From Naegleria gruberi (Eukaryota), in the NCBI GenBank assembly GCA_000004985.1, contig GG738863.1: a stretch of DNA of 64,000 nucleotides. The stretch is one strand, 5' to 3'. How positions within the stretch are numbered: position 1 is the first letter of the stretch; each line of letters opens with the position of its first letter. The notes beneath the pieces are model-generated. The model did no database searches. It worked only from the letters and a program-made list of their open reading frames with translations, and had not been told where the DNA came from. Shown here piece after piece: positions 1 through 64,000 of this stretch. Made by a program: the position numbers and the translations under genes.

Positions 1-1906
1 AGCTTCTAATAATTGAAATGTTAGCAACATCCTTTGCAATCAAAGTGTATATTAAATCAATAATGCAAGCAAAATTTGCTGGACCAAACCAAGTGTAATT
101 CTTTACAACAAAGTTGATATTATTCATTTGCCTTTCTTCCAGTATTTCTGTATTAGTTGTATCGTGTCTTGAATAGGCACTGGAAATAATTCTCAAAAGA
201 CTTGAAAGAGTTGGAGATTGATATGGGCTGAGTACTTTGAATACAATTGTATTGGATGAACCATCTGACTTTTCAGTGTTGGATTCTTCCAACTTAGTAA
301 TTTTGGATTGAGATACCTCAATAATATCTGAAAACAATTTAATGCAATCAGAAAGTACTGTAGGTGCTGTTTGTACTCCAGACTTTGGATCCAAGAATAA
401 TTCTACAATAGAAATACATTTCATAACTACCAACTCATCTTTTGCATAAAGTAAAGTAGTAATCTCATTAGCAATCCCAGAGTCATTTAAATGTTTTGAA
501 CCATTTGCTGTTCTAGAAATAGAAACAAATAAGTCCAAAAGTGTTTCTAAATACAATCTATCTGTAATGTAATCTGAAGGGTCTGTGACTTCTCCGTTTA
601 CATAAACATTAATTAACTTTTGAAGCCAACCTTGAAGAAGACCACTGTAAATATTTGTGGTCAGTGTTAAAGTTTGAAGAGCAGCAGTTTGTAATCTAGA
701 ACTCTTGAATACAGATATAGAAATATAGAACTCAAGCAAACTTATAGCAACTTCCTTTGGAAGTTTAAGTTCTCCACGTTTGTCTTTTTCAATACTTTTG
801 CTCACTTCTGGAATGATTTCAAGAGAAGTTAAGTCCTTCTTTGAAACATACAATAACACTGAGAATGAATTGAATCTACTGACTAGGAACTTTCTTCTAG
901 TTTCCAAGTTATAGAATGCATAGGCCATACGAATTCGCGTCCACAAGTCAAACTTTTTGTTGATAGTAAGCTTGCTGACAATAGAGCCTTCCTTTTTGAT
1001 TAGATCATTCCAAAGTGTTAAAGCATCTGGTGCTGTTTTCTTTACATCCTCAATAACAAGTTCTTCTTCTTGCAATTCCTCAGATCTAAATTCATGTTCA
1101 AGATCTTCAGTCACAACTTTAAACTTGACAGAGGTTCCCAACTTGAGAGTTTCATCAGAAATAGTTTCATCATAGCAAAATTGAGTAGAATCCTTTCCGT
1201 ACCCCTTAGCAATAAAATTTAATTTATGAATAAAGGTAGGTGGATGCTCAACAACTCCTTTAGAAATCATACTATTCTTTTTGAAACATGATAAGCAAAT
1301 TTGTAAAACTAAATGCAAAATGTCCAAATTTTCAGAGTTGAGTAAATATGTAAGTCTCTGATCATGTTGTTAATTTGATGTTATAATTGTACAACAACTT
1401 ACATCCAAAGAACTATACTGAGAATATCCGATTTTTGTGTTTTTTACAATCATCAAAGACATGTCCAAAATTGATAAGATCATTTCTGTGTGTGGTGTTT
1501 TTTGACATTGTTTTTGTTCCTTTGATGTTTGTTTTTGTTTCTTTGATGACTTTTCTCCGAATGATAGAATATTACTCTTGGTGATAATCTTTTCTAAAAT
1601 TTCATCGAATTTGTTCAAAATATCAGACCATTGCTCAAGCACAGTCTAACCAATTACGATCATCCTTGAATTAGTATTATTATGTTACATACCCGTTTGC
1701 AAGCCATCAAAAATTCATCACTCGATTCCGTTATGATTTGTTTGATTACTTTACTCAAATCCTCTGGTTTAGAAGGTAAAATCTTTTGTGTATATAATTT
1801 AATTTCATCGTCCTAACATATTTGATATTATTGTATGAGTATGATGATAGAATTAAAATCATCAACTAACCTGTTCCCAAGTTTCTTCTTTCTTGCTGAT
1901 CAACAT
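1..1906 (-). CDS. 5' portion of a multi-exon gene that runs off the window start (its C-terminal part lies beyond coordinate 1). It encodes a large helical protein with no function assigned.
   Basis: A long open frame runs on the minus strand from 1357 down to 1. It is absent from the ORF track because it has no in-window stop; I translated it by hand. Exon model: complement(1871..1906) with ATG at 1906-1904 (MLISKKEETWEQ); intron 1813..1870 (GTTAGT...TTAG, 58 nt); exon 1693..1812; intron 1646..1692 (GTATGT...TTAG, 47 nt); exon 1403..1645, which matches the tracked ORF 1370..1642; intron 1358..1402 (GTAAGT...CAG, 45 nt); exon <1..1357. All junctions are phase-consistent. Confidence 0.5.
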
Positions 1907-2044
1907 GATGAATTTTTTTTGATTTATTTTTAAATTTTTCTTCCAAATTTTGAGCGCTCAACAAGCAAACTTTTTTCAAGGAATTCTGATAAACATTTTT
2001 TGAAATTAAGCAAATAATAATTAAATATTAATTGATTTCATGTT

Positions 2045-3720
2045 TTATTGGACAATATTGTTATTCACTATGGTTTTCAATTCCTTTTCCTTTGAAGTTA
2101 CATCTTTCAAAATGTTGGAAAGTTTCAATTTGAGATCTGTTATCTCCACAAGATCATTCATTGATTTGATTTCTTCTTCTGAAAGTGAAAACTTTTCTGT
2201 TGAAATTTTTTCCTTTTCTTTAAGGTTGTCCTCAAGTTTATCCAACTTTCGTTTTTGTAAACGCACAAGCTTTTGAAGCATTCTATATTCGTTTTCTTCA
2301 CTAATAGTCATTGAGCTTTCAGATGTAATTGGTTGACTATTCTGTTTTCTTTTGATTGATTCCAGTAAGAAGAAAATTCCAGAAGGATTATCAATTCCCA
2401 AGTCAAGGAAGAGACATTTTAAACTTTGAACCGAGTCAGAACTATTGATTGTTGTAGGTTGTTGTGAATTTTTCTTTGACACCTCCTCAAACTCTTTCAT
2501 CTTTTCTCTCAAAAAACTATCCACTGGATTGGTTACATTGTGACTATTCTCTATTGAAGTAATTATATTTTCAATTCCAAGATTTTTGAATGTGGATAAC
2601 ATTCTTCCTCTTACGAATCCATCCTGTGGACATGAAACCATTGAACTGATGAGAGAAAAGACTTTTGCTCTATAGAGATCATCTCTTTGCCAGGCCATTG
2701 AATCTAACATTTCATCGAATGGATGTTTCAAAGTTTTTGTATGTTTCGTTTTAAATGTTTCAAAAAATCCAGTTAAAACAATCCAAAAACCCTCCTCAGA
2801 ATGATTACAAATGAGGAATAGAATATCTAGAATGTACTTTCGGGTTACTAAACTTTCCTTCTTATCTATCAGCTTTGTGAGTGAGGAAATAAAGGCAACA
2901 GAGTCAGCATTTGTGAATGGAGCAAAGACTTCCTTCTCCAACAATATCAGTAAACAGTAAATGTAATTTCCCTGTATGAATTTGTGTTTTTGTGTTCTGT
3001 AAACATAATTCAGTTTTGCAATGATTTTACCAATAAGTGTGACGCCTCCCATGTTTGAAAAATCTTGGCACCAAGTCAAATCTTTAAATTTAAATATCGA
3101 CGCAAGTGTAGAAATATATTCTGGGTCATTCTTATTGAGTTCTGTAGTGAGTCGTGAGAGAACAAATCCAACACTCACTTGCTTTAATTCTTCAATAATT
3201 GAGCTGGTTTTGAAAAGTCTATTATCCCTATTACCAGATGAAGAAGAGGATGACTTCATTCTCTTATGAGTTGAAAGAAGTGGTCCTTCATAGGAGTGTC
3301 TTTCCAATAATTCTGAAATTTTGTAAAACGTGTCACAAATAGCATGAATATCTAAGTTATTTACAAGTGTCGAGACATTCCACTCGGGGTCAATATTAAA
3401 CAATTCTCTACATTTATCTAGGAAGAATTGAATATTATTTTCAATGAGAGTTGAATTTCCCTGTGGTTCCAATGAAATGGAAGCCAAATGGTCTCTTGGA
3501 TTAATGTTTGCAATATTACAAATTAATCTATTATAAAAATTATTAGAATAATGAATTTTCTAATAAAAACAACCTACTTGACAAGAACAACTCCATCCTT
3601 GAGTAATAAATGTAAATCATCCGAATCAGATTTGCTCTTCTTATCGGGCACTAATTGACCAAGCCAGTCTTTAATCATAAGACGTTGCAACTTGGTAAAG
3701 TGTTGATGGCATTCAGTCAT
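2045..3720 (-). CDS. Calponin-homology (CH) domain protein with a long helical region and C-terminal coiled coil. Two exons.
   Basis: The tracked ORF 2045..3487 starts at TTG, not ATG. A candidate upstream exon 3578..3720 (ATG 3720-3718; MTECHQHFTKLQRLMIKDWLGQLVPDKKSKSDSDDLHLLLKDGVVLVK) joins in phase across a 50-nt GTAGGT...AATAG intron (3528..3577) to 3527. The joined N-terminus reads ...DDLHLLLKDGVVLVKLICNIANINP..., a typical CH-domain core (DL.DGVVLC.L.N.L.P). The C-terminal third is K/E-rich coiled coil. Confidence 0.5.
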
Positions 3721-4255
3721 CTTGCAATGGGTTACTGTGTGGTCTTTTTGTTTTTAAATTGTGAAGAGGCCAACCGCATAAGAATGGTGATTGATGATAA
3801 AATTTTCCCAAATAAAACTATTGAAAATTCTGCATTTCTCAATTATCATTCTCAAATAGGAGTGTTTAATTTACACCTCTCCAATGTATTTGTTGATTAC
3901 AATCACTTGTATGGAGACTATTAAATTGTCTAAATTAATACTAGCCTCATCTTTCATTTGACCTCAGCATTTACATTTTTATCTGATAGCAAACCAAATG
4001 TTATAATGAGTTCAACCTTAAATTAATAGTTTGATTTTGAGGGTGCGTGTACAATTAAACGCCAAATGGATTTTTTAAACTACAACATTGGCGCCAAAAA
4101 TGTAACAGTCCAATACAAAGAAGACTGTGTTGAAGCTTCTAATGGAATTATTTGTTGGCGCCTTGTTGCCTTTACTGACAAAAAACACTTACGAAAAAAT
4201 AACTCTACAACAACACTGATTGTACTAGTGATATACAACAATAATATACAACAAA

Positions 4256-4813
4256 ATGGGTTTGCTTGATTTTATTAGAGGTCTCAGAAAGTCTGATAAG
4301 GAAGCTCGTATTCTTATTCTCGGTCTTGATAACAGTGGTAAGACTTGTTCCTTGAAGTGTCTTGCTGGTGAAAAGGAAGAAATTTCCACAGTTATGCCAA
4401 CCCAAGGCTTTAACATTAAATCTGTTCAAACCGGAAACGTTAAACTCAATGTCTGGGATATTGGAGGTCAAAAGGCTATTAGACCATACTGGCCAAATTA
4501 CTACAAGAATGCTGATGCCATCATTTACGTTGTGGACTCTACTGATAGAAACCGTTTTGAAGAAGCAGGTTTTGAACTTGATTGTTTGCTGAAAGATGAA
4601 AATCTTGATGGTATTCCATGTTTGGTTTTCGCTAACAAGCAAGATATTCCACTCATTGCTGCAAGTGCTGCTGAAATTGCTAAGGTTTTGAATTTGCACG
4701 CTATTAAGGGAAGAGATTGGCACATCCAAGCTTGTTCTGCTAAGACAGGACAAGGTCTCGATGAAGGTATCCAATGGGTTCTCGGAAAGCTCGATCTTGT
4801 TGATTCTAAATAA
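4256..4813 (+). CDS. ARL3: ADP-ribosylation factor-like GTPase ARL3
   Basis: Single-exon 185-aa ORF starting ATG-GGT (MG, a possible N-myristoylation site). Motifs [39 protein letters not shown] and [30 protein letters not shown] align closely to the ARL3 consensus rather than to ARL2. Confidence 0.85.
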
Positions 4814-5196
4814 TTTGTATACTATCAAAATAAAAACATTAATTCAAAACAATACAACTCTAGGATTTAAATATCATAGAAAATAATATTAATAAATTAG
4901 AAATATTATTTAAAAAGAGAAAGTAGGGAATATCAATTCTAAATTATTATTCTCACTGCCAAACTGTTCTTGCGCACTTCATCTCTTCATAACAAACGAG
5001 AGGCATTATCCAGGTTTGACGACAATTTCCTACCCTGTCAAAAATCATCACACGCCAATTACCCAATTTGTTCCTGTGATCCCATGCTCAGTAGATCCTC
5101 TTTGAAACAATTCATAATTCGAAAAAACAAGAATACACAACCCATTGACTTGTTTCTCATTCGATTGGCGTCATCGTACAAACAACAACTTCATCA

Positions 5197-5832
5197 ATGG
5201 GACAGAATAGTGCTTGTGAGCAAGATAGAGACTTTGCACAAGGTCAAATTTTTACACGTTTCGACAAGTATCACCAGAGAGAACAAGAACAGAAACGAGC
5301 TTTTGGTCAGCTTCGTCAGGTTTCTTCCACCAATGGTCTAGAATCAGCCAGTGCTCTCTCCAAGAAACAGAGAAAGAGCATTCACGGAACAAGATCCATC
5401 TCTAATCCTTCCTCTCCAGGTGGATCACAATCATATTCGAGTAGTTTTGGTTCTTCAACAGAGTACCAACATCATCATCCTGTAAATATCAGCATCACAC
5501 ATACAAATAATAATAATTTAGGAGAAGTATTTAATTCTCTGCCAAACATTGTTGGAGGAGGTGATTCACCTAATTCACTCTCTCCAGCAACTCCACAATC
5601 AGCATCAACTGCATCATCGAGGAGAAGAGGACACTCCTCAGCATCACCACAATCTAACTATTTTGTAAATAATAATCAAACTCAATTAATGATTAATCAG
5701 GACGTTATTGAAGTAAAGAAGAGAAATGATCAGGATTCTGATGATGAGGAAGAGGATCCAGCTATTCAGAGAAGATCAAGAAGAAAATCATTATCACTTT
5801 TTAAGAATGCTAAAAAAGTTGACATGTTTTAA
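5197..5832 (+). CDS. Hypothetical Ser-rich low-complexity protein with MG N-terminus
   Basis: 211-aa ORF with a true ATG at 5197. It has long S/N/Q-rich tracts and an acidic DSDDEEED block followed by a basic tail. No recognisable domain. Confidence 0.3.
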   Translation: MGQNSACEQDRDFAQGQIFTRFDKYHQREQEQKRAFGQLRQVSSTNGLESASALSKKQRKSIHGTRSISNPSSPGGSQSYSSSFGSSTEYQHHHPVNISITHTNNNNLGEVFNSLPNIVGGGDSPNSLSPATPQSASTASSRRRGHSSASPQSNYFVNNNQTQLMINQDVIEVKKRNDQDSDDEEEDPAIQRRSRRKSLSLFKNAKKVDMF

Positions 5833-5917
5833 TGTACATAAAATTACAATTTCCATTTAAAGAATAATTCTTTATTAAATTGTGAATAATTTGAGGAATA
5901 TTTAATATGAAAAAAAC

Positions 5918-6492
5918 ATGCTAAGATCAAACGATATTCGAAAATTAATTTCAAAACCCTCATTGAAAACTTCTCCATTTGTTGTGAGAGCAATTCTTTC
6001 AACTAATTCTGTTAGAAACCTTCAAACTAAGCTTCCTGTTCATACTGGCTTCTTTGATGATGTTGCTGGAACTTATAAAACATTGCAAAATCCTCCAAAC
6101 TTTGCAAAACAATTCAAATTAAGTATGAAACCATTCGAATTCAGACAAGGACAACCTTTCTGGTAAGTTTTTAAAAAACAACACTAATTATCAACACTCT
6201 TAAAAGGTTCTTTAACTTTGCAGGTGTTCTAATCACATCCTTCTCTATTGCCTTTGGTTTCATGTATTTAATGTACTTTATTGTTTGGTACTTTTATTCT
6301 AATCCTTTCGTTCAATCTCCATTCAATTTGTATAATCCTCATCCATTCTTGGAGATTAGAAATGGAAAAGATGCAGCCAAAACCTATGATCCATTGAGTA
6401 AATTCTATGTTTACTGGAGTCCAGCAAGAGGTGAAGATAAAAAGACCATGTTTTACAGAGAATTAAATTTGGCCAAGGATCATAGACTTTAA
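5918..6492 (+). CDS. Small single-pass membrane protein with a presequence-like N-terminus, possibly a mitochondrial inner-membrane subunit. Two exons.
   Basis: Model: ATG 5918; exon 1 5918..6162; intron 6163..6206 (44 nt, GTAAGT...AAAAG); exon 2 6207..6492. The join is in phase: TG + G gives W, then FFNFAGVLITSFSIAFGFMYLMYFIVWYF (a transmembrane helix), then a soluble tail. The N-terminus is rich in basic and hydroxylated residues and poor in acidic ones. Confidence 0.45.
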
Positions 6493-6653
6493 ATTATTAA
6501 AGAATTTATGATGATTACACAATTTCAGTCCAAAGTATTTGGGAATCAAGTTAGTTAGAGGTCGAGAAAAATTACATTGTAAACAAATTCAATAAAAACA
6601 AGATTAAAAAAATTTTATTTCAGTGTAGCTGATCCCAATAGGATCATGAGGTA

Positions 6654-9600
6654 TTATCTTGAATTAAGAGAACATGAGTAATATTTTCTGTGTGCTTTAC
6701 CAACAAGTAGTGATAATAGACTTTGAATTTCATGCCAATTATCAATGATTTTAGGATTATAGGATTTAACTAAAATAATATTTAAAGCCTTAATAAAGCC
6801 TCTATGATTTAAATTGAGAATTGAATTGTGTCTATCCCAAAAAGTGTCATGGGGACGAAGCTTACAGGATGCTCCTGTAAGATTCGTGAATTTAGTTAAG
6901 AAATATCTTCTAAAACATTCGGTTTCTTCACAGTAGTATATGAAATGTTCCAAATCCACTTCACATTCACAGTTATCACAATAAACTTGACGAAATTGTC
7001 TAATATGTGAGTCGGTCATGTTTCTCCAAATTGACAATTTGGTTTCAGTGTCAAATCTTTGATCCATATATTTCAAATTGATATTAGTGAGGGACTGACT
7101 TTGGTTAAAAGGTAAGTCAGATTTATCCTCAACAATATCTAAATATTCTTTTCTCTGGATATCTTTGATGTATTTTCTATAGTCAAAGATGATTGTTTTC
7201 TTATTAGTATTAATTAAAATCTTTTGGTTTTGGGATAATAGTTTGGTAATATCAATCATATTTTGTCCTTGTGCACCTTCTTTTGCTAATTTATCAACTA
7301 TAATATTCTCTGGATCTTCATGCCCTTTCACTTTAACTAGATGGATATTTAAATGTTTATCCTTAATGGTACCAAAGAATTCTTCTTGAAATCCTTGAAA
7401 GTCTCCTCTGTAACTCTTTTTTAAAACTTCAATAGCAACTTGACTATCAGTATGTACATTAGCATTGGAATGATTTGGCAGCATTTTGATTGCTGTTAAT
7501 ATAGCCATGATTTCAGCCACGTTATTGGAATATTCTTCATGAATCTTGAAGGAATATTTGAAACTTCTATTTTCTGAATTATATATATTAATTCCAAATC
7601 CCACTTGGTTTTCAATTTTTGATCCATCTGTGTGAATATTAAATGAATGACCCTCCATTTGATCCAAATTAATATCATTGTCAATATCATTACATTCCTT
7701 CAATTCGATATTATATCGTTTCATAGTTTGTAGAATACTATCAAAGATATTGCTAATTCTCTTCTTTTTACCAGCATGTTTGATCCCATCTTTAATTGCC
7801 TCTCTTACTAGAGGGTTTCTACTATTTGTTAAATATAAAATAGAGTTAATATTAATTCTTTGAATGAAATCATTACAGTTAGGAATACCCAATCCTCCAT
7901 ATTCAATAGGTAAATGGAACCAATGAGTGTGACTTCTTAAATCTAAATGAGCTCTTCTTCTAATACATTTCCTAATAGCAGTATCTATTTTATCACCTAA
8001 AGCTGCTGGTATGATATTACATCTAGATAAATGTGTGAATAAACTGATACATTTAGCATGTATCACTTTTCCAATATTTGGAATTTCCATTCTCATAATA
8101 GGCATATATTTCAGTGATAGTTGAAATTTAGCAATCTTATTCATAATGTCTTCTTTTACCATTTTATCATCCCATGGATAGTGACCAAGAACTCGTACAT
8201 TTTCTTCAAGTGGTATTTTGGTATCATTAATTTTTGGTTTCATTTTCTTAATTTTCTTAGTAGGGTTCGGTTTCTGTGTTGCAACTGATTTGGATGGATT
8301 GATCTTTAGTGATAATTTCCCAAGCCATCTATTTAGGTCTTTTAATCTTGAATTATAATTGCAATTTTTAGTCGCTGTTAAATTTAGGTCATCAGCAAAA
8401 CATAGAATTCCAATATCATCTGCTTTGAGTTTTTTAGGTTTTACGGGAATATCCCACTTGTCTATACATTTATCAATAATTAATTGAGTAATACAATCGT
8501 AAACCAGGGGAGCTAATGGACAACCTTGTGGGATGCCCCTGGTTTTGTGAATGGGTCTAGATAATGAGTTTCCTATCTCTAAGCTTAATAAATGGTCTTT
8601 GTACGAGTTGAGGATAAATTCAATTAATTCATTAGGGAATTTACAATGATGTAGAGCTAATTCAATTACCTTCAGTTCAACAGAATCATAAGCACCTTCT
8701 ATATCCAAGTTTACAATTAATAGAGGGTCTTTTTCTCTATTGGCTTTATGTGCTAAAGCTGATAATACTATTCCATGATTCATTGTACTTCTGTGTGAGA
8801 TAAATGCTTGTTGTCTAATATTTATGTTCCTACTAGCCCATCTTCTTAATTTAAAAGCAATAACATTGAATAATAATCGGTAATAAATTGGTAAGATGGT
8901 TATTGGGCGAATATCATTCAATTTCTTAACTTCTCGCTTAGGTACTAATTTTACCCACCCTTGTTTCCATTCTAAGGGAATATTTCTTGTTTGGAGACAT
9001 TCATTAAATTTTTCTACTAACAGCTTTAAATTATCATCTGATAGTTTCTTAATAATATTAAATGATATAAAATCTAGTCCAGGTGTGTTAGATTTCATTC
9101 TTTGAATAGCTTTCTTAACAGAATTCATAGTTATTTTGATTTTTGATGGGCCCTTTGAAATAGTAGATGGGGCACAATTAAATTGAATTGAATCGGTTTT
9201 AGATTGGAACTTTTGCTCAAAGTAGTCAATCAATTCCTCTTCTTCAAAATCAACTTGTTTCCAGTTAATTGACTTCTCCTTAATATGTCTATCAAATTGA
9301 TATATTAATGATGAATCGTATCGATTAAATGATTCAGAAATCTTTCTCTTAATTTCCTCTGCACATCTATGATAAAGGTCTTTAATTTCAGATCTAACTC
9401 TTTCTATTTGGTCTGTATCATTGTTCTCTGAATTAATGAGATCATTCAATTCCTCTTCTTTCGACTTAATCTCTTGTCTTAATTCTGATTCATTAGTTTT
9501 AATTCGAATTCTATCATTCTTTCTTAAATTTTCAATAATAAAGGATTTAATTTTGTTATCTAATTCATTAAAGCTATCAGGAACTTCTCTGTTAATAGAT

Positions 9601-10397
9601 TCAATAAATTTTTGAATCTTTGTTGGACTAATATATGGTCTCCATGTATCATTAGTCTCTAATTCAATATCAATATAGAATGGTTGATGATCATTCTTAG
9701 TTATTGATGGTAAAATCTTCTTATTTCTAATAATAATATTATTTGAAACGAATATATGATCAGGGTGAGTTTTAGTTGTACCATCTCTTGTTTTTCTAAT
9801 GTAGGTGTATTCATCAGGAGCTATAGATTCATAAAAATTGAAAGTATCAAAGAATTCACACCACATTCTATCTCTCATTGAAGTGGGATTAATGGTATTT
9901 ATATTCGGATCTCCCGATATAATGAAATATTCTCCTTGATGTGCACTTATATACTCTATCATGGTACTTAGTATTTTATCATCATATGATTCACTCTCCT
10001 CATCATTTCTAACACTTATATAGACTGTAAAGATATTAATTGGTTTTCCTCTTGTTTCAAACTTTGTTAATTGAAGTAATCCTGGAATAAGATTGGTATT
10101 ACATAACAATCTTTTCCTTCGGTTGTTAATAAAATGTAGCAATGCAGTGCCTTTACAAGCTTTTCTGGTTCCCATTAATGAATTAAAAAAGAAATGTCCT
10201 CTTCCTGATTCGAAAGCCCTTTGTTGATCTTCTAATTTGTTAATGTGAGTTTCGGTAATGCTTATAATTTGAATATTATGTTGGTGACAAATTCCCTTAA
10301 TAGCATGAGTTAGGATCTCTTTAGTTTCTGTTTTAATAAGACCATTCACATTAAAACATCCCACTCGGAAATTGCATTTTGGATTAATCATTGGCAT
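6654..10397 (-). CDS. LINE ORF2 polyprotein: N-terminal apurinic-like endonuclease, reverse transcriptase, RNase H and a C-terminal Cys/His motif
   Basis: 1247 aa. Endonuclease/exonuclease/phosphatase-like N-terminus (CFNVNGL...SITETHI...GDPNIN). RT motifs PITILPIYYRLLFNVIA, LDIEGAYDSV, GIPQGCPLAPLVY and LCFADDLNL. RNase H motifs NIHTDGSK...AEIMAILTAI...HTDSQVAI. Then CDNCECEVDLEHFIYYCEETECF. No internal stops. Confidence 0.85.
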   Translation of the reverse strand: MPMINPKCNFRVGCFNVNGLIKTETKEILTHAIKGICHQHNIQIISITETHINKLEDQQRAFESGRGHFFFNSLMGTRKACKGTALLHFINNRRKRLLCNTNLIPGLLQLTKFETRGKPINIFTVYISVRNDEESESYDDKILSTMIEYISAHQGEYFIISGDPNINTINPTSMRDRMWCEFFDTFNFYESIAPDEYTYIRKTRDGTTKTHPDHIFVSNNIIIRNKKILPSITKNDHQPFYIDIELETNDTWRPYISPTKIQKFIESINREVPDSFNELDNKIKSFIIENLRKNDRIRIKTNESELRQEIKSKEEELNDLINSENNDTDQIERVRSEIKDLYHRCAEEIKRKISESFNRYDSSLIYQFDRHIKEKSINWKQVDFEEEELIDYFEQKFQSKTDSIQFNCAPSTISKGPSKIKITMNSVKKAIQRMKSNTPGLDFISFNIIKKLSDDNLKLLVEKFNECLQTRNIPLEWKQGWVKLVPKREVKKLNDIRPITILPIYYRLLFNVIAFKLRRWASRNINIRQQAFISHRSTMNHGIVLSALAHKANREKDPLLIVNLDIEGAYDSVELKVIELALHHCKFPNELIEFILNSYKDHLLSLEIGNSLSRPIHKTRGIPQGCPLAPLVYDCITQLIIDKCIDKWDIPVKPKKLKADDIGILCFADDLNLTATKNCNYNSRLKDLNRWLGKLSLKINPSKSVATQKPNPTKKIKKMKPKINDTKIPLEENVRVLGHYPWDDKMVKEDIMNKIAKFQLSLKYMPIMRMEIPNIGKVIHAKCISLFTHLSRCNIIPAALGDKIDTAIRKCIRRRAHLDLRSHTHWFHLPIEYGGLGIPNCNDFIQRININSILYLTNSRNPLVREAIKDGIKHAGKKKRISNIFDSILQTMKRYNIELKECNDIDNDINLDQMEGHSFNIHTDGSKIENQVGFGINIYNSENRSFKYSFKIHEEYSNNVAEIMAILTAIKMLPNHSNANVHTDSQVAIEVLKKSYRGDFQGFQEEFFGTIKDKHLNIHLVKVKGHEDPENIIVDKLAKEGAQGQNMIDITKLLSQNQKILINTNKKTIIFDYRKYIKDIQRKEYLDIVEDKSDLPFNQSQSLTNINLKYMDQRFDTETKLSIWRNMTDSHIRQFRQVYCDNCECEVDLEHFIYYCEETECFRRYFLTKFTNLTGASCKLRPHDTFWDRHNSILNLNHRGFIKALNIILVKSYNPKIIDNWHEIQSLLSLLVGKAHRKYYSCSLNSR

Positions 10398-11367
10398 GAT
10401 ATTTTAGTTGTGGTTCATCCTCATCATCTATATCATCATGCTTTCTTCTTACTTGAGGATTTGGAGCCATTCTAACATCTCTAATTTCTTCATCTTCTAC
10501 CATCTTCTCTAACATGTTATCAATATGATTTCCAATCAGTTCTAATTCTTGGTTATCAATAATATTATTTGGTTGGTTTTGTAACCATATTGGAATTTTA
10601 TCCATTAAATTTTTGAATTCTTTTTCTGTGTTTTTAACAACTACATTAATTTCATTGAATTGTTCTTGTAATTTAGTATAATTCATTTCCAATAAATCAA
10701 GTCTTTCCATAATTCTATCTAATTTGCTGTCATTATTAATTGAGGTACTATCAGGTTGTTTGTTCACTTTATATTTCTTTGTAAGATATTCAGCAGTGGA
10801 TACAAATTGAATAAAGTGCATGATACCAATAGGATCTCTCTTTGGAAAAACCACTTTAGTAAATCTATAAACTTCATCGTCAGATTGTAATCTAATATTA
10901 ATAATATAATTATTATTTAATAGTTTACTAATTTTAATATTTTCTTTTTTAATAGTAATATTAGATCTTTGTTCAATTGTTTTAATTGATTCAGACACTT
11001 GTTCCTCTGTGAAGTTCTTACTCATAACAATAGATACATCTAAGGAGCTTTCATTAATAATTTCTTCAATTTTACGATAGGTTTCAAACTTATTTTGAAT
11101 TAAATAATTAATTTTAGTGTTTGTTAGGAGAGAAACTCTCAACTTGTATTGTGAAATAGATTTGTTTGAGTCATAGTTTAAACTAACATTAATTTGATCA
11201 ATATCAATATCATTAGAATTAATAATTAATCTATATTTTTCCATAAATTCTTTTTGATTCTTGGTATAGTATTTTACAGCATGTTCAGTAGCATTAAAAT
11301 TCATAGGGGAAGCAAAGTATTTAGCAGGTGCTTCCTTAATAACTTCTTGATTAGTAAGTATTTTCAT
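10384..11367 (-). CDS. LINE ORF1 (coiled-coil nucleic-acid chaperone-type ORF1p)
   Basis: 327 aa with a true ATG at 11367-11365 and an in-frame TAA about 40 nt upstream. The C-terminal part has a predicted coiled coil (LDRIMERLDLLEMNYTKLQEQFNEINVVVKNTEKEF). It terminates inside the ORF2 start (...HAND*). Confidence 0.65.
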   Translation of the reverse strand: MKILTNQEVIKEAPAKYFASPMNFNATEHAVKYYTKNQKEFMEKYRLIINSNDIDIDQINVSLNYDSNKSISQYKLRVSLLTNTKINYLIQNKFETYRKIEEIINESSLDVSIVMSKNFTEEQVSESIKTIEQRSNITIKKENIKISKLLNNNYIINIRLQSDDEVYRFTKVVFPKRDPIGIMHFIQFVSTAEYLTKKYKVNKQPDSTSINNDSKLDRIMERLDLLEMNYTKLQEQFNEINVVVKNTEKEFKNLMDKIPIWLQNQPNNIIDNQELELIGNHIDNMLEKMVEDEEIRDVRMAPNPQVRRKHDDIDDEDEPQLKYHAND

Positions 11368-11422
11368 AGCTTTGATAAAGTTATCTCTATTATTAATAGC
11401 TAATTGAAATATAAATTCTTAT

Positions 11423-11848
11423 TTACAGGGATGTAATAATAATCACATAGATGTTTACCTTACTGAGGAAAAATTCAGCAATAGTCTCAGTAATGTTGGT
11501 TTGACAATAGATAGAAATGCTAGTGCTATAATCAATAGTCTTTTGTCTCTTGTGTGACATTTTAAGATTTTCTTTTTGTTTAAGATTTCCATTCCGTTTG
11601 TTTTCGTTTAAATTAGATTCGGAAATATTTTTAGCAACCACCTTAATTTTCGGAATTTTCTCTTCACTTGCTGGAGCTTTGGCAACTTCCACATAGGTAG
11701 GTTTAATTACTTCCGAGTTATTTTTAGTCTCATTGGGGGGCTTTATCATCGGAAGCATGTTTTCAATAATAGACTTATACGTATTGATCATTACAGTCTG
11801 CCGCTTTATTAGGTCGACAAGCGAAACAGGTTGGAGGTGTAGACTCAT
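11423..11848 (-). CDS. Uncertain upstream ORF (about 142 aa from the first ATG) at the 5' end of the LINE. It may be an ORF0 or N-terminal extension of the element, or it may be spurious.
   Basis: The track start at 11866 is TTG; the first ATG is at 11848-11846. The sequence is basic and K/N-rich (KRNGNLKQKENLKMSHKRQK). It would fuse in phase to ORF1 if a 64-nt GTAAGG...TTAG segment (11404..11467) were removed. Confidence 0.2.
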   Translation of the reverse strand: MSLHLQPVSLVDLIKRQTVMINTYKSIIENMLPMIKPPNETKNNSEVIKPTYVEVAKAPASEEKIPKIKVVAKNISESNLNENKRNGNLKQKENLKMSHKRQKTIDYSTSISIYCQTNITETIAEFFLSKVNIYVIIITSL

Positions 11849-11876
11849 TTTTTTTGAACTCAACAAGATTAAAAAA

Positions 11877-12983
11877 ATGCCTCCACCAAGCCCTCCACCC
11901 TCTCAACCCATCAATATTTATTCATCATCCTCATCTAATACACCTACTACTCATGGATTATCGACAACAATTCAAATATCAAAATCGTATTCACCTCCGA
12001 GATATTTTATGAATAGAGTGATCAGTCCTACAACACCCAATATAAATAATAATAATACTTCGGGAAGTGGATTAACGTTCAATCCTTCATTTATGAATCC
12101 TCCGATAATTGATGAAAATCAAAATGAATTTTTGGAATTAATTGAAGCTGAAACCTATGTTGATATTGAAAGATTAAGAGATATGTCTAGACATGGCATT
12201 CCTGATGATTTGAGAGCTTCAGTGTGGAAATATCTTCTTGGTGTTAACCCAGGTGACAAGGCAGAACAAATGAAAAGAGAACATATTTATTTTCAATCTG
12301 TGAAACAACAACAATTACAAAATAATTCTTCATTGGGATTATTCTACTACTCAAAGAGACAAAATATTATTTTATCAGTGGTGCAACAATCACTAAATCA
12401 GTCAAAAATCAAACACTACACCATTGAAGAGTTATTATATCTTTTGAGGCCTTTTGAATCTGTTTATATGAGCGACCCAATACAACCAAATGATGGAAAG
12501 GATTTGGAAAAGAATATTCACGATATGTATAGATGTTTTGAAGTTTTCCTTCAGAAGAATTATTTCAAAGAAAGTCTTTCCTATCAAGTTGCCAAATTGA
12601 TTACTCTTTTCAAATGTACACAACCAGACTTGTATCAATATTTTGTCAATGAAGAAGTAGAACCAAATGAATGGTGCCTTCCATGGATAAAATACTTGTT
12701 ATCGAAACAATTACCTTTGGATTGTGTTAGAAGACTTTGGGATACCTATTTTTCCACAAACGATTTTGATTTACATATTTACGTTTGTCTGGCAATATTA
12801 CAATACTACAATGAAACTCTTATGGAATTGGAATATAGTGAAATCAAATACTTTTTGAATAACATTTATACTATTGATAAGTCGACAGAAGATGGAGAAA
12901 ATAGTTTGATAAGAATTATTCCACACATTCTTAAACAAGCATATAATTTTAGAGCTTATGTGAAATCAAGGCAGTTAATTTAA
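11877..12983 (+). CDS. TBC-domain Rab GTPase-activating protein
   Basis: The real ATG is at 11877 (MPPPSPPPSQ...); the tracked start at 11733 is not ATG. The TBC signature IPDDLRASVWKYLLGV (arginine finger) is followed by a typical TBC helical core through YxQ-like regions. Single exon. Confidence 0.75.
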   Translation: MPPPSPPPSQPINIYSSSSSNTPTTHGLSTTIQISKSYSPPRYFMNRVISPTTPNINNNNTSGSGLTFNPSFMNPPIIDENQNEFLELIEAETYVDIERLRDMSRHGIPDDLRASVWKYLLGVNPGDKAEQMKREHIYFQSVKQQQLQNNSSLGLFYYSKRQNIILSVVQQSLNQSKIKHYTIEELLYLLRPFESVYMSDPIQPNDGKDLEKNIHDMYRCFEVFLQKNYFKESLSYQVAKLITLFKCTQPDLYQYFVNEEVEPNEWCLPWIKYLLSKQLPLDCVRRLWDTYFSTNDFDLHIYVCLAILQYYNETLMELEYSEIKYFLNNIYTIDKSTEDGENSLIRIIPHILKQAYNFRAYVKSRQLI

Positions 12984-13227
12984 TTGTACAATATTTACTG
13001 GTTGTCTTTGAGTGTCACTTCAAATGGTATAGCAAGTTAACGAGAATGAATCTGAGAGTAGTATTCAATTTTTAGTTGAATCCAAGAGTATTACTGAAAT
13101 TAATCCTCGTCTGTTCCCAGAGAAATTGTATCATTTTCATTAAACAAGTTCTTCTTAATGTCTTCCAAAATGTTGTCGTCAGACCATGAGAATTCTATTA
13201 TTTTGTTTTTGAGATTCTATTATTGAC

Positions 13228-14256
13228 TTACAACCTACCTTTACAAAACTTCTCCATCTCTCTCAGTTTATACTGATGTATTTGTGTTTCTTTTTTCAAA
13301 CCAAAAACTAGCTTGTCTATCAAGGCCTCTCTTCTATCCAGCTCTTTCCTATATTCAATCAATTCCTTTAAACGGTCTAATTTGGAGAGTTCTATTTCAT
13401 CCTTTGATAAGGAGTTGTCAAGTTCTTTGTGAGGAGTAATTGTGATTGTTTTTTCTGGGATTAAGTTTACTTGTCTTTCTGGCTCATCAAAATTGAAAGA
13501 GTTGTATGAATTATCAATGTGTTTGGAGAATGAGTTACTACCTCTTAAATCAATACCAGCTCCATAAATTTGTTCATCAAGACTTGCAATTTCTTGTTCC
13601 AACTCCTTTTCCAAATCAGCATCATCTTCATCGAAATCTGAGGATGATCCATTGTGAGAATTATCCAAGGGTTCCATATGCTCATACTCATCCTCTTCAC
13701 CATCGGAAATGTTAGAAATATTAGATAAATTTGTTGCTGGACTTTGAGCTGTCTGCTGCTTGGCATTATTTGGAAGCTTGTTTTTCAAAATTTCCAAGCT
13801 CTCTAAAAATTTTCTTGATCTTTCCCTATTATTTGGTTTTTGAGGACTGGAATTAGAGGAATTGTTGCTGGAGGTAGGAAGAGAAGGAGGTTGCTTTGTC
13901 GGAACTTGTGGTTTGTAAGTTGAATACAAATCATCCTCATCCAATTCATGTACCATTTGATTGTACATGTTTGATTTCATATTTGACATTTTCTTAAACC
14001 CACTCTGTAAAACCTCCAAAGACATTTTCTTTTTCTGCAACTCTTCCAAATTATTCTGTTTGTTTGTTTCCTTTATATTATGTCTGGTATGTTGATATTT
14101 TGATATAAATTTCTTCTTTGAATCACCTGATGAGCCGTTATTATTCCCTAAAGCCGTTGCTGCAGAGAGAATACTACCGATGGTAGTTCTTTGCTGTCCA
14201 CTAAGGTTCCCTCCCGACGAAGATAACGAGTAAGACGAAGATGTTCTTGAGGACAT
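13228..14256 (-). CDS. Hypothetical Ser/Asn-rich protein with C-terminal coiled coil
   Basis: 342 aa with ATG at 14256. It has a low-complexity S/N/Q-rich N-terminal two thirds, acidic patches, and a C-terminal helical/coiled segment (ELSKLDRLKELIEYRKELDRREALIDKL). No confident family. Confidence 0.4.
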   Translation of the reverse strand: MSSRTSSSYSLSSSGGNLSGQQRTTIGSILSAATALGNNNGSSGDSKKKFISKYQHTRHNIKETNKQNNLEELQKKKMSLEVLQSGFKKMSNMKSNMYNQMVHELDEDDLYSTYKPQVPTKQPPSLPTSSNNSSNSSPQKPNNRERSRKFLESLEILKNKLPNNAKQQTAQSPATNLSNISNISDGEEDEYEHMEPLDNSHNGSSSDFDEDDADLEKELEQEIASLDEQIYGAGIDLRGSNSFSKHIDNSYNSFNFDEPERQVNLIPEKTITITPHKELDNSLSKDEIELSKLDRLKELIEYRKELDRREALIDKLVFGLKKETQIHQYKLREMEKFCKGRL

Positions 14257-14467
14257 TTTTTAAATGTAAAAAATTGGCGGTAATTTATTTAACGTTAATT
14301 TCTATTTTGAAAATTTCAAAGCTTTTAGACCCAACCTATTCAATGGTGCTAAAGTGATGTCAAACCTTAATACAAAGAATAACAAATTATTTGAAATGCA
14401 AATAATAAACACTTCAATTCCACAATACAACCAAAGTACTTCAATTTCGTAATTTAAAAATAAAAAA

Positions 14468-16345
14468 ATGAAACAAGCAAGAAAGCTTTTACGTGAGAAG
14501 GAAGAGAAGGCTCTTGCTGAAAAGTTGAAGAAGATCGAGGATGAAGAAGATTCCTATGTTGACAATAGGAGAAATAATTCCTCTTTTAACGCCTTTTCTT
14601 ACTTGGAAGAAGAGGAAAATGTGGATGAAATGTACGGAGAAGATGTTTTGGACATGATTGATCAACAAGAAAAATCATCACAAAATGATGAAGAAGAAAT
14701 TACATCATACGTCAACACAGCAAAGCCAAATAATAAGAAGAACAAGAAAAAGAAGAAGAATGCCAAAAAGAAGGAAGATACACTTACTGATGAGGAATTT
14801 TTACAACAACAAATTCAACAAATGGGTTTGGATGAAGGTGGAAGTGCAACTGAAGGTTCTGCTACAACTTCCTCTGCAAGCCACAATGTTTATGACTTAT
14901 TTGAAATTTCCGATGTGAAATCTTTAAATCCAGAAAATGAATTCAAGAGAATTTTCGGAAGTGAAGCCATTTCTCAAACCAATGCCGCTGTGAGTGCTAA
15001 CTATGAAGAAAGTTTACCACGTGTACTCAGAAACAATCCACACTATGTCGGAAAGAGATCTGTAGTTATTGGTAAAAAGAAGAATGAAACCATCTTGAAT
15101 TTATTCGTCTCGGCCAAACCACATTGGCCTCATTATAGAACTCTCTACATGACCACTCAACTCAAAAGCACCAAACCAAATAATGTCGAAGTTTATGAAG
15201 TTGTTGAACAAAAAACTGTAACAGGAGGCACAACAGGTCTATATGCTCAAATTCAAGAGCAATACGAAAGAGCTCTACAAAGTGGAGATCCAAACAGCTT
15301 TATCTATATTTTACAACAAGTCCATCCATATCACGTTCACACCTTGTTGCAAATGAGTGAAGTTTTCAGAACCATGCAAGGAGAAAACGATCAAGCCCAA
15401 GATCTCAATGAAAGAGCCCTCTTTGCCATTCAACATATTTTGAACAATCAACAATTTGTAAATGGATTGGTGAAGGGTACATCTAGATTGGACTCGAGTC
15501 AAGAAATGTCCAAAGCAATCTACTTGTCCATTCTGAGTAGATTGCATGCTCTTGCTAGAAGTGGTGCCCACAACACTGCTTTTGATTTATCCAGAGTACT
15601 TCTTTCTCTTTCATGTGACTCTAGTAATCCTTCTCTCAATATTGCTGATCCAACCCACGTTCTCCTATTTATTGACTATTATGCCATTAGAATTCGTAAA
15701 TTTAGATTTGTCTATCACGACCTTGTTGAGAACTTTATTTTGAAACACCAAGAAGAATTACAATACCTACCAAACTTGATGTATAACAGAGCTTTGAGTT
15801 TGTGGCAAGATAATCACCTCTCTGAAGCTAATGATATACTCCAGAGAGCTCTTAAAATATGGCCAATGGTTGTTGTTGGCTTATTGACAGAAACCAAGAC
15901 ATCAAGATTTAGTGAATTCGAATCCAGAATGAGAAATACCTTCTTTACCAACAAGATTTGTTCCTCCCCAATATTTTCTAAACTCATTTCTGCATACGTA
16001 CGAAGGAATGTTGAATTTTGGAAGAATGATGATGTGTTGGATTGGCTCAAGTATAATATTGAGGAAATTTTGGACAATGGTGGTTCAAGCGATGATGATC
16101 TTCGTCAAAGCTGTTATTCACATCCAGTATTCTCCACCAATTATAGTGTTATTTATGAAAAGGAGGTTTTGGGAGAAGTCTTACCAGATCTCAACCAAAA
16201 CAACAACCAACCAACAAGAAGTAATGCTGGAAGAAACCCATTCCTCTACTTTTTAGAATCACTCATGCCATGGAGTGGAGGTGGTGTTAATTTAAATCAA
16301 TTCTTCGGTGCAGGCAATGATGACGAAGAAGATGATATCGAATAA
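14468..16345 (+). CDS. TCF25 / Rqc1-like protein (ribosome quality-control family)
   Basis: 625 aa with ATG at 14468. It has a basic K-rich N-terminus, then the conserved core QQVHPYHVHTLLQMSEVFRTMQGENDQAQDLNERALFAIQHIL, which matches the TCF25/Rqc1 HPYH.D.LLQ.SE motif region. Confidence 0.6.
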   Translation: MKQARKLLREKEEKALAEKLKKIEDEEDSYVDNRRNNSSFNAFSYLEEEENVDEMYGEDVLDMIDQQEKSSQNDEEEITSYVNTAKPNNKKNKKKKKNAKKKEDTLTDEEFLQQQIQQMGLDEGGSATEGSATTSSASHNVYDLFEISDVKSLNPENEFKRIFGSEAISQTNAAVSANYEESLPRVLRNNPHYVGKRSVVIGKKKNETILNLFVSAKPHWPHYRTLYMTTQLKSTKPNNVEVYEVVEQKTVTGGTTGLYAQIQEQYERALQSGDPNSFIYILQQVHPYHVHTLLQMSEVFRTMQGENDQAQDLNERALFAIQHILNNQQFVNGLVKGTSRLDSSQEMSKAIYLSILSRLHALARSGAHNTAFDLSRVLLSLSCDSSNPSLNIADPTHVLLFIDYYAIRIRKFRFVYHDLVENFILKHQEELQYLPNLMYNRALSLWQDNHLSEANDILQRALKIWPMVVVGLLTETKTSRFSEFESRMRNTFFTNKICSSPIFSKLISAYVRRNVEFWKNDDVLDWLKYNIEEILDNGGSSDDDLRQSCYSHPVFSTNYSVIYEKEVLGEVLPDLNQNNNQPTRSNAGRNPFLYFLESLMPWSGGGVNLNQFFGAGNDDEEDDIE

Positions 16346-16674
16346 AACTTTTTGAATCGAAAGGCTTCAGAGAATTCTACTTCGCGCCATTGGTCGAACT
16401 CAAACTTTAAAAAAACTGCCCAACACTTTCCATTTTTTCTTCTCATTCAAATTTTTCTTGTGACCAGCTTTGTATGCAAACAATAACAACCCCTGCCATT
16501 AGATCCGAACCTCGGACTACATCACAACAAAAGCCTTGTACAGATATTGTTGTTTCTTGTTCTAAAGTTGAAGCAATTTTACGCGAAAATTTCAACCAGG
16601 TTTTTGAACATATTGATGATGAATGTAAGGAAAATTAATTATTATAATACTCATGATTCAATTATTATCATCAC

Positions 16675-17997
16675 ATGTTGGTTAAAAATAATATTTCGGA
16701 TGAAACATCAGATGAAAAGTATTTAAATTCAATGAGGAATGTGCTTGAACTAGTACTATCAAATAATTCAATCAAAACAATTTCTGCCAGTTTCAAGAAG
16801 GTGTGGTATCAATTACTTTTAAAATCGACTAGTGACCATGAAGTTTGTGGACTCTACAAAATTTTGTGTTGGATTTTAACGTACACAAAATCAAATCAAC
16901 AACTTGCTGAATTCCACAAATCTTTGATTGCTGACTTTCACCCAGATTTTTATAATACCACCTCTCGATATGTTAAACAAATAGGTTCTGATAGGTGGAG
17001 GAGCTTTAATGATGACCAATATGAAGTAATACTCATGTTGGATGGTAAAGTACCAAGTCAAACCTCCAATGTAAAATTGAAACAAACACCAATTAAAAGT
17101 GAGTCAAATAAGGCAAAGGAGGAACCCCCAAAATCTCAACAGGATCCATCTAAGGTAAAGAATGAAAAAGTGTCATCAAATTACACAAATGACACACCTC
17201 AACCATCTCACACAAATAGAATGCCAAGCCTCAAAGCAGCACTTGCTCAAAGTTCAACTGTAAAACCAGAAAAAACAGCAGCTCCCTCTAAATCTCAACC
17301 ATCTAAAGTGGAAAATTTAAAACAAGAAAAGATGATACCTCCAAAAACAAGTATTCCACAAGTTAAACCTGAAAAAACAGTTCAAAAAGAAAGTATTCCA
17401 CAAGTCAAACCTGAAAAAGTAGCACAATCTAAACAAGTTTCTAAACCAAACAATATAGAAACTAATACTTCAAAAATCCCACTCAAGTCTGAACGGCTTA
17501 ATAATTCTACAATGTCTTCACCATCAAAACCTAAAATCAAACCTGCAACTCCAAGGAAAGTATTGACCACCCCTCCAATTCAAAACACTCAACCAATACC
17601 CACCAATAGAACTCCTGTTAAGCAAACTTCAGTGACAAAGCCTCGAATGATGTCGGCCTTTTCACAAGATGAAGAATCTCCAACTACCAAAAAGCGAGAA
17701 AGAAAATGGAGAAAGGAACACAATGAAAAATTAATGGATTACCTTTCTAACCGTCCTCATTTGGCCAATAATTCCTTCTTTGAAAGTGACAAATTAATGC
17801 AACAGTTCATAGAATCGTATGACTTTGCTGTTCCTTTATCAATACCAACCTTAGCAAAGAGAAAATACAAATACGATCAATTCTTCAACGCTATCATGCA
17901 AGCTACTCAAACAGTTATCAAAGCTGAAAAGGCAAACACTAACAAGAGAAAAGATCCACCTTCAAGCTCCTCCACTGCAAAAAGACACAAAATGTAG
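16675..17997 (+). CDS. Hypothetical protein with a globular N-terminal domain and a long K/P/S/T-rich tail
   Basis: 440 aa with ATG at 16675. There is an alternative two-exon model with upstream exon 16474..16624 (MQTITTPAIRSEPRTT...) joined via an 87-nt GTAAGG...CAG intron to 16712; both models are in frame. No recognisable domain. The tail carries a KRERKWRKEHNEK basic motif. Confidence 0.4.
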   Translation: MLVKNNISDETSDEKYLNSMRNVLELVLSNNSIKTISASFKKVWYQLLLKSTSDHEVCGLYKILCWILTYTKSNQQLAEFHKSLIADFHPDFYNTTSRYVKQIGSDRWRSFNDDQYEVILMLDGKVPSQTSNVKLKQTPIKSESNKAKEEPPKSQQDPSKVKNEKVSSNYTNDTPQPSHTNRMPSLKAALAQSSTVKPEKTAAPSKSQPSKVENLKQEKMIPPKTSIPQVKPEKTVQKESIPQVKPEKVAQSKQVSKPNNIETNTSKIPLKSERLNNSTMSSPSKPKIKPATPRKVLTTPPIQNTQPIPTNRTPVKQTSVTKPRMMSAFSQDEESPTTKKRERKWRKEHNEKLMDYLSNRPHLANNSFFESDKLMQQFIESYDFAVPLSIPTLAKRKYKYDQFFNAIMQATQTVIKAEKANTNKRKDPPSSSSTAKRHKM

Positions 17998-18050
17998 ATT
18001 TTCAGATAATCATTGAACAGTGAAAAGTTAGTGGATTTATTTTGGACATA

Positions 18051-18800
18051 TTAAACAAGGTTGGCAGGAAGTGGAATATTAGGAATCACAATATTATCAT
18101 CTTGTTGATTAGGGAAGACAGTATCGTGCGAAATTGGAGTTGGAGAAACAGCTTGAGGAACGAATACTCTTGGGATACGTGGGACATTATCATCGATAGG
18201 AGTTGGTTGAGGAAGTACAATTTGAGCATACTCAACTGGATCAATTTTTGGTTGTTCATACCGTATGGGTTCTTCATAAGCAGGTGCAAGAGGCTCCTGT
18301 TTATCATAAACATTGGTTTCTTGTTGCTTTGGATTGTCTTGCTTGAGATTAATTTGATTAGTTGTTTCTACGTGGACTTGGATTGGATCAACTTGTTCTA
18401 TATCATCATAGTCATTGTGATGATATTGAACTGCAGTGTCCTCGTTCTTTGCCTCTTGCTTAGCATTTGTTGATGCTGTAGTTGTTGCTACTTGGGTATT
18501 AGTGGCATTGTAATTATAATTATAATTTTGGATTGGTTGTTGATTGGTGGCAGTGTGGTGATGAGGAGTAGTTTCTGATTCGCTAGCTGGTTTTCCACAA
18601 TCAAGTTTTGAAATGGCATCCTTAATATTCTTAATAAATCTAATTGCCAAATATCCGATTTCACGAATAGTTTCAAAGAAAGTGTTTACCATCAATGGAA
18701 TTGTAATTCTTTGTCTTTTAGATCTGAGTTTGTGTAAATAGAAAGATCCAAAGAATGCCAAAATTAGACCTGCAGCAATGCATCCAATAATAATTCCAAT
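18051..18800 (-). CDS. C-terminal part of a single-pass type I membrane protein (TM helix plus Q/N/P/Y-rich cytoplasmic tail). The 5' part is lost in an assembly gap.
   Basis: Extending the tracked ORF 18051..18761 upstream gives ...GDIIGIIIGCIAAGLILAFFGSFYLHKLRSKRQR, a transmembrane helix followed by a basic stop-transfer sequence. The frame runs straight into the N run at 18801. Confidence 0.4.
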   Translation of the reverse strand: MGIIIGCIAAGLILAFFGSFYLHKLRSKRQRITIPLMVNTFFETIREIGYLAIRFIKNIKDAISKLDCGKPASESETTPHHHTATNQQPIQNYNYNYNATNTQVATTTASTNAKQEAKNEDTAVQYHHNDYDDIEQVDPIQVHVETTNQINLKQDNPKQQETNVYDKQEPLAPAYEEPIRYEQPKIDPVEYAQIVLPQPTPIDDNVPRIPRVFVPQAVSPTPISHDTVFPNQQDDNIVIPNIPLPANLV

Positions 18801-18977
18801 GATATCACCTTNNNNNNNNNNNNNNNNNNNNNNNNNNNNNNNNNNNNNNNNNNNNNNNNNNNNNNNNNNNNNNNNNNNNNNNNNNNNNNNNNNNNNNNNN
18901 NNNNNNNNNNNNNNNNNNNNNNNNNNNNNNNNNNNNNNNNNNNNNNNNNNNNNNNNNNNNNNNNNNNNNNNNNNNNN
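18801..18977. other. Assembly gap (177 N)
   Basis: A contiguous run of n characters. The ORFs with X residues that span it in the track are artefacts. Confidence 0.99.
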
Positions 18978-19091
18978 ACCCAGGCATCATTCACTGTCGA
19001 TTGTAGAGTTTCATTGCATTTGAAATGTGAGAAGAGAGAACATCATTAGTTATCACTGTTGCAAAAATTCTGTGTCTTGAGAACAATGAAT

Positions 19092-20119
19092 TTATTGTGA
19101 AAGTTCATTAAGGTAGGGAAAGACATACTTGTGGAATGGCTGATGTCTTTTGAGGTAATCTAATGGAGTTTCTCCATTGATATCTTTTGCTTGAACGTCG
19201 ACATTGTATTTGAGGAGGAGAGGAATGAGACACCATCTTGTGGCTATCATGCAGATTTGATGGAGAGGAGTGATTCCTTCATTGTCAGCAATATGAATCA
19301 AGAGAGGCTGTTTTTCAATAATGGTAACAATTGAATCACTGGTAATTCTTTGATTTTCAATTGCAAAATGGAGTGCAGTGGCTGATAGAATCTTTGTTGA
19401 TTTGACTTTTAGCGATTTTTCCAACAAGCTCTCAGGAGGTAAATAATTCAGAATGTATGAGAATGCAACACCATCCATACCATCACACATGATATTTACC
19501 AAGTTTGTTTGGAAATGTTGATCAGCATAGAAACCGTATTGGAAAGGTTTGAATAATTCAACCTTCTCCTCAGGAGAGCAGTGTTCGCAAAGGAAGGCCA
19601 TTAATCTACAATTCTTATTGGTATTAATAATGGTGGCCAGGTTTGTTTTCAATTTTGGAATATCTAATTTACACAGATTTTGTTTTAATAAACGTGACCA
19701 GTGATCCAACAATACTTGTCCAAAATCAGGTCCCAAACATGAGAAAATTTGTACTACTTGGTTTGAGATATCCCACCCACTATGAATTAATAGAGCTACA
19801 TTTTTCTCTGATAAATTTTGGGTACTACTCAAGAAAAGCTCACCATTATGATAAGTATTACAGAGATAGATAAAATATTGTAATATAGCAAACTTTCTAG
19901 GAGTAGAAACAAAATTGGCCAATTGGTCATCGATATTTAAAACTACATGAAATAAGATATCGCTAAGAATAAATACTTACTGGCTGGAGGATATCTGGTG
20001 AGGACAAAAGTGGCAATATCTTTCATAGTTTCAATAGAGCATTGGCCTTCATTGGAAACAATACTGAATAATCCTTTTGTTGAATACCATGGATTGTTAG
20101 ACTTTTGGATATCTGACAT
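19092..20119 (-). CDS. Ankyrin-repeat protein (two exons)
   Basis: The C-terminal ankyrin repeats read ...NEGITPLHQICMIATRWCLIPLLLKYNVDVQAKDINGETPLDYLK. Both tracked ORFs (19092..19922 and 19943..20245) start at TTG. Proposed model: ATG 20119-20117 (MSDIQKSNNPWY...); exon 19981..20119; 38-nt intron 19943..19980 (GTAAGT...GTAG); exon 19092..19942. Phase is consistent: A + TT gives I. Confidence 0.45.
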
Positions 20120-20192
20120 GTTGATTGAAGAAATATAAATGCTACGCTCTGATGTTGGGATATCTTGCACTTTTTCTGAATTTACATAGATA

Positions 20193-21578
20193 TTATGATT
20201 TGGAAAGGTTGCAAACAATATAGGCAATCTCTGTTGTGTCCACAATCACCTTAAGGAATATGGTTTTCACACTTGAAAGCTTTGCCAACATTGCAAAAGT
20301 ATTACCAATCACTGAAAGTCTTTCGAAATAGGTAACTGTAACACTCTCCAAACTTTCCAGAGTTTCTTCGTGAACATAATTAATAAAGAACATCATATTT
20401 CTGCCTCCCTCATACATATCATAACATTCCATTTCTAATCTTTCAATCTTGTTCAATTTGGAAACAATTTCAGCTAAGAGGAGTGGGCTACTCATATCTG
20501 AAACGCAAATTTTGAGGGCTTTTACATAATCATTCATATTATCATTTGTCATTTCAGCCATTTCAAGTTCTTCATCTGTATCCTCGTCCATATTCTGAAA
20601 AGTTTGGCACACTTCATAGTAGGATAGTGCCGAGTGTATCTCTCTTCTTGTAGTGCTTTGGGTTCCTTCCAATGTTTTCCATGTACTTACTGGTGAAGAT
20701 TCCTTTTTGAATTTAGGTTTGAAATTCCCTACTGTTGTATACAACTCTTCAACAAGATTCTTCTCAATGGCCTCTAGTTCATCTAAATTCATTGAATTTA
20801 AATCAATTTTATCATCAACAGATGTTGTATCATTTTGAGTATCTGAATCATCTTGCATTTCTCTAAATTCAGGATAGATTGGATCCTTAAGTGGTTTCTG
20901 TGTGTCTGGTGTTGGAAGGTTGAAGAATTTATAATCAGTACTCTTTTCATCCAAATACTTATTCTGCATTTCTAATAAATATTTAATGACCTTCACTCTA
21001 TACGAATATAATATAGGAGAAATAGAGTTGAGGAAAACTGTAAGATCAAGAGTTTCATCCTTCATTCTTTTAAACATTGATTGTTCTAAATGATTTCTTA
21101 CCGATTGTGAAACCAATCGATGTTTGATGTATGTGAAAAACCATGGATCCCTTACGGAGATGGTTTTTCTAATAGCACCTCTCTTATCATAATATGTAGC
21201 TCCACCATAAACATTAGAGTAGGTTGGAATGAAGGAAATAATTTCAATCTTCACATCCAGTGGCAAAACTGTCAATGTTGATGCCGTAATATTTTGATCA
21301 TCAGCATTATTATTGACAGAAGAATGATTTTGTAAAAGATCCTTCAATATCCACAATCTTGCTACCTTCAAACAATCTCTGTACGGAGAGAATTTAGTTT
21401 GAATATCAAGCTTATCCTCCTGAACAACATTTTGCAAGGAATTCTTCATGGTGGCCATGCAATTTCTTTGGATGAGCTTTTCCATCAATTCTCTATTCTC
21501 CTGAATACCTAGCAAATTATGCCTTGGTGTGCCTGGTCCTCCTGTTGACTTTCTAGCTGTCTGTCTTGTTCTTGCCAT
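20193..21578 (-). CDS. Hypothetical protein with a histone H3 tail-like N-terminus ([14 protein letters not shown]...) and a possible F-box-like motif
   Basis: The tracked start at 21587 is TTG; the true ATG is at 21578-21576. That gives about 461 aa beginning [24 protein letters not shown], which is 12 of 13 identities with H3 residues 1-13 (K4 replaced by R). Residues around 100-120 ([18 protein letters not shown]) resemble an F-box. The rest is helical with acidic patches. Single exon. Confidence 0.6.
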   Translation of the reverse strand: [461 protein letters not shown]

Positions 21579-21874
21579 TTTTTTCAAAGTGAATAATCAG
21601 CAACAAGGTAATGATGACTACATTTTTTGATATTAATTTTTTGTAGTGTTACGATTTTTTTCGTTTCCTCCAATACCTTGAAATTCTTACCTTGAAACAA
21701 TATATTAAATAATATTGTTAATATTTAATTGAAGAAAAGAAAACCTTACAAGAAGAATCATCATTTTGAACTTAAATTTAGAAGAGTGATGCTCCTTCCA
21801 TTTATCTTCTATTGGTAAGTCATTAAAAGAAAAAGCCTCCATTAGCAGAATCCTCACAAAATTCACATTAAAAA

Positions 21875-24439
21875 ATGTACAATACCCAACAACAATCTTC
21901 CCCGCAACAACCAAGACTTTCATCAAAGGTTGAATTGCACATTTCATGCAGAGGATTGAAGAATGTGAGTTGTTTATGTGAAGATTTGCAATTTAATAAT
22001 TATTCGTTAATTTGTGATGATTTTGTTGATTTTATTAAATGATCATCTAATGATGATTTTATTAAATAAGATGGATTTACTTTCAAAGTCAGATCCAAAG
22101 GTTTTAGTTTATGCAGGATTTCCTCCGAATAATCCACAATACGTAAGTAAATAATTAGAAATTTCTAGAAATATTATTGGAAAGGCTTGGAAATTATTGG
22201 GCGAAACTGAATGCATCAAGGATAATTTAAATCCAAACTTTTCAACTACTTTTACAGTTGAATATTGTTTTGAAGAACTTCAACACTTGAAATTCTGTGT
22301 CTATGATATTGATAATAATACTGCCACATTATCGGATGATGATTTTATTGGAGAGACAACTACAACACTAGGTGAGTATTGAAATCTTAAGAGTTTAGAT
22401 ACCAATTTATTGAATTAAAATACAGGTGAAATTTGTGGAGCTAAAGGACAAAAATTAATTAAACATCTCTATGCCAAGGGTTCAAAGGTTTCAAGAGGTA
22501 CCATCATTGTAACTGCCGAGGAAGTTAATTCAAATGCCACTGATGATGTGGAAATTGCCTTGGCAGGTGTTACACTTCCAAAGGTATGTGTTAAATAATT
22601 TCACAGAAACTTATTCTACAATTTATTATTTAATCTTACAATAGATGGATTTTTTTGGAAAGGCAGATCCAGTACGTAATTAGTTATTAGCAGATTTATC
22701 TAACATTTGTCAAGTTTTATGTTGTACAAAAAGCATCTGAAAGTGGTCAATTCCTTTCAGTTTATCAATCTGAAACCATCATGAATAATTTAAATCCAAT
22801 TTGGAAGCCAATGCGAATTTCTTGTGCCAAATTGTGTAATGGAGATTATCATAGAAGTTTGAAAATTTCTGTATACGATTGGAATAAGCACTCTGCTCCA
22901 GATTTTATCGGAGAGGTTGAAACTAATTTGGATGCTCTTCTTAAGGCTAGTGTTTCTCTTAAACTACAAAATCCAGCAAAGAAAAAGGGAAATCATGGCG
23001 ATCTTATTGTCAAGTCCTCCAAGATTACTAAAAATCCAACCTTCTTGGAATTTTTGGCAGGTGGAATGAAAATGAACATGTTGGTTGCAGTTGACTTTAC
23101 TGCTTCAAATGGTCAACCAGAATTACCTCAATCTTTGCACTACAATAGACAAGGACAAATGAACCAATACGAACAAGCTATTAGATCTGTTGGACAAATT
23201 ATTTCTGACTATGATAGCGACAAATTGTTCCCATCTTTTGGTTATGGAGGATATTTACCAAATGGTATTACATCACACTGCTTTGCTTTGAATGGTAATC
23301 CACAAAAACCAGAATGTTTTCAAGTTGACGGAATTCTTCAAAGTTATAGACAAGCACTGTATACCGTAAAACTTTCAGGACCAACTCATTTTGCTCAAAT
23401 TATCAAAACAGCCTGTCAATATGCTTCTGTTCCAATAAGTCAATCAAACCAAGAATATTTTGTCTTGCTCATTTGTACTGATGGTATGATTAATGATATG
23501 CAGGAAACTATTGATCAAATAATTGAAGGATCAGGACTCCCACTTTCAATTATTATTGTTGGTGTTGGTGCAGCTGATTTCAGCTCTATGGAAACACTGG
23601 ATGGCGATAATGCTGCCCTCAGATCTGGCCGTACTGGAAGAACAGCTCTTCGTGATATTGTCCAATTTGTACCATTTAACAAATTTGCATCAATGCCATT
23701 TACTGCTCTCAGTAAGGAAGTTCTTGCTGAAATTCCAACCCAAGTAACTCAATTCATGAAAATGAAAAATTTAATGCCAAACCAAAGAGTAGTTATTCAG
23801 GAATATGTTCCACCTGAACCAAGCACTCCATCCACCACAACTACTCAAATGTATCCAAGCAATGATCCACCAAGAGAAAGAAGTATGTCAGAAAGTTTCA
23901 ATCCAAATACTTCCAATTCCAATCTTAATTCCATTCCAAACCAAGTTCCACAACAAGGTATTCCACAACAACAAGTTCCACCAACTTATGGAGTTCCTCC
24001 TCAACAAGGTGGTTATCCACAACAGGGTTATCCTCAACAACCAACTGGTCAACCTCAACAATATCCTCAACAACAAGGTGGTTATCCAATGCAACCTCAA
24101 CAATTTGGTGGATATCCTCAACAGCCTGTTGGTGGACAACCTCAACAATTTGGTCAACAAGTTCCACCTCAACAATATGGCCAAATCCCTCCTCAACAAT
24201 ACAGTCAAGTCCCTCCACAACAAGGTTACCCACAACAAGGTGGATATCCACAACAGGGTTATCCTCAACAACCAACTGGTCAACCTCAACAATTTGGTCA
24301 ACAAGTCCCTCCACAACAATATGGCCAAATCCCTCCTCAACAATACAGTCAAGTCCCTCCACAACAAGGCTATCCTCAACAAGTCCCACGTAATCCTCAA
24401 CAACCTGAAAATCCAACCATCCCTCAATACAAAATTTAA
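21875..24439 (+). CDS. Copine (two C2 domains plus a vWA domain) with a long P/Q/G/Y-rich C-terminal tail. Six exons.
   Basis: Exons: 21875..21964 (MYNTQQQ...[12 protein letters not shown]), 22071..22142 ([14 protein letters not shown]...), 22185..22371 ([20 protein letters not shown]...FCVYDIDN...), 22426..22583 (...[10 protein letters not shown]...), 22645..22671 (MDFFGKADP) and 22715..24439 ([13 protein letters not shown]...NNLNPIWKP...; vWA region [10 protein letters not shown]...LICTDG...[10 protein letters not shown]). Introns are 42-106 nt with GTGAGT/GTAAGT/GTATGT/GTACGT donors, and all junctions are in phase. Each junction matches the conserved copine order (SKSDP, SWAELGRTE-like, NNLNPxW). 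Confidence 0.8.
24137..24424 (+). repeat. Tandem duplication of a 144-nt (48-aa) coding unit in the copine tail, embedded in shorter GYPQQ-type repeats
   Basis: Copy 1 is 24137..24280 and copy 2 starts at 24281. Both encode [34 protein letters not shown](G)... with only a few substitutions. The antisense ORFs 23888..24427 and 23925..24416 are by-products of this repeat. Confidence 0.7.
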
Positions 24440-25047
24440 TTTATTGTACTTTATTTACCAATTCCTTTCATTTCTATCGAATACATATGTCAATTTGAAC
24501 CAATTTATGTACTGCAATAAAATCAGCTTTGATTCAAACATAGAAATAAAGAAAGGTTTCACCTGTCTGTTGATTACTAGTGATACAATGCACCAAATAT
24601 GATGATTGCTTCAAGCCGCTCCAATATTTTTTTGATGAACTTTTAAATCTCCATTTGAACTTGTTCAATGTAATTTTCATTAAGGAGTGCCAAGCTATTT
24701 ATTCATGTATAATACCTCAACTAAGTGTAAGACAAATCACTAGTAGGATATTGTTTTTCTTGAATACTATTTTGATAATATTATCATCATATAATTAATC
24801 TCAAAATTTGTCTTGTTTCCATATAGGGCAATAAATACTCTTAGTGGAGTGGTTTGATTAATTATACATCCTAAAAATTATAAAATCTCCTATTAAGGAC
24901 GTTTTTTCAGTTAATTTCTATCTTCACTTTGCGCAACAAGCACCATTATTTAATAACCCTCTCAAATAAATTAGATCTATAAATTCAACCACCACTCGCA
25001 GAGTATTTGTGTTCAATGATTACGGAAAAGTTTTTAAACAAACGAAG

Positions 25048-27006
25048 ATGAAGGTAACGCCCGCAGGAAGTAATCATTTTAATAATAACACTCAATCATC
25101 ATCATCCTTTCTCAGTCGACTCTCTTATATGAGAGCCTTTGAGGAAGCAATTCCAAACCAAACAGCAGGAGGGCTGTTCAACACAGGAAGAGGATATTGC
25201 ATCGATTCAATATGTTCCATCAAGGCTTTTGTTATTATGTTTTTAGTTTTGACAATATTCATCACTTGCGTTGTGATTTGGATTATTATCATGGTTTTAA
25301 TATCATCACAGGTGGAAATAACAATGGCAATCGCCTCAATAATTGTGTGGTGTACATTTGTTGTATCGATCACAATCTTCTCTATACTATTAGCAGTGGG
25401 GGTACACTTTTTGATAAAAAAGCCACTATTTGTACTAACAAGACAACTTGGTACCATGAAATCACTCCGATTTGATGCAATCCAAAAACTTTCCTCAATT
25501 CTCTATGAATTCATACCACTCTATGTGGCCTTTAATGAATTGAATAATTTAATGAAGGATATAAGGCCCTTCATTCCAGAATCCATTACAAGACAATCTG
25601 ATGAAGAAGTACTGGACTTGGATGAAGAAGAACGGAGAAACAAGCAAATGATCGAAATGAGAAAGAAATTAATGCCAATTGCTAAGAAAATTGCAGCTCA
25701 ACAGAAACCAATTACAAAGGTAATAACGGTACAGAAATCAAAATCGAGAGTTGATTTGAACACTCTCAAACCAAACATTAATGAGCAAAAGACAAACGAA
25801 CAAAAACCAGTTGAATCAATAACTCCACAACAAAAACCACAACAACAAACGCCAATGGCAAGTTCATTATTGGATCCAAACTTGGAGGAGAGGCCAAACT
25901 CTGCAGTGGACAAATTAAGGAACGCAGTTTCCAAGGCAGTTGCCAAAGCAACAAAACCAAGAATCGAAGGTTCTCTCTCTTTGCAAATCAATGTCAACCT
26001 TCATGATAATATGTCTGAAGTTAGTAGTGTCTTTAATTCTTCAAGAGAGTTTGGCTCCAACTTGGGAAGTGGATTTTCACCTGAATTTAAAAAAAATTTT
26101 GGGTTAGGGTTGACTTCACACATTACAACAATAATTATTATTCAATTTAGAAACTTTGACGGAAAGAGTTATCCAAATACTGCAGATTTATTGTCAGTAT
26201 TTACATTGCTTTTCCAAAAAGTCCAAAGCGTTAGCAGGCAATTCAGAGGAAGAACGGCTATCATCACTCCAAAGGTTCTCATGATCAGTTTTGAAGTTGG
26301 TAAAAACGCGGAAAGAAATGCCTTACTATGTGCTCTTCAATTAGAAAAACAAATGCAATCAGTCAATACACAGCTCACAGAACAGGTAAATCTTCCCCCA
26401 GTAGAATTTGGAATTGGTGTTTCGAGGTCTGAATGTTTGGTGGGTAATATTGGTACGGCTGCTGTGAGATATTCTGCATTGATTGGAGCTTGTTCAAGCA
26501 ATGCATTGCGATTAGCTGCTCTGTGTGCATACTTTGGTACTTCAATTCTTACCGATGAGTCGCTAACGCTTGCTCTTAACATTGGTTTCATTACACGTGC
26601 TGTCCACTTTATGCACAAGAAATCAATCCTTGATGAAAAATTGTGCCTCGATGATGATGATGTGAATAAGCAAACAATTTTTCAATTGTTGGGCGAGAGA
26701 AAGATTTTGGATGATGAATGGTTTTACGAAATTCAACAACAAGAACAAAATAACTTGTATAAGGAATTCGATCAAGCATTTGAATTATTGAGAGGAGATG
26801 TTAACATGACCTTGTTGAAAGAAATATGTGGAGTGTTTGAAGCCTATTCAAGTAAGCATCCAACTGATAAGGTTGTTTCATTGCTTTATGCTCAATTATC
26901 AAAATATTTACAATATGATGCTGAAGAAGTTGTGGAAGCAATAAGAGCCTTTAGTTTAGAAAAGACCGATATCCCACTTCACACTGATCCATCATTCATT
27001 CTTTAA
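25048..27006 (+). CDS. Membrane-anchored protein with a degenerate class III adenylyl/guanylyl cyclase-like domain (probable pseudo-cyclase)
   Basis: The tracked start at 25009 is GTG; the first ATG is at 25048. There are two N-terminal TM helices (FVIMFLVLTIFITCVVIWIIIMVLI; IASIIVWCTFVVSITIFSILLAVGV). Residues from about 400 to 560 (TTIIIIQFRNFDG...LMISFEVGKN...VEFGIGVSRSECLVGNIGTAAVRYSALIGACSSNALRLAALCAYFGTSILTDES) follow the CYCc fold pattern (FADIVGFT...GD.Y...RIGIH.G.V.GVIG..R..Y.V.G..VN.A.R.ES...I.VS), but both metal-binding Asp positions are substituted. Confidence 0.45.
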   Translation: MKVTPAGSNHFNNNTQSSSSFLSRLSYMRAFEEAIPNQTAGGLFNTGRGYCIDSICSIKAFVIMFLVLTIFITCVVIWIIIMVLISSQVEITMAIASIIVWCTFVVSITIFSILLAVGVHFLIKKPLFVLTRQLGTMKSLRFDAIQKLSSILYEFIPLYVAFNELNNLMKDIRPFIPESITRQSDEEVLDLDEEERRNKQMIEMRKKLMPIAKKIAAQQKPITKVITVQKSKSRVDLNTLKPNINEQKTNEQKPVESITPQQKPQQQTPMASSLLDPNLEERPNSAVDKLRNAVSKAVAKATKPRIEGSLSLQINVNLHDNMSEVSSVFNSSREFGSNLGSGFSPEFKKNFGLGLTSHITTIIIIQFRNFDGKSYPNTADLLSVFTLLFQKVQSVSRQFRGRTAIITPKVLMISFEVGKNAERNALLCALQLEKQMQSVNTQLTEQVNLPPVEFGIGVSRSECLVGNIGTAAVRYSALIGACSSNALRLAALCAYFGTSILTDESLTLALNIGFITRAVHFMHKKSILDEKLCLDDDDVNKQTIFQLLGERKILDDEWFYEIQQQEQNNLYKEFDQAFELLRGDVNMTLLKEICGVFEAYSSKHPTDKVVSLLYAQLSKYLQYDAEEVVEAIRAFSLEKTDIPLHTDPSFIL

Positions 27007-27236
27007 GTTGTTGTATGTGACAGGTAGCTACCAAGTACTTTGCAATCACAACCGTTTTATTCAATGATATTAAAACAAAGAGCCGATCCAAAAACAGAGT
27101 TCTAACAAAAAAGCAGAAGTTAAACTAATGAAAATAGCTTGGGACAAACTTCTAATACTGAAATTCATCAAATATTTTGAGGAAGATAGTGAAATTATAA
27201 ATGATTTTACTTCAAAATTTAATTTATTGTTTAAAT

Positions 27237-29708
27237 TTACAATCCTTCATTTCTATCGAGATACATGTCGAGCTGATCTAATTGATCATCAGTAGCAAAT
27301 TCTGACAGAACCATATCTACCATTTTGAAATTTCCAGCTACAGCATCTATGATTGGCTGGTTGGTTTGAATGAATGTATCTTCCAAATATAATTTTCTTA
27401 GTGTGTGATTTTGTTTTACAATCTTTACAATAGAGTCCACAGATTCGTCGTCAATACGTGCATTAAAACTCAAATCTAACTCTTGAAGGCAAGTATTTTC
27501 GAGAATTGCATTCGATAACTCTTCAACATCATCGTTTGAAATATTCTTGTTTTGTAAATTTACAGATTTGAGCATTGGGTTATTCTTTTTCAATTCCTCA
27601 CAAATAACTCTAACATTACCATCCTTAATCAGTCTTTGAAGAATGATCATTTGTTGTCTTTCCTTTTCCTTTCTGAGCTTTTCAGCTGCTTCTTGTTCTA
27701 AACGTAATTGAGCCTCTTCACGTTTCTTCTTTTCTGTGACTTCAATTTGTTTGATTTGTTCATCCATCTTCTCTACCTCTGACTTTGGCAGGTAGATTGG
27801 ATAAATATTCTTTATACGTTCCTTCATGAGTTCAATTTCGTAAGGTTGTAAGAATTTCTCTGGATCTTTTTGTTTTTCAATGAGAAAGTTCAGGCTCGAG
27901 TTGAATTCTGTTCTCTTTGAGGATTGATTATGATTCAAATCTTTAGCTTGCTTCAATTCAGTCTTGAGCATGGAAACAAGTGACATTTTAGATTCTACAG
28001 ATTTGATCCACTCTCCTAATTTTCCAGATTCATTCATTTCGGACATGAGATTGGCAAATTGTTGGGATAGTCTTTCCTTTTCATCATCGAGCTCCTGTTT
28101 TGCTCTTCTATCTTCTTCTTCTTCTTGTAAACGTTGGAGACGAATCCTTTCTTCAACTTCCTTCTTTTTGGCTTCTTCGATTCTTTCCCTTTCCAATCTA
28201 TTTTCTTCTTCAATTCTTTCCAATTCTTTTTGTTTTCTTAATTCTTCTGCCTTTTCCAATTCAGCTTGTTCTTGTTCTCTCTTCAATGCAGCTTCTTGTT
28301 CCAATTTACGTTGTTGTAACATTAGTGACGAGTCAGATTGCTGAGAGGATTGATCTCTGGCAGATTTTTTAGAACGTGTGGAATCCAAATCAGAATCAGA
28401 TTCATCCATGAGCATTTTCATCTTTTCTTCCAATTCCTTCTTCTTTCTCAATCTTTCCTCAATTTCTCTTTGATGTTCCTCTTCACGTTCCTTATCTTCT
28501 TGTTCAGATTTAGCTTTCAATTTTTGGTAGAGGGACATTTGTGAATCGGAAAATCCTGGAACGTTTAAACCAGGCACTGGGGAGTGAGTACTATCTGTCA
28601 CAGATGCACTATCTGTCGAATGAGTATGATGATGAACTGTTGAAGCATTATTTGTAGATTCAGATGTCATTGAATCAGTATCCTCGTGTGTTGATTCATC
28701 TGTTGCAGTATGACTGTTATGAGTAGTTTCCTCTTCGTGTGTTGTTGAAATATTATTGGCTGTTGGGGTTGGACTGTTATCATTAACAATTTTTGAAAGG
28801 AGTTGTGGATCTTCTGGTGCTCCAGAGAATAAACTATTTCCTCTCTTTCTTTCAAGATTTTTCAAATCTGCCACAAATTTACCAAAATCTTTGTTTTTCT
28901 GAATTTGTGTTTCTCTTGTGTAGGCATCTAATTACGAATTATTAGAAATTTACATTATTCGAAACAACATACCCTTATAGAATTTTAACAATAATTTAGC
29001 ATCTTCATCACCATTCAGGGCCATATTTTGAACATCCATTGCCAAGGTATAGGATTTTCTTCCACTTCTTCTTCTGAGAGCAACTCTTTCCTCACTTATA
29101 CCTCTCTCATGATGTGCTTCGGCAGCAGTTGATTCTCCACCAACACCAACACTGCCTGGTTGTGATTTACTCACTTCAGACAAATCCAATTTTCCCAACG
29201 AATTTCCACCCATCAAAATTGCATGTGATTTAGAACCCTGTTGATGTGTTGCTGTTTCAAATGATGAATTAATATCACCATCATCCGAATCAGAATCTTC
29301 ATCCATCTGTGAGTCCTTTCTCTTGAAAAAGTCAAAGATACTCTTTCTACGTTTCTGATGTCTTCTTCTATTGGTATTTCTACTTGGTGAGGAATTATTG
29401 GATGATGATGTTGCTGCTGAAGTATTATTCGAAACATCTCCCTGTGAGTGATTCAATGATGAGGAATTTGCTGTTGAAACAGCAACATGATGTTGTTGAC
29501 TGTGAGAACCAGCAATTGTATTACTTCTTGGCGTTTTACTGCTGCTTGGTATTTCGGAGGATGATATTTCAGAGGAGGAATTGTGAATGACTGGAGAGGT
29601 TGTGGTTGTTGTATTGGAACGTGGTGAAGCTATGAAAGCAACAGATTTTCTTCTGTCTTTTTCATTGGTGACTTCCTTCTTTTTGAATAGTGACTTGATG
29701 CCAACCAT
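27237..29708 (-). CDS. Protein with a Ser/Thr-rich N-terminus, a long charged E/K/R single-helix or coiled-coil region, and a C-terminal tropomodulin-type leucine-rich-repeat domain. Two exons.
   Basis: Two tracked ORFs (28950..29819 and 27237..28874, both with non-ATG starts) join in phase: exon 28973..29708 (ATG 29708-29706, MVGIKSLFKKK...); 45-nt GTATGT...TAATTAG intron 28928..28972; exon 27237..28927. G + AT gives D, then AYTRETQIQKN.... The C-terminal LRR reads NNPMLKSVNLQNKNISNDDVEELSNAILENTCLQELDLSFNARIDDESVDSIVKIVKQNHTLRKLYLED. Confidence 0.5.
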
Positions 29709-29955
29709 TTTTAAGTAGTGTACTAGGCTGTTATGGAGAGAGCTAGTGAAGAGGGTTGGCAGGTGAAGGTTTGTTTTTTTATTTTTTTTATTTTGAAGAT
29801 AAGTTTGATTGGTTGACAAGTACCTCAGATGGTGTGCATTGAAGTAAATGGGGTATTCGATAACTTTTTAGGGTCATTAAGAGTGCCATGGATTCGAATC
29901 AGTTATTCGATACAATATAGGAATGTTCTGTTAATAAATGTGTAATGTTAAAAAT

Positions 29956-31050
29956 TTAATTCATTCTTACGAGATTGGAATCAACAAGGAAAACTTTACA
30001 AATGAGGGGACCTTGGATTGTGTAGGCAATCTTTTTGTAAGGACGCCAACGAAGACCAACAGAATGTTTACCTTGAGGGAGCTTGGCAGTAACGTAAGAA
30101 ATTGGTTGTGTGAAGGCAAACTCCAATCTTGAAATTTTGACTTCTGACATTTCTACAAATTCAATACCTGAAAGAGCTGGGTGTGGTTTTTGGTTGACTC
30201 CATCCAAGACAATTACATAATCACCACAAGAGTCTGCAATATAATATTCAATTAATAAATTTCCTTCTCTTGGTACATCAATTTCAACAATTGATGATGG
30301 AATAACTTGCATTTCTTCAATTCCTGGATTTGCAGTAAAAAGTGGTTGATTGGTATTCTTCACATGGAGAGCAAGTAATTGAATTCCATTAATATTACTA
30401 GTAGATGAAGGAGTAATTGTTGGTTGTTGAAGAGAAGGAATAATTGGATTAATTACTGGTGATTGTTGTTCTTTAACAATTGGAATAATTGGTTGTTTTT
30501 GTTTTTCAATAGCAGATCCTAATTCTTCCAATCGAAGATGACAAGCAGTAATCAAATCATCCAATCTATAAAAACGAGCCTCGGATTTTAATCTGAGTAA
30601 TTGTTTTACAGTCAAATTATTAATACTAAGTTCAGGAACCTTACTATATCTAACCCAATCCAAAATTGCTTCAAATAATTCACCATTCAAATCAACAAAT
30701 AAATTTCCTGTTTCATCATATCCGAAATAATCACCAAATGGAAAACTTTTATCATTAGATTGATTGATAGATTGAATTGTTTGGAATGGGTTTGATTGTG
30801 TTGTTGTATTTGGTTTTCTACTCTTTAACGTTGGAATATTATTCAATTCTTTAAATATTGGGATGGATTTTAAAGTCTTGATGGTGGTTACAAATTTTCT
30901 TCCACCAACATTGATCTCTACTGATTCACCCGAAGGTTGAATAGATGACGGTGATGAGGAAGAAGGTGGTTGTTGAAGAGGTTGAATAGTTGGTTGTGGT
31001 TGATGTGATGGTACAATAGGATTAAAACGCTGAAGATTGAAAGGATCCAT
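29956..31050 (-). CDS. BTB/POZ potassium-channel-tetramerisation (KCTD)-type domain protein
   Basis: 364 aa with ATG at 31050. After a P/Q/S-rich N-terminus comes ESVEINVGGRKFVTTIKTLKSIPIFKE...GNLFVDLNGELFEAILDWVRY, which matches the T1/KCTD BTB pattern (LNVGG..F.T...TL ... D.DG..FIDRD...F..IL.Y.R). Confidence 0.55.
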   Translation of the reverse strand: MDPFNLQRFNPIVPSHQPQPTIQPLQQPPSSSSPSSIQPSGESVEINVGGRKFVTTIKTLKSIPIFKELNNIPTLKSRKPNTTTQSNPFQTIQSINQSNDKSFPFGDYFGYDETGNLFVDLNGELFEAILDWVRYSKVPELSINNLTVKQLLRLKSEARFYRLDDLITACHLRLEELGSAIEKQKQPIIPIVKEQQSPVINPIIPSLQQPTITPSSTSNINGIQLLALHVKNTNQPLFTANPGIEEMQVIPSSIVEIDVPREGNLLIEYYIADSCGDYVIVLDGVNQKPHPALSGIEFVEMSEVKISRLEFAFTQPISYVTAKLPQGKHSVGLRWRPYKKIAYTIQGPLICKVFLVDSNLVRMN

Positions 31051-31196
31051 TTTTTTTAATTATAATTTTATAAAAGATAATTTTCATCATCTAACTTTGA
31101 AAAGCAAACTCTTATTATTAATCCTTGTGCTGTTTTGAGAACTATTGGCCATGTTACATTGATGAGTTAGTTTATAAAGATGACTTTACAAAAAAA

Positions 31197-32210
31197 ATGT
31201 CAAGACTTGATCAATTGCCTGTAGAGGTTATGGATGAAATTGTTAATTTTCTGGCTGATTCCAATAGTGATGTAATTAATTTTTCATCATGCAGAAAGTC
31301 TATCAGAGAGGAATTACTTGAATCAAATGTATTGGTAATTTCATTGAAAATTTCTTCCGATATTAGAAAGGTGGGGAATATGAATTTGAAAAGATTGAAA
31401 GCAATAGAAAAGAAGAAGAATCAAGCAAGCAAAGAATATGAGATTAAACAAGAGGAGAAGGAAACTAAAAAGAGAAAATTTGATGAATATATTACACAAG
31501 ATAAGGAAAATCAATATATAACTCGCTATAACAAGGAAGAGGATAGAGAACCACTCGTCCAAATTAAAAAGGCCTTCTCATTAATAGATTACCGTAAACG
31601 AGAATCTAATACAGCATTTCCAGGGTATGAGTTTGAGAAATTACTAATTACTCAAACTCAGAATAATATGAATGTCTCTAAAATATTTACAAAGAAAATT
31701 GATGCAATTATTGAAACTCAAGATATCAAGAAATATTGGACTCGTCTACTGAAAGACTATTTTTATTTTGAATGTGGAGAGGAGAATTGTAAAATTATTG
31801 TTAACTGTGTTTTTCAAAAGGTTGAATATACTTCTTGGACCTTTAGGAAGGTGTATGATACCTATCCAAGCTTTGTCATTCATAAGGGAAAATTTAACAT
31901 TGAATCGGATAATTTTTCATTTAAATCACAGGAAAATGAGGAAAGTAAGTTTCAATTTAGCATATTTCTTAAATTTTTATCAGAAGGAGGAAGTTGGCGA
32001 TTATACAACAATTCAGACTTATTACTTGATTCAGAAGAGTTGGGAGATATCCAAATCGAAATTGAAAAGGTTGACGCTTTAAAAAGAAGAATATTTGGAG
32101 AGGATGTAAACAAAATTAAGGATCACATATTTTTGATTATACTGCTATCCTTACTCGGTTTTAGATACACTGAGAGCAGGCAATCTATCACTTTTTTGAA
32201 ACGAAAATAA
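31197..32210 (+). CDS. Hypothetical protein with an N-terminal F-box-like motif
   Basis: The tracked start at 31125 is not ATG. The ATG at 31197 gives MSRLDQLPVEVMDEIVNFLADSN, which follows the F-box pattern LP.E.L..I...L. The rest is K/E-rich with no further recognisable domain. An upstream in-frame extension cannot be excluded. Confidence 0.4.
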   Translation: MSRLDQLPVEVMDEIVNFLADSNSDVINFSSCRKSIREELLESNVLVISLKISSDIRKVGNMNLKRLKAIEKKKNQASKEYEIKQEEKETKKRKFDEYITQDKENQYITRYNKEEDREPLVQIKKAFSLIDYRKRESNTAFPGYEFEKLLITQTQNNMNVSKIFTKKIDAIIETQDIKKYWTRLLKDYFYFECGEENCKIIVNCVFQKVEYTSWTFRKVYDTYPSFVIHKGKFNIESDNFSFKSQENEESKFQFSIFLKFLSEGGSWRLYNNSDLLLDSEELGDIQIEIEKVDALKRRIFGEDVNKIKDHIFLIILLSLLGFRYTESRQSITFLKRK

Positions 32211-32257
32211 TCTCACTTTATTTATCACATTGTTATCACTCAATCGAGAATGGCTAT

Positions 32258-32635
32258 TTAACAATATCTATAACCGCCATATCCACCATAGTATGGAACA
32301 CCATAACCATATCCTCCATAATATGGAACACCATAGCCATAACCACCATAATATGGAGCTGAATAAGCACTTCCGTAATTGGTGCCATAACTAGATGGAC
32401 CAGTGTAATAAGATCCATAACTTGAATATGGTGAATAGTTGACTGCACTGATTTGATTGGAATAAGCTTGAGTATTTTGAGCATATTGATTGTAACTACC
32501 ACCTGTTACTCCATAGTTTTGACCAGCACCACCATAAGAACCATAATTGTTTCCATAATTATTGCTGTATTGACAGTTGGCAAATGCAAGACACAATACG
32601 AGGGCAATGAGACAGCTGCACAATGTTTTAATCAT
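32258..32635 (-). CDS. Small secreted Gly/Tyr/Ser-rich protein
   Basis: 125 aa with ATG at 32635. A signal-peptide-like N-terminus (MIKTLCSCLIALVLCLAFANCQ) is followed by G/Y/S/N-rich low complexity with YGGYGYGVPYYGG repeats and a C-terminal Cys. Confidence 0.5.
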   Translation of the reverse strand: MIKTLCSCLIALVLCLAFANCQYSNNYGNNYGSYGGAGQNYGVTGGSYNQYAQNTQAYSNQISAVNYSPYSSYGSYYTGPSSYGTNYGSAYSAPYYGGYGYGVPYYGGYGYGVPYYGGYGGYRYC

Positions 32636-33132
32636 TTTTAGATGTTTTTGTTTTGATTTGTTGATAAAGTCTCAGATAATTGTTGGGTATTTAAATGAAT
32701 TTCCATATTGCATACCATATTTTGAGTTGGATTTGGAAAGTTTTTATTTTAGGAAATTCAACAGTTTTGAAAATCCACTTTTCTAAACTTGACGAATAAC
32801 CATTTACATCTTTGCTGATTGAAATTGAGTGTCCAGTCAATATCAATTAAGATTTTTGAATAAACTCTTTGAAATAAGTACAAACGATGCTATGGGGAAA
32901 CTGTAGTTAACATTCAGACCTTAGGTATAGAAGATTACAAAAAAAATTCATGATCCTATTCATGAATGCATTTCGAATTACCTTACAATCTTTTCAACTC
33001 AGAAACTAAAAGTTCATCAAGAGGAACAATATCAATACATGCTATTTCACACAAGTTTTTGAGGTTCTTTTTTATTGTTTTTCAAGAAGGCCCAAAAACA
33101 GACTCAAGCTTTAATTTTTCAAAAAGGAAAAA

Positions 33133-35442
33133 ATGTTGCCATCATCAGATAGTAACACATCAACAGCTACTACTGCGCAAAATGGTGTGAGTAGTGATGG
33201 TGATTGTTGTTATTATTCAAATAATGTTGGATCATTTGGAGAAATGTATTACCGATTGTTAAAAAGGTTTCGGGATGAAGAAATGGATGGCAAATATGAA
33301 AAGGATCATAACATTTTGATTACAGCTGATTCTTTATTGCATGCTTTTCATTATAGTTACAAATCGATATTGGAGTCTATTGAAGTGCAAATATTATTTC
33401 CAAAATGTAAACATTTATTTACCAAGTTATTTAAAAGTATGAAGGAAACTTTGATTAAACATAAATTTTCGGACTTTGCTAATCCTTCTCCTCACTCCCT
33501 GTTGAATGGATTTGAGTTGGAACCAAGACCTATTGGTCTTATAGAGCAAGGATTATATGATTTGGATTTTTTCATAACACTTTCCACATCTCTCATTCAT
33601 GGAAAGGTTGAGGATTCATATTTTATGCAGAATAGACATAATGTACATTATTTATTTGAATTAATTCATAGAAGATGCGAACTTGGAAATGATTTCAGTT
33701 CATCATGCTGTTTATTTACAATTTTCGGAGAGAAGAGGTTTTTGGAATTTAGACTCTATCAACCAAATTGGTTTTACATTAGGGATTACATGAATAATTA
33801 CTTTAAATTATTGAGTTGGTGTAATAATACATTTATGGACATTACAAACATTCAACAATTTACACTCATTTTGTTGGTGTGGCTTTTAGTTGAAGAATCT
33901 AAAACTCTTGGTTGTGAATATTCTCAAATTGAACATTGCTACAAGAATATGATTGGAATCTCAGATTCTGCCAATTGTGATGATATCACTACTACTTTGA
34001 GAGAATATTTCAATATGACTGAATCTGGTACGGAAAAGATTGCAGAAAAGCTTTACTACACTCTTACTCTTCCTGAAAATGAAAAGGCCATAAGAGAAAT
34101 TCAGCAATTTGTAATTAAGAAGAATATTGGGCTGAATCAAATTTCTAATGCCAATTTAAAATCACCAAAAGAAGGAGTTGGTCACAAGGATGAATTTACA
34201 TTTTGCTTTTTTGGAAGAAAGTTCACTTTGGATTCATTCATATTCCATAATGTTACATTTGACAGACTTAAAGATGAAGAAAATATGAGATATCTTCCTA
34301 GAGTTATTCCAACAATTTTAGATGTTGGATACACATTTTTAGATTCTCCTGTTGCTGAGGAAATTTTAAAGAACACTGATCCATATCATGACATTGTGCT
34401 TGACAAGTTGAATGAACTCAAAACCAGTATTAATGAGTACAATTCCCATCCAAGCATTCATAATATATGGCTTGATACTTTGAAAGGGTTATCGACTATT
34501 TCACCATTGTTCCAAAAGGTGGAAAAGTATACCGCCAAAGTGTTAATAACCCAATTTTCAAGCTTTTCTCATCTCAAATATGACTCTTCACTATTTGCAA
34601 AGCAGCACATTGAAACAGATATTGAGCTTATGGTAAATAAGGAAGTATTTGATATTGATACCGAAGCATCAGAATATGTGGATATTGGATTTCTTGTTGA
34701 GGGAAGCACCACTTTCTTCACAAAATTTGTTGCATTAGTAACTTTTGTCAGAGATTTACTTCAAAATGATGTTCAATTTAGCTCAATGCCCATCAGCTCA
34801 GAATCTGTGAAATTCTATAACAATTTCATCTCAACCCTGTCAGTGCTAGCTGAAATTAATAGGAAACAAACTGAGACTGGAGAAAAGTTGACTGAACAAG
34901 AAACGTCGTTTTTATCCAACATGATATTTGCAAAGAAGGATCCAAAACAATTCAAAACACAAACATTCAAACAAGTGTTGGGTACTACCTCTCAAAACTA
35001 TTCTGTCAGTGGCTGGTATCCTAACTTGTTTTTCAAAAGAGATGATGCAGGAAGATTCAAACCAATAGTGATTGACATTCACAGATATCCAGATGTTGAT
35101 AATGGTGTAATCTTGTGGGAGGCAGTTGGTCCCATTCATCTATTTGAAATGTCTCTAAAGGATAAAAAGTTCTTTGGACCAATGTTCTCTCAATTCGAAT
35201 TCATAACACCATACACCACCAAATTGAATAATGCAACATGGAAGAGTAAGCTCCAACACCCAAATCTTGAATATAACGAGTGGATGAAAATGTTGAGTAC
35301 TGAAATTTGTTTAGGAAAGAACTTTATTGGATACAGTCATTTGGATCACTTTACATGTGCTGAGTATACTACTGGCTCTCCACCTTCTTCAGGGTCTTCA
35401 TCCTCTCCAAACTCTCCCAGCACGCCCAATGTTGGTGAATAA
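33133..35442 (+). CDS. Hypothetical 769-aa protein (no family assigned) with a Ser/Pro-rich C-terminus
   Basis: Long uninterrupted ORF with a true ATG at 33133. It has ordinary globular composition, several Cys/His-rich stretches and a C-terminal SPPSSGSSSSPNSPSTP tail. I cannot match a known domain by eye. Confidence 0.5.
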   Translation: MLPSSDSNTSTATTAQNGVSSDGDCCYYSNNVGSFGEMYYRLLKRFRDEEMDGKYEKDHNILITADSLLHAFHYSYKSILESIEVQILFPKCKHLFTKLFKSMKETLIKHKFSDFANPSPHSLLNGFELEPRPIGLIEQGLYDLDFFITLSTSLIHGKVEDSYFMQNRHNVHYLFELIHRRCELGNDFSSSCCLFTIFGEKRFLEFRLYQPNWFYIRDYMNNYFKLLSWCNNTFMDITNIQQFTLILLVWLLVEESKTLGCEYSQIEHCYKNMIGISDSANCDDITTTLREYFNMTESGTEKIAEKLYYTLTLPENEKAIREIQQFVIKKNIGLNQISNANLKSPKEGVGHKDEFTFCFFGRKFTLDSFIFHNVTFDRLKDEENMRYLPRVIPTILDVGYTFLDSPVAEEILKNTDPYHDIVLDKLNELKTSINEYNSHPSIHNIWLDTLKGLSTISPLFQKVEKYTAKVLITQFSSFSHLKYDSSLFAKQHIETDIELMVNKEVFDIDTEASEYVDIGFLVEGSTTFFTKFVALVTFVRDLLQNDVQFSSMPISSESVKFYNNFISTLSVLAEINRKQTETGEKLTEQETSFLSNMIFAKKDPKQFKTQTFKQVLGTTSQNYSVSGWYPNLFFKRDDAGRFKPIVIDIHRYPDVDNGVILWEAVGPIHLFEMSLKDKKFFGPMFSQFEFITPYTTKLNNATWKSKLQHPNLEYNEWMKMLSTEICLGKNFIGYSHLDHFTCAEYTTGSPPSSGSSSSPNSPSTPNVGE

Positions 35443-35688
35443 AACATCTCTTTACTGAAAAACATAAATTCTTGTCATCTTGGCAATTTATTGGAAGCAA
35501 AATTGCACATAACGGTTTTTAAAGTTAAACAAATAGAGCGCCAAAACTTTCAGTTACACATTTTAAAATTCATCTAAATAAAAAAATAGCACCACACGAA
35601 ACACAAGGTTGTTGCTCTCCTGCTGTAAAAATATCAAAGACTTGATAGTACCCCGACCAACAAGAAGAACATCATCAACAACAGCAAA

Positions 35689-38600
35689 ATGTTAAAACAA
35701 TTATTAGGAGAAATTGATGGCATTGGAAAGTCATCGATGGATGGTTTACATTCGCTGTTCGAGTCTCAAATGAATGATCTTACCATGAGAGCACAAAATT
35801 ATAAGGAACAAATAACAAATACATCATCATACTTTTATGCTACTCCATCATTTAAAGTGGGAGTGAAAGGACAATTAAATAGTAACAAGAAACCATTCCC
35901 GTTCTCCTTCAATTCTGGCAGTGCAAAGAAGACACCACTCAAGAGTCCTCCACATCTTCATAAAACTCCAATCGGATCACCTCATTCATTTAGAAAACAA
36001 ACACCTCTTGGTACAAGGAATTTTGATCAGGAACTTAATATTCAACCACACAATGTAACAATATCACAATCACCTCTCTTCAAATTTAAATCACCAATAG
36101 CAATGACCTCTGGTGGAAATAAGAAGAAACGAAAGTCTTCTTCCGTATCCAAGAGAAATATGTTATCGCCACCACCAATGATCGATTCAAATGTTGAATT
36201 GCCAAAGGAAATTGAATTATATGCACCAATACCTCCTCTTGAATTTGATAAGGATTTGGGTATTGATAAAGATGATGAAATGGACACTGATTCAATTAAG
36301 CCAATAGAGCCAGTCTTGATGAGTAAGAAGAATTCAGTGATGAGTGTAGATATGGAACTTGGTGTTGTTACTGCCTTACCTCAACCAGAAAGCAAGCAAG
36401 AAATGATTTCATCGCCACCACCTCCACAAACAATTACACTCCTCCAACAATTCCAAGAACCACAACAATTATCATACGAGAGACCACTTCAACCAGTTGT
36501 CATTCCACCATCAACAATATTCCAACTTCCAAAGGTCAAAGAAGAACCAATAAGTGATGAAGAAGAAATTGTTGTGAAAAAGAATAGACAACCTAAAAGA
36601 AAACCTAAACTTATTGCAGTGCAACAACCAAACAATAACACTACTAATGCTAATGTCAGTGTTTCAACAGTTGCTCAAGAACCACCAAAGGAACCTGAAG
36701 TCATTGTTATTGATGATGCTAAATCTGATGTGACAGAACAGTTATCTTGTCTTTTGATTTCTGAAGCATTGAAAGAAAATGAAAAGAATGAACAAGCTCT
36801 TGAACAATCAAATATTGTTCCTGTTCATTCATTCATTGTAAAACAAGAAATTGTTGATTCACCTGAAGTGGTCAATAAGACCTTCAATAGAACTTGTTTG
36901 GATGAAATGAATATTTCTATGATTCAACCAATCGAAGAAGATAGAAAGCAAACTGAATTCTCATTCCTCTCCAAAACTAAATTATTCCAAGACGCACATG
37001 ATGAAAGTGATGATAGTATCTTGTGCTTTAGTGCATCAGATGATGATCTTTTTGAAGATGACAAGGAAGAACATGAGAACGATGTTTGTGTCAAAATCAA
37101 TTTTGCCCCTCCTCCAGTTGTTAATATTTTCGAAAGACAACAATCAGTCCAAATTCCAAATCCGTTCAGTAACTTGAAAAAGACCAATAGTGCAGAGGCA
37201 GTTAAGGTCACATCCCTTCAAGAGAAGATTAAATCCTTAAAATCAGAGCCATGCATTCCTTCCATTCACTCAATGATGCAAAAGGCAGATGCAGATAGAC
37301 CATCTCTTGAACTTTCTGAACCGCCATGCACTCCAACTAGAACTCCTTCCATCTCAGGAGCCATTGAGAAACTTGGACAATTGTCGATTCACAATAAGAT
37401 TGAAGTAATGTTCTCACCACCAGAGGTTCAACTTTCTCCTCCACCTTTCGACTCTATTCCAGATTTCTCCTCACCAAAGTATTCTTCACTTCAACACATT
37501 AAATCTGAGGTTGCCACACCAAGGCAAGTGCAATCCCAAGATGATAACAATGCCCTCACACCAAAGAATGATATGCAATTGAGTACACCTCCAACAACCT
37601 CTAATGTCAAAGAGCCACCAACAATATCGCAACATGGCAAGTACAAACCATTTACTCCTAAATTTATGGAACCAAGACCTAATCCTACTGCTTCTTCTGA
37701 AATTCCATACGAAGATCCATTTGCTACTTTGAGGAGAGACTCTATCGATATCATTGATGTTGATGAGAATGAACACAAGAGAAAGTTCACCAATAAGGTT
37801 TCAACAGAGAGTAATGATCAAAAGAGACTGAAACTCAGCGAAACGAACCGTATTTCAATTTCTTCAGTGTCTTCCTGTTCCTCAATTTCCTCATTCCACA
37901 GTAATGCCAGTATTGGAGAGTTAAGCAATCCAGGAGTAGGCAATGTTGTGTCTAACATCTTTACTGGTGTCAAGTCATTTGTTTTCAAAGTTGCACAAAA
38001 CAAGAATAAGAGCAGTGTTGGTGCCTCAAAGAAGGCAATCAGCAGTTTGAAACTTGCAGAAGCTGCCAAAAAGAAGGAAGAAGATAAGAAGAATGCCAAG
38101 AAGGAAAAGTTGGAAAAGCAATTAGCTTTACAAAAGAAAAAGAAAGAACAAGAAGATAAATTAAAGGAAGATGCCAAGAAACAAACTAAACTTGTAAAGA
38201 CAAATAGTTCCAATAATACTTCCCAAAAGTCCATCGTAGAAGGATTGGCTCTAGCATCTGGTTCACGTTCCAGTAATATTTCAACTTGTTCCAATAGTAC
38301 CAATTCTCAAACCAATAAGAAGATAATAGGTCCACAAATAGGTCCAATGAACAAACCACAACCACCTAAGAAACAAACAACCCTCACAACAAAGCCACTT
38401 ACTGCTGTTCCTGAACCTAGAGTTTCCTCATACGATTTGAGTGATGAATATGACAGCTCAGAGGACGATGAAGTTGCTAAGAGAAGAAGACAACATAAGA
38501 AGATTCCATCTTGGGCTCAAGGTGAAACCCTCAAGAAGAATATCATTCGTACAACTAAGATTGACCCAGACAGAATATTTGGATCTGTTAGAACCTGTAA

Positions 38601-38745
38601 TCTTGAAGATATTTTCAAGGGAACTACTAACCAAGTTATGATTAATAGATTTAGACAACGTACCTCATCCTCAAATTGGACTGCTGATCACTTTACTCTT
38701 GAAGAGGAAGAAGAATACAGAGAAGAAATGGGATTCACCCTTTAA
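35689..38745 (+). CDS. INCENP: Inner centromere protein (INCENP) homologue with a C-terminal IN-box
   Basis: 1018 aa with ATG at 35689. Large disordered S/T/P-rich N-terminal two thirds. A K/E-rich single alpha-helix region (KKEEDKKNAKKEKLEKQLALQKKKKEQEDKLKEDAKKQ). The C-terminal IN-box reads ...KKIPSWAQGETLKKNIIRTTKIDPDRIFGSVRTCNLEDIFKG..., matching the animal IN-box consensus IPxWA ... LF ... L.LEDIFK. Confidence 0.65.
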   Translation: MLKQLLGEIDGIGKSSMDGLHSLFESQMNDLTMRAQNYKEQITNTSSYFYATPSFKVGVKGQLNSNKKPFPFSFNSGSAKKTPLKSPPHLHKTPIGSPHSFRKQTPLGTRNFDQELNIQPHNVTISQSPLFKFKSPIAMTSGGNKKKRKSSSVSKRNMLSPPPMIDSNVELPKEIELYAPIPPLEFDKDLGIDKDDEMDTDSIKPIEPVLMSKKNSVMSVDMELGVVTALPQPESKQEMISSPPPPQTITLLQQFQEPQQLSYERPLQPVVIPPSTIFQLPKVKEEPISDEEEIVVKKNRQPKRKPKLIAVQQPNNNTTNANVSVSTVAQEPPKEPEVIVIDDAKSDVTEQLSCLLISEALKENEKNEQALEQSNIVPVHSFIVKQEIVDSPEVVNKTFNRTCLDEMNISMIQPIEEDRKQTEFSFLSKTKLFQDAHDESDDSILCFSASDDDLFEDDKEEHENDVCVKINFAPPPVVNIFERQQSVQIPNPFSNLKKTNSAEAVKVTSLQEKIKSLKSEPCIPSIHSMMQKADADRPSLELSEPPCTPTRTPSISGAIEKLGQLSIHNKIEVMFSPPEVQLSPPPFDSIPDFSSPKYSSLQHIKSEVATPRQVQSQDDNNALTPKNDMQLSTPPTTSNVKEPPTISQHGKYKPFTPKFMEPRPNPTASSEIPYEDPFATLRRDSIDIIDVDENEHKRKFTNKVSTESNDQKRLKLSETNRISISSVSSCSSISSFHSNASIGELSNPGVGNVVSNIFTGVKSFVFKVAQNKNKSSVGASKKAISSLKLAEAAKKKEEDKKNAKKEKLEKQLALQKKKKEQEDKLKEDAKKQTKLVKTNSSNNTSQKSIVEGLALASGSRSSNISTCSNSTNSQTNKKIIGPQIGPMNKPQPPKKQTTLTTKPLTAVPEPRVSSYDLSDEYDSSEDDEVAKRRRQHKKIPSWAQGETLKKNIIRTTKIDPDRIFGSVRTCNLEDIFKGTTNQVMINRFRQRTSSSNWTADHFTLEEEEEYREEMGFTL

Positions 38746-38876
38746 ACTTACTAGGAGATTACAATGTAAATATTTGAGATTTTCACAAGTTAATTCTTTG
38801 TGATCACTCAATAAAATTTCAATCTTGATCAATTCCTAGAATTAGAATATTTTATTTACAATCACAATATTATACA

Positions 38877-39731
38877 TTAATTTAACATCATTTCAACATG
38901 AGAAAATTCTAAACCTTCAAAATTTTCAATAATAGTTTGAACCCCATTATCATTCATTTCTTTTAGATCAATCTCTTCACTAAGGTCTGAACTTTTTACG
39001 CCAATAATATTTCCATTTTTGAGAGCTCTGACTGCTGAAAGACAACCTTGAGTAGTTCCTTCAAATACAACAACTTCATTTGGTTCAATTTTCAATTGTT
39101 CTAAAGCAACTTGGTATATTGATGGATCTGGTTTTGGTTTTTTCAATCCATAACTTGAGAGAATTACATCGAAATAGTCCATCAACTTTAGTTTTGTCAG
39201 TAAACTCTTTGTCTCCTTGTTTGAAAGATCTGAAACAACTCCCAACATAATTTCATGATCCTCTTCTCCCTTATGTTCGTTTTTCTTCTTGATTGTTTCA
39301 AGGAATTTTTCAATACCTCTCAATGCTCCAAGAGATAGTACAAAGTCCGAATGGTTAATATGGTTGATGAATGCCATTTGTTTTTTCTTTGATATTTCAA
39401 TGTGATCATCAATGGTGGAGTATGGCAATAGGAAGAATAACACATTAGCTTCATGTTCAAACAAGAACCATTGCAAATAGTCCTGATAAGATAGCTCATA
39501 GCCATATTCCATCAAAATTTCACTCCATACTTTATAATTGAGTTCATTAATATTTCTAATCATTCCATCAATACCAAACAAAACGGCCTTAATTGGAGAC
39601 TTGATGTCCTTTAGTATGGCAATATTTTCCTCTTCCAATGTTGCTTCTGGCTCCTCTATTCTTCTCACTTGTATTTCATAGGAATCATCAGAAAGTGCTG
39701 GTGATGAAGGACTCTCTTCTTTGTGTTTCAT
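38877..39731 (-). CDS. HAD-superfamily hydrolase-like protein with a degenerate catalytic motif I (likely pseudo-phosphatase)
   Basis: The tracked start at 39854 is TTG; the first ATG is at 39731 (MKHKEESPSS...). HAD motif I reads LFGIDGM where DxDG is expected, so the nucleophile Asp is replaced by Gly. The motif III Lys context (GLKKPKPDP) is present. Motif IV reads VVFEGTTQG (E-G instead of E/D-D). An upstream exon is possible: a TTGCAG acceptor lies just 5' of the ORF. Confidence 0.45.
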   Translation of the reverse strand: MKHKEESPSSPALSDDSYEIQVRRIEEPEATLEEENIAILKDIKSPIKAVLFGIDGMIRNINELNYKVWSEILMEYGYELSYQDYLQWFLFEHEANVLFFLLPYSTIDDHIEISKKKQMAFINHINHSDFVLSLGALRGIEKFLETIKKKNEHKGEEDHEIMLGVVSDLSNKETKSLLTKLKLMDYFDVILSSYGLKKPKPDPSIYQVALEQLKIEPNEVVVFEGTTQGCLSAVRALKNGNIIGVKSSDLSEEIDLKEMNDNGVQTIIENFEGLEFSHVEMMLN

Positions 39732-39996
39732 TTTTGCCGCTTTTTTTTGTATTTTTGTAGTAGCTTCTATTCGTTCGTATTGGGAACTTTTCTGGAATAC
39801 CTCCTTGAATATCACCTGCAATGAAACGCAATGAGTAAAATTTTTAGATTTCAACTCATTGATAAATGATATCTAAAGCAGAATTTGAGAATTCTTTGAG
39901 GCAACTAATTTTCTTGCTTCAAATAATCTTGCCATATCACCAAGCTTACAGCTTTACTCAAACGGAAAAGATCCAAGAATAAATAGAATTAAAAAA

Positions 39997-42900
39997 ATGG
40001 AGCCATTTATTGATGAAGAAAACTCTGACGATGAAGAAATGGTAGATGAAGAACAAGTGATGCCAATCCTACCAGAATTAAATGCTGGCCGTTTGGGTCT
40101 CGGAGATGATGAAGATGATGATGAACCTCAACTAGAAGAAGACGATGACGATGATGGAGAAGGTGAAGGAGGTGAAGCTGAAGAAGATCAATCCGAAGAA
40201 ATTTATGATGATCAAACTGATGACGATGATGGAGAAGAACAACGTATGTATTATATTAATAGCAAATAGTAATTAATATTGTTATTATATAGAAAACGTC
40301 TTTTTAAATGTGGGTCAAGCAGTTGCTATGGGAGACATGGTAGAAGTTTTTGAAGATCAAGTGGATTTGGATGATGATTATGAAGAAGATTTGAATGAAG
40401 AAAACTTGAGATCATCAATGATAAGTTTAGTTGGTGCTTTAAGAAGAGATCCAATTACTCACTCATATTTGCCACTTCAACAATCTGCACAACCAAGAAG
40501 AAGCCTCCTCAACCTTTCACCAGGAGAGTACTTTGCATTTTCTACTCCTAATCGTGAAGATTTGTATCCAAGACTTGGTGGAGCCTTGACTGGAGCTATT
40601 AGAGGTGAAGGTAGAGATGTAGTACCACAGGAATTGGAACAAATGTTGCTTGAATTGTTGGCTGATTCCGATACATCAAGAACACCATCAAGAACCACTC
40701 CAACTCCAAGCAGAGGATCAACTAGACCTTTTGATAATATTTTCGGAAATTCATTGTTTGGTAATTTATCAGGTCTTGGAGTTACTCCAATTCGTGGAGG
40801 TTCTTCTCTTTCTAATCCTACCAACAACAACAACTCACAAATGGATACTTCAGGAGATGTGACTACACCTGTTCAAACCAACAACACTACTTCTGTTGAA
40901 GCTCAAACTGAATTATTAACACCAACAACACCAATTCAATTAACACCTATTCCACCAATAGTAGAATCATCAAATGTGGCATCAAGCTCACCTTCTAGTG
41001 ATGCAGTTCCTTCTGAACCTCAAGCATCTGCTTCCACTGAAACAGTAGCAACTCCAGTAACTACTACTCCAACAACAACTGTGGAGCCTACCACACCAGT
41101 AGTTACAGAAGCAGCAACATCATCAAGTGCTACCACTGAAGTCATTGTTGAACCAGTAGAAACAGTAGAACCTGTCGCTACTCAACCACAACAACCAAGA
41201 CAACAAAACTTCCCAATTGATCCAGCATTTTTCACTGAAATGCCTGATTTTATCAGACAAGAGTTATTGGAAATGCACTATGACCAATTGATTGACACTA
41301 CATCTAGTAATGAGGAAACAGCCATCAGCCAAGATTTCTTGGATGCCCTTCCAAATGAAATCAGAAATGAAGTTTTACGTTTTGAACGTGAACAAAGACC
41401 AAGAAGACCACCTCCTGTTACTAGACCAACCACTACAGTTCCAACCACTACAACCAATACTACAACAGAGGCAGTAACAACCAATCCTACAACCCCTCCA
41501 CCTCCACCACCTCCAACAACTTCAAATACTGATACTGTAAATCCTGTCGAATTTTTGTCAACTCTTTCTCCTGAACTTCGTAGAACAGTTTTGTTGGAAG
41601 CAGATGATGACTTGATTTCAATGTTGACACCAGATCTTGCCAGAGAAGCTGCTGAGTTAAGACTTAGAGCACATCAAAGAATCAGAGCTCAACAACAATA
41701 TATTGATAGACGTCAAGAAGGTACAATGAGAGAAAATGCATTCGCTAAAGCTGTCAAAAAACAAATTATCGAAAATGAAAAGGAGGAAGAAAAAGAAACA
41801 ATTTTCAAAGAAAAGGAACTTGTCCTTCTTTTGAGACTCTATATGCTCACAAGATCTTTTTCATCCACTCAACAACCATTTTTCTCTAAAATTTGTTTGG
41901 CTCACAAGGAAACAAGAAAGATACTTGTTGACATTTTAATTGAAATTGTTTTGAATTATAACACCCCATTAGATCAAATTCCAGAAAGAATGAAGATTTT
42001 GTGTGACATCCCACAAAGGGAAGGAGTATTTGTGAAAGAGGAAAATATGATTCCACCAGTTGTAATTAATTGTACATTATATTTGCTTGCATCCTTGTGC
42101 AAGAGTGAAGTAGGTCCATACATTTTACCTATTATTACAGGTATTGAATTTACTGAAACCTCTGAAGGGGTAAGAGGCGAAAAGTTTGTCAAGCTTTTGT
42201 CTCTCCTTCAACCAAAAATGTTTTCTTCTAACTTTTTCCTTGGATTTATTCAACTAGTGGATAGTTGTGCCAAGTTTATTAGTGAGTCTGTTAAGGTTTT
42301 GAATGAGGAAAATAATAAGTTAAAGAAGTCAATGACTACTCTCGAAGAACAAATCAACAAGTTGCCTGGAAAAGCATCTGCTGAACAATCTGAAACTAAT
42401 GAAGAAGGAAGCAGTAGTACAACCGAACAATCAGAGTACACTGAAAAGACTAAACAATTGGAAGAAACTACCGAAAAGTACAAGGCCTCTCAAACTAAAT
42501 ATGAAACTCTTATTTCTTATGTAACTGGCTTGTATAACGAGGCTGTGATCAGAAATGTCATATCTTTGATTCCTGATGTAGATGTTCAAGAAAAGGCCTT
42601 AAAACTTGTTTCATCAATTTTGGATAATATTGCATGTTCACTCCCAATTAGAAAAGTAATTTTGGTTGAACTTTCAACAAAATGTAGAGAAGAAGCCAAG
42701 AAGGTCAAGGAAAGTCTCAGCAAGGTTACCCTCTTTAAGTCAAACTCTTTGTTGCCATTCGACAATGAAAAGTTGGCATTCTGTAGAATTGTCAAGATTT
42801 ACAGTTCCATTCTTAAGAGATACAAGAAAGAAAGAGAAGCTGTTGAAGGTCCATTTATTGATCACAGTTTGCTTTCTGAACACTCTTTGGATTATGTATG

Positions 42901-44410
42901 GGAAGCTCTTGATTCATTCCTTTCATCAGTTCCGATCGAAAGAGACGAAACAGATGAAAAGACAAGAGCCTTGTCTTCATTGAAGAAGAAGAGAAATAAT
43001 AATTCTTATAATGAATTGTTCCCATTCATTGAAGCATTCTTTGCTTTCCAATCTGGTTTCAGTGAAGAAAAGGAAGAAAAGAACTCGACATTGCTTTCTT
43101 CCATGGAAGAGCACACCCCAACATCCGCCAAGGGCTTTGGCGACAAAGCTATTATTGAAAATTTCCTTGAAAAACATAGAGAAATTTTGAATGCACAAAT
43201 TGAAGCCAATCCATCATTGCTGACCTCTACACTTTCTCTCATGATGAAGTATCCAAAATATGTTGACTTTAAGAATAAGCTCGTTTGGTTCAAGGCTAAA
43301 TTGAAGGAAGAATCAAAGAAGACTGGTGGCGTTGCTCCAATGTCTGTCAGAAGATCTCAAATATTCACTGATTCCTACTTTTATATTAATGGTTTGCTTC
43401 CAGAGGAATGTAAAGGAAAATTACAGATCAAATTTGAAGGAGAGGAAGGTTATGACGCTGGTGGTGTAAAGAGAGAATGGTTTTCAACCCTCTCCAGAGA
43501 AATGTTATATCCTGGTTATGCCTTGTTTGCACCATGCGCTGATAGAACAACCTACCATCCAAACCCTTCATCCTATGTCAATCAAGAACACTTGTCTTAT
43601 TTCAGATTCACTGGTAGAATAATTGCTATGGCCATCTATAATGAACAACCTTTGGATTGTCACTTTACCAGATCTTTCTACAAGCATATTCTTGGTATTC
43701 CAATCACTTACCATGATATTGAAAGTATTGATCCTAGCTATTACAAGAATCTCAAGTGGATGCTCACCAACAGCATTGGAGATGTTTTATTCCACACTTT
43801 CACTCATGAATTTGATGAATTTGGTAAAACAAAAGAAATTGAATTGAAACCAAATGGTAAGAATATCCCTGTTACAGATGAGAATAAGGCCGAATATGTT
43901 CGTTTAGTTACTGAGCTCAAGATGACCAAATCCATTGAAAAACAACTTGAACAATTCCTTAAGGCATTCTATGATATTATTCCAAGAAAGCTTATTCAAA
44001 TTTTCAATGAACAAGAATTGGAATTGCTCATTTCTGGTTTACCAGATATTGATATTCAAGACTTGAAGAATAACACTATTTACGGACATGGTTACACCAA
44101 GGATTCAGTCCATATCAAATGGTTCTGGAATGTTGTTGAATCATTCGGAAAGGATGATAAGGCCCTTTTACTCCAATTTGTTACTGGTACAAGTAAGGTT
44201 CCACTTGGTGGATTCTCCCAATTGATTGGTGCTAATGGTGAAAATCAATTGTTCTGCATTCAAAAAGCAAACGTTGGTTCTCAACGTTTACCAACAGCTC
44301 ACACTTGTTTCAATCAATTGGATTTGCCAGAGTATGACACTGAAGATGTTTTGAGAGAGAGATTGCTTGTGGCGTTGAGATTTGGTTCAGAAGGATTTGG
44401 TTTTGTCTAA
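39997..44410 (+). CDS. HECT-domain E3 ubiquitin ligase, HUWE1/Tom1-like. It has an acidic N-terminus, UBM-like LPxExRxEVL repeats and a C-terminal HECT domain. Two exons.
   Basis: Exon 1 39997..40243 (ATG 39997; acidic MEPFIDEENSDDEE...); 49-nt GTATGT...TATATAG intron 40244..40292; exon 2 40293..44410. C + AA gives Q, and the tracked start at 40310 is GTG. Repeats include FLDALPNEIRNEVL and LSPELRRTVLLEADDDLISMLTPDLAREAAELR. The HECT domain (...FNEQELELLISGLPDIDIQDLKNNT...LLQFVTGTSKVPLGGFSQL...LPTAHTCFNQLDLPEYDTEDVLRERLLVALRFGSEGFGFV) aligns closely to the HUWE1 HECT. Confidence 0.8.
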
Positions 44411-44423
44411 ATAATAAAATAAT

Positions 44424-46157
44424 TTACTTCTTTAACTCTTTGAGTTCGGCATCGACTTGCTTTGCGGCCAACTTGGCACGAGAGTGTAAAACTTCTTCGA
44501 ATGGATAACCAGAAGCCTTATTACACTTTTCCAAGTTCTTCTTTACTTCTGTTAACAGTTCAACTTTCTTGTTGGTATCTGTTTCATTCTTGGCATTGTT
44601 CAAATAGAGAGATTCGGCAACTTCATAATATGAGAAGGCTATCCATTGTTTTTCAATCTTGACCTTATTTTCAAAAGACAATGCCTTCTTGAATTCGGCA
44701 TTACTTTCTTCCTTCTTACCAACTTGTCTATAGAATTGTCCCTTCACAACAGCCATACCAGCTTCAACATCTCCATAAATCTTGCTCTTTTCATCAATCT
44801 TTACATCAGCACATAAAGAATTGAAGAATTCAAAGAGTGGTTCTGCGTGTTGTTCATCAATATTAGCTAAATCTCTTCTCAAATAAAGATATTGGAAGCT
44901 GGAAACGAGCATCATGAGATGTTTTTCTTCTTCAGATCCAAGAGTTTTGATCAAATCAACCTTTTCCAAAGTATATTTGTCAATTCTAGAGTTCTTTGAA
45001 ATGTACTTTTCTAAATTCTTAATCAAGTCGTTAGCAACATCCTTTTCGCCTAATTTCAATTTACAAACGGCGAGCAACATTGCAGAGATACCCTTGGTAT
45101 CGAATTCTTTTTCAACCTTAATTAAATCAGAGAAAATAAGAGAGGCATCACTGAAATTAAGAGTGAGGAGGTGACAAACTCCCAATTCATGGAGGAAGTT
45201 ATTTGGTGTAGATCCCATAGCAGTTCTACAAATAGCGACAGCTTGTGTAAGACTTTCAATGGCTGCTGTAATATCACCTCTCTTTCTTTCATAGTGAGAT
45301 TTAATGAACTTGAAAAATCCACCTTGTGGTAAAATCTTTCCGACTCTTTCCAAAATTGGTCCAACTTCAGTCAAATTCTTTTCTCTATCTTGCAAAGCTC
45401 TTGGAATGAATAAATAATTCAAACAGAGCATAAATGAGGAATTACCAACTTGTCTTCCTCCGTAATCATGTACCTTCTTTAAAAAAGATAAACCTTGTTC
45501 TCTATCAGCATCAAATCCTAGAACGCTCAAAATTTTAGTAAGTGCAGGTGGCAAAATTGAAAGCATAAAATTGAAAATACTTTACAATGTCAATCACAAA
45601 ACGTCACAATAACAACCTACCCCATTCCGAAATAAACACAATGAATAAGATCACTGTGGATAAACTTTGCAGATGTGTTTGGTTCATTCTTTGTATCTTC
45701 AATTGCAGCATAGACATCTTTAAATTTAATGTAAGCCTTTCTCAAGTTATATAAACCTTTAAGGTAAGACCCAGCATGGAATTGTAAAATACCTCTCATC
45801 AAGTGAGCTTCTCCATCCAAAACATCATTATCGAGTTCAAAATTGTAAATAATTTGTTCGGAAGTCATCTTTTCCAAATCCAAAAAGTTTGGATGTGACT
45901 TTTCACTCTCTGTATAATAATCTTCGGAAGCTTCTTCCAACTTTTTGTTGAGAGTTTTATATTCTTCAACGATCTTGAGAATATCATCTTTCTTTGATAC
46001 TTTTTTGAGGGCCTTTTCAGCATTTTCAATACCTTGCATACCTTCCTCTCTCATTGAGGTTTCTCCCGAAATGTTGGAAGCAAGAGCAGCTATGAAAGGT
46101 CAAATAACACTACTACTAATACTAGTACTTACGAATAGTTGCAAGTTCGAAGGCCAT
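44424..46157 (-). CDS. TTC39 / Iml2-family tetratricopeptide-repeat protein (three exons)
   Basis: Exon 1 46133..46157 (ATG 46157-46155, MAFELATI); 43-nt GTAAGT...TTCATAG intron 46090..46132; exon 2 45621..46089, which includes the tracked ORF 45617..46054; 41-nt GTAGGT...GTAAAG intron 45580..45620; exon 3 44424..45579. The exon 2/3 junction recreates ...YFGMG-G-IFNFMLSILPPALTKILSVLGFDADREQGLSFL, matching the conserved TTC39 block (GAFNLMLSLLPARI...GFSGNRELGL). Confidence 0.7.
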
Positions 46158-47194
46158 TCTTGGGATGTGTACAAGAGGTGTCAAATACTTTTTAGCTTCA
46201 TCGAATTGTGTGTTCCTAATTATTTTCCGAAATAGAGATCATATACGATTTTTAAATAATTATATATACAAATTAATAAAACACCTACCACACAAATCTA
46301 TTTCCCTTCATAACACAGTTGAACATTTTTCTGTGCAGCAGAAATTGAAAGTGTTGAATTGTAATTGCGTATTATCACAATAAATCATTATCCATATCAT
46401 CAACATCACCCATAAATTTCACCACATGATTTGATTATGAATCACACAACACAACAATAAAAACCCTCTGATTACAGAACAACCTCGAACACATTCCACT
46501 TACATTGAGACGTTACGTTTTGATACTTTTTTTTTGATTAATGTTCATCACGCAGTTTGGTCGCAACCAACGGTTTATTGAAATGCATCACTATTTGGCG
46601 GGCTTTGAAATCTTTCGAAATTCCGTTACTGAGGCTACTTGAGCTTTTAGAAAATATTGATCACAACGAAAGAATGCAAGTGAAAAATTAGGCTAAAGTG
46701 AGGTTTTATATGAAGGCTGCATTGAAGTAAGGAGAAGTATTTTCAAAAGATTCAACATGTTGATAAGGTTCAAATGTTGATGGAGATGGAAAAGGCAAGG
46801 AGTATGATGGTGATTTTTCATGGTTTAAAAGAGGCAATTTTTGAAATGTCGAATGAGAATTTGGAAACATGTTGGTTGGTCAATCAGAGCAATCTTCATG
46901 TTTACAATTTGGAAGAGTATTGTTTCAAAATCATTACCTCACGAGTTTGAGTACTGATTGGAATGAATCTAGTGATGTTGTGGTTTTTTTCAAAATATTA
47001 TCATCACAAAGCTTGAACAAAGCTTGATTACAATAAGAATTTAAAAAAAAGCCTTTTTCATCACAACGAAAATTTAATTTTTTTGCAAAACTTCCGAACA
47101 AAGCCTTCTTCTGTTTTTTATTGAAGCCTTGTTTCATCAAAACTTTTATTGGGGAGTGTAGTATTTGAATATTATAAAATATTAAAATTGAAGG

Positions 47195-49303
47195 ATGAAT
47201 GGAAATAGTTCGGATGAGGTGATATCGAATGATAACACTATTGTTATCAATGGTGATGACACCACAACATTGTTACCACCAAGAGATGAAATGATTATTG
47301 ATATTCATCATCAGGATTTAAAGGATCCTTCCGTGCTAGGAAAAGGGTTATTTGGATTGTATGATTTTGTTCAAACAGAGGATGGTGCTGATAATCCTGA
47401 TTCATCATTACCACCAATCGGAAGGTCTAAAGTATTATATAGTAAATTTTCTAGAAAGCCTAAGAGACCTATCATCACACCAAAAGTGGTGATTAGCACT
47501 GCAACACAAAATTCAACAACAGATGATTCGTCGCCATCACCATCATCACCATCAAATACAAGAGAATCAACAAAATCCATTGTTGAACCAACATCCACAG
47601 AAATTGAACCAGAATTATTAATAACAGAACCAATACCTTCACTAACTGGCTCACCAATCTTGAGCAGGGAAACAGCCATCGATTCCCTTATGGAATACTA
47701 TTCAAAGTTCTATAGTATTGTTCCGAATTATGGTGTGGGTCAGCTTGAAAAGCAGTTCTTACAACTTTTCTTTGAGTACATGTTGGATAAGAATACTGAA
47801 GATTTTCCAAGTCCAGTTCCAATGTTGAGGAGTGTTCCTTTGGATATTTTTCACTTATATGGCAGAGTATTGGAGAAAGGAGGATTTCTATACATGGATT
47901 CAGGTGATTGGGAGCTTGTTTTCAAAAAAATTAGGAATTATGATGAGTTAATGAAAAAACCTGAAGAAATGCTCAAATCTATGTACGAACAATATTTAAA
48001 GAATTTTGAGGGTTTCGTTACAAGACAAGCAAATTCGGCTGAGTTTACCAATATCATTTTAGAATATATTCAGAAACAAAATTTGGAAGAATTTCACAGT
48101 AAGACTGCTGAGTTACGTAAAAGAATTTTGGCTAAAGTGAGAAGTAATTGTGAGCAAGAGGCCGCACGATCTAGTGGTAGTGCTGTGAATAATGAGAAAA
48201 AGGGTCATGTAATAGCTGATTATAGTGATGAAGACCAACGCTTACCAATGCCAGAATTACCTAAAAAATTAACAAAAAATATTCTCTTAGAAATGCAAAA
48301 ATCTACAAAGAGAGCCTATCTCAGTTTTATTTCCAAGAAAGGGAGATCAATTAACTTGAAAATTGATGTCTACAAAACACCGTTGGGTTTAGAATTACTG
48401 AGAAGGGAACCTATTATTGGAGATTCTGAAAATTATGGTCAATTAATTTATTATCAATTTGATGCTGCTCAAATTTCTAGGGATGACACAATAAGGAAGG
48501 AGTACAAGATGATGGGTATGGACGTAATTGAGCCAGGATCTCTTTGCTATTGGATGGGTGGAAGTTCAATTATCTTTGGTTATGGGCGAACACCAAAGTC
48601 AAAGAAGCAAGAATGTAGATTGACTGAGAAATGTCTTGTATTTGGAAAGTTAAACGATCCAAACTATACGTTTGAGGTGAGTGATACAAACTCTTCACTG
48701 TACCTTCCTTCAGTGCTACACGATATTGAAAAGGACGGAGCTGGGGTATGGACCGTAAAGCTCTCCTCTCATCCACCAATCTCTGAAGAACCAGTACCAC
48801 TTAAAAAGAGAGCTCGAGCTTTTGTAACAGAAAGTCCAAGAAAAAAAGTAGATCCTACACCATCAGCATCTTCACCAAATGTTCAAAAAGAAACACCTGT
48901 ACAAGCAACAACACCAACTAAAGAACCATCAGAACCATCGACACCAGTTGTAATAATTTCGCCAACAACACCAACTAAGGAATCAACTAAGGAAATACCT
49001 AAAGAATCACCAAAAGATGTGGACGATTCATTTGAAAGAAAGATTTTAACTCTAAGATATAGATATCAAAGCGAGGACGAAAATAGTTGCAAAATAGCCA
49101 CAGCTTCTTTTGTAGCTAGAGAATATATTGACTATTCTACGATACTTTCTCTCCTACGAAGAGATAATGTCAAAACCGAAAGCTTGGCAGAAATTCGATA
49201 CAATGCGGATTCCATTTGGCAAATCCTCCACGAGAATTTCAAACTCAAACTTGTTTCTAATCAAACTATTATACAAATTTTACTTTTCAGAAAAAAATAC
49301 TAA
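47195..49303 (+). CDS. ARID/BRIGHT DNA-binding domain protein
   Basis: 702 aa with ATG at 47195. Residues from about 160 to 260 (LEKQFLQLFFEYMLDKNTEDFPSPVPMLRSVPLDIFHLYGRVLEKGGFLYMDSGDWELVFKKI) fit the ARID pattern (F...L..F.E..G.P...P.I....LDL..LY..V...GG...V.....W..V). It is flanked by S/T/P-rich low-complexity regions. Confidence 0.55.
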   Translation: MNGNSSDEVISNDNTIVINGDDTTTLLPPRDEMIIDIHHQDLKDPSVLGKGLFGLYDFVQTEDGADNPDSSLPPIGRSKVLYSKFSRKPKRPIITPKVVISTATQNSTTDDSSPSPSSPSNTRESTKSIVEPTSTEIEPELLITEPIPSLTGSPILSRETAIDSLMEYYSKFYSIVPNYGVGQLEKQFLQLFFEYMLDKNTEDFPSPVPMLRSVPLDIFHLYGRVLEKGGFLYMDSGDWELVFKKIRNYDELMKKPEEMLKSMYEQYLKNFEGFVTRQANSAEFTNIILEYIQKQNLEEFHSKTAELRKRILAKVRSNCEQEAARSSGSAVNNEKKGHVIADYSDEDQRLPMPELPKKLTKNILLEMQKSTKRAYLSFISKKGRSINLKIDVYKTPLGLELLRREPIIGDSENYGQLIYYQFDAAQISRDDTIRKEYKMMGMDVIEPGSLCYWMGGSSIIFGYGRTPKSKKQECRLTEKCLVFGKLNDPNYTFEVSDTNSSLYLPSVLHDIEKDGAGVWTVKLSSHPPISEEPVPLKKRARAFVTESPRKKVDPTPSASSPNVQKETPVQATTPTKEPSEPSTPVVIISPTTPTKESTKEIPKESPKDVDDSFERKILTLRYRYQSEDENSCKIATASFVAREYIDYSTILSLLRRDNVKTESLAEIRYNADSIWQILHENFKLKLVSNQTIIQILLFRKKY

Positions 49304-49386
49304 GACAATTAGTAGAAGAAACAATGCCAGTATCTCTTTTTTATCTACTGTAAATTTCCAAACAAAACCGACATTCCTTTCTCAAC

Positions 49387-50472
49387 ATGTCAAAAACATT
49401 AAGAAAAAAAATGAAGCTTGACGGATTATTTTCAAACACGCCATTTCTTCTTTGTTGTGAGACATGCTTTAGAGATTTTGCCCATCAGGTAAAGGCAACA
49501 CATCAATGCAGAAATTGTGGTTTGAAGACTTGTGTCTTGCACTCTAAATATCATGTCAAATATGTTCCTCATCATGTTGTTTCTCTAATTGAGGTTGAAA
49601 ATGTAAATGAATCTTCAGAAGAGGAAGAATCCGATTCAGATTCTTGTAAGTGTTGCTATGAAAAGTCTCAAACATTCGAAACTCCAAGAGAGAGTGAACC
49701 ACCATCAATCATTAGAACAATTAATGAAAATTTGAGATCGCCAATTAGACCATCCTCAGCTGGCACCAGTTCAAGAATTTATTCTAAATCTCCTCTCATC
49801 TCTAGAGCTAGCAGAGTAATCAATGAAGATTGCAGTAGAGCTAGTTCAAGATTGGACAATGATGCATTCAAGAGAGCGGCAAGTCCTAGCAGTAGACAAG
49901 TAAATCGTCTTGAAAAGAAGAATCTAGAACACGTTCAAAAGGCGTACGAGCTAAAATCTCAATTCGAACAATTGAAATCAGAGCTCAAAGATTGGCAATA
50001 TGAGAATTCTCTTTTATCCGATTCTCTCATGTATGAAATTGAAAATGTAGATAATGAAAGATTGAGACTGGAATTGGAATGTAAACATGTTTTCCAAAAA
50101 TTGAGAAGTATTCTCAACGACAGAGAAGATATTGTCCTTTCTAATATACATCGTGTTAGTAATGATCAAAAGGATAATGTTATGAAGATTAGTTCACTAA
50201 AGAATAGTTTGAAATTAATCATTACAGATCTGGATTCAGTAAGTGAGGATTTATATGAGGAGGGATCTAGCACTCAATTTGTACTCATTGAAAGAAAGTT
50301 GAAGAAATTAAATTCCACAATTGAAGTGTTGAAATATCAGTGCCAGGTTAAGAAGGTAAATTCAATGGAGAAGAATTACTTGAAATTCATTCCACATATT
50401 CATCAATTAGAGGAACAAATTAAGAATATTTGCCAATTACTCAATGGTGAAGGTAAAATAATTGGCTACTAG
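49387..50472 (+). CDS. Zinc-finger (FYVE-like Cys/His cluster) plus coiled-coil protein
   Basis: 361 aa with ATG at 49387. The N-terminal cluster reads LLCCETCFRDFAHQVKATHQCRNCGLKTCVLHSKYH (C-x2-C ... H-x-C-R-x-C-G-x3-C-x2-H), reminiscent of the FYVE R+HHCRxCG core but incomplete. The C-terminal half is heptad-rich (LEHVQKAYELKSQFEQLKSELKDWQYEN...). Confidence 0.4.
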   Translation: MSKTLRKKMKLDGLFSNTPFLLCCETCFRDFAHQVKATHQCRNCGLKTCVLHSKYHVKYVPHHVVSLIEVENVNESSEEEESDSDSCKCCYEKSQTFETPRESEPPSIIRTINENLRSPIRPSSAGTSSRIYSKSPLISRASRVINEDCSRASSRLDNDAFKRAASPSSRQVNRLEKKNLEHVQKAYELKSQFEQLKSELKDWQYENSLLSDSLMYEIENVDNERLRLELECKHVFQKLRSILNDREDIVLSNIHRVSNDQKDNVMKISSLKNSLKLIITDLDSVSEDLYEEGSSTQFVLIERKLKKLNSTIEVLKYQCQVKKVNSMEKNYLKFIPHIHQLEEQIKNICQLLNGEGKIIGY

Positions 50473-50497
50473 TTGTCATATTATTTGACCATATATA

Positions 50498-52095
50498 TTA
50501 CAAGGAAAAGCTTTCAATCATTTGCAAGAATAAATTTCTACATTGCAATCCAATAGAACTCGTATAACTAAAGACATATTTTTGTCTAGATTCGGCACCA
50601 GTGAAAACAATTACAATTTGTGAGATATTTCTCTCAGAATTGGTTAGTGTATGATCCTCAACAAACTTTACCTCGAATCTGTAGCCATATACCAAATTGG
50701 AACCCAATTCCAAATCAATCAATTCTAAATCTTCAACAATGGCCAATTGTTTCCTCTCCTTAAATTGATTCTGGATTAAGGTGGCAGTCTTGACCAATGA
50801 AGCACCAGTTTCCAACAATTGAATCATGAAATTGTCACAAATAATATCCTGATAACATTGCTGAATGGGGCTAAACATGAAAACTATTCCCGATTCACTT
50901 CCAACCTTGAATCCAAATGGTACCTTCATTGATGATCCTTCGAATATCTCAGTGTCGGTCCAAGGTAAATTCTCAGTCTTGATAAAAGTCGATTGTTGAA
51001 TAAAATTCTCATAAACTTCTCTATTTCTCGATGCACAATTACTATAATATGTAACCACATAGGCACCACTCGATCCAGAATCAATGACAGTTGTATATTG
51101 AGTTAGAAATATTCCACTTCCCTCCTCCAAATAGGAACAAACAAAATCCATAGCACTCAAATGCTTTCTAATCATGTGAGGAGTATCCTGTCCAGCATCC
51201 ACCAATGAATACATGGCTCTCTTTCTCTTTTTTTCATTTCCTGGATTGGGAGCTCCCTTTGGAATGTCCTCAAACTGCGATTGAAATTTCAAATGAAATG
51301 TAAACTCTTGCATACTAATAATTCCCAAAACTCTTTCAACTGTGAAATAATCTCTATTGATTTTCTCATTATACAAATGAGAAGGTGAATAGAAATAGAG
51401 AACAGAGTCTTTTAGTGAGATTTCCCATGTATCAAATATTCTAAATGTTCCAAAATAGGGATAATCATCAAATGTACTTGTAACTGATCCATAATCATCA
51501 GCTTTTGTCGTTCTTTCGATTGTAAATTTGTAAGTTATATACGAAAGTGCTTCCGATCCTTTGTTTTCCTCAATTTCCATGTTTAAAGTTACATCCTCTC
51601 CATCATTTAATATCGGAATTTTAACATGTCCAACTGTACAATATTAGAAAGTTGGTTTATGTTTCTAATAACTTACCAAACTAGCGAAAATTCATCATCA
51701 ATTTCGAATAATTATTATTATTAAATTATTTACCTTGTCTTGACTCAACATGTCATAATCCCAAACTTCTACAATTGCATGAGTTTCCTTTCTTTCCAAC
51801 TATTTATATTCGAAATAAATTATTCGAAAATTAGTCACTTACCGGAATGTCAAAAGTTTCATTAAACTTGGGATTTCGTGTTCTCTTGACAGGTTTAGTT
51901 TGTTTAGAATAGGCATTTCCCAACTTTACTTTTAAATACGGATCTATTTGATCTTTCTAATAACAAGAATAAAATTATTAGAAACTTACTAATCTGTTTT
52001 TGTTATTTTCATCATCCATTATCATCTTCTTCACTTACGTTTCCACTTCCGACGTTGGTGGCAGATAAAATAACCAACTTGAAAATATCATCCAT
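50498..52095 (-). CDS. C2-domain protein with a C-terminal 350-aa domain of unknown function. Multi-exon, including a putative 4-nt micro-exon.
   Basis: Model on the minus strand: E1 52039..52095 (ATG 52095-52093, MDDIFKLVILSATNVGSGN). E2 51843..51956 (KDQIDPYLKVKLGNAYSKQTKPVKRTRNPKFNETFDIP). E3 51734..51799 (LERKETHAIVEVWDYDMLSQDK). Putative E4 51677..51680 (TTTG). E5 50498..51643 (TT GGA CAT...; the tracked ORF 50498..51580 starts at an internal Met). Introns are 82, 43, 53, 43 and 33 nt long with GTAAGT/GTAAAT donors. The joined sequence reads ...MLSQDK-F-VGHVKIPILNDGEDVTL..., which completes a canonical C2 beta-sandwich. Confidence 0.55.
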
Positions 52096-52138
52096 TTTTT
52101 TATTCTAAATTGAAACTGTTTCGAATAATATTCTTTTA

Positions 52139-53191
52139 TCATTTGTTTAAATAATTGACAAGTGAATAGCTCAATAAACCAGTCAAACCAAGTCCAACAA
52201 CAGCAGAACCAATCATTTTACCATAATATTTAACAGGATGATAATGTTGATAATCAATATCATAAATTCCAAACCAATTTTCAATCTTGTTTACAATGGG
52301 ATTCAAATCTCTCAGAGTTCCAATAACTTGAATGTCAAATCTGTGTTCGAAACCAATCTTTTCATAAATTGGTCTTCCTTCCATGGTTGCTTGCAATACA
52401 CAATATTGATAATTATTTAAAAGAGCAATTTCTAATAGCAGAGTCACAACCATGGAAGCATATCCTCTTCCTTGATAGTTTGGCCGTGTGGTAATGGAAA
52501 ATAGAGAAGCAGTTTCTTTTCCCTTAATAACTTGTCCACAAGAAACAACTTTTCCATCTTGTTTGACGAGAACCCATTCATAATCTTTGGATTTCAATAA
52601 ATATTGAGCATAGTATTGACTTGCTTCTTTTGGTAATTCTTCTCCTTCAAAGAATGCTTCGTAATAAGTTTCTGCAATTTCAATAGCTTCTTCAGGAGTA
52701 CTCAAAGTTTTAATTGTAAATTCCTTTCCTTGGGCTAGAATGACCCCAGATTCATTTTGTAATTTTTGTAAACTTTCCTCGTTATATCCAAAATCATTTT
52801 TCAACTTTTTCAAATTCTTTTCTCTTAAATTCCTACTCTCCTTCAAATCACATATCATTCCAGTACTAACTTCAATCCAATTAATTGGCATCTTGTCAAA
52901 TATTACTTGTTGCAATTTGTCAAACTTGCTCGTTCTATTTTTCGAGTCATACATTGGTACAAACAAGTAGACAGGTACTCCATCCGATTGTTCCCGAATA
53001 GTTTCCAATAATTGCAAGTGATTCTCACTTCTGGTAACATAATAAAGGTCAGGTACGGGCAATTTCTTGATCCCTTTTTTGAAACCAGGCATGCATTCAT
53101 TCTCATTCTCATGCAACTCAAAAATAGAGGAAAAGCTTTTAACAGTGGCTCTGTTAAAGTCAAAGAGTGAGTCCACAATGAGTCGATTCAT
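52139..53191 (-). CDS. GNAT-family N-acetyltransferase-domain protein with a C-terminal transmembrane anchor
   Basis: The tracked start at 53269 is TTG; the first ATG is at 53191. The acetyl-CoA-binding motif (VVSCGQVIKGKETASLFSITTRPNYQGRGYASMVVTLLLEIALLNNYQYCVLQATMEGRPIYEKIGF) contains the Q/R-x-x-G-x-G/A core. The C-terminal MIGSAVVGLGLTGLLSYSLVNYL is a TM helix. The N-terminal 200 aa are unassigned. An upstream exon cannot be excluded. Confidence 0.55.
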   Translation of the reverse strand: MNRLIVDSLFDFNRATVKSFSSIFELHENENECMPGFKKGIKKLPVPDLYYVTRSENHLQLLETIREQSDGVPVYLFVPMYDSKNRTSKFDKLQQVIFDKMPINWIEVSTGMICDLKESRNLREKNLKKLKNDFGYNEESLQKLQNESGVILAQGKEFTIKTLSTPEEAIEIAETYYEAFFEGEELPKEASQYYAQYLLKSKDYEWVLVKQDGKVVSCGQVIKGKETASLFSITTRPNYQGRGYASMVVTLLLEIALLNNYQYCVLQATMEGRPIYEKIGFEHRFDIQVIGTLRDLNPIVNKIENWFGIYDIDYQHYHPVKYYGKMIGSAVVGLGLTGLLSYSLVNYLNK

Positions 53192-53864
53192 TTTTTTGTA
53201 AGGAAAATTGATAATAATTGGTTTGCTCGGAGTTATGGCAGGAGTTAATTTTTCAAAATTGAAGCTCAAATTGATTGCAAATCAAAATTGAAATTCATAA
53301 AATCACAGTTTGCAATTATTATAGCAAGACTCAATTCTTAAATTATACAAAGAATTAGTGTGGACATTGAGCTTAATGGCTTCGTTGCGTATTAGTTTAA
53401 GGTTGCTTTTCATTTTACCTTAACTGCCTCATAACTAATTCCAAAGTCATTTCTCAATTCTGTTCCAACAAAATTCAATCTGGTTTTTCTTGATAGAAAG
53501 TTTTATTGATTTCAGTATGAAACTTCGATCTTTCAACAAAAAGCTCATTGATCGCGGACATATTTCGATAAAGAGTTCGAAATGACGTGAAAGAAATTCT
53601 TCAGGAATGCATTGGAAGTTTAAACTTGTTGAATTGTTGAGAGTGAATTTGGTTAATTGGTGATAGAGATGAAATCACGTGATTGATGTAAACAACCTAG
53701 CACAAAATCTTGATTCATTGTTTAATTTCGAATAATTGTAGTTTCTCCAAATACTATAATAAGCAACATGTAATTTTGAATTACTTCAGAATTGTTTCTC
53801 ACACACGTTTATTTAAATCAAAATTGTTAATTTTTCAAAAGAATTCTCTAAATATTGAGCAAAA

Positions 53865-55079
53865 TTAATTCTTCTTTTCAATGTAATTGTCATGTTTCTT
53901 CTTATGTTCCTTCTTCTTGTGTTCCTTCTTTTCTGGAACATACTTGTCAACCTTAATTGGAGAACAAATCTTCTTCTTCTTTGAACAAACTGATTCTTCA
54001 CCATATTTGACACATTTCTTATGACCACCAACGAATTGATACTTGGCACAGACCTTATAACCAGGAGACTTCTTGACACACTTCTTCCAGTGCTTCTTCT
54101 TGATACATCTTGATTTGGTATGATGGTATTGAGTACAGAAGTTGACTGCCTTATAATTGGCACAGAATTTACGTTCCTTGAACTTTTCACAGACACGAAC
54201 TCTCTTCTTGAAATCACAGAATTGATTTTGACTCCACTTGGTACAGAAACGAGCCTTCTTTTGAGCAACACAGAACTTTCTATCAACGAATTTGACACAT
54301 CTCTTAGTGTAACCCTTCTTGAGACTGAATTTAACCTTATTGTATCTGACACACTTCTTAGTCTTGGTATATTTGGCACAAATCTTGTGACACTTTTGTT
54401 GACAGAAGGCATGATAATAAGTATCAGTCCATCCCTTGTAATGTTTACCGTTAACCTTCTTCCATCCCTTTTGGCATTTACAGACTTGCTTGTAGGCAGA
54501 ACAGTAAGCATCGAGCTTGTATTCAGCACATCTCTTCTTATAGTGATATCCGACCTTTGGAACATTGATGAATTTAGCACAGACATTTGACTTGTCATAC
54601 TTGGTACAAACGAAATGATAAGCATATTCATCACAAGCATTGTTCTTGCCCTTATGTTCACACAAATTCTTCCAGTTAGACTTGATACAATACTTTTCAG
54701 TCTTGTGCTTGTCACAAACTTGTTTGTAACCTGAAAAAAAGTTTACAAAAATTGTAAAATTTCAAATTAACTTACCATGACCCAAACACAACTTTCTAGC
54801 CTTGGAGTACTTGTCACACTTGCTGAATCTCTTGTATTGCAAACATTTGCCCTTACCAACCAACTTCCAGTCACAGCACTCTTTCTTGGTACCAATCCAT
54901 TCATAATCTGAACACTTTCCCTTGACTGTCTTGTAGTGAGTACACTTGTTGTAACAGAATTGTTGATGTTCTCCATAAGTATCAACATTCTTGGATGGTT
55001 CTGGTTTACTTGGATTTGCCAAGACCAAAGCAGCGAATGCAAGAGCAATGCACAAGCTTATAATGAATTTTGTTTTCAT
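53865..55079 (-). CDS. Secreted, highly basic, periodic lysine/cysteine-rich protein (two exons)
   Basis: Exon 1 54776..55079 (ATG 55079-55077; signal peptide MKTKFIISLCIALAFAALVLA); 45-nt intron 54731..54775 (GTAAGT...TTTTTTTCAG); exon 2 53865..54730. The join is in phase: G + GT gives G. The mature protein is about 370 aa with roughly 50 Cys and a very high Lys content. Units recur every 12-14 residues (K..C.KY.K.KK.C, for example KCVKFVDRKFCVAQKKARFCTKW). The C-terminus is KKEHKKKEHKKKHDNYIEKKN. The in-frame and antisense ORFs 53813..54715 and 54120..54590 are artefacts. Confidence 0.6.
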
Positions 55080-55389
55080 TTTGTTTTTTTTGATATGGAT
55101 TATGATTGTGCAGTTGGCAATGAGTTTAAATAGTATTTGGATGAACAGCAAAGTCTTATTGCTGCTGAAGGTATCGGTTGAGTCAATGTCATTTCCTAAT
55201 TTATCCAATGCACATTTATCAAAATTCATTCTTTTAAAATTTGACTCTTTTTAATACTATTCTCAAAAGTGATTTGGTGCTTTGATTGAAACTTTACAAC
55301 TTTGATAACAAAATATAAAATGAATTTCACCAGAGGAAGAATGACAAGAACCGTTCTATTTAATTTATTAAATCAATTTTATAATGTAT

Positions 55390-56802
55390 TTATGGAACTA
55401 TCTTGTCTCTAATCTCCTTTGGTAGGGACATTTGGGTTATGTTGCATTGAGAGGCTCGGATAGATTTCAAATATTTACAATTTTTAGAAAGTATTGTAAT
55501 GCCATTATTTGTAACTGGATTTCCACTAATATCAAGATACTCCAAGTATGGTAATTCAGCTGATAATATTTCTACAAATCTGTCATTAATATCTTGGTCT
55601 GTGACTGTGAGACTTCTAAGGGCTTTGAATTTGAATAAGCTATCAATTGTTAATTGAGGAGAACGATTAATAATGAGCTCATTCAATTCGCATGCAACTT
55701 CCGTAGAGCCCTCAATCGATACGTTTTCAATCAATCCTAGTTTGAGTTTCTTCAAAGAAGGTATTGCTAACAGAGAAGTAAATGAATAACCAAGTCCACA
55801 CGAGATGAATTCTGCTGTTCTTATCGAACGATTGGAAAGTCGCTTGAGCATTCCAGGATAAATATATTCGTGGTCGAGACTGAGAGTCACTAATTTTGGT
55901 CCAAGATTTGAAAAGAATTCAGCTTGTGCTCTTTCTGGTGGTGTATCGTAGACGGTAGCCCATCCATTCGCCGATCCACCATTTTCACCCTTAAGAACTG
56001 ATCTGACAGTTCTCAAATTTGGCCAATGCTTGATTGCTTCAGCGAACCTGAACACTGATGAAACACTAGTTTGAATATCTATCGTTGTCAAAGAAGGGGT
56101 ATTAATTGAAAAATCAATAATGTCCTGCTCCTTCAAATCTCCCTTCTTCAATGAATAACCTTTCCATCTCAATACTCTCAACTTGGGGAATTTAATCTTT
56201 TTGAAAACATCAAAATCATACATGAGATACTTGTCCTGTATGAGTTGAATCTCTTCCAATGTATTTGCCATTGCCTCCAAACAAATCCTTAGTGCCTCAG
56301 GTGGCAATAATGTATGTTTTGCAACCAATCCAGTAATTTTATCAATAGGCAGCAATTTCAATGTTTTCCTTGTTTGTGACAAGGCCTTCTCTTCATCAGC
56401 CACAGCAATATCAAACAATAATTTTGAAAATGGTTGTTTCATCACAATATTTGCTCCGTGAGCACCCATCGATTGAACCAGTCTTAATAACTCGGACCTT
56501 TGATAAGGTTTAGCAGGATCTAGCTCCAATTTTCTAAATAAAAACTTTGGTTTGCAATCTCTTTGGCCCGACCTAGTAAATTTTCCAAAATACAACATTA
56601 AAAACTTTTTACGATTCGATCCACATGATTGATCGAATTTTCCTCCATAAAACTCCAAAATTTTCAGCAATAATTCAATCGGAAGCTTGCATAAACTTCT
56701 CTTCAATTCCTCCTCCAGTGGAGGTGCCTTAGGGAGAGGCGTTTTATTCTTCCTCAAGTTTTGCAAATTTTGTTTCGAGTTTGAAGGAGTTACGAGAGGC
56801 AT
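55390..56802 (-). CDS. F-box / leucine-rich-repeat (FBXL-type, RNI-like) protein
   Basis: The tracked start at 56880 is not ATG; the ATG at 56802 gives MPLVTPSNSKQN.... The F-box reads LCKLPIELLLKILEFYGG. The C-terminal half consists of cysteine-containing LRRs (LRSLTVTDQDINDRFVEILSAELPYLEYLDISGNPVTNNGITILSKNCKYLKSIRASQCNIT). Confidence 0.55.
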   Translation of the reverse strand: MPLVTPSNSKQNLQNLRKNKTPLPKAPPLEEELKRSLCKLPIELLLKILEFYGGKFDQSCGSNRKKFLMLYFGKFTRSGQRDCKPKFLFRKLELDPAKPYQRSELLRLVQSMGAHGANIVMKQPFSKLLFDIAVADEEKALSQTRKTLKLLPIDKITGLVAKHTLLPPEALRICLEAMANTLEEIQLIQDKYLMYDFDVFKKIKFPKLRVLRWKGYSLKKGDLKEQDIIDFSINTPSLTTIDIQTSVSSVFRFAEAIKHWPNLRTVRSVLKGENGGSANGWATVYDTPPERAQAEFFSNLGPKLVTLSLDHEYIYPGMLKRLSNRSIRTAEFISCGLGYSFTSLLAIPSLKKLKLGLIENVSIEGSTEVACELNELIINRSPQLTIDSLFKFKALRSLTVTDQDINDRFVEILSAELPYLEYLDISGNPVTNNGITILSKNCKYLKSIRASQCNITQMSLPKEIRDKIVP

Positions 56803-57056
56803 TTTTTCTCTTGCTTGAAAGTTAGTTTTTTCAAAGCAGCAAATGGCGGCTTTTTTTTCTGATGACAAATTAAAGAGCAACGTTTGGAGTAACGGTTCTT
56901 TAATATATTGAGCTTTTCATTTGGTTTGTTCAATGTTTGTTGAGTTACTGGAGGAGATTACAGTACTGTATTTGGTAAGGTTATGTGAAGAATGGGATGG
57001 ATTCTTCATTCCTCTATGGAATGATGTAATTTTGGTATTAATATATTAGTTAGTTA

Positions 57057-57776
57057 TTAAGATTTGTAACGGGTATTGTAATAGATGGATGGTATAATAT
57101 AGAGTACTCTTCTCCAATCTATTTGAGTTTGATTGTTGTGGGTTTGAATTGTTAATTTCCAATTCTTATTGAGATAGGTATTTTCACTTGCTTTAATAGT
57201 TCCATAAATGGTATTACTAGTGGTTGATTTAATATTGTAATTATTCCACACAGTGTCATATTTTTCAATAATTAAATTTAAATTATTATTTTCATCATAG
57301 ATTTTGTAATTCATCAAATCGTAATTAATTTTACCAAAATATAAAAATGGAATTTCACTTGAATTTTGGCATTTGTTTAATTCCACTTTAAATGTATTCA
57401 AAGATAATGAAATTAATCTTCCATCAATACTTCCTTGATCCAAATTTGTTATTAAATCAATTCTCGAAGGAATTGCCCAACTTCTATATTTGAATTTTCC
57501 AATTAAATTTCCTTTTTTGAATAAATTAAATACCAAATTATTATTTAATTCAATATCAATAACAGTTCCATATTCAAATGATTTTAATTCATCGGTACTG
57601 TAACAATAAACTGGTGGTTGACTATTTAAAATACCAATCGGAATGACAACAATTCCAATAATAGCCAAAACAGAACAAATTATTATTGTTGAAATTAGTG
57701 TTACGATTAATTGTTTTCGTTTACGTTGTGTGGAGGTTTGATAATCATGTGATAGCAGAGGTTTCCGTGTTGACAT
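57057..57776 (-). CDS. Type II single-pass membrane protein with an N/Y-rich luminal beta-rich domain (LEA_2/NHL-like architecture; family not assigned)
   Basis: The first ATG at 57776 gives MSTRKPLLSHDYQTSTQRKRKQ. The TM helix LIVTLISTIIICSVLAIIGIVVIPIGIL is followed by about 190 aa rich in N, Y, K and I. The tracked start at 57866 is an upstream non-ATG. Confidence 0.4.
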   Translation of the reverse strand: MSTRKPLLSHDYQTSTQRKRKQLIVTLISTIIICSVLAIIGIVVIPIGILNSQPPVYCYSTDELKSFEYGTVIDIELNNNLVFNLFKKGNLIGKFKYRSWAIPSRIDLITNLDQGSIDGRLISLSLNTFKVELNKCQNSSEIPFLYFGKINYDLMNYKIYDENNNLNLIIEKYDTVWNNYNIKSTTSNTIYGTIKASENTYLNKNWKLTIQTHNNQTQIDWRRVLYIIPSIYYNTRYKS

Positions 57777-58055
57777 TTTTTTTGAACATGTCACAACTTG
57801 ACAAACAAATAAGGACATGTGATCTACAGTGCATTTACAGATGAGATTAACAAGTGTTACAATCAAAACATTTTTCTCCTAATTTTTGCTAATTTGTGAT
57901 ATTGGAGCAAAATCCAATTTGAATTTGATTGAAATTCTTGCAAAAATTCGAACTGCAATCAACTAGAACAAAACTAATCAACAGCTTCTCATTGGCTATT
58001 TAATTAAAGGTCTCATTGTTTTTTCAACAACACATATAATATCATCCATAAAAAA

Positions 58056-58568
58056 ATGTCCCATCTCACAATTGCCCTTCGATCTCTGTTGGCCCTCACC
58101 ACACTCCAAAGCACATCCTTCTTCCTCGGAGCTCTCAAAATTAAAATCAAACAATGGCTCATGTTTAATTCGTGTGCAGTTGCCAATTATTCATTACTTG
58201 CTGCCTTGGCTTCTTCACATGTTTTAGATGAAAACTATTCGAGAATGATGGTACATGCTAGCTTACCTGGATTGATGTATTATGGAGGATTGGGATTAGT
58301 GGTTTTCCCGTGGAAACTTGGAATGAATTTAATTCCTCAATTTTCACATTTGATCATGAGTGCCAATGTTCTGATGGAATTGAACAAGACATTGGCAGTT
58401 GGAGATTTTGAGAATGCATTTAAGGGAACCATGTTGGGTTTATTGTTTTGGTTACCTTTCATTTTCATTCAGAATAAGTACTTGTATTCACATCAGGAGG
58501 AAGCAAGTGAAATTTTATGGAATCCAGAAGAAAGAATGAAAAAGATGGGCATTATCAAGTCTGAATAA
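58056..58568 (+). CDS. Small multi-pass (about 4 TM) membrane protein, hypothetical
   Basis: 170 aa with ATG at 58056. Hydrophobic segments are around residues 5-25, 40-60, 70-95 and 125-150. No family recognised. Confidence 0.35.
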   Translation: MSHLTIALRSLLALTTLQSTSFFLGALKIKIKQWLMFNSCAVANYSLLAALASSHVLDENYSRMMVHASLPGLMYYGGLGLVVFPWKLGMNLIPQFSHLIMSANVLMELNKTLAVGDFENAFKGTMLGLLFWLPFIFIQNKYLYSHQEEASEILWNPEERMKKMGIIKSE

Positions 58569-58934
58569 TCGAGTGGAAACACAAAATTCAAGAATGTTTC
58601 ATGTAAATTTATCAAAATAAACCAGAATCAAAGAATTTGACCCAAACAATTTCAATGATCTCAAGACTATCCTCTTATCAATTTTTAAAGCACCAACTGC
58701 TAATTGGAGATTTTTTGTAATCTATTGGTGATGGTCATGTAGATCATTTGAGGATGGCGGTGTAGAGTGGAGTCCTTTCCTCTTTGATCCAACGAAATCT
58801 CAATACACTGCCAAAATTCAAGCAAAATTCACTCAAAATAACATTGTGCAGGTAAGGAAATTCGAAACTGCCACTGTTTATTGCGACACACTTATGAGAA
58901 AACTAATTGATTGATTATATATACATTGGAAATT

Positions 58935-59742
58935 TTAATGATTGGTCATCCACTTTTCTGTAATGTACTTTTCCATTAATTGTAAAGATTCTTCCTTAAT
59001 CAAGCCATGTCCATCCTTAACTTGAGAAATTTCAACACTCCTCTCAGAAAATCCATTTTCTTCAATTGATTTTACGAATTTCAAACTATTTCCATAAGGA
59101 ATAACTTTATCTTCACTTCCATGAATGATGAAAACTCGTTGATTGCCTTCTTGATCATCCTTTCTAATCAACAATTCTTTTGGTAAAGGGAATATTGGAT
59201 GCTCCAACAAATCTTTCAAATGTGAGGATTTGATATTTCTATTCTCATTATACTTGTAATTAAATACTGGAATAGCTCCTAATTTTTCCCATTTTTCAAG
59301 TGTAATGAAAGATTGCCAAACTCCTTGAATGTCAAATGCTGGAGCTAATAAGAGAAGTGAATCAATAATACCAGGATAAAGTTGTGCAAATCTACATGCA
59401 GTAAAACCTCCCAGAGAACTAGCCACCACTCTCCATTTAATATTTTTCTATTTTAACATTTTACAATATTATTAAATATTATTAAATATTATTTAACAAA
59501 ATAATTGCACTAACCTCACCATCCCGAACAATGAAAATTTCCTCCTTTAAATAATTTAACATATTTGTGACGGTAAGATCTTCAAAAGTTGGTACATTCA
59601 AATCGGGACACACCATTTCAATATTATATTTATCTTCCATAAATTGTTTCAAATGAACAGCCTTCTCAGTTTGAGGTGATGAGGCAAATCCATGAAGGAA
59701 TGCATATCGATATTCAATATTGGAACAAGATGGGGAGGACAT
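58935..59742 (-). CDS. Alpha/beta-hydrolase, esterase YqiA/UPF0227-like (two exons)
   Basis: Exon 1 59515..59742 (ATG 59742-59740, MSSPSCSNIEYRYAFLHGFASSPQTEKA...; an alternative ATG lies at 59793); 67-nt GTTAGT...AAATAG intron 59448..59514; exon 2 58935..59447. The join is in phase: ...IVRDGE-KNIKWRVVASSLGGFTA..., with the nucleophile elbow GxSxG. The downstream IIHGSEDKVIPY and DGHGL supply the Asp/His of the triad. Confidence 0.6.
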
Positions 59743-60378
59743 TGGGAATTTTTTTGTGTTTGAAAAAGTAAATTGTCGGATATTTAAGTGCATTGAAATG
59801 TTCAATTAATGTTGAGATTTTTTGAACGACCGTAGCAAATTCGAGAAGATTATGGACGATGAGTGAGCACTTTGGTTTTCTGTGAAGTTTCTTCATAAAA
59901 ACTCCACACATATCCTTCCGATTGTTGAACAAAAGAAAATTGGAAAGTTCTTGATTAATTCACTAACAATCTCATTATTAGGATGATGAGAGAATGTTCT
60001 TTAAGGATTTGGTTCATTGATCCACAATGTTCCTTCTCCTCTTTGCAGAGTTTTGCAGCTCCTTGTACTTTGGTTGTAACTCTTCGTATTTGTGCAATTC
60101 GTCATACTTCATTTGGAGGGTTCTTTCTTCTGCATTCTCTTCAGGAATTGAAAGATTAAATTGTATCATTTTGATGAGCAACCTAACATGATTATGTCAA
60201 TAGTACTACTCCAACACAGAAAGTGGATATTCGAAAGTTGTAAAAAATTGTGAGAAACCATCAAAATCAATTAAGGACAAAACATCACTCAATTAGTTCG
60301 CACAAACTGAAACCACTTTCTTGGAGTAATATTTCGGTAAATGTCTAAATATGTAATAGTTTCAAATTAATTGAAAAA

Positions 60379-61253
60379 ATGAAAAAAGTGATTAAACAAT
60401 TTCGAATAACATCAAGCTTAAACAGGTGCAACAACGGAAAGAAATTTTGCTTCTATTCTCTGAGTCATGAATCAACTCCTGAATTGTTGGAAGAAATTGC
60501 ATTTCAAAATCATTACGAACAACATGCTCCTCTAAAAACTTATGAAAATTTGAATAATCCTCATAGAAAACTATACGAAAGGAAATCATATCTTGAATCA
60601 AAATATGTAACTGAAAAACGAGAACCCAAAACTTTCACAGACAAGCTTGCCAAAGGAATTGTAACGTGTATCAAAGCAATGATTGAATTATACTTTGGTA
60701 AGAGTAGGTACTTTCCAATAATCCATTTCTAATACTATAATTTTCCAAAAACTGTATAGATTATATGCAACATGCCATGTGTCTGGAAGCAATAGCTAGT
60801 ATTCCACCTCTCATCTTGGGAGTTATCAAACATTTTTCATTCGTCTTGAAAATGGACTACAAGGAATGCTTTGAATCAAATGCTCTTTTTGAGGAGGCTG
60901 AAAATGAAAGGATGCATCTAATGATTTGGCTTCAATTGTGTAAACCAACTAGATTGGATAGAGTCTTGGTTTTTCTTTCACAGTTTAGTTTTGCATGGTT
61001 CATATTGATTTCCAATATCATTTCTCCAAAATTTGTTAACAAATTATTGGAATATTTGGAGGAGGCATCCATTGATTCGTATACAGAATTTATGAAAGCC
61101 ATAGATAATGGAAATTACAAGCATGTTCCAATTCCAGAAATAGCCCTCGAATACTATCACATGGTTCCTCATACAGTTACTTTGAAAGATGTGGTTCTTT
61201 CCATAAGGGCAGATGAAGTTTACCATAGAGATTTTCACTTTAGGTTGCAATAA
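60379..61253 (+). CDS. AOX: Alternative oxidase (mitochondrial di-iron ubiquinol oxidase), two exons
   Basis: ATG 60379 with a presequence-like N-terminus (MKKVIKQFRITSSLNR). Exon 1 runs to 60703 with a GTAGGT donor, or to 60697 with a GTAAGA donor. The 56-nt intron ends in TGTATAG, and exon 2 is 60760..61253. The AOX iron-binding motifs are all present: LEAIASIPPLI (LETVAGVPGMV-like), EEAENERMHLMIWL (NERMHL), LEYLEEASIDSY (LEEEA) and RADEVYHRD (RADExHHRD). Confidence 0.8.
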
Positions 61254-61271
61254 ATTTGAAGTAAACTTCTT

Positions 61272-62222
61272 TTATACTTCTGCTTTGTCTTTGATTTCTT
61301 GATCATTTTTCAATTCCACACTCAGATATCTGTAAATTTCTTTAGTAATATCTAACAATTCCAAAATGAAAGTTTTATCTTCCCTCAATTCACGTCCCAT
61401 GATATGATAAAACTTTTCTTCCTTTGTTTTCTGAAATGCAATCCTAAACAAATCTCTATCGTTTTCCATTCCGGGAACATTCACTCTACGTGCTTGGAAG
61501 ATAAAATCACGCAACGCATAAGGATTTTCTGATAGAATATCCTCTAAACAATTTCTATCGTTAAGAAGTGAATTAATGATATCAGAGTCAATGTATTCCA
61601 TTACTTCTGCTCTTCCCTTAATTGCCTTGATAGCAAGATCTCTATCTCTTTTCAATCGATTGCTTGCAAATTGAAGAGCCAAACCAGAAGTTTTAATAGC
61701 ATTCAATACTACTTCTTCATCATTTCTCAACTCTTCACTTGCATATTTCAAACTAAAGGCCGATTTTTCCAATACTTTACAAACAAATTCTCTGTCTCCT
61801 CTCAAATCATCAGGAACCAATGAAAATCCATCGATAATATCACCCTCCACCGAAGCTAAAATCACCTCCCTATCCCTCTTCAACTCATCACTCACTTCAG
61901 AGTAAGTGTACACTGATTTTTTCAAGCCTTCGATAACAACCTGCCTATCAGCCAGAAATTCCTTGGAAAGATCTCGATACTCCCACGCAGTCTTGCCAAT
62001 CAAAAAACTAAATGATGCCAAGGAATTATACTTTTTAATAGCCTCTAATAATATTTCTCTCTTTTGAAAACGGTCCATCTTTTCCCTTATTGTTAATTTG
62101 TAATGTTCTTCGAGTAGATTGATGGTAAGAGGCTGGGAAGTAATTTCTTCTCCAGTTTCGTCATTTTCCGAATTATTGGAACTTTGTGTATGGATGATTA
62201 AATCGTCGACTGCTTTTTGCAT
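61272..62222 (-). CDS. DUF4116-type repeat protein (tandem about 25-aa helical repeats ...E.L.NDREVVL.AV...G.AL.YAS..LK.D...)
   Basis: 316 aa with ATG at 62222. It has repeated units such as REFVCKVLEKSAFSLKYASEELRNDEEVVLNAIKTSGLALQFASNRLKRDRDLAIKAIKGRAEV, which I recognise as the DUF4116 pattern. Confidence 0.5.
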   Translation of the reverse strand: MQKAVDDLIIHTQSSNNSENDETGEEITSQPLTINLLEEHYKLTIREKMDRFQKREILLEAIKKYNSLASFSFLIGKTAWEYRDLSKEFLADRQVVIEGLKKSVYTYSEVSDELKRDREVILASVEGDIIDGFSLVPDDLRGDREFVCKVLEKSAFSLKYASEELRNDEEVVLNAIKTSGLALQFASNRLKRDRDLAIKAIKGRAEVMEYIDSDIINSLLNDRNCLEDILSENPYALRDFIFQARRVNVPGMENDRDLFRIAFQKTKEEKFYHIMGRELREDKTFILELLDITKEIYRYLSVELKNDQEIKDKAEV

Positions 62223-62379
62223 TTTTTTTTAAAGTTTTCTCAGAACAAGATTGGATTTTGTAATCATTAAATATAATCACATTTTGTAAAGTATTGAACA
62301 ACTATTTAATTTTCTAATTATTGTTATTTACTTCACCTTCAAAAATTGTTTTTTTAAGAAAATATTAATTTAAAAAAAA

Positions 62380-63436
62380 ATGGTGCACAATCAACAACAG
62401 CAACCACGAGGTGGTGATCAATATGATGATGACGAGGAATATGACGACTATGAACAATCGGAACAATCATACAACAATCAAGGATCATCGGATCAACCAA
62501 GAATTAAAAAATCAAACAAGATTAATGTTTGGGGAAATTCATCAACCATGAATATTACTCCCTATTTATATAAAAAGGTTTTGGCATCACCTTATTTTAA
62601 ATCATTGTATGAATACAAGACATATCATGAAGTTTTGGATTTAATTAAAAATATTAAATATATTCATCCATTTACTGATGGAGATACAAATGCAGAGCCT
62701 AGTATTGCATTTTCACTTTTATTCAAGTTGCATACATTGAAATTATCATATAAACAATTGAAGGGAATGTTACAAAAGGATATGTCAACAAATACAAAAG
62801 CTATGGCCTTGCTTTATGTGAGATTTGCTGTACAACCTGATGAAATGTGGGATTATTTTAGAGATTTTGTCAATGATGAAAATAATACTGTGAATATTTA
62901 TACGAAAAGAATGTAAGTTTAATTTTCGATTAATTATTAAATTTTCTTAATTTAATTATAATAATCGATTCAATAGTTCGTTGGGAGAATTTGTCAGGTC
63001 ATTAATTACAAATCAAAAATTATTTGGATCTCAATGTATTCTTCCAATATTGCCAGCAAATTTAGTGAGAAGAATGGAAGATTCTGATGAATTTTCTCAA
63101 TCATACCAAAAGAATAAGAGAAAGTATTATGAGAAGGATTATTCGGATAGGAGATCTTCATCATCTTATCAATCGGATTACTCAAGAAAGAAGCAAAAAT
63201 CTGATTCTAATACCACTCAACCATCTAAGAGCAATACAGAAACAGCAAACTCAGAGAAAGAAGATTTTGAACCTGCTGAATCTAGATTTTCAAAACCAAC
63301 CTTCGCCAAGACAGCCAATAATTCTCAATCATATTCGAAAAAATATGGAGCTATCACAAAGGAATACACAACCAATATAAGTTTTTCAAAAAAGGACATT
63401 ACTGAAGTCGAAACAGTAAAGCTCAGTAAAGACTAA
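62380..63436 (+). CDS. PRP38: Pre-mRNA splicing factor PRP38 family protein (two exons) with an S/R/K/Y-rich C-terminal tail
   Basis: Exon 1 62380..62912 (ATG 62380); 64-nt GTAAGT...TTCAATAG intron 62913..62976; exon 2 62977..63436. AT + T gives I. The joined core (NVWGN...TPYLYKKVLASPYFKSLYEYKTYHEVLDLIKN...AFSLLFKLHTLKLSYKQLKGMLQ...MALLYVRFAVQPDEMWDYFRDFVNDE...LGEFVRSLITNQKLFGSQCILPILP) matches the PRP38 N-terminal domain. The tail resembles an RS domain (DYSDRRSSSSYQSDYSRKKQKSD). Confidence 0.7.
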
Positions 63437-63516
63437 TGTAAATATTCATGAAATTATTTTTTTTAATATTTTATTTTAGATTTAATAAATTAAAACTAGT
63501 GATTAGTGATTCAGAA

Positions 63517-64000
63517 TCAGATTTTAAAGTATTTGACACAGATACGACCGATAACACGGAGGATGTAACTGAATGGAATACACAAAATACCCAATACAAT
63601 ACAGACGAGCCATTGATACCAGTTGAGTGGGACAGTGTTAGTGAATCTACCACAGAATTGGACAATGATTGCTTGCATAATACCAGTGAAGAAGAAGATG
63701 ACAATAAACATCCATGACTTGTGAATGGATTCGAAGATGTTCCATTCGTTGTTAATCTTTCTACTGTTGAGTTCGTTGAAAAGTTGGCAGAAGACAAAAG
63801 CATTGAAAACAATAGTATTGTTGACTTCAGAGGCAGAGTAATCTCCAACAGCAGTAGCAAGACATTTACCATCATAACACAAGTATTGATAACCAGTATA
63901 GTAGAGACCCAAAAGGACAACCAATTGATATAAACCTTGACCAATAATGTGAATCCACATATTCTTAGTAATCAAACCATCATTTCTACCGTATGGCTTT
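63517..64000 (-). CDS. C-terminal end of a P-type Ca2+-ATPase (PMCA-like). Partial: the upstream part lies beyond the window end.
   Basis: The minus-strand frame is open to position 64000 (...KPYGRNDGLITKNMWIHIIGQGLYQLVVLLGL...NTIVFNAFVFCQLFNELNSRKI...IIVQFCGRFTNTVPLNWYQWLVCIVLG...). This matches the TM7-TM10 region of plasma-membrane Ca-ATPases (EPYGRNKPLIS..M.KNILG.A.YQL). The stop is at 63517. Confidence 0.7.
   Translation of the reverse strand, partial: KPYGRNDGLITKNMWIHIIGQGLYQLVVLLGLYYTGYQYLCYDGKCLATAVGDYSASEVNNTIVFNAFVFCQLFNELNSRKINNEWNIFESIHKSWMFIVIFFFTGIMQAIIVQFCGRFTNTVPLNWYQWLVCIVLGILCIPFSYILRVIGRICVKYFKI

What the first reader, a model, noticed from the sequence alone, without database searches (positions are those of the whole stretch)
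6500..11870. Full-length, apparently intact non-LTR retrotransposon (ORF1 plus APE-RT-RNaseH ORF2) with a 14-nt ORF1/ORF2 overlap
ORF2 (1247 aa) has no stop codons and retains all catalytic signatures: an AP-endonuclease-like N-terminus, RT blocks including FADD, RNase H, and a C-terminal CxxC...H...C motif. ORF1 (327 aa) ends inside the ORF2 start (ATGCCAATGATTAA), the arrangement used for termination-reinitiation or frameshift coupling in LINEs. Intactness suggests a recently active element. The APE + RT + RNase H + Cys-motif domain order narrows the clade to I/Tad/L1-like groups, but not further by eye.
Basis: seen in the sequence. Interest (0 to 1): 0.6.

Follow-up and report, generated by a model that had tools for sequence, protein, structure and literature searches.

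The report
Naegleria LINE that inserts at start codons
This is a genuine, recently inserted LINE retrotransposon in the amoeba Naegleria gruberi, with an intact reverse-transcriptase gene but a broken first gene; it belongs to a little-studied amoebal lineage whose copies all sit exactly at the ATG start codon of a host gene.

Summary
ORF2 (6654-10397, minus strand, 1247 aa) is open and carries AP-endonuclease, RT (FADD), RNase H and CCHC motifs. A 327-aa ORF overlaps it by 14 nt (ATGCCAATGATTAA).

The window is Naegleria gruberi NEG-M. A perfect 17-bp target-site duplication (6597-6613 and 11862-11878) bounds a 5,248-bp element (6614-11861). The element has a 13-nt 5' UTR and a 40-nt 3' UTR ending in AATAAA, with no poly(A).

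"Intact" is only partly right. In four relatives ORF1 is one reading frame across this site, leaving aside unrelated breaks elsewhere in two N. fowleri elements.

Two near-identical protein fragments (99.3% and 97.7% identity) point to further copies. The lineage is confined to Heterolobosea and its clade is unplaced. It is not L1-like in RT sequence, tail or target.

Unexpectedly, all seven insertions I could examine abut a host gene's ATG head-to-head (N. gruberi, N. fowleri, Willaertia). The duplication begins at the AT of that ATG, implying a nick at 5'-A(6-9)T^G-3'. I found no published description of this.

The parts
11862..11878 (-). 5' copy of the target-site duplication. It reads ATTTTTTTAATCTTGTT in element sense, which on the + strand is AACAAGATTAAAAAAAT and includes the AT of the host ATG.
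6597..6613 (-). 3' copy of the target-site duplication, identical to the 5' copy at 17 of 17 positions.
6614..11861 (-). The whole retrotransposon, 5,248 bp. It starts GAGTTCAAAAAAAATG and ends ...CACTGAAATAAA.
11849..11861 (-). 13-nt 5' UTR, GAGTTC followed by A7. The N. fowleri relative has a UTR of the same length, so the 5' end is complete.
11423..11848 (-). ORF1a, 141 aa plus stop. This is the N-terminal part of the ancestral ORF1, and its start context (CA8TG) is conserved in relatives.
11419..11425 (-). 7-nt TAAATAA that breaks ORF1, supplying a stop in each of the two frames. Deleting it restores a 485-aa ORF colinear with four relatives.
10384..11367 (-). The homologous frame is already open from 11418, and the initiator Met is an internal residue in relatives. 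The C-terminal half looks like coiled coil followed by an acidic tail.
10384..10397 (-). ORF1b/ORF2 overlap, ATGCCAATGATTAA. The ORF2 AUG lies 11 nt before the ORF1 UAA.
6654..10397 (-). ORF2, 1247 aa, intact.
9660..10370 (-). AP-endonuclease domain, aa 10-246, with all catalytic motifs present.
8256..8942 (-). Reverse-transcriptase domain, aa 486-714. FADD is encoded at 8388-8399.
7272..7643 (-). RNase H domain, aa 919-1042. D924, E962, D984 and D1035 are invariant in the family.
6930..6980 (-). C-terminal CCHC motif, CDNCECEVDLEHFIYYC, aa 1140-1156.
6614..6653 (-). 40-nt 3' UTR. It contains a 7-bp hairpin (6630-6646) and a terminal AATAAA (6614-6619), with no poly(A) and no microsatellite tail.
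11877..12983 (+). First exon or ORF of the host RabGAP-TBC gene. Its ATG (11877-11879) is the insertion point. It is head-to-head with the element, 29 nt from the ORF1 ATG.

Best explanation
Window 6614-11861 (minus strand) is one insertion of an AP-endonuclease-type LINE in the nuclear genome of Naegleria gruberi NEG-M.

Shown directly:
- A perfect 17-bp target-site duplication bounds the element.
- It has a 13-nt 5' UTR.
- Its ORF1 is split by a 7-nt TAAATAA into ORF1a (141 aa) and ORF1b (327 aa).
- Its ORF2 (1247 aa) is intact, with the order APE, linker, RT, RNase H, CCHC.
- Its 40-nt 3' UTR carries a hairpin and ends in AATAAA without poly(A).
- It belongs to a lineage found only in Heterolobosea (Naegleria and Willaertia). 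This lineage is multi-copy and young in N. fowleri.
- In all seven insertions examined, the element lies head-to-head against the ATG of a host protein-coding gene. The duplication starts with the AT of that ATG plus its A-run leader.

Inferred from TPRT geometry:
- The endonuclease nicks the host gene's sense strand at 5'-A(6-9)T^G-3'.
- The ...AAAAAAAT-3'OH end primes cDNA synthesis at a defined 3' end of the RNA.
- Priming is probably helped by a read-through A-U(n) segment copied from the previous target and by recognition of the 3' hairpin. That would explain why there is no poly(A).
- The second nick falls 13-17 nt (possibly up to 19 in the Willaertia copy) upstream. The host ATG and a short leader are therefore regenerated.
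- ORF2 is most likely translated by termination-reinitiation at the ORF1 stop.
- Transcription must come from an initiator or internal promoter, because only 13 nt precede ORF1.

This particular copy is recent. Because the ORF1 break cuts through a conserved domain, it is probably not autonomous.
For: Identity and limits:
- Flanking genes are exact matches to N. gruberi proteins EFC45352-45360, and ORF1b equals EFC45461.1.
- The 17-mer duplication is the only 17-mer in the window repeated 4-7 kb apart. Only 1 of 20 shuffles produced any such repeat.
- The N. fowleri relative L002 has the same build: a 13-nt UTR and a 17-bp duplication.

Protein machinery:
- Pfam finds RT and RNase H.
- The APE profile hits an L1-EN variant at 6e-14, with catalytic motifs aligned.
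- Family-invariant residues include the RNase H acidic residues and the CCHC motif.
- The AlphaFold2 model has pLDDT 79.5. Its best PDB matches are full-length human LINE-1 ORF2p in TPRT or elongation complexes (E 6e-34, TM 0.57), followed by R2.

ORF1 break:
- L001, N. fowleri A, N. fowleri B and Willaertia are all continuous across the site.
- Both sides of the break align to them. Deleting TAAATAA gives a 485-aa ORF.

Transposon rather than host gene:
- P0029 is 99.3% identical over 412 aa, and P0037 is 97.7% identical over 214 aa.
- The sister family in N. fowleri has 14 annotated proteins on 11 contigs. Three sampled copies differ at about 2-4% of aligned positions, indels included.
- One 5'-truncated copy still carries a target-site duplication.
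- LINEs make up 1.85% of the N. fowleri genome.

Target:
- Seven of seven junctions read A(6-9)T^G at an annotated host start codon, in three species and three element families.
- The reconstructed empty site in the window is a 126-nt intergenic spacer. ATG 11877 is the first ATG after an in-frame stop, and the host ORF is a RabGAP-TBC protein.
- The A6TG motif is rare, with 21 occurrences in the rest of the window on both strands. Fifteen of these start ORFs of at least 100 aa.

ORF coupling: the ORF2 AUG is adjacent to the ORF1 stop in all relatives.
Against: - Only seven insertions could be examined. Four of them are one N. fowleri family, taken from a nanopore-based assembly.
- The N. gruberi genome itself could not be searched. 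Copy number and target rule for this exact family in this species therefore rest on one junction and two protein fragments of unknown provenance.
- The nick position, U-run annealing, reinitiation and promoter statements are inferences, not measurements.
- An interrupted ORF1 may be tolerated in this lineage. Two of three N. fowleri family-B copies share an in-frame TGA in ORF1, which weakens "not autonomous".
- The 3' hairpins are individually only marginal, with z from -1.4 to -3.5.
- The RT clade is unresolved.
Confidence: 0.8

Rival explanations
1. The copy is a fully autonomous, active element with a genuine three-ORF layout. ORF1a and ORF1b would be made as separate proteins, or joined by an unconventional recoding event, so the TAAATAA is not a defect.
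For: ORF2 is intact and the duplication is perfect. Nearly identical sequence exists elsewhere. ORF1b has its own AUG 56 nt after the ORF1a stop. In the N. fowleri sister family, two of three copies carry a shared in-frame TGA within ORF1. Interrupted ORF1s may therefore propagate in this lineage.
Against: The break lies inside a domain conserved in four relatives that read straight through it. The two frames have adjacent stops (CTG TAA A TAA GAA), so a single frameshift cannot join them. The position differs from the family-B TGA. The Met of ORF1b is an internal, non-conserved residue in relatives.
Confidence: 0.15
2. The association with start codons is not endonuclease specificity. On this view insertion is roughly random or merely AT-biased, and only copies landing just upstream of an ATG survive selection. 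Alternatively, gene callers simply start the host model at the first ATG after the element.
For: Naegleria genomes are compact, so most other positions would disrupt genes. Host starts in N. fowleri and Willaertia come from automatic annotation.
Against: The junction is nucleotide-precise (AT^G after at least 6 A) in seven of seven cases, whereas the other end of the duplication varies from 13 to 19 nt. Selection would allow any position in the spacer. The motif occurs only about 21 times per 64 kb on both strands. A-runs flank the 3' end in two further partial copies. In the window the reconstructed empty site is a normal 126-nt intergenic spacer, with no upstream ATG.
Confidence: 0.06
3. The element is an L1-clade member that works like L1. 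It would nick at TTTT/AA, prime on a poly(A) tail, and carry a type II ORF1p.
For: The best whole-chain structural match is human L1 ORF2p. The APE profile's best PDB hit is an L1-EN variant. The C-terminal CCHC motif resembles that of L1 and Tx1.
Against: There is no poly(A). The target polarity is opposite, with the A-run on the nicked strand. An RNase H domain is present. The RT profile scores R2 at 1e-30 against L1 ORF2p at 5e-13. The PDB holds no I, Tad or Jockey-type ORF2, so the L1 structural hit only says "APE-type LINE".
Confidence: 0.04
4. ORF2 is a domesticated host gene, an RT-RNase H protein kept by selection, rather than a transposon.
For: ORF2 is long and intact, and its codon usage is host-like. 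RSCU correlation is r = 0.89, against 0.87-0.94 between host genes. No second copy lies in the window.
Against: The locus has a perfect target-site duplication and a broken ORF1. Near-identical fragments exist elsewhere. Related families are multi-copy and include a 5'-truncated member. ORF2 is not even annotated as a gene in the N. gruberi annotation. The relative in N. fowleri sits at a different locus, not an orthologous one.
Confidence: 0.02

Closest known systems
RNase H-bearing APE LINEs of the "I group" (I factor, Tad1, LOA, Nimb, ingi/L1Tc)
   Same: ORF2 has the same order, APE, RT, then a canonical RNase H1-type domain downstream of RT. There is no poly(A) tail and the 3' end is precise. 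A relative (Willaertia) has a short tandem-repeat tail, (CTTTAAA)n, reminiscent of the (TAA)n tail of I. The 5' UTR is very short, which implies an internal promoter as in I and jockey-type elements (own knowledge). Among the nearest full-length hits outside the family, 13 of 35 carry RNase H, a mixed picture.
   Different: ORF1 has no CCHC zinc knuckles. The CCHC motif lies after RNase H at the ORF2 C-terminus. Sequence identity to any non-heterolobosean element is 26% or less. Nearest neighbours are a mixture that includes R2-like RTs. Clade membership was not testable because no labelled references were available.
Human LINE-1 ORF2p and the L1 mechanism
   Same: The model has the overall ORF2p architecture, and human L1 ORF2p is its best structural match. 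It is an APE-type nickase with all catalytic motifs. The element has target-site duplications of 13-19 bp, 5' truncation in a relative, and two ORFs that are probably translationally coupled.
   Different: It has an RNase H domain and no poly(A). The nick site is A(n)T^G rather than TTTT/AA, so the primer end is A-rich rather than T-rich. The RT sequence is closer to R2 than to L1.
Target-specific LINEs (R1/R2 in 28S rDNA, TRAS/SART in telomeric repeats, Tx1L, NeSL/SLACS/CZAR in spliced-leader genes, Dictyostelium TRE5/TRE3 near tRNA genes)
   Same: The insertion point is nucleotide-precise and orientation-specific, and is reused by independent copies. There is no poly(A). The 3' end is probably defined by annealing of read-through target sequence, as described for R1 and R2 (own knowledge). 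Like TRE elements, this is a compact-genome protist host.
   Different: The target is not a repeated RNA gene or a repeat. It is a short motif that in Naegleria coincides with the translation start of perhaps a third to a half of protein-coding genes (a rough estimate). There are no tRNA genes anywhere in the window. I found no description of such a target.
Termination-reinitiation coupling of LINE ORFs (for example SART1, human L1; own knowledge)
   Same: The ORF2 AUG lies within 0-20 nt of the ORF1 stop in every member: 14-nt overlap, ATGA, 11-nt overlap, or 20-nt spacer.
   Different: This was not tested. No conserved downstream RNA structure or slippery site was identified.

Membership tests
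Non-LTR retrotransposon (APE-type LINE) | ORF encoding an N-terminal AP-like endonuclease with catalytic residues, followed by an RT with the YxDD/FADD motif | tested here: met
Non-LTR retrotransposon (APE-type LINE) | Flanking target-site duplication of variable length, with no LTRs or TIRs | tested here: met
   The element has a 17-bp perfect duplication. No long direct or inverted repeats lie at its ends. Relatives have duplications of 13-19 bp.
Non-LTR retrotransposon (APE-type LINE) | Multiple dispersed copies, including 5'-truncated ones | tested here: inconclusive
   For this exact family there are only two near-identical protein fragments of unknown locus. The sister family in N. fowleri meets the criterion, with 11 contigs and one 5'-truncated copy carrying a duplication. 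The N. gruberi genome was not searchable.
L1 clade | 3' poly(A) tail and a TTTT/AA-type nick site | tested here: not met
L1 clade | RT groups with L1/Tx1 reverse transcriptases | tested here: inconclusive
   The family profile scores R2 at 1e-30 and L1 ORF2p at 5e-13. Only 2 of 35 nearest hits carry zf-RVT. This leans against L1, but no labelled phylogeny was possible.
I group (I, Tad1, LOA, Nimb, Ingi) | RNase H domain downstream of RT in ORF2 | tested here: met
I group (I, Tad1, LOA, Nimb, Ingi) | RT falls inside one of these clades in an RT phylogeny (RTclass1/Repbase) | not testable with these tools
   No labelled reference sequences were available. The nearest neighbours are unnamed environmental and arthropod proteins.
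I / LOA / R1 / Jockey-type ORF1 | CCHC zinc knuckles in ORF1p | tested here: not met
   The repaired 485-aa ORF1 has a single Cys and no Pfam match.
Target-specific LINE | Independent copies at the same sequence, the same nucleotide and the same orientation | tested here: met
   Seven of seven junctions lie at A(6-9)T^G, head-to-head with a host gene. The sample is small.
tRNA-gene-targeted TRE-like elements | Insertion at a fixed distance from a tRNA gene | tested here: not met
   There is no tRNA gene in the 64-kb window.

The most novel reading that the evidence does not exclude
Heterolobosean LINEs may use the start codons of ordinary protein-coding genes as a dedicated landing site. The endonuclease would cut inside the ATG (AT^G) after the A-rich leader. 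The duplication would rebuild the start codon. The element's 5' end, only 29 nt from the host ATG in divergent orientation, would then work with the host gene's 5' region as a shared or bidirectional promoter. The host gene would stay expressed although 5 kb now separates it from its old upstream DNA, and the new copy would be transcribed. That would be a "safe haven" strategy at Pol II gene starts, of a kind not described for any LINE.
Probability: 0.2. Interest if true: 0.8.

Novelty: new variant of a known kind. Interest (0 to 1): 0.6.

Why it matters
As first described, an intact LINE in a protist genome is ordinary. The value lies in what the junctions show. The lineage has single-nucleotide target precision at A-run+ATG, which in Naegleria is the translation-start context of a large share of genes.

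- It would add a new class of target to the short list of site-specific LINEs.
- It would provide a natural APE-type nickase with a long, simple recognition motif, of interest for retargetable TPRT tools.
- It poses a testable question in a compact genome. How do genes such as TELO2, Trm112 or a RabGAP stay expressed after 5 kb is placed between them and their upstream region?
- It matters for annotation too. ORF2 is unannotated here, ORF1b is filed as a "predicted protein", and a chimeric LINE-host protein model exists.

Tried and rejected
- **tRNA targeting, as in Dictyostelium TRE.** There is no tRNA gene in the window.
- **Other copies in the window.** None were found by DNA repeats or by tblastn with family proteins.
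- **An intron joining ORF1a and ORF1b.** I considered GTAAAC...TACTAAT..AG. I rejected it because the interval is colinear with relatives (79 nt here against 78 nt in L001) and both sides align through it.
- **Locating N. gruberi copies.** Exact look-ups of ORF2, ORF1 and the N. gruberi paralogue P0004 found nothing, because that genome is not in the position index.
- **Metagenome scans.** Two scans, one with a protein profile and one with a degenerate KTRGIPQGCPLAP pattern, found nothing.
- **ORF1 homology and fold.** The word-index search returned only the query itself. Pfam found nothing. Single-sequence AlphaFold2 gave pLDDT 36, which is unusable.
- **Codon usage as a test for domestication.** It does not discriminate.
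- **Clade placement from nearest neighbours.** The neighbours are unnamed and of mixed architecture.
- **In-frame antisense extension of the host ORF into the element.** It is present here, with 60 open codons, but not in other loci, so it is chance.
- **Rfam and tandem repeats in the element.** There was only one sub-threshold chance hit and no 3' tail.
- **Literature.** Nine full-text searches found no description of Naegleria LINE structure or target. The N. gruberi genome paper is not held.

Full report
**1. The observation**

On the minus strand there is an ATG-to-stop ORF of 1247 aa (6654..10397). A 327-aa ORF (10384..11367) has a stop that lies 11 nt after the ORF2 ATG, giving the 14-nt overlap ATGCCAATGATTAA. 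None of 2000 shuffles of ORF2 is stop-free, and its other two frames carry 91 and 196 stops.

Pfam finds RVT_1 (aa 486-714, E 3e-28) and RNase_H (aa 919-1042, E 1e-13). For the endonuclease it finds only a weak Exo_endo_phos_2 match (E 0.02). A profile of the N-termini of the family and its nearest relatives nevertheless matches an L1 endonuclease variant, 2v0r, at 6e-14 over the whole domain. The NxNG, (T/Q)E, GDxN, DH and (N/S)DH motifs are aligned and all present in this copy. FADD (aa 667-670), the RNase H acidic residues (D924, E962, D984, D1035) and C1140-x2-C-x7-H-x4-C1156 are invariant in the family alignment.

**2. Where it comes from**

Six flanking ORFs are exact matches to database proteins. 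Five of them are Naegleria gruberi proteins (EFC45352, 45356, 45357, 45359, 45360) on a 467,654-bp scaffold. The 327-aa ORF is itself annotated as "predicted protein" EFC45461.1 (NAEGRDRAFT_66659). ORF2 is not annotated. G+C content is 29-30% in the element against 31-38% elsewhere in the window. The sense strand is A-rich (40-44% A), and codon usage is host-like.

**3. Limits of the element**

Read in element sense, the 5' flank is ...GGAGGC|ATTTTTTTAATCTTGTT|GAGTTCAAAAAAAATGAGT. The 3' end is ...CACTGAAATAAA|ATTTTTTTAATCTTGTT|TTTATTG. This 17-mer (11862-11878 and 6597-6613) is the only 17-mer in the 64-kb window that recurs at a spacing of 4-7 kb. Only one of 20 shuffled windows produced any such repeat.

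The element is thus 5,248 bp (6614-11861). It has a 13-nt 5' UTR and a 40-nt 3' UTR that ends in AATAAA. It has no poly(A) and no microsatellite tail. A relative in N. fowleri (L002) also has a 13-nt UTR of the form NNNNNC-A7 before the ATG, and a perfect 17-bp duplication. The 5' end is therefore complete.

**4. ORF1 is not intact**

Upstream of the 327-aa ORF lies a 141-aa ORF (ATG 11848, stop 11423-11425) in another frame. Four related elements were compared: a Logan contig of unknown organism (L001), N. fowleri family A (L002), N. fowleri family B (consensus of L005-L007) and Willaertia magna (L009). In each of them the corresponding sequence is one reading frame across this site, giving an ORF1 of 444-614 aa as reconstructed. 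The two N. fowleri elements have breaks elsewhere in ORF1. L002 has a frameshift near nt 8550 that I bridged for the alignment, and the family-B consensus has an in-frame TGA at codon 150.

The window sequence aligns to the relatives on both sides of the break. One example is ...ISIYCQTNITETIAEFFLSK... and ...FQLAINNRDNFIKAMKILTNQ..KYFASPMNFNATEHAVKYYT, against N. fowleri ...VSIYLSKHIDSDITEFITDAVKEKL...LQLVCNNHEDYVSTLGILNSQ..KYVVTPMNFSPAEHTLKYHT. The interval is 79 nt here against 78 nt in L001, so it is not an intron.

The two frames are closed by adjacent stops (CTG TAA A TAA GAA). Removing the 7 nt TAAATAA (11419-11425) restores a 485-aa ORF. The "initiator" Met of the 327-aa ORF is an internal, non-conserved position in relatives. 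The simplest reading is that one 7-nt insertion broke ORF1 inside a conserved domain, so this copy is probably not autonomous.

One caveat applies. Two of three N. fowleri family-B copies share an in-frame TGA elsewhere in ORF1, and the third has lost it through a 3-nt deletion. Interrupted ORF1s may therefore be tolerated in this lineage.

ORF1 has no Pfam match and no zinc knuckle. A single-sequence AlphaFold2 model was useless at pLDDT 36, hinting only at a beta-alpha-beta-beta-alpha unit and a long C-terminal helix.

**5. ORF2 as a machine**

An AlphaFold2 model of aa 1-1200, built with 21 aligned sequences, reaches pLDDT 79.5 and pTM 0.69. Its best PDB matches are full-length human LINE-1 ORF2p in elongation and TPRT complexes (E 6e-34, TM 0.57/0.54). 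R2 proteins, group II intron reverse transcriptases and AP endonucleases follow.

By sequence the picture differs. The family profile scores R2 reverse transcriptases at 1e-30 and L1 ORF2p at only 5e-13. With the single sequence, L1 ORF2p is not found at E up to 1. The PDB has no I, Tad or Jockey-type ORF2, so these results say "APE-type LINE, not close to L1" and no more.

**6. Relatives and copy number**

The word-index searches found only five relatives at 40-54% identity, with everything else at 26% or less. These five are N. fowleri FDP41_004384, an N. gruberi paralogue P0004, one Logan contig and two ENA contigs. Two JGI metagenome scans were empty.

The exhaustive HMMER search with an RT-RNase H-C-terminus profile found 85 cluster representatives at E 1e-30 or better. 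Among them:
- P0029 is 99.3% identical to ORF2 aa 836-1247. It differs at two residues, apart from a TTG codon called as Met.
- P0037 is 97.7% identical to aa 964-1177 and is fused to unrelated sequence. These two indicate further copies of this same family, although I could not look up where they come from.
- P0028 heads a 90% cluster of 14 N. fowleri proteins on 11 contigs. Three sampled copies differ at about 2-4% of aligned positions, indels included.
- P0041 is from Willaertia magna.

Nearest hits outside Heterolobosea are unnamed environmental proteins and arthropod proteins. Of 35 full-length ones, 13 have RNase H, 11 have Exo_endo_phos, 9 have Exo_endo_phos_2 and 2 have zf-RVT. The lineage is an RNase H-bearing APE LINE whose clade I could not name. 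LINEs are reported to make up 1.85% of the N. fowleri genome (PMC6831594) and 0.25% of the N. lovaniensis genome (PMC6125883). Neither paper describes them further.

**7. The target site**

This is the unexpected result. In the window the duplication on the + strand reads AACAAGATTAAAAAAAT and is followed by G. Its last two bases are the AT of ATG 11877-11879, which opens a RabGAP-TBC ORF (Pfam 6e-17). Removing the element and one duplication copy leaves a 126-nt spacer after the stop of the upstream gene. In that spacer this ATG is the first one after an in-frame TAG.

The same geometry holds at every other junction I could obtain. Each element is head-to-head with the host gene.

| Element | Locus | Host gene | Junction (host sense) | Duplication |
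|---|---|---|---|---|
| N. gruberi A | window | RabGAP-TBC | AACAAGATTAAAAAAAT^G | 17 bp |
| N. fowleri A | L002 | TELO2-like | TAATATCAAAAAAAAAT^G | 17 bp |
| N. fowleri B | L005 | Img2 | CATCCTCCTAAAAAAT^G | 16 bp |
| N. fowleri B | L006 | 205-aa protein | GAACAACAAAAAAAAT^G | 16 bp |
| N. fowleri B | L007 | Trm112 | CAACAAGACGAAAAAAT^G | 3' end deleted, so not measurable |
| N. fowleri B, 5'-truncated copy | L008 | 1923-aa protein | GCATGAAAAAAAT^G | 13 bp |
| Willaertia magna | L009 | glycosyl hydrolase 47 | ...TTACAAAAAAAT^G | 14-19 bp, boundary blurred by a (CTTTAAA)n tail |

Two partial copies (L001, L003) also have A+T(7-8) directly after their 3' ends.

The ATG-side boundary is constant, whereas the other boundary varies from 13 to 19 nt. 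In target-primed reverse transcription the invariant boundary at the element's 3' end is the first nick. I therefore infer a nick on the host gene's sense strand at 5'-A(6-9)T^G-3'.

The motif A6TG occurs 21 times in the rest of the window on both strands. Fifteen of these open ORFs of at least 100 aa. A motif-specific nickase would thus land on start codons about 70% of the time or more. "Start-codon targeting" therefore follows from the A-rich start context of Naegleria genes. Whether it is also adaptive is open. The element's own ORF1 start (C-A7-ATG) is itself such a motif.

**8. How it most likely works**

The 3' end is precise and lacks poly(A). The AATAAA signal sits 0-14 nt from the end, so transcripts should run into the flanking A-U(n) copied from the previous target. 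A nicked ...AAAAAAAT-3' end is exactly complementary to that segment. Family B even carries an internal ATTTTTTCA before its duplication. I therefore propose priming by annealing of read-through RNA to the target, as is known for R1 and R2 (own knowledge).

Family A 3' UTRs each form a 6-7-bp hairpin with different stem sequences (z -2.1, -3.5 and -1.4). This is suggestive of RT recognition but weak.

ORF2 has its own AUG next to the ORF1 stop in all members (14-nt overlap, ATGA, 11-nt overlap, 20-nt spacer). This fits termination-reinitiation, and there is no sign of frameshifting.

With only 13 nt before ORF1, the promoter must be an initiator or lie internally. The first 430 nt are compositionally distinct (G+C 0.34 against 0.255).

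How the host gene remains expressed is unknown. It now lies 5.2 kb from its former upstream DNA and 29 nt from a divergent ORF1.

**9. Comparison and novelty**

The element works like an APE-type LINE. Its domain order resembles the I, Tad1, LOA and ingi group. It fails L1 criteria on tail, target and RT similarity, and it lacks the ORF1 zinc knuckles of I and LOA. Its precision resembles R1, R2, TRAS or Tx1, but the target is a short motif at Pol II gene starts rather than a repeated gene. There is no tRNA gene in the window, so it is not TRE-like. Nine full-text searches found no description of Naegleria LINE anatomy or target choice. Repbase may hold consensus sequences that I cannot see. 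I rate it a new variant of a known kind.

**10. Verdict**

It is a young LINE with an intact ORF2. ORF1 is broken and the element is not L1-like.
- The added finding of AT^G start-codon insertion in seven of seven copies across three species is the part worth following up.
- It rests on a small sample and needs a genome-wide junction survey.

Noticed in passing
window 11846-11855 (minus strand): The element's own ORF1 start context, C-A7-ATG, is itself a perfect copy of the inferred target motif A(n)TG. Head-to-head nested insertions of the family into its own copies would therefore be expected.
   Followed up: no
L006 about 2842-2844 and L007 about 2843-2845 (family-B consensus nt 456-458): N. 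fowleri family B has an in-frame TGA after ORF1 codon 149 in two of three copies. The third copy (L005) has a precise 3-nt deletion that removes it. This could be readthrough, a defective master copy, or an assembly issue.
   Followed up: partly
L009 8167-8207: The Willaertia magna relative ends in about six copies of CTTTAAA after AATAAA. The Naegleria elements have no tail.
   Followed up: partly
window 6630-6646; L002 about 12944-12958; L001 about 5240-5255: A short hairpin lies 9-16 nt upstream of the terminal AATAAA in three family-A 3' UTRs. The stems differ in sequence (TGATCC/GGATCA, AGCACC/GGTGCT, GAATCT/AGATTC). Each is only marginally better than shuffles.
   Followed up: partly
window 11423-11848 versus 10384-11367: The first 430 nt of the element (ORF1a) have G+C 0.34 and GC3 0.37. 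ORF1b has 0.255 and 0.18. This might reflect an internal promoter or a different origin.
   Followed up: no
window 11733-11879 (+ strand): The host RabGAP-TBC reading frame stays open for 60 codons upstream of its ATG, running into the antisense of the element's 5' end. An in-frame ATG lies 40 codons upstream. This is not seen consistently at the other six loci, so it is probably chance.
   Followed up: yes
protein P0037 (720 aa; locus unknown): This chimeric predicted protein has 214 residues that are 97.7% identical to ORF2 aa 964-1177, followed by about 500 residues of unrelated sequence. It is probably a truncated copy fused to a host gene by gene modelling.
   Followed up: partly
window 6654-10397: The intact 1247-aa ORF2 is absent from the N. 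gruberi protein set, while ORF1b is annotated as an ordinary "predicted protein" (EFC45461.1). This is an annotation gap.
   Followed up: yes
window 23947-24383: Imperfect tandem repeats encode a Pro/Gln/Gly/Tyr-rich low-complexity stretch (PQQGGYPQQ...) inside ORF 22781-24439.
   Followed up: no
window 5918-6485 (+ strand): The upstream neighbour appears to be a two-exon gene, with a GTAAGT...CAG intron at about 6167-6245, ending at TAG 6483-6485. Exon 1 has no Pfam match.
   Followed up: no
L002 about 8550, 9800-9827 and 11662-11674: The N. fowleri family-A copy has frame changes in ORF1 and ORF2 despite a perfect 17-bp duplication. The assembly is nanopore-based, so these may be homopolymer errors rather than real decay.
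   Followed up: partly

What the first reader, a model, noticed from the sequence alone, without database searches (positions are those of the whole stretch)
20193..21578. Protein whose N-terminus is a near-exact copy of the histone H3 tail ([13 protein letters not shown])
From the true ATG (21578-21576) the product begins [24 protein letters not shown]. Histone H3 begins [20 protein letters not shown], so 12 of the first 13 residues are identical, with K4 replaced by R. This mimic sits on a roughly 460-aa non-histone protein that may contain an F-box-like motif ([18 protein letters not shown]). Histone-tail mimics are known to engage or decoy H3-tail readers and writers: viral NS1 ARSK tails, and G9a/GLP automethylation at ARKT motifs. 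An endogenous mimic that preserves T3, R8, K9 and S10 but removes methylatable K4 would be an unusual regulator, for example a competitive ligand for H3K9 or H3S10 enzymes and chromodomain/PHD readers, or an adaptor bringing such factors to an SCF ligase.
Basis: partly seen in the sequence, partly recalled or inferred. Interest (0 to 1): 0.75.

Follow-up and report, generated by a model that had tools for sequence, protein, structure and literature searches.

The report
Amoeba protein family wearing histone-H3 tail
A Naegleria gruberi gene encodes a non-histone protein whose first 13 residues copy the histone H3 tail, and relatives in three other amoeba species keep the same first eight residues, so the copy is a selected feature that probably plugs into the machinery that reads H3 tails.

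Summary
The minus-strand ORF starting at the ATG at 21578 begins [14 protein letters not shown], which matches H3 residues 1-13 at 12 of 13 positions. The match extends to 16 of 22 with one gap. The window is Naegleria gruberi.

The "460-aa" length is an artefact. This assembly carries one extra G at 20216 compared with a 98.7%-identical environmental contig. With that base removed and a 38-nt intron spliced out, the product is 815 aa, and its C-terminal ankyrin part is collinear with relatives.

An exhaustive HMMER search found a family known only from Naegleria and Willaertia species and a few unassigned metagenome sequences. No paper in the searched library names its identifiers. Eight full-length members start with an H3-like N-terminus. 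One Willaertia magna member matches H3 at all of residues 1-23.

Mean pairwise identity among members is 0.71 over residues 1-8 and 0.05-0.17 over the next 30. The conserved residues often use different synonymous codons, so the peptide itself is under selection.

The F-box call stays sub-threshold and structure prediction failed. My best reading is an N-terminal H3 mimic on an adaptor-like, probably nuclear protein. Its binding partner is unknown, and this particular copy may be decaying.

The parts
19092..21578 (-). Whole gene as reconstructed: exon 1, a 38-nt intron and exon 2. The product is 815 aa once the extra base at 20216 is removed.
   Evidence: Spliced model built on the environmental contig L001 and mapped back to the window. 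It is collinear with family members over its full length.
21576..21578 (-). Start codon. It is the first ATG after the in-frame TGA at 21599..21597.
   Evidence: The closest relative L003 has the same ATG context, TTTGAAAA(G)AAAATGG.
21537..21575 (-). H3(1-13) mimic: [13 protein letters not shown].
   Evidence: Residues 1-8 are the part conserved across the family.
21513..21536 (-). Weaker continuation of the H3 similarity: PGTPRHNL against KAPRKQL.
   Evidence: The BLASTP alignment runs to residue 22. Other members keep different subsets of this stretch, for example GKAPR in P0010.
21336..21383 (-). Family motif A: [16 protein letters not shown].
   Evidence: Y, W and D are invariant in family alignments.
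21216..21275 (-). F-box-like first-helix motif: [20 protein letters not shown].
   Evidence: All hits are sub-threshold and land on the same motif. PF00646 matches 2 of 11 members (best E 0.0052) and PRANC matches 2 of 11 (best E 0.032). The best PDB profile hit is the FBXO4 F-box at E 0.65. hhalign probability is 17% over 23 columns.
21102..21149 (-). Family motif [16 protein letters not shown].
20211..20519 (-). Alternating strand/helix region (aa 354-456), LRR-like. This is a low-confidence prediction.
   Evidence: AlphaFold2 secondary structure, with pLDDT 56-83 only over aa 350-420. There is no Pfam hit.
20216..20216 (-). Extra G relative to the environmental contig. It shifts the frame and creates the stop at 20195..20193.
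19981..20215 (-). Remainder of exon 1, open in the shifted frame (FATFPNHNIY...TRYPPA).
   Evidence: The family HMM hits this ORF at E 1.4e-15.
19943..19980 (-). Predicted 38-nt phase-1 intron, GTAAGT...TAG.
   Evidence: It joins the two ORFs in frame. Introns in the neighbouring copine gene appear to be about 56-62 nt with the same donor type. No RNA evidence is available.
19092..19942 (-). Exon 2. It carries QYFIYLCNTYHNGELF, IEKQPLL and the C-terminal ankyrin repeats, and includes the stop codon.
   Evidence: Family HMM E 1.6e-105. BLASTP to the W. magna ORF gives E 6e-6. See also alignment A1.
19155..19373 (-). Ankyrin repeats.
   Evidence: Ank_3 scores 23.0 bits (cut-off 22.3), Ank_4 scores 24.1 (cut-off 22.7) and Ank_5 has E 1e-5.

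Best explanation
The gene encodes a member of a protein family so far seen only in the amoebae Naegleria and Willaertia (Vahlkampfiidae). In this family a copy of the histone H3 N-terminus is fused directly to a non-histone body.

Shown:
- The body contains conserved helical motifs, a region that resembles the first half of an F-box, an LRR-like alpha/beta stretch and C-terminal ankyrin repeats.
- The peptide ARTRQTAR is held constant by selection across species and paralogues, while the adjoining linker is free to vary.

Inferred:
- Ala follows the initiator Met, as in H3. The Met should therefore be removed, leaving a free A1-R2-T3-R4-Q5-T6-A7-R8 end identical to H3 except for K4R.
- This end docks into one or more proteins that recognise the unmodified H3 N-terminus. 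Candidates are WDR5-type, RbAp46/48-type, PHD/ADD K4me0 readers, LSD1-type or Haspin-type enzymes, and H3 importins.
- The rest of the protein acts as an adaptor, possibly an SCF-type ubiquitin-ligase receptor. Through the tail it tethers, sequesters or targets that partner, or is itself controlled by it.
- R at position 4 would make the mimic non-methylatable and non-acetylatable there.

In the reference strain this particular copy carries a frameshift. It may be a sequencing error or recent inactivation.
For: - Sequence identity to H3 is far beyond chance.
- An exhaustive HMMER search of 1.84 billion representative proteins found 10 relatives. Cluster look-up assigns the named ones only to N. 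gruberi, N. lovaniensis, N. fowleri and W. magna.
- Eight full-length members start with an H3-like N-terminus. Examples are P0020 [14 protein letters not shown], P0010 [18 protein letters not shown], P0011 [10 protein letters not shown], P0023 MARTRQTAQ and P0017 [24 protein letters not shown]. A ninth, tandem W. magna copy starts M|VRT...PR..KQL.
- Mean pairwise identity is 0.71 for residues 1-8, against 0.17, 0.10 and 0.05 for residues 9-13, 14-22 and 23-38.
- In codons 2-9, 3-6 of the conserved residues per pair use different codons. The identity is therefore maintained at the peptide level and is not recent DNA copying.
- The N. fowleri gene is intronless, and the window ORF runs uninterrupted from the tail into the family domain. 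The tail is therefore not an annotation chimera.
- Nuclear or chromatin context is hinted at by a WGR domain in the N. lovaniensis member (E 8e-16). It is also hinted at by KRKRK/KKRK clusters at the N-termini of the two tail-less paralogues.
- N-terminal H3 mimicry as a working principle is documented for human proteins in PMC8166343.
Against: - No binding partner, expression, N-terminal processing or localisation data exist.
- The F-box assignment is unproven. Two AlphaFold2 models were low confidence (pLDDT 48.8 and 62.3) and gave no meaningful fold matches.
- The window copy is frameshifted.
- Its closest relative, L003, has a diverged N-terminus and an in-frame stop.
- Between the two N. 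gruberi-type sequences there are 9 non-synonymous changes against 1 synonymous change. That fits relaxed or positive selection, not strong constraint.
- Several members (P0013, P0014, P0015) have degenerate tails, and two lack the tail entirely.
Confidence: 0.5

Rival explanations
1. The tail is simply a borrowed nuclear import signal. The H3 N-terminal tail is a known importin-dependent NLS (my background knowledge), and the family uses it only to enter the nucleus.
For: The two tail-less paralogues, P0012 and P0018, carry classical basic clusters (NNKRKRKSS, SSKKRKYP) at their N-termini instead. This suggests the N-terminal module supplies nuclear targeting. A WGR domain in P0010 suggests a nuclear role.
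Against: Constraint is concentrated on residues 1-8 and includes the non-basic A1, T3, Q5, T6 and A7. The basic stretch at residues 14-27, which from background knowledge carries most importin contacts in H3, is not conserved in Naegleria members. A basic NLS would not need exact sequence or an exact N-terminal position.
Confidence: 0.2
2. The tail is a pseudo-substrate or switch. Histone kinases, methyltransferases or arginine methyltransferases modify T3, R2, R8, K9 or S10 on this protein, and the marks control its stability or binding. The comparison is with G9a automethylation at ARKT.
For: The window protein, P0020 and P0017 keep T3, R8, K9, S10 and T11 exactly as in H3.
Against: K9 is kept in only 4 of 8 tail-bearing members and S10 in 3 of 8. 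K4, the most heavily used mark in this segment, is replaced by R in every Naegleria copy. No modification data exist.
Confidence: 0.15
3. In this strain the locus is a pseudogene or dying paralogue. The tail is an inherited relic with no current function here, whatever the family does elsewhere.
For: A one-base insertion at 20216 truncates the product at 461 aa and removes the ankyrin part. The exact product is absent from the protein collection, and the only 90%-cluster hit is a metagenome protein, so the reference annotation apparently has no model for it. The count of 9 non-synonymous to 1 synonymous differences is compatible with neutrality. The closest relative, L003, has lost the tail and has an in-frame stop.
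Against: The environmental contig has the intact 815-aa frame. Apart from that one base, both exons remain open in the window. There is one indel in 2,449 coding bases against 22 indel columns in 471 bases of 5' intergenic sequence. A Sanger assembly error is plausible because an assembly gap lies 1.2 kb away.
Confidence: 0.25
4. The match is a chance resemblance, or an artefact of gene prediction joining an H3 first exon to an unrelated gene.
For: None was found. The W. magna models do begin with an ATG-only exon, which depends on prediction.
Against: The chance probability is about 1e-10 per proteome. The window ORF and the intronless N. fowleri gene read straight from the tail into the family domain. 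In P0017 similarity to H3 decays gradually after residue 23 rather than stopping at a boundary.
Confidence: 0.01

Closest known systems
H3 N-terminal mimicry proteins (H3TMs, e.g. VRK1) of Chen et al. 2021, PMC8166343
   Same: These are non-histone proteins whose true N-terminus, after Met removal, imitates H3 residues 1-4 and engages PHD, Tudor and NuRD modules.
   Different: H3TMs share only a loose x-R-x-K pattern of about 4 residues and are unrelated to one another. Here 8-23 residues are identical to H3, the feature is inherited across a whole protein family, and position 4 is R in Naegleria, which fails the K4 rule.
SNAG domain of Snail/GFI1 binding LSD1; the N-terminal RRKQ motif of FOG1/SALL4/BCL11A binding RBBP4-NuRD; the PAF15 VRTK N-terminus binding the UHRF1 PHD (all from my background knowledge, not tested here)
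   Same: Each is an extreme N-terminal peptide that occupies the pocket made for the unmodified H3 N-terminus and so recruits or inhibits a chromatin factor. Two family members start MSRTKQ (P0015) and M|VRT (the W. magna tandem copy), which resemble these motifs.
   Different: Those motifs are convergent look-alikes of 4-8 residues in metazoan transcription or replication factors. This tail has the appearance of a copied H3 tail and sits on an ANK/LRR-like scaffold.
G9a/GLP automethylation site (ARKT) and influenza NS1 ARSK tail (background knowledge)
   Same: Both are histone-tail mimicry of the A-R-K-S/T K9 or K4 context, used to bind readers.
   Different: Both are internal or C-terminal short motifs and depend on lysine modification. 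The family-wide constraint here is on the free N-terminal octapeptide and not on K9.
F-box/LRR substrate receptors (FBXL type) and ANK plus F-box-like PRANC proteins
   Same: A Leu-Pro-x-Asp/Glu...Ile-Ile-x-Phe-Ile helix followed by repeat domains. Weak hits to PF00646 and PF09372 fall on that helix.
   Different: No hit reaches a curated threshold. The second half of the F-box (the VCK-x-W and LW helices) is not recognisable. The domain order is the reverse of PRANC proteins.
Histone H3 itself
   Same: Residues 1-13 match (1-23 in W. magna P0017), and the start is likewise Met-Ala.
   Different: There is no histone fold. BLASTP similarity ends at residue 22 and Pfam gives no Histone hit.

Membership tests
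Histone H3 / histone-fold proteins | Histone fold domain (Pfam PF00125) after the tail | tested here: not met
   No Histone hit at E <= 1. BLASTP to H3 aligns residues 1-22 only.
H3 N-terminal mimicry proteins (H3TM criteria of PMC8166343) | Initiator Met removable, so that residue 2 becomes the free N-terminus | not testable with these tools
   The sequence is Met-Ala, as in H3. By the standard methionine-aminopeptidase rule, removal is expected. No proteomic data are available.
H3 N-terminal mimicry proteins (H3TM criteria of PMC8166343) | Arginine at mature position 2 | tested here: met
   The mature N-terminus reads A1-R2-T3. R2 is present in all tail-bearing members.
H3 N-terminal mimicry proteins (H3TM criteria of PMC8166343) | Lysine at mature position 4 (methylatable, for the aromatic cage) | tested here: not met
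   Position 4 is R in the window protein and in all copies from named Naegleria species. It is K only in W. magna P0017 and metagenome P0015.
F-box proteins (SCF substrate receptors) | An F-box domain of about 45 aa recognised by PF00646/PF12937 at the curated threshold | tested here: inconclusive
   The window protein has no F-box hit and only PRANC at E 0.76. Across 11 members, F-box matches 2 (best E 0.0052) and PRANC matches 2 (best E 0.032). The best PDB profile hit is the FBXO4 F-box at E 0.65. hhalign against a hand-typed F-box alignment gives 17% probability over 23 columns. Fold searches were uninformative.
F-box proteins (SCF substrate receptors) | Binding to Skp1 | not testable with these tools
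   Needs a pull-down or a complex prediction.
Ankyrin-repeat proteins | At least one ANK repeat above the Pfam threshold | tested here: met
   In the exon 2 product, Ank_3 scores 23.0 bits (cut-off 22.3) and Ank_4 scores 24.1 (cut-off 22.7). Homologous C-termini in relatives also hit ANK models.
PRANC-type ANK/F-box-like proteins | N-terminal ankyrin repeats followed by a C-terminal PRANC domain | tested here: not met
   The order is reversed, with the F-box-like motif at aa 102-121 and ANK at the C-terminus. PRANC E is 0.76.
The undescribed Naegleria/Willaertia family defined here | Collinear motifs: Y..[11 protein letters not shown]; LPxDxKxEIIxFIPT; DPWW..KHRLI; QY.IYL.N.Y; IEKQPLL...TPLH...RW.LIP | tested here: met
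   All motifs are present in order in the reconstructed product. A family HMM built without the tails scores exon 1 at E 2.4e-121 and exon 2 at E 1.6e-105; the reconstructed L001-based target (97% identical to the window product) was one of the sequences used to build it.

The most novel reading that the evidence does not exclude
The H3 tail is a bait. Naegleria and Willaertia are natural hosts of Legionella, chlamydiae and giant viruses (my background knowledge), some of which inject enzymes that modify host H3 tails. A fast-evolving, lineage-restricted family would then act as an integrated decoy. It displays an exposed, K4-dead H3 N-terminus on an LRR-like, ankyrin and F-box-like scaffold. 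It would capture or sense histone-targeting effectors and route them to ubiquitylation or trigger a response. A milder version has the bait capturing endogenous H3-tail readers or erasers for turnover.
Probability: 0.08. Interest if true: 0.9.

Novelty: new variant of a known kind. Interest (0 to 1): 0.72.

Why it matters
Known histone mimics are short convergent motifs of about 4-8 residues, mostly in metazoan or viral proteins. Here a whole protein family carries what looks like a transplanted H3 N-terminus. Identity to H3 runs to 13 residues in this gene and to 23 in Willaertia, and it has been maintained by selection across two genera of free-living and pathogenic amoebae, including N. fowleri.

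This gives a natural experiment on which residues of the H3 N-terminus matter for recognition away from the nucleosome. In this family those residues are 1-8, with R tolerated or preferred at position 4. It also gives a ready-made affinity handle for finding H3-tail binders in a deep-branching eukaryote. If the body proves to be a ubiquitin-ligase adaptor, it would be the first case of a histone tail used as a built-in recruiting peptide on such an adaptor.

Tried and rejected
- Word-index homologue searches returned almost nothing. The second was probably swamped by H3 sequences sharing tail words. The third, with tails trimmed, still found only the metagenome copy. The family came from the exhaustive HMMER search.
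- AlphaFold2 on the 544-aa product with a 12-sequence alignment gave pLDDT 48.8. On the 162-aa core it gave pLDDT 62.3. Foldseek against the PDB gave only E > 0.05 hits at TM about 0.1-0.2 (CD38, flavodoxin-like, miscellaneous helical). I discarded these as noise.
- I tested the idea that residues 15-45 are a degenerate remnant of the H3 alpha-N helix or histone fold (PGT...[10 protein letters not shown] against PGT...YQKSTELLIRKL). BLASTP does not support it.
- I tested the idea that the N-terminal extension of the tail-less paralogues P0012 and P0018 is a KIX domain. There was no Pfam hit even at E 10.
- I looked for synteny of the window gene with the N. fowleri and N. lovaniensis members. 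There is none. Those two are syntenic with each other but not with the window.
- Scans of JGI metagenome contigs (twice) and IMG/VR viral contigs for further members or a viral origin confirmed no relatives.
- dN/dS between the window and the environmental contig rests on too few differences (10) to separate neutrality from positive selection. The hypervariable 5' intergenic region is not a usable neutral yardstick.
- Literature searches for the family's locus tags, the peptide ARTRQTARK, and histone mimicry together with Naegleria or F-box found nothing relevant.
Full report
**Observation**

The minus strand of the window carries an ORF from the ATG at 21578 to a stop at 20195..20193. Its product begins [24 protein letters not shown]. 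Twelve of the 13 residues after the Met equal H3 residues 1-13, with K4 replaced by R.

It finds nothing further, so there is no histone-fold remnant. Pfam reports no Histone domain.

With amino-acid frequencies taken from neighbouring proteins, a match of at least 12/13 at a fixed N-terminal position is expected about 9e-11 times in 16,000 proteins. No other H3-tail-like stretch exists in any frame of the window.

An in-frame TGA lies at 21599..21597, with no AG between it and the ATG. No upstream exon can therefore extend the reading frame ahead of the tail.

**Organism and gene model**

Six neighbouring ORFs are exact matches to annotated Naegleria gruberi proteins, for example XP_002678096 and INCENP XP_002678101. 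The target product itself is not in the 15-billion-protein collection. The only hit at the 90%-cluster level is a 544-aa protein from an ENA metagenome contig. That contig (L001) is 98.7% identical to window 22933..18978, and a second segment aligns to 18811..17919 at 99.6%.

Compared with the contig, the window has one extra G at 20216. In the contig the frame continues to a GTAAGT at the position equivalent to window 19980. A 38-nt phase-1 intron (19980..19943, ending TAG) then joins it in frame to the next ORF (19942..19092), which contains ankyrin repeats.

The resulting 815-aa protein is collinear with its relatives from end to end. A family HMM hits the three window ORF pieces separately: exon 1 at E 2.4e-121, the shifted piece at 1.4e-15 and exon 2 at 1.6e-105. 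The reconstructed L001-based target (97% identical to the window product) was one of the sequences used to build that HMM. The neighbouring copine gene appears to contain introns of about 56-62 nt with the same donor type. A 38-nt intron is short but plausible, and no RNA evidence was available.

**A family that keeps the tail**

The exhaustive HMMER search of 1.84 billion representative proteins found ten relatives at 27-55% identity. Cluster look-up assigns the named ones to N. gruberi, N. lovaniensis, N. fowleri and Willaertia magna:

| Species | Accessions |
|---|---|
| N. gruberi | XP_002677515, XP_002671977 |
| N. lovaniensis | XP_044546301, XP_044541524, XP_044543131 |
| N. fowleri | XP_044558212 |
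| Willaertia magna | KAL9652365 and a second gene |

The rest come from metagenomes.

The N-termini read as follows:

| Member | N-terminus |
|---|---|
| N. fowleri | [14 protein letters not shown] |
| N. lovaniensis | [20 protein letters not shown] |
| N. gruberi paralogue | [13 protein letters not shown] |
| N. lovaniensis paralogue | MARTRGGSRVG..RRPR |
| Metagenome copy | MSRTKQARSTSS |
| W. magna P0017 | [27 protein letters not shown] (H3 residues 1-23 exact) |
| W. magna P0023 | MARTRQTAQ |
| W. magna tandem neighbour of P0023 | M\|VRTIPRISNKQLKS |

Two paralogues have a different N-terminal extension that starts with KRKRK/KKRK clusters.

Mean pairwise identity among the eight tail-bearing members, by residue block:

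| Residues | Mean pairwise identity |
|---|---|
| 1-8 | 0.71 |
| 9-13 | 0.17 |
| 14-22 | 0.10 |
| 23-38 | 0.05 |

Different members retain different later H3 residues: STGG in the window protein, GKAPR in P0010, and everything in P0017. This is what descent from a full H3-like tail of at least 20 residues would leave, with lasting constraint only on ARTRQTAR.

At the DNA level, 3-6 of the conserved residues in codons 2-9 use different synonymous codons between any two members. The identity is therefore kept by selection on the peptide and not by recent copying.

The N. fowleri gene is intronless and syntenic with the N. lovaniensis gene. The tail there is not a product of exon prediction. In W. 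magna both tandem genes have an ATG-only first exon followed by a GTAAGT intron, with the tail starting right after the acceptor.

**The rest of the protein**

Conserved motifs, in order, are:
- Y..[11 protein letters not shown]
- L..LPxDxKxEIIxFIPT
- DPWW..KHRLIS...LE...R.S.EGLDLS
- an acidic linker
- an alternating strand/helix stretch, LRR-like only in a low-confidence model
- QY.IYL.N.Y
- a C-terminal IEKQPLL...TPLH...RW.LIP...D..G.TP.DY ankyrin unit

The ankyrin call passes Pfam thresholds (Ank_3 and Ank_4).

The F-box call does not pass any threshold:
- The window protein has only a PRANC hit at E 0.76.
- Across 11 members, F-box hits 2 (best E 0.0052) and PRANC hits 2 (best E 0.032).
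- The best PDB profile hit is the FBXO4 F-box at E 0.65.

All these weak signals land on the same motif, so "F-box-like" is a fair label, but membership is unproven. Two AlphaFold2 runs were low confidence and their Foldseek matches were noise. The N. lovaniensis member has a WGR domain inserted (E 8e-16), which hints at nucleic-acid or chromatin association.

**Most likely mechanism**

Shown:
- An H3(1-8/13) copy sits at the extreme N-terminus.
- It is selectively maintained across paralogues and genera.
- It is attached to a repeat-containing scaffold.

Inferred from established rules:
- Met-Ala is processed as in H3, which exposes A1.
- The constrained residues are exactly those that pockets for the unmodified H3 N-terminus contact. 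From background knowledge these include WDR5, RbAp46/48, K4me0-reading PHD/ADD fingers, LSD1 and Haspin.
- The principle that non-histone N-termini can occupy such pockets is documented in PMC8166343.
- R4 would be a non-modifiable stand-in for unmodified K4.

I therefore read the protein as an adaptor that uses a built-in H3 N-terminus to engage an H3-tail-binding factor. A possible ubiquitin-ligase connection remains untested. Confidence is about 0.5.

**Rivals**

- Pure nuclear-import signal. It is supported by the NLS-like clusters in the tail-less paralogues. It does not explain exact conservation of the non-basic residues 1, 3, 5, 6 and 7, or the loss of the basic 14-27 segment.
- Modification switch on T3/K9/S10. 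It fits this copy, but K9 and S10 are kept in only about half the members.
- Decay of this locus. The evidence for it is the frameshift, the lack of an annotated model, 9 non-synonymous against 1 synonymous differences to the environmental contig, and a closest relative (L003) with a diverged N-terminus (MVQRRSSYGSKVPRNES at the homologous ATG) and an in-frame TAA. Against it, the environmental contig is intact, both exons stay open in the window, and coding sequence has one indel against 22 indel columns in the 471-nt upstream spacer.

Family function and the status of this copy are separate questions.

**Comparison with known systems and novelty**

The closest concept is N-terminal H3 mimicry (H3TMs, SNAG-LSD1, FOG1/SALL4-RBBP4, PAF15-UHRF1). 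More loosely it resembles the G9a ARKT and NS1 ARSK mimics.

The differences are:
- the length of the copy (8-23 identical residues against 4-8 similar ones);
- its inheritance by a whole family;
- the K4R change, which fails the H3TM K4 criterion;
- the scaffold and the lineage.

No paper in the searched library mentions these proteins or the peptide. I rate it a new variant of a known kind, with interest 0.72. The most novel reading not excluded is that the tail is a bait or decoy for histone-targeting factors, including effectors of the intracellular bacteria and giant viruses that infect these amoebae. I give that a probability of about 0.08.

Noticed in passing
window 20216 (and 18812-18977): There is a single extra G relative to a 98.7%-identical environmental contig, and a 166-N assembly gap lies 1.2 kb downstream. 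The reference protein set appears to have no model for this gene.
   Followed up: partly
L003 291-755 (ENA ERZ4903137 k141_1474763): The closest relative of the target (55% identity over aa 8-90) shares the ATG context, but its N-terminus is MVQRRSSYGSKVPRNES, and an in-frame TAA precedes a still-recognisable LLSTLPTFIQMKILEAMPT motif. It looks like a decayed copy. Oddly, the untranslated frame just upstream reads TVRKSTNH.
   Followed up: partly
L006 4823-7773 and 8001-11068 (Willaertia magna JBEGDK010000051): Two tandem family genes each have a first exon consisting of the ATG alone, then a GTAAGT intron, then the H3-like tail. The NCBI model for the second gene (693 aa) appears to miss the C-terminal QYLIYL/ankyrin part, which lies in the same 881-aa open frame.
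   Followed up: partly
L002 6853-9848 vs 9878-12851 (N. lovaniensis PYSW02000030): The family gene and part of its upstream neighbour appear twice in tandem, with a short run of N (four X residues in the translation) in one copy. This is probably an assembly duplication. The gene carries a WGR domain inserted after the conserved N-terminal region.
   Followed up: no
window 21618-21623: A minimal upstream ORF (ATG TAG) lies 45 nt before the start codon. In the environmental contig the same ATG opens a 9-codon uORF (counting the stop) that ends at the in-frame TGA. The 471-nt spacer to the copine gene is far more diverged (3.6% mismatches, 22 indel columns) than any coding part.
   Followed up: no
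window 22050-24439 (+): Divergently transcribed copine gene (exons separated by apparent short introns; domain content not tested here) with a long Pro/Gln-rich C-terminal region made of near-identical GYPQQ.../[32 protein letters not shown] repeats.
   Followed up: no
window 6654-11367 (-): A 1,247-aa ORF with reverse transcriptase and RNase H domains is overlapped at its 5' end by a 327-aa ORF on the same strand. This is a retroelement.
   Followed up: no
window 35689-38745, 40310-44410, 47195-49303 (+): INCENP, a HECT ubiquitin ligase and an ARID-domain protein are encoded nearby. There is no evidence of any functional link to the target.
   Followed up: no
PDB 9e2g chain 3Q ('MC8'): A profile of the family core weakly matches KKLARLWIMHD, plus a downstream EGIDRSHF segment, in this solved protein (E 0.71). 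The nature of the protein was not established.
   Followed up: no

Follow-up and report, generated by a model that had tools for sequence, protein, structure and literature searches.

The open reading frame (ORF) at positions 25,048-27,006 of the window, by which we mean the entire 64,000-nucleotide stretch of Naegleria gruberi DNA analyzed here, encodes a protein that is probably a dead class III pseudo-cyclase, which is tethered to the membrane by a helical hairpin and acts noncatalytically as a dimerizing interaction or regulatory module. The window gene is a short form, lacking the ectodomain, within a large family of receptor-cyclase descendants found in Naegleria and Willaertia. We found no relevant literature on Naegleria or heterolobosean pseudo-cyclases, and this degenerate receptor-cyclase family of Naegleria and its relatives is apparently undescribed so far.

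The gene is complete and under purifying selection

25048..27006, + strand: complete coding sequence in a single exon (652 aa and a stop codon); upstream in-frame stop; orthologs align from Met1 to the C-terminus

The ORF is intact, running from an ATG at 25048 to a stop codon at 27004-27006, and is preceded by an in-frame TAA at 24967-24969. Orthologs of the window gene occur in at least three Naegleria species; those of N. fowleri and N. lovaniensis, together with two environmental sequences, align with the window protein over its entire length, beginning with M(K/R)VTP at the N-terminus, and we therefore take the full ORF to be the gene. The public N. gruberi model is 100% identical over its 516 aa but begins at the internal Met137 and is missing the membrane region, so that the window ORF adds 136 N-terminal residues to it. 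Two further N. gruberi paralogs (P0008 and P0161) have similarly truncated public models, and the models of all three genes need correcting.

Comparison of N. fowleri with N. lovaniensis gave a dN/dS of 0.088 for the whole gene, as well as values of 0.044 and 0.027 for the cyclase-homology domain (CHD) in two paralog pairs, which are the lowest of all regions. The CHD is under strong purifying selection and is not decaying.

The C-terminal half contains a class III cyclase fold

26098..26697, + strand: degenerate class III CHD, residues 351-550 (phmmer, profile, AF2, Foldseek)

The initial annotation, whose quoted sequence strings are all present in the ORF, had recognized a class III cyclase-like domain in this protein. 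Its assignment is borne out by (i) a phmmer match to the PDB sequence of Cya2 (2w01; E = 1.6e-6, residues 360-489); (ii) matches of the family profile A3 to CyaB (E = 8.7e-29) and Cya2 (E = 5e-26); and (iii) an AF2 model of the CHD (pLDDT 88.1, pTM 0.87), for which Foldseek retrieved Cya2 at E = 1.3e-12 with a target-normalized TM-score of 0.80-0.83. The beta-alpha-beta-beta-alpha-beta fold that is characteristic of class III cyclases is present in the CHD, as are an invariant L353-G-L355 (canonical 'l.lgGe') and a G466-N-I-G469 hairpin. Both the family profile and the fold are also matched by PDB entry 6yii, titled 'Class III adenylyl cyclase-like ATP-binding protein' (P. aeruginosa), a protein on which we found no relevant literature. 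The position of the fold needed adjustment: a C-terminal cyclase domain is present as annotated, but it spans residues 351-550 rather than the last 160 aa, and a tail follows it.

The lack of a Guanylate_cyc match had been named as an observation that would count against a cyclase assignment. Pfam Guanylate_cyc (PF00211) indeed showed no match at E <= 10 in the window protein or in seven ortholog domains, and an NCBIfam scan likewise returned no cyclase, whereas two relatives (P0011 and P0014) do exceed the Pfam cyclase threshold. The combined PDB sequence, profile, and fold evidence outweighs this Pfam result and places the cyclase homology of the CHD well beyond chance.

Five of the six canonical catalytic residues are replaced

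The canonical catalytic residue set of class III cyclases and its division between two monomers have been described by Winger et al. 2008 (PMC2576301). We set the register of the window protein by canonical cyclases within the same HMM alignment, and scored conservation in the ortholog group over seven sequences.

26143..26145, + strand: Q366, in place of metal-binding Asp 1; the same residue in 7/7 ortholog-group sequences
26260..26262, + strand: I405, at the base-specifying Lys/Glu position (HMM alignment); invariant in the ortholog group
26272..26274, + strand: K409, in place of metal-binding Asp 2, where canonical 'GD' reads 'PK'; invariant in 7/7
26476..26478, + strand: A477, at the second base-specifying position (canonical Asp/Thr/Cys); Ser in one ortholog
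26497..26499, + strand: S484, at the ribose-orienting Asn position; invariant; Asn at +1, Thr in one ortholog
26509..26511, + strand: R488, at the transition-state Arg position; the sole canonical residue kept; Lys in 2/7 ortholog-group sequences

The window protein reads Q, I, K, A, S, and R at these six positions, five of which are thus replaced. At the beta4 position of the triphosphate-positioning Arg, the window protein has a Gly, but so do 21 of the 36 canonical controls, and the loop between beta7 and beta8, which holds the triphosphate-positioning Lys, is without a reliable alignment. The initial annotation was right that both metal-binding Asp residues are lost, and no intact Asp stands at either metal site in the alignment to canonical cyclases. 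However, the second site is K409 in 'TPKVLM' and not E416/V417 in 'LMISFEVGKN', a placement seven residues too far downstream. The substrate-specifying positions, I405 and A477, do not carry the canonical residues, again in agreement with what had been read from the sequence. The pseudo-cyclase that the initial annotation offered as a candidate is supported by a stronger case than had been proposed, given the five replaced positions and the Lys that takes the place of R488 in two orthologs. From these substitutions, the window protein is predicted to be catalytically dead.

One point against the favored reading is the invariance of the pseudo-active-site residues within the subfamily, which could mean that the pocket still binds something, beyond a structural role.

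A membrane hairpin, a HAMP-like module, and a disordered linker precede the fold

25048..25218, + strand: putative N-terminal cytosolic segment, residues 1-57 (alignment A1; low pLDDT)
25219..25302, + strand: transmembrane helix 1, residues 58-85 (hydropathy; AF2 helix 50-86, pLDDT 71-80)
25303..25323, + strand: putative outer loop SSQVEIT, 7 residues, 86-92; without an extracellular sensor domain
25324..25416, + strand: transmembrane helix 2, residues 93-123 (hydropathy; AF2)
25417..25590, + strand: candidate HAMP-like juxtamembrane module, residues 124-181 (hhalign against the HAMPs of bacterial HAMP-cyclases; motif comparison)
25591..26097, + strand: low-complexity K/S/E/N/Q-rich linker, 169 residues, 182-350 (alignment; AF2)

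Membrane anchoring through two N-terminal transmembrane helices, at residues ~58-85 and 93-123, stands as first described. Only 7 residues separate the two helices in the window protein, as opposed to ~330 aa in full-length family members, and such a two-helix hairpin would place both ends of the protein in the cytosol. Residues 1-57 are weakly conserved apart from a motif, T46-G-R-x-x-C-x-D-x-x-C-S57, which adjoins the first helix and whose two cysteines might conceivably serve a role such as lipidation.

The second transmembrane helix is directly followed by K-K-P126-L, and the ensuing module, which includes E154, is modeled by AF2 as two helices at low confidence. A HAMP domain spans ~50 aa immediately behind the last transmembrane helix and has two amphipathic helices, with a Pro close to the beginning of the first and a Glu opening the second. 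When compared by hhalign with the HAMP domains of bacterial HAMP-cyclases (a template of four sequences), the family profile gave a probability of 82% and E = 1.1e-5 over 49 columns; Pfam HAMP found no match in the window protein, and Pfam and NCBIfam scans that included the ortholog domains likewise returned no HAMP. We therefore regard residues 124-181 as HAMP-like with moderate support. This module ends in an invariant F175-I-P-E178, which, by motif comparison with a competent cyclase from Willaertia magna (KAL9641629.1, hereafter P0123), matches the opening residues of the cyclase transducer element (canonical 'F.kYvP.e.v'). The linker at residues 182-350, in which conservation is limited to the first helix (approximately residues 191-217), separates the two halves of this element, whereas the corresponding motifs are contiguous in P0123. 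A disordered insert of 169 aa before the cyclase fold would be in keeping with a domain freed from the need for rigid allosteric coupling. The full-length AF2 model, built from an 8-sequence alignment, had a pLDDT of 46.5 and was unusable; the CHD fold was therefore taken from the domain model, built from a 43-sequence alignment.

The protein belongs to a heterolobosean family marked by a DEWxYE motif

26713..26730, + strand: D556-E-W-F-Y-E561, matching the family signature 'DEW(M/L)YE(L)' at the junction of cyclase fold and tail; E, W, and Y invariant in alignment A4
26719..26946, + strand: five-helix TPR-like tail, residues 558-633 (AF2 helices, pLDDT 87-98)

The cyclase fold is followed by ~100 aa of conserved tail, which carries a conserved 'P.D' motif (P605 and D607), shows weak similarity to designed PPR proteins in profile comparisons, and has homologs in the canonical cyclases P0123 and P0162. 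We define the family here as the heterolobosean 'DEWxYE' degenerate receptor-cyclase family, and the window protein shows its features, namely (i) DEW(M/L/F)YE after the fold, followed by a helical tail that contains 'P.D', and (ii) the pattern (S/A/T)F(I/L/V)P(E/D) ending the HAMP-like segment, followed by 'l.(l/m)GL' before beta1. What the window protein does not have is the large extracellular domain of the family, a lack that it shares with its orthologs and that makes them a short-form subfamily. In P0017, a full-length member, this ectodomain gave a subthreshold dCache_1 match (E = 0.0046).

Among the 150 best-ranked representatives retrieved with the profile, 109 contain the DEW motif. 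In 54 of these DEW-motif representatives all six positions are covered, and catalytic residue loss is general among them: at most four canonical residues are kept, and 49 keep two or fewer, whereas 11 of 18 controls without the motif retain all six. No sampled family member has both the Asn and the Arg, and only two have both Asp residues. All named family members are from Naegleria or Willaertia; matches to the A3 profile were mostly bacterial cyclases, and a search with the tail profile A4 gave, among the matches listed, only the P0008 and P0161 fragments. The window gene, which had appeared to be an isolated oddity, is in fact one of many degenerate receptor-cyclase derivatives that form a large family in Heterolobosea.

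More tentatively, and with somewhat less than even confidence, we suggest that dCache-like receptors and short forms, which share the degenerate fold, the DEWxYE motif, and the tail, make up a large heterolobosean clade of receptor pseudo-cyclases. In that case, a considerable part of the cyclases attributed to Naegleria would make no cyclic nucleotide, and the clade would signal through another output, for which the conserved DEWxYE motif and the tail would be responsible. Naegleria is frequently mentioned for how many cyclases it has, and a pangenome paper (PMC9928731) counted 'at least 81' and treated this number as a sign of rich cyclic-nucleotide sensing; should many of them be dead, as all sampled family members appear to be, gene counts would overstate the capacity for making cAMP and cGMP. 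The family could also serve as a natural system for the transition from receptor enzyme to pseudo-enzyme, in which the loss of catalytic residues, the uncoupling of the transducer, and a new motif are steps on show.

Comparison with known cyclases and a proposed mode of action

The Willaertia protein P0123 belongs to the same lineage and shares with the window protein an N-terminal transmembrane helix, a second such helix, juxtamembrane helices, the 'F.kYvP' and 'l.lG' transducer motifs, the cyclase fold, and the C-terminal helical tail. In contrast, P0123 has six of six catalytic residues, a ~330-aa ectodomain, an uninterrupted transducer, and no DEWxYE, while the window protein retains one of the six residues, has a loop of 7 aa between its helices, carries a 169-aa insert, and possesses the DEWxYE motif. 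The bacterial HAMP- and CHASE2-linked cyclases, which provide the best sequence and structure matches to the CHD (Cya2, 2w01; CyaB, 3r5g; CyaC, 1wc1), have the order of two transmembrane helices, HAMP, and cyclase, and CHASE2 cyclases such as P0162 have a homologous TPR-like tail. They differ in being active, with intact D, D, K/E, T/D, N, and R, and are only 16-20% identical to the window domain.

We propose that the ancestor would have been a heterolobosean receptor-type cyclase comprising a transmembrane helix, an ectodomain, a second transmembrane helix, a HAMP-like module, a transducer element, a cyclase domain, and a helical tail. Family-wide changes would then have been the loss of the catalytic residues, the splitting of the transducer element by a disordered insert, and the gain of the DEWxYE motif, with the loss of the ectodomain being specific to the subfamily of the window gene. 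Class III cyclase domains obligatorily dimerize, and the cyclase fold and the HAMP-like module of the window protein probably do so too. Such a dimer, together with the DEWxYE motif and the helical tail, may constitute a membrane-localized interaction or regulatory module with no cAMP or cGMP output.

LapD and FimX, which are degenerate GGDEF receptors, offer a precedent for the noncatalytic reuse of an enzyme fold. The 6yii protein and the mammalian AC3-AT (PMC11971047) do the same for the cyclase fold, reused as a noncatalytic binding or regulatory module. All four come from unrelated lineages and are unrelated in architecture, and none has the order of transmembrane hairpin, HAMP-like module, linker, CHD, DEWxYE, and tail. 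Mammalian adenylyl cyclase C1/C2 and soluble guanylyl cyclase alpha/beta domains have the cyclase fold with partial catalytic loss and act through dimerization; however, their losses are complementary and leave one site active, whereas the window protein has lost both residue sets.

Alternative functions

A competing explanation, to which we give a minor but real share of the probability, is that the dead domain heterodimerizes with competent paralogs on the same membrane and lowers cAMP or cGMP, or sequesters active cyclases. The active site is split across monomers (PMC2576301), one subunit having to supply the Asp pair to each site and the other K/D/N/R; the window protein is without either set, and a heterodimer with it would therefore have no competent site. 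Heterolobosea do have competent relatives with this layout (P0123), and the cyclases encoded by Naegleria are many ('at least 81'; PMC9928731). There is also a precedent in the truncated, inactive AC3-AT, which binds AC3 and reduces cAMP synthesis (PMC11971047). Against attenuation, the degenerate family has very many members, most of them with ectodomains of their own, which makes them look more like autonomous receptors than inhibitors, and there is no neighboring cyclase gene: a tblastn search for a paralog or competent partner in the window found only the gene itself, and the ten largest neighboring ORFs are unrelated.

The heterodimerizing partner suggested in the initial annotation is weakened if it is meant to restore activity. 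We rejected a complementing partner of the C1/C2 type, as neither the Asp pair nor the K/D/N set is kept and no complementary 'C2-like' family member was found; with both half-sets missing, the protein cannot complete either site of a head-to-tail dimer and could only silence an active partner.

Less probable still is a receptor whose degenerate dimer-interface pocket binds a nucleotide or small molecule without turnover. Such a sensor would have precedents in the forskolin site of mammalian cyclases and in degenerate GGDEF domains, which bind c-di-GMP. The pocket-lining residues Q366, R368, N369, I405, K409, R460, E462, and S484 are invariant across Naegleria species, the CHD has the lowest dN/dS in the protein, and 6yii, which matches in both profile and fold, is titled as ATP-binding. 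On the other hand, the metal-binding residues are lost, the phosphate-binding ones appear to be lost as well, and the same positions vary freely in the wider family, which therefore implies no common ligand.

That the protein is still an active nucleotidyl cyclase using unconventional residues, or has a new catalytic activity on the same fold, appears very unlikely. Although noncanonical polar residues are strongly conserved at the former active site, two-metal catalysis needs both Asp residues (PMC2576301), which are here Gln and Lys, and neither the base-recognition pair nor the ribose-orienting Asn is retained. Finally, a decaying relic or a misannotated, functionless ORF, as the truncated public annotation and the lack of any Pfam domain might suggest, is at odds with an intact 652-codon ORF, orthologs in at least three Naegleria species, and two N. 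gruberi paralogs, and decay is effectively refuted by the dN/dS of 0.03-0.09.

Gene model and protein architecture

The gene model proposed in the initial annotation, an ORF at 25048-27006 (+) encoding 652 aa (ATG at 25048, stop codon at 27004-27006, upstream in-frame stop at 24967-24969), is correct, because six homologues align with it over the full length, beginning at M(K/R)VTP and continuing through the C-terminus; these are two tandem paralogues each from N. fowleri and N. lovaniensis, and two environmental sequences. The deposited N. gruberi "predicted protein" of 516 aa, 100 % identical to part of this ORF, begins at the internal Met137, so that the N-terminus and both TM helices (25048-25455, the first 136 codons) are missing from it. 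For two further close N. gruberi paralogues on other scaffolds (P0008 and P0161; 71 % and 75 % identity), the annotation covers only a C-terminal stretch of about 220 aa each, and all three gene models look truncated. The annotated model of N. lovaniensis paralogue B (P0007, L003 6433-8105) has 458 aa and no TM region; close upstream, in another frame, lies sequence homologous to the N. fowleri paralogue at its residues 4-164 (6433-6876 in frame 1 vs 6837-6908 in frame 3), and this frame change may reflect a frameshift, a short intron, or an assembly error.

Protein architecture (residues of the 652-aa protein, + strand)
1-57: variable N-terminus, closed by a conserved TGRxxCxDxxCS motif
58-85 and 93-123: two hydrophobic helices with only SSQVEIT between them
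124-181: juxtamembrane segment, K-K-P-L at its start and an invariant FIPE at its end
182-350: linker, K/S/E/N/Q-rich, poorly conserved, predicted to be disordered
351-550: cyclase-like domain
556-561: DEWFYE
558-633: tail of five helices

A family profile of the juxtamembrane segment matched the HAMP domain of bacterial HAMP-cyclases (82 % probability, E = 1.1e-5), and the Pfam HAMP model gave no match in the window protein.

The neighbouring genes in the window are typically eukaryotic (copine, TCF25, INCENP, HECT ligase, and ARID protein). The N. gruberi copy is flanked by the copine gene and an LRR/coiled-coil gene, whereas the tandem paralogues of N. fowleri (L001 10001-14124) and N. lovaniensis (L003 4001-8105) are flanked by a protein kinase gene and a formin gene; the synteny of the gene is therefore not conserved.

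A cyclase fold without most of its catalytic residues

The window protein and all seven orthologue domains examined failed to match the Pfam Guanylate_cyc model, even with the threshold relaxed to E <= 10. Such an absence, which taken literally would refute the reading of the initial annotation, is outweighed by the remaining evidence, namely (i) a phmmer match among PDB sequences to the cyclase Cya2 (2w01; E = 1.6e-6, residues 360-489); (ii) a profile search of 1.84 billion representatives, which returned 2005 matches at E <= 1e-3, canonical cyclases among them; (iii) whole-domain matches of a 43-sequence family profile, whose alignment includes two canonical cyclases, to CyaB (8.7e-29) and Cya2 (5e-26); and (iv) a confident AlphaFold2 model of residues 345-652 built on the same alignment (pLDDT 88.1, pTM 0.87). 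All evidence except Pfam is thus decisive that the resemblance is real.

The catalytic register was taken from the best 150 of the 2005 profile matches, placed on one HMM and fixed by the canonical cyclases among them (motifs D.RGFT, K..GD, and T..GD.VN.A.R.E), with the catalytic set and its split over two monomers as defined for a eukaryotic guanylate cyclase (PMC2576301).

Residues of the window protein at the canonical catalytic positions
Metal Asp 1: Q366
Base-specifying Lys/Glu: I405
Metal Asp 2: K409
Second base-specifying position: A477
Ribose-orienting Asn: S484
Transition-state Arg: R488

Within the orthologue group, Q366, I405, K409, and S484 are invariant, and R488 is replaced by Lys in two members. 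The earlier observation that neither metal site carries an Asp holds, with Q366 and K409 at these positions; Q366 had been assigned correctly, but the second site had been misplaced at E416/V417, since the canonical GD aligns with P408-K409.

A heterolobosean family of degenerate receptor cyclases

The best non-orthologous matches are mostly proteins of about 800 aa, comprising a TM helix, an ectodomain of ~330 aa (in one of them with a sub-threshold dCache_1 match), a second TM helix, the same juxtamembrane segment, and an FxPE motif, followed by a shorter low-complexity insert, an "lGL" motif, the cyclase fold, DEW(M/L)YE(L), and a helical tail. Among the best 150 of 2005 matches, the DEW motif occurs in 109 non-orthologous representatives. 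Of the 54 such representatives that cover all six positions, 49 retain at most two canonical residues and the others no more than four; the full set of six is retained by 11 of the 18 matches lacking the motif. No DEW member among these 150 has both Asn and Arg, and only two have both Asp, so the family is not divided into complementary C1-like and C2-like halves. Each of the 20 named members looked up belongs to N. gruberi, N. fowleri, N. lovaniensis, or Willaertia magna; metagenomes and one MMETSP transcriptome supplied more distant members.

A canonical receptor-type cyclase of Willaertia magna (P0123, KAL9641629.1) shares the overall layout and a homologous tail with the window family, but keeps all six catalytic residues, lacks the DEW motif, and has a contiguous transducer element (FMKYVPVEIV...FELGVSEKRIAIFFSD). 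The tails of bacterial CHASE2 cyclases are likewise homologous to that of the window family. After the TPR-like tail, the catalytically intact P0123 (IDFENWDGVYVA) and the bacterial CHASE2 cyclase P0162 (IDWENWDGCWHF) have very similar C-terminal endings, which suggests a bacterial-type origin of heterolobosean receptor cyclases. In the simplest history, the ancestor would be a competent receptor cyclase whose catalytic residues were lost, whose transducer element was split by a new disordered insert, and to which the DEW motif was added; the ectodomain would have been lost later, in the subfamily of the window gene.

Degenerate cyclase-homology domains are already known, for example from the second site in mammalian adenylyl cyclases and soluble guanylyl cyclases and from bacterial cyclase-like binding proteins. 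The domain was also already flagged here, as the orthologues carry the automatic UniProt name "Guanylate cyclase domain-containing protein". Our literature searches found no publication on the degeneracy of the Naegleria/heterolobosean cyclase-like domain, and the DEW family itself, its architecture, DEWxYE signature, size, and restriction so far to Heterolobosea appear to be new. The implication for the much-cited count of at least 81 Naegleria cyclases (PMC9928731) likewise appears new.

Selective constraint and proposed function

By the Nei-Gojobori method, comparison of the N. fowleri orthologues with those of N. lovaniensis gave a dN/dS of 0.088 for the whole gene (dS about 1.0). Constraint is strongest in the degenerate cyclase domain; the values are approximate, with dS near 1, and the order of the regions is robust.

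dN/dS by region
Cyclase domain, paralogue pair A: 0.044
Cyclase domain, paralogue pair B: 0.027
Tail: 0.056
Linker: 0.075
HAMP-like module: 0.115
TM region: 0.119
N-terminus: 0.179

Class III cyclase dimers build each active site from two Asp of one subunit and the base-specifying residues, Asn, and Arg of the other (PMC2576301). The window protein has neither residue set and would therefore contribute to no working site, whether paired with itself or with a competent cyclase; it is thus very probably non-catalytic. A complementing partnership of the C1/C2 kind, a version of the heterodimerisation idea raised initially, is impossible for the same reason. We consider it probable, allowing for uncertainty about its partners, that the protein is a non-catalytic, dimeric, membrane-tethered module, in which the conserved surface, the DEW motif, and the tail would mediate its action. 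The flexible 169-residue insert that separates the HAMP-like module from the cyclase fold suggests that rigid conformational coupling to catalysis would no longer be needed; this is consistent both with such a module and with an attenuator of active cyclases, which would silence an active paralogue by heterodimerisation. Attenuation has a precedent in the mammalian AC3-AT isoform (PMC11971047), but we consider it unlikely here. Use of the former active-site pocket as a small-molecule sensor, for which the cyclase-like ATP-binding protein in PDB 6yii offers a parallel, is less likely still, and residual or novel catalysis is highly improbable. That the gene is a relic is all but ruled out by the low dN/dS of its orthologues, lowest in the cyclase domain, and by the further paralogues.

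Other loci in the window

6654-10397 (-): ORF of 1247 aa with reverse transcriptase (RVT_1, E = 3e-28) and RNase H domains
10384-11367 (-): 327-aa ORF, overlapping and adjoining the RVT_1 ORF
22781-24439 (+): copine gene (Copine E = 2e-73)
33133-35442 (+): 769-aa protein with a strong DUF3160 match (E = 1e-58)

The first two loci together look like a retrotransposon. The C2 domain at the start of the copine gene is represented by its C-terminal portion alone, which makes a further exon upstream likely, and the gene ends in a Q/P/G/Y-rich tandem-repeat region of about 210 aa. DUF3160 is a mainly bacterial family, and the protein at 33133-35442 (+) may be a candidate for horizontal transfer.

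What the first reader, a model, noticed from the sequence alone, without database searches (positions are those of the whole stretch)
51644..51733. Putative 4-nt micro-exon (TTTG) flanked by two 40-55-nt introns in the C2-domain gene
Exon 3 ends ...VEVWDYDMLSQDK in phase 0 at a GTAAAT donor (51733). The large 3' exon begins after the TGTACAG acceptor with TT-GGA-CAT (VGHVKIPIL...), which needs one preceding nucleotide. No single intron reconciles the phases. Using the CGCTAG acceptor (ending 51681) and the immediately following GTAAGT donor (51676-51671) leaves a 4-nt exon TTTG (51677..51680). That inserts exactly one Phe and restores frame, giving ...DYDMLSQDK-F-VGHVKIPIL.... This is the conserved C2 strand (D.D...DDFIG.V.IPL), so protein logic supports the micro-exon. 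Exons this short are rare and usually need special recognition, and here both flanking introns are of this genome's standard 40-55-nt size.
Basis: inference. Interest (0 to 1): 0.5.

Follow-up and report, generated by a model that had tools for sequence, protein, structure and literature searches.

The report
Two conserved 4-nt micro-exons in Naegleria
A small C2-domain gene of the amoeba Naegleria gruberi needs a four-base exon (TTTG) between two ordinary short introns to stay in frame. Related species support this and show a second four-base exon in the same gene; the kind of feature is known from plants and animals, was not found reported for this group, and is missing from the public gene models seen here.

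Summary
On the minus strand, exon 3 ends at 51734 (…SQDK, phase 0). It is followed by a 53-nt intron (GTAAAT…CGCTAG), TTTG (51680-51677), a 43-nt intron (GTAAGT…TGTACAG) and the last exon (51633-50498).

The window is Naegleria gruberi. Four related loci back the 4-nt exon:
- A 99%-identical strain keeps TTTG and all splice dinucleotides, although the flanking introns have changed.
- N. fowleri and N. lovaniensis have cag|ATGT|gtaagt at the same codon, inside otherwise unalignable introns.
- A third Naegleria-like species has no introns here and reads AAG-TACA-TTGGT in one open frame.
- Willaertia magna has only the downstream phase-1 intron.

All products have the same length. The one single-intron alternative (donor GTCAAG at 51744) drops five residues that the intronless orthologue encodes, and costs 13 bits of C2 score.

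New here: "intron 1" hides a second 4-nt exon (ATTA, 51993-51990; ACAA or ACGA in the other species), with the same phase-0/phase-1 layout.

No transcript data were available. Splicing order is inferred: each short intron recognised on its own, the two removed one after the other.

Verdict: a real, probably constitutive micro-exon. It is a new member of a known kind, and the N. fowleri gene models seen here omit it.

The parts
52039..52095 (-). Exon 1: ATG...GGA AAC (MDDIFKLVILSATNVGSGN), ends in phase 0
   Evidence: aligns without gaps with exon 1 of four orthologous loci
51994..52038 (-). Intron 1a, 45 nt, GTAAGT...AAACAG, phase 0. Found in Naegleria; absent from Willaertia.
   Evidence: counterparts in L001, L004 and L006; Willaertia has no intron at this position
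51990..51993 (-). Micro-exon 1, ATTA (Ile plus the first base of Asn). It is conserved as ACAA or ACGA in the other Naegleria loci. Its use in N. gruberi is likely but not certain.
   Evidence: In N. fowleri and N. lovaniensis it is the only length-preserving solution. ACA versus ACG is a synonymous difference.
51944..51989 (-). Intron 1b, 46 nt, GTAAGT...AAATAG, phase 1, at the same position as the first intron of Willaertia. It contains two earlier AGs (ending 51957 and 51953) that could act as alternative acceptors.
51843..51943 (-). Exon 2 (AT CCG TAT ... ATT CCG; -NPYLKVKLG...FDIP). With the alternative single 82-nt intron it would start at 51956.
51800..51842 (-). Intron 2, 43 nt, phase 0, shared with all orthologues including Willaertia
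51734..51799 (-). Exon 3 (LERKETHAIVEVWDYDMLSQDK), ends in phase 0
51681..51733 (-). Intron 3a, 53 nt, GTAAAT...CGCTAG, phase 0. Present in N. gruberi, N. fowleri and N. lovaniensis; absent from Willaertia and from L001.
51677..51680 (-). Micro-exon 2 (the finding): TTTG = Phe codon plus the first base of Val. It supplies the hydrophobic residue of the C2 motif D-K-F-V-G.
   Evidence: orthologous ATGT in N. fowleri and N. lovaniensis, TACA in the intronless L001
51634..51676 (-). Intron 3b, 43 nt, GTAAGT...(CTAAT)...TGTACAG, phase 1, at the same position as the third intron of Willaertia
50498..51633 (-). Last exon (TT GGA CAT ... TAA): the end of the C2 domain plus a ~360-residue region that matches no Pfam family
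51739..51744 (-). GTCAAG, the weak alternative donor (phase 1) of the only in-frame single-intron rival model

Best explanation
TTTG (51680-51677, minus strand) is a real 4-nucleotide coding exon of a Naegleria gruberi gene. The gene encodes an N-terminal C2 domain followed by a ~360-residue region of unknown fold. The micro-exon lies between a phase-0 intron (53 nt) and a phase-1 intron (43 nt), both with ordinary GT-AG signals.

Including it adds TTT-G to the mRNA. That gives ...DYDMLSQDK-F-VGHVKIPIL..., keeps the frame, and supplies the buried hydrophobic residue of a C2 strand. Every other outcome (skipping the micro-exon, or retaining either intron) meets a stop codon within about 12 codons.

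The same gene has a second 4-nt exon with the same phase layout: ATTA at 51993-51990, giving ...GSGN-I-NPYLKV....

In each pair the downstream phase-1 intron is shared with Willaertia magna, so it predates the split of the two genera. The upstream phase-0 intron, 4 nt away, was seen only in Naegleria.

Inferred mechanism, not shown here: introns this short are recognised individually (intron definition). A 3' splice site and a 5' splice site only 4 nt apart cannot both be occupied at once, so the two introns are removed one after the other. Either order leaves a normal substrate for the second step.
For: Shown directly:
- Anatomy and frame.
- The organism is N. gruberi: a HECT ORF in the window is 100% identical to an NCBI N. 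gruberi protein.
- A 99.6%-identical strain from a metagenome (L002) has 8 substitutions and a 5-nt deletion in the 187 nt of the four flanking introns, and none in exons 1-3 or the micro-exons. Every splice dinucleotide is kept, including the 3b acceptor changed from gtacAG to gaatAG.
- N. fowleri (L004) and N. lovaniensis (L006) have cag|ATGT|gtaagt at the same codon, giving DK-M-LAHVKIPIL. The introns are 161/76 and 60/91 nt long. The only conserved intronic island is the 15-nt block CACAG-ATGT-GTAAGT.
- A third Naegleria-like locus (L001) has no intron here and reads AAG TAC ATT GGT (K-Y-I-G) in one ORF, so exactly 4 nt lie between the same codons. On a neighbour-joining tree it groups with N. 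fowleri, which makes this a derived loss of both introns.
- Willaertia has one phase-1 intron, in the codon aligned with G|TT, and an annotated product of equal length, DM-I-LG.
- Enumeration shows the micro-exon is the only model that preserves length at both sites in all Naegleria loci.
- Pfam C2 scores 64.7 bits with the micro-exon against 51.7 with the alternative donor. For N. fowleri, the two-micro-exon model scores 51.9 bits against 13.8 for the public model CAG4711413.1.
- A whole-window blind scan found only these two sites.

From the literature:
- Coding micro-exons of 1-15 nt are conserved, widely misannotated, absorbed into one exon in lineages that lost the introns, and thought too small for spliceosomes to sit on both introns at once (PMC8831610).
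- Micro-exons flanked by 49-58-nt introns are spliced without PRP-40 in C. elegans, consistent with intron definition (PMC8378409).
Against: - No transcript evidence. No protein matching the spliced product is in the 15-billion-sequence collection, and a spliced-junction pattern gave only a chance hit in JGI metagenomes.
- Intron 3a has a slightly off-consensus donor (GTAAAT) and no CTAAT-type branch motif; the best candidates are TTGAT-like.
- In N. fowleri and N. lovaniensis, a single long intron from a donor 4 nt downstream (GTAA|GT...) would also keep frame and length at this site. For those two species taken alone, the micro-exon is not the only solution.
- At site 1 in N. gruberi, a single 82-nt intron (acceptor ending at 51957) is also in frame and scores 2 bits better on Pfam. 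That acceptor is also the first AG after the CTAAT motif.
- Splicing order and constitutive use are inferences.
Confidence: 0.85

Rival explanations
1. There is a single 111-nt intron from the weak donor GTCAAG (51744, phase 1) to the TGTACAG acceptor. TTTG and its flanking splice-like motifs are chance intronic sequence. The protein reads ...DYDML-I-GHVKIPIL....
For: It is the only in-frame single GT-AG intron at this site. The same donor exists in N. fowleri, in GGT CAA.
Against: - It removes SQDKF, which the intronless L001 encodes in one ORF (SQDKY) and which Willaertia matches in length.
- The donor is absent in N. lovaniensis, which has GGA CAA.
- The C2 score falls from 64.7 to 51.7 bits.
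- GTCAAG departs from the donors of plausible introns in the window at positions +3, +5 and +6.
- It does not explain why AG-N4-GTAAGT is conserved inside diverged introns.
Confidence: 0.05
2. Non-canonical or shifted splicing: a single intron beginning 4 nt downstream of the annotated donor. The exon would end ...AAG GTA A, giving K-V-I-G. That donor is AT in N. gruberi and GT in N. fowleri and N. lovaniensis.
For: Because the consensus GTAAGT carries a second GT at +5, the +4 donor is available and keeps frame and length in N. fowleri and N. lovaniensis at site 2, and in N. gruberi and L001 at site 1.
Against: - At the site in question, N. gruberi and strain L002 have GTAAAT, so this would need an AT-AG intron.
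- At site 1 it fails in N. fowleri and N. lovaniensis, which have GTAAGA.
- It does not explain the conserved CACAG-ATGT-GTAAGT island.
Confidence: 0.04
3. The 5' part of the gene is decaying or is not productively spliced. The real product is then the 360-residue ORF starting at MEIEENKG (51580), and the apparent micro-exons carry no function.
For: No N. gruberi protein for this gene is in the searched collection. Prokaryote-style gene calling on metagenome contigs reports only the 360-residue ORF. N. lovaniensis has a 1-nt frameshift further downstream.
Against: - The C2-coding exons and micro-exons show no substitution between two N. gruberi strains, while the introns do.
- The C2 part is 66-70% identical between N. 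gruberi and the other Naegleria lineages (N. fowleri, N. lovaniensis, L001), with no gaps.
- Splice signals are intact at every intron in five loci.
Confidence: 0.04

Closest known systems
Ultra-short (1-15 nt) coding micro-exons of land plants (Yu et al. 2022, PMC8831610), e.g. the 1-nt exon of APC11 and a size-4 cluster in RECQ3
   Same: A few coding nucleotides lie between two canonical GT-AG introns. Size, phase and position are conserved across species. They sit inside a conserved protein domain and are missed or mis-modelled by annotation pipelines. In lineages that lost the introns, the nucleotides are absorbed into one large exon, as in L001 here.
   Different: This is a different eukaryotic supergroup (Heterolobosea, Discoba) with an intron-poor genome. 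The flanking introns are very short (43-53 nt). There are two micro-exons of identical size and phase layout in one small gene. The plant cases have RNA-seq or RT-PCR proof; this one has none.
Animal micro-exons flanked by very short introns that are spliced independently of PRP-40 (C. elegans tcer-1; PMC8378409)
   Same: The exon is too small for exon definition. Introns of about 50-60 nt allow recognition by intron definition without special factors.
   Different: The animal micro-exons studied are mostly 3-27 nt, keep the frame, and are alternatively spliced and regulated in neurons. This one is 4 nt, shifts the frame if skipped, and is probably constitutive.
Recursive splice sites (ratchet points, AG|GTAAGT) of long Drosophila and vertebrate introns (from my own knowledge)
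   Same: A 3' splice site is followed almost at once by a 5' splice site, and the two splicing reactions must be sequential.
   Different: Recursive sites leave zero nucleotides (or a discarded recursive exon) and serve to remove very long introns stepwise. Here 4 nt stay in the mRNA and both introns are very short.
Stwintrons (spliceosomal twin introns) of filamentous fungi (from my own knowledge)
   Same: Two closely coupled short introns are excised in consecutive reactions.
   Different: In a stwintron the inner intron interrupts a splice signal of the outer one, and nothing between them stays in the mRNA. Here the two introns are independent and are separated by coding sequence.

Membership tests
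Ultra-short coding micro-exon (15 nt or less) between two spliceosomal introns | A canonical 3' splice site directly upstream and a canonical 5' splice site directly downstream of the short segment | tested here: met
   cgcTAG|TTTG|GTAAGT, with introns of 53 and 43 nt that begin GT and end AG. The same holds for ATTA.
Ultra-short coding micro-exon (15 nt or less) between two spliceosomal introns | Inclusion is needed to keep the reading frame and the homology of the product | tested here: met
   Skipping or retention gives stop codons (read from the sequence). It is the only length-preserving model. C2 scores 64.7 against 51.7 bits.
Ultra-short coding micro-exon (15 nt or less) between two spliceosomal introns | Size, phase and position conserved in orthologues | tested here: met
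   4 nt with phase 0/1 in N. gruberi (two strains), N. fowleri and N. lovaniensis; 4 nt absorbed into the exon in the intronless L001.
Ultra-short coding micro-exon (15 nt or less) between two spliceosomal introns | Presence of the segment in mature mRNA (junction reads or cDNA) | not testable with these tools
   No spliced product is in the protein collection. The junction pattern search gave only a chance hit.
Recursive splice site (zero-nucleotide exon) | AG and GT directly juxtaposed, with nothing retained in the mRNA | tested here: not met
   Four nucleotides separate AG and GT, and they are required for the frame.
Stwintron | The inner intron interrupts a splice signal of the outer intron, and its removal regenerates that signal | tested here: not met
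   Both introns have complete signals of their own. Removing both plus the 4 nt as one unit breaks the frame.
C2 domain (Pfam PF00168) | Score above the Pfam gathering threshold (22 bits) | tested here: met
   64.2-67.1 bits for the spliced N-terminus.

The most novel reading that the evidence does not exclude
The two micro-exons may not be independent accidents. In both, a phase-0 intron seen only in Naegleria lies exactly 4 nt upstream of an older phase-1 intron shared with Willaertia. That could be the footprint of a specific process. One option is intron gain targeted next to an existing 5' splice site. Another follows from the observation that a donor 4 nt downstream has the same frame effect as including a 4-nt exon: a donor shift later compensated by exonisation of 4 intronic nucleotides. 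Alternatively, or in addition, skipping either micro-exon shifts the frame, so it could act as an on/off switch for the protein.
Probability: 0.12. Interest if true: 0.7.

Novelty: new member of a known kind. Interest (0 to 1): 0.45.

Why it matters
- **Gene models.** It corrects a gene that is missing or wrong in the public annotations I could see. No N. gruberi protein for it is in the searched collection, and both N. fowleri models lack an intact C2 domain. N. fowleri is a human pathogen.
- **Range of the phenomenon.** It suggests that conserved exons of a few nucleotides also occur in Discoba, in an intron-poor genome with 40-60-nt introns. My full-text searches found no report of micro-exons in Naegleria.
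- **A test case.** It is a clean natural substrate for studying how two spliceosomes deal with splice sites 4 nt apart under intron definition.
- **Intron evolution.** Two such exons in one gene, each made of an older and a lineage-restricted intron, form a small but sharp data point on intron gain and loss.
- **Limits.** It is not a new kind of biology, and it still needs RNA confirmation.

Tried and rejected
- **More orthologues.** A search of JGI metagenome contigs found none. A profile search returned the same four proteins.
- **Spliced-junction search.** A degenerate junction pattern searched in metagenome contigs gave one unrelated chance match, L007.
- **Exact look-up of my spliced proteins** (N. 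gruberi 455 and 458 aa, N. fowleri 452 aa, N. lovaniensis 168 aa): none is in the collection.
- **N. lovaniensis model length.** The annotated N. lovaniensis C2 model has the same length (168 aa) as my two-micro-exon model. This is not diagnostic, because 8,943 GT-AG combinations give that length.
- **N. gruberi's own gene table.** Look-ups through neighbouring proteins found nothing on record.
- **RNA structure.** Folds around both micro-exons are no more stable than shuffled sequence, z = 0.4 and 0.8.
- **Protein structure.** AlphaFold2 on the 3' exon gave pLDDT 43, too poor for a fold search, so the C-terminal region stays uncharacterised.
- **Counting YAG-N4-GTAAGT in the window.** Two of the 30 GTAAGT in the window have YAG-N4 in front of them, against my rough hand estimate of about one by chance. 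That count alone is weak, so I replaced it with the frame-aware scan.
- **Pfam at site 1.** Scores of 64.7, 67.1 and 66.2 bits do not separate the alternative models there.

Full report
**1. Observation**

The gene lies on the minus strand. Reading 52600-50800 and locating the landmarks by script confirms every coordinate in the finding:
- exon 3 ends ...GAC AAG at 51734 in phase 0
- GTAAAT starts at 51733
- CGCTAG ends at 51681
- TTTG is 51680-51677
- GTAAGT is 51676-51671
- TGTACAG ends at 51634
- the last exon starts TT GGA CAT at 51633 and runs to a TAA at 50500-50498

The two introns are 53 and 43 nt. A crude scan for introns that join long open frames elsewhere in the window gives mostly 38-65-nt introns. 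Their donors are GTAAGT, GTATGT, GTAGGT or GTAAAT, often with a (T)CTAAT motif 10-30 nt before the AG. Both flanking introns are therefore ordinary for this genome.

**2. Organism and gene**

A HECT-domain ORF in the window (43061-44410) is 100% identical to an NCBI 'predicted protein [Naegleria gruberi]'. The large ORFs carry eukaryotic domains such as copine, Tcf25, INCENP and ARID.

The spliced product has an N-terminal C2 domain (Pfam PF00168, 64 bits). It is followed by about 360 residues with no Pfam match. An AlphaFold2 model of that part was too poor to use (pLDDT 43).

Only four related protein clusters exist among 5.8 billion sequences:
- a 99% relative from a metagenome (loci L002 and L003)
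- a 71% relative from another metagenome (L001)
- a 71% relative whose cluster contains N. fowleri and N. lovaniensis proteins (L004 and L006)
- Willaertia magna ABK040_007908 at 44-49% (L005)

No N. gruberi protein for this gene was returned, and I could not see N. gruberi's own gene table.

**3. Comparative test of the TTTG micro-exon**

*Strain L002.* It has tgctag|TTTG|gtaagt...tgaatag|TTGGAC. Against the window there are 8 substitutions and a 5-nt deletion in the 187 nt of the four introns that flank the micro-exons. There are none in exons 1-3 or in the micro-exons, and all GT and AG dinucleotides are kept. This holds even at the 3b acceptor, where two of the four bases before the AG changed.

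*N. fowleri.* It reads GAT AAA|gtaagt...(161 nt)...ccacag|ATGT|gtaagt...(76 nt)...atcaaag|TG GCT CAT GTG AAA.

*N. lovaniensis.* It has the same ATGT, between introns of 60 and 91 nt. When the two species are aligned, the only conserved block inside the intronic stretch is CACAG-ATGT-GTAAGT.

*L001.* It has no intron here. AGT CAA GAC AAG TAC ATT GGT CAC ATT AAA is one open frame, so exactly four nucleotides (TACA) lie where N. gruberi has TTTG. A neighbour-joining tree places L001 with N. fowleri. The simplest reading is that L001 lost both introns together. That is what happens to plant micro-exons in lineages that lost their introns (PMC8831610). It is also the nearest thing to a natural cDNA available here.

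*Willaertia.* It has one phase-1 intron, ATA C|gtaagt...aatag|TT GGT, in the codon that aligns with G|TT. There is no intron 4 nt upstream.

The products align without gaps: DK-F-VGH, DK-Y-IGH, DK-M-LAH and DM-I-LGT.

**4. Rival models**

I enumerated every GT/GC-AG single-intron model and every two-intron model with a middle exon of 15 nt or less, between fixed protein anchors, in six loci.

*N. gruberi, this site.* There is one single-intron solution: donor GTCAAG at 51744, giving DYDML-I-GHV, 5 residues shorter. There are two two-intron solutions. One is TTTG. The other is an 8-nt variant that needs two poor donors and also shortens the protein.

*The GTCAAG model.* It deletes residues that L001 encodes in a continuous ORF. 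It is impossible in N. lovaniensis, which has GGA CAA. It costs 13 bits of C2 score.

*A donor 4 nt downstream.* This is available wherever the donor is GTAAGT, because that hexamer carries a second GT. It keeps frame and length in N. fowleri and N. lovaniensis. It fails in N. gruberi and L002 (GTAAAT), and it fails at the other site in N. fowleri and N. lovaniensis (GTAAGA).

Only the 4-nt-exon model works at every Naegleria locus and at both sites.

A frame-aware blind scan of both strands of the window for the whole two-intron pattern found no decoy outside this gene.

**5. A second micro-exon**

What looks like a single 82-nt first intron (52038-51957) contains aaacag|ATTA|gtaagt (51993-51990).

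*Other Naegleria loci.* All have the same arrangement:
- L001: gcatag|ACAA|gtaggt
- N. fowleri: tgttag|ACGA|gtatgt
- N. lovaniensis: tcaaag|ACAA|gtatgt

In each, the next exon begins AT CC(N) TAT in phase 1. The products are K-T-N-PYLKV, and ACA versus ACG is a synonymous difference.

*N. fowleri and N. lovaniensis.* No other model preserves the length. In N. fowleri the frame upstream of the acceptor is closed by TAA.

*Willaertia.* It again has only the downstream phase-1 intron (CAC A|gtaagt...aaaag|AA CCA TAT) and a product of equal length.

*N. gruberi.* The conserved model uses the acceptor aaatag ending at 51944 and gives GSGN-I-NPYLKV. Two other in-frame options exist: skipping ATTA with the acceptor ttattag at 51957 (GSGN-KDQID-PYLKV), or ATTA with the acceptor agaaag at 51953. 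Pfam does not separate them (64.7, 67.1 and 66.2 bits). The ttattag AG is also the first AG after the CTAAT motif of intron 1b. I put use of ATTA in N. gruberi at about two in three.

**6. How it probably works (inferred)**

Each intron has complete signals of its own and is of a size handled by intron definition. In C. elegans, micro-exons flanked by introns of about 50-60 nt no longer need PRP-40, which the authors explain in the same way (PMC8378409).

A 3' splice site and a 5' splice site 4 nt apart cannot both be occupied, so the two introns compete and are removed one after the other. This has been argued for plant micro-exons (PMC8831610). Either order works. Removing 3b first leaves ...cgctag|TTTGTTGGAC as a normal 3' splice site. 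Removing 3a first leaves GACAAGTTTG|GTAAGT as a normal 5' splice site.

No RNA structure stands out around either micro-exon (z = 0.4 and 0.8).

Every mis-splicing outcome meets a stop codon quickly, so only the double splice yields the protein. Whether this is used for regulation is unknown.

**7. Evolution**

Introns 1b, 2 and 3b are shared with Willaertia. Introns 1a and 3a were seen only in Naegleria. With one outgroup, gain in Naegleria and loss in Willaertia cannot be told apart. Why both pairs are spaced by exactly 4 nt, with the same phases, is unexplained.

**8. Comparison with what is known, and novelty**

This is a member of the known class of ultra-short coding micro-exons. It meets the structural, frame and conservation criteria. 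The one criterion I could not test is presence in mRNA. It is not a recursive splice site and not a stwintron.

Full-text searches for Naegleria together with microexon or micro-exon found nothing relevant.

Public N. fowleri models miss it:
- FDP41_002714 starts inside intron 3b.
- CAG4711413.1 skips exon 2 and uses a 13-nt exon (ATGTGTAAGTTCA). In N. lovaniensis that exon is closed by TAG. The model scores only 13.8 bits on C2.

**Verdict.** It is a new member of a known kind, of moderate interest.

Noticed in passing
window 51990-51993 (minus strand), inside the apparent 82-nt first intron 52038-51957: A second 4-nt micro-exon (cag|ATTA|gtaagt) with the same phase-0/phase-1 layout. It is conserved as ACAA or ACGA in L001, N. 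fowleri and N. lovaniensis. In N. gruberi an in-frame single-intron alternative also exists.
   Followed up: yes
L004 2839-3125 (N. fowleri); proteins P0125 and P0127: Both public N. fowleri models of this gene look wrong. FDP41_002714 starts at an ATG inside intron 3b. CAG4711413.1 skips exon 2 and uses a 13-nt exon (ATGTGTAAGTTCA|gtaatt), and its C2 score is 13.8 bits against 51.9 for the two-micro-exon model.
   Followed up: yes
L006 about 2600-2655 (N. lovaniensis PYSW02000017.1): A 1-nt deletion relative to N. fowleri (KDS-LLYFYSPSH becomes KDSFSTFIH...) splits the gene into two annotated models of 168 and 167 aa. I could not tell an assembly error from a real frameshift.
   Followed up: partly
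window 51974-51984 and 51954-51964 (minus strand), intron 1b: An 11-bp inverted repeat (UUUCUAAUAAU / GUUAUUAGAAA) pairs the CTAAT branch-like motif with the two upstream alternative acceptor AGs. The fold is not more stable than shuffled sequence, and the repeat is partly kept in strain L002.
   Followed up: partly
window 22645-22671 (plus strand), copine gene: A 27-nt exon ([36 protein letters not shown]) lies between a 61-nt and a 43-nt intron in the second C2 domain of the copine gene. Small exons are therefore not unique to the gene studied.
   Followed up: partly
window 6654-10397 (minus strand): A 1247-residue ORF with reverse-transcriptase and RNase H domains, presumably a retrotransposon.
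   Followed up: no
L004 1129-2118 and L006 542-1516, compared with window 22781-24439: In N. fowleri and N. lovaniensis a copine / vWA-TerF-like gene lies directly upstream of the C2 gene. In N. gruberi the immediate upstream ORF (52139-53269) is different, and the only copine ORF found in the window is about 28 kb away. I did not test whether it is the orthologue.
   Followed up: no
window 52034 and L004 2876, L006 2230, L001 272: A consensus GTAAGT donor carries a second GT 4 nt downstream. A '+4 donor plus micro-exon skipping' isoform would therefore have the same frame as '+0 donor plus 4-nt exon'. This may be relevant to how such exons arise or are bypassed.
   Followed up: partly
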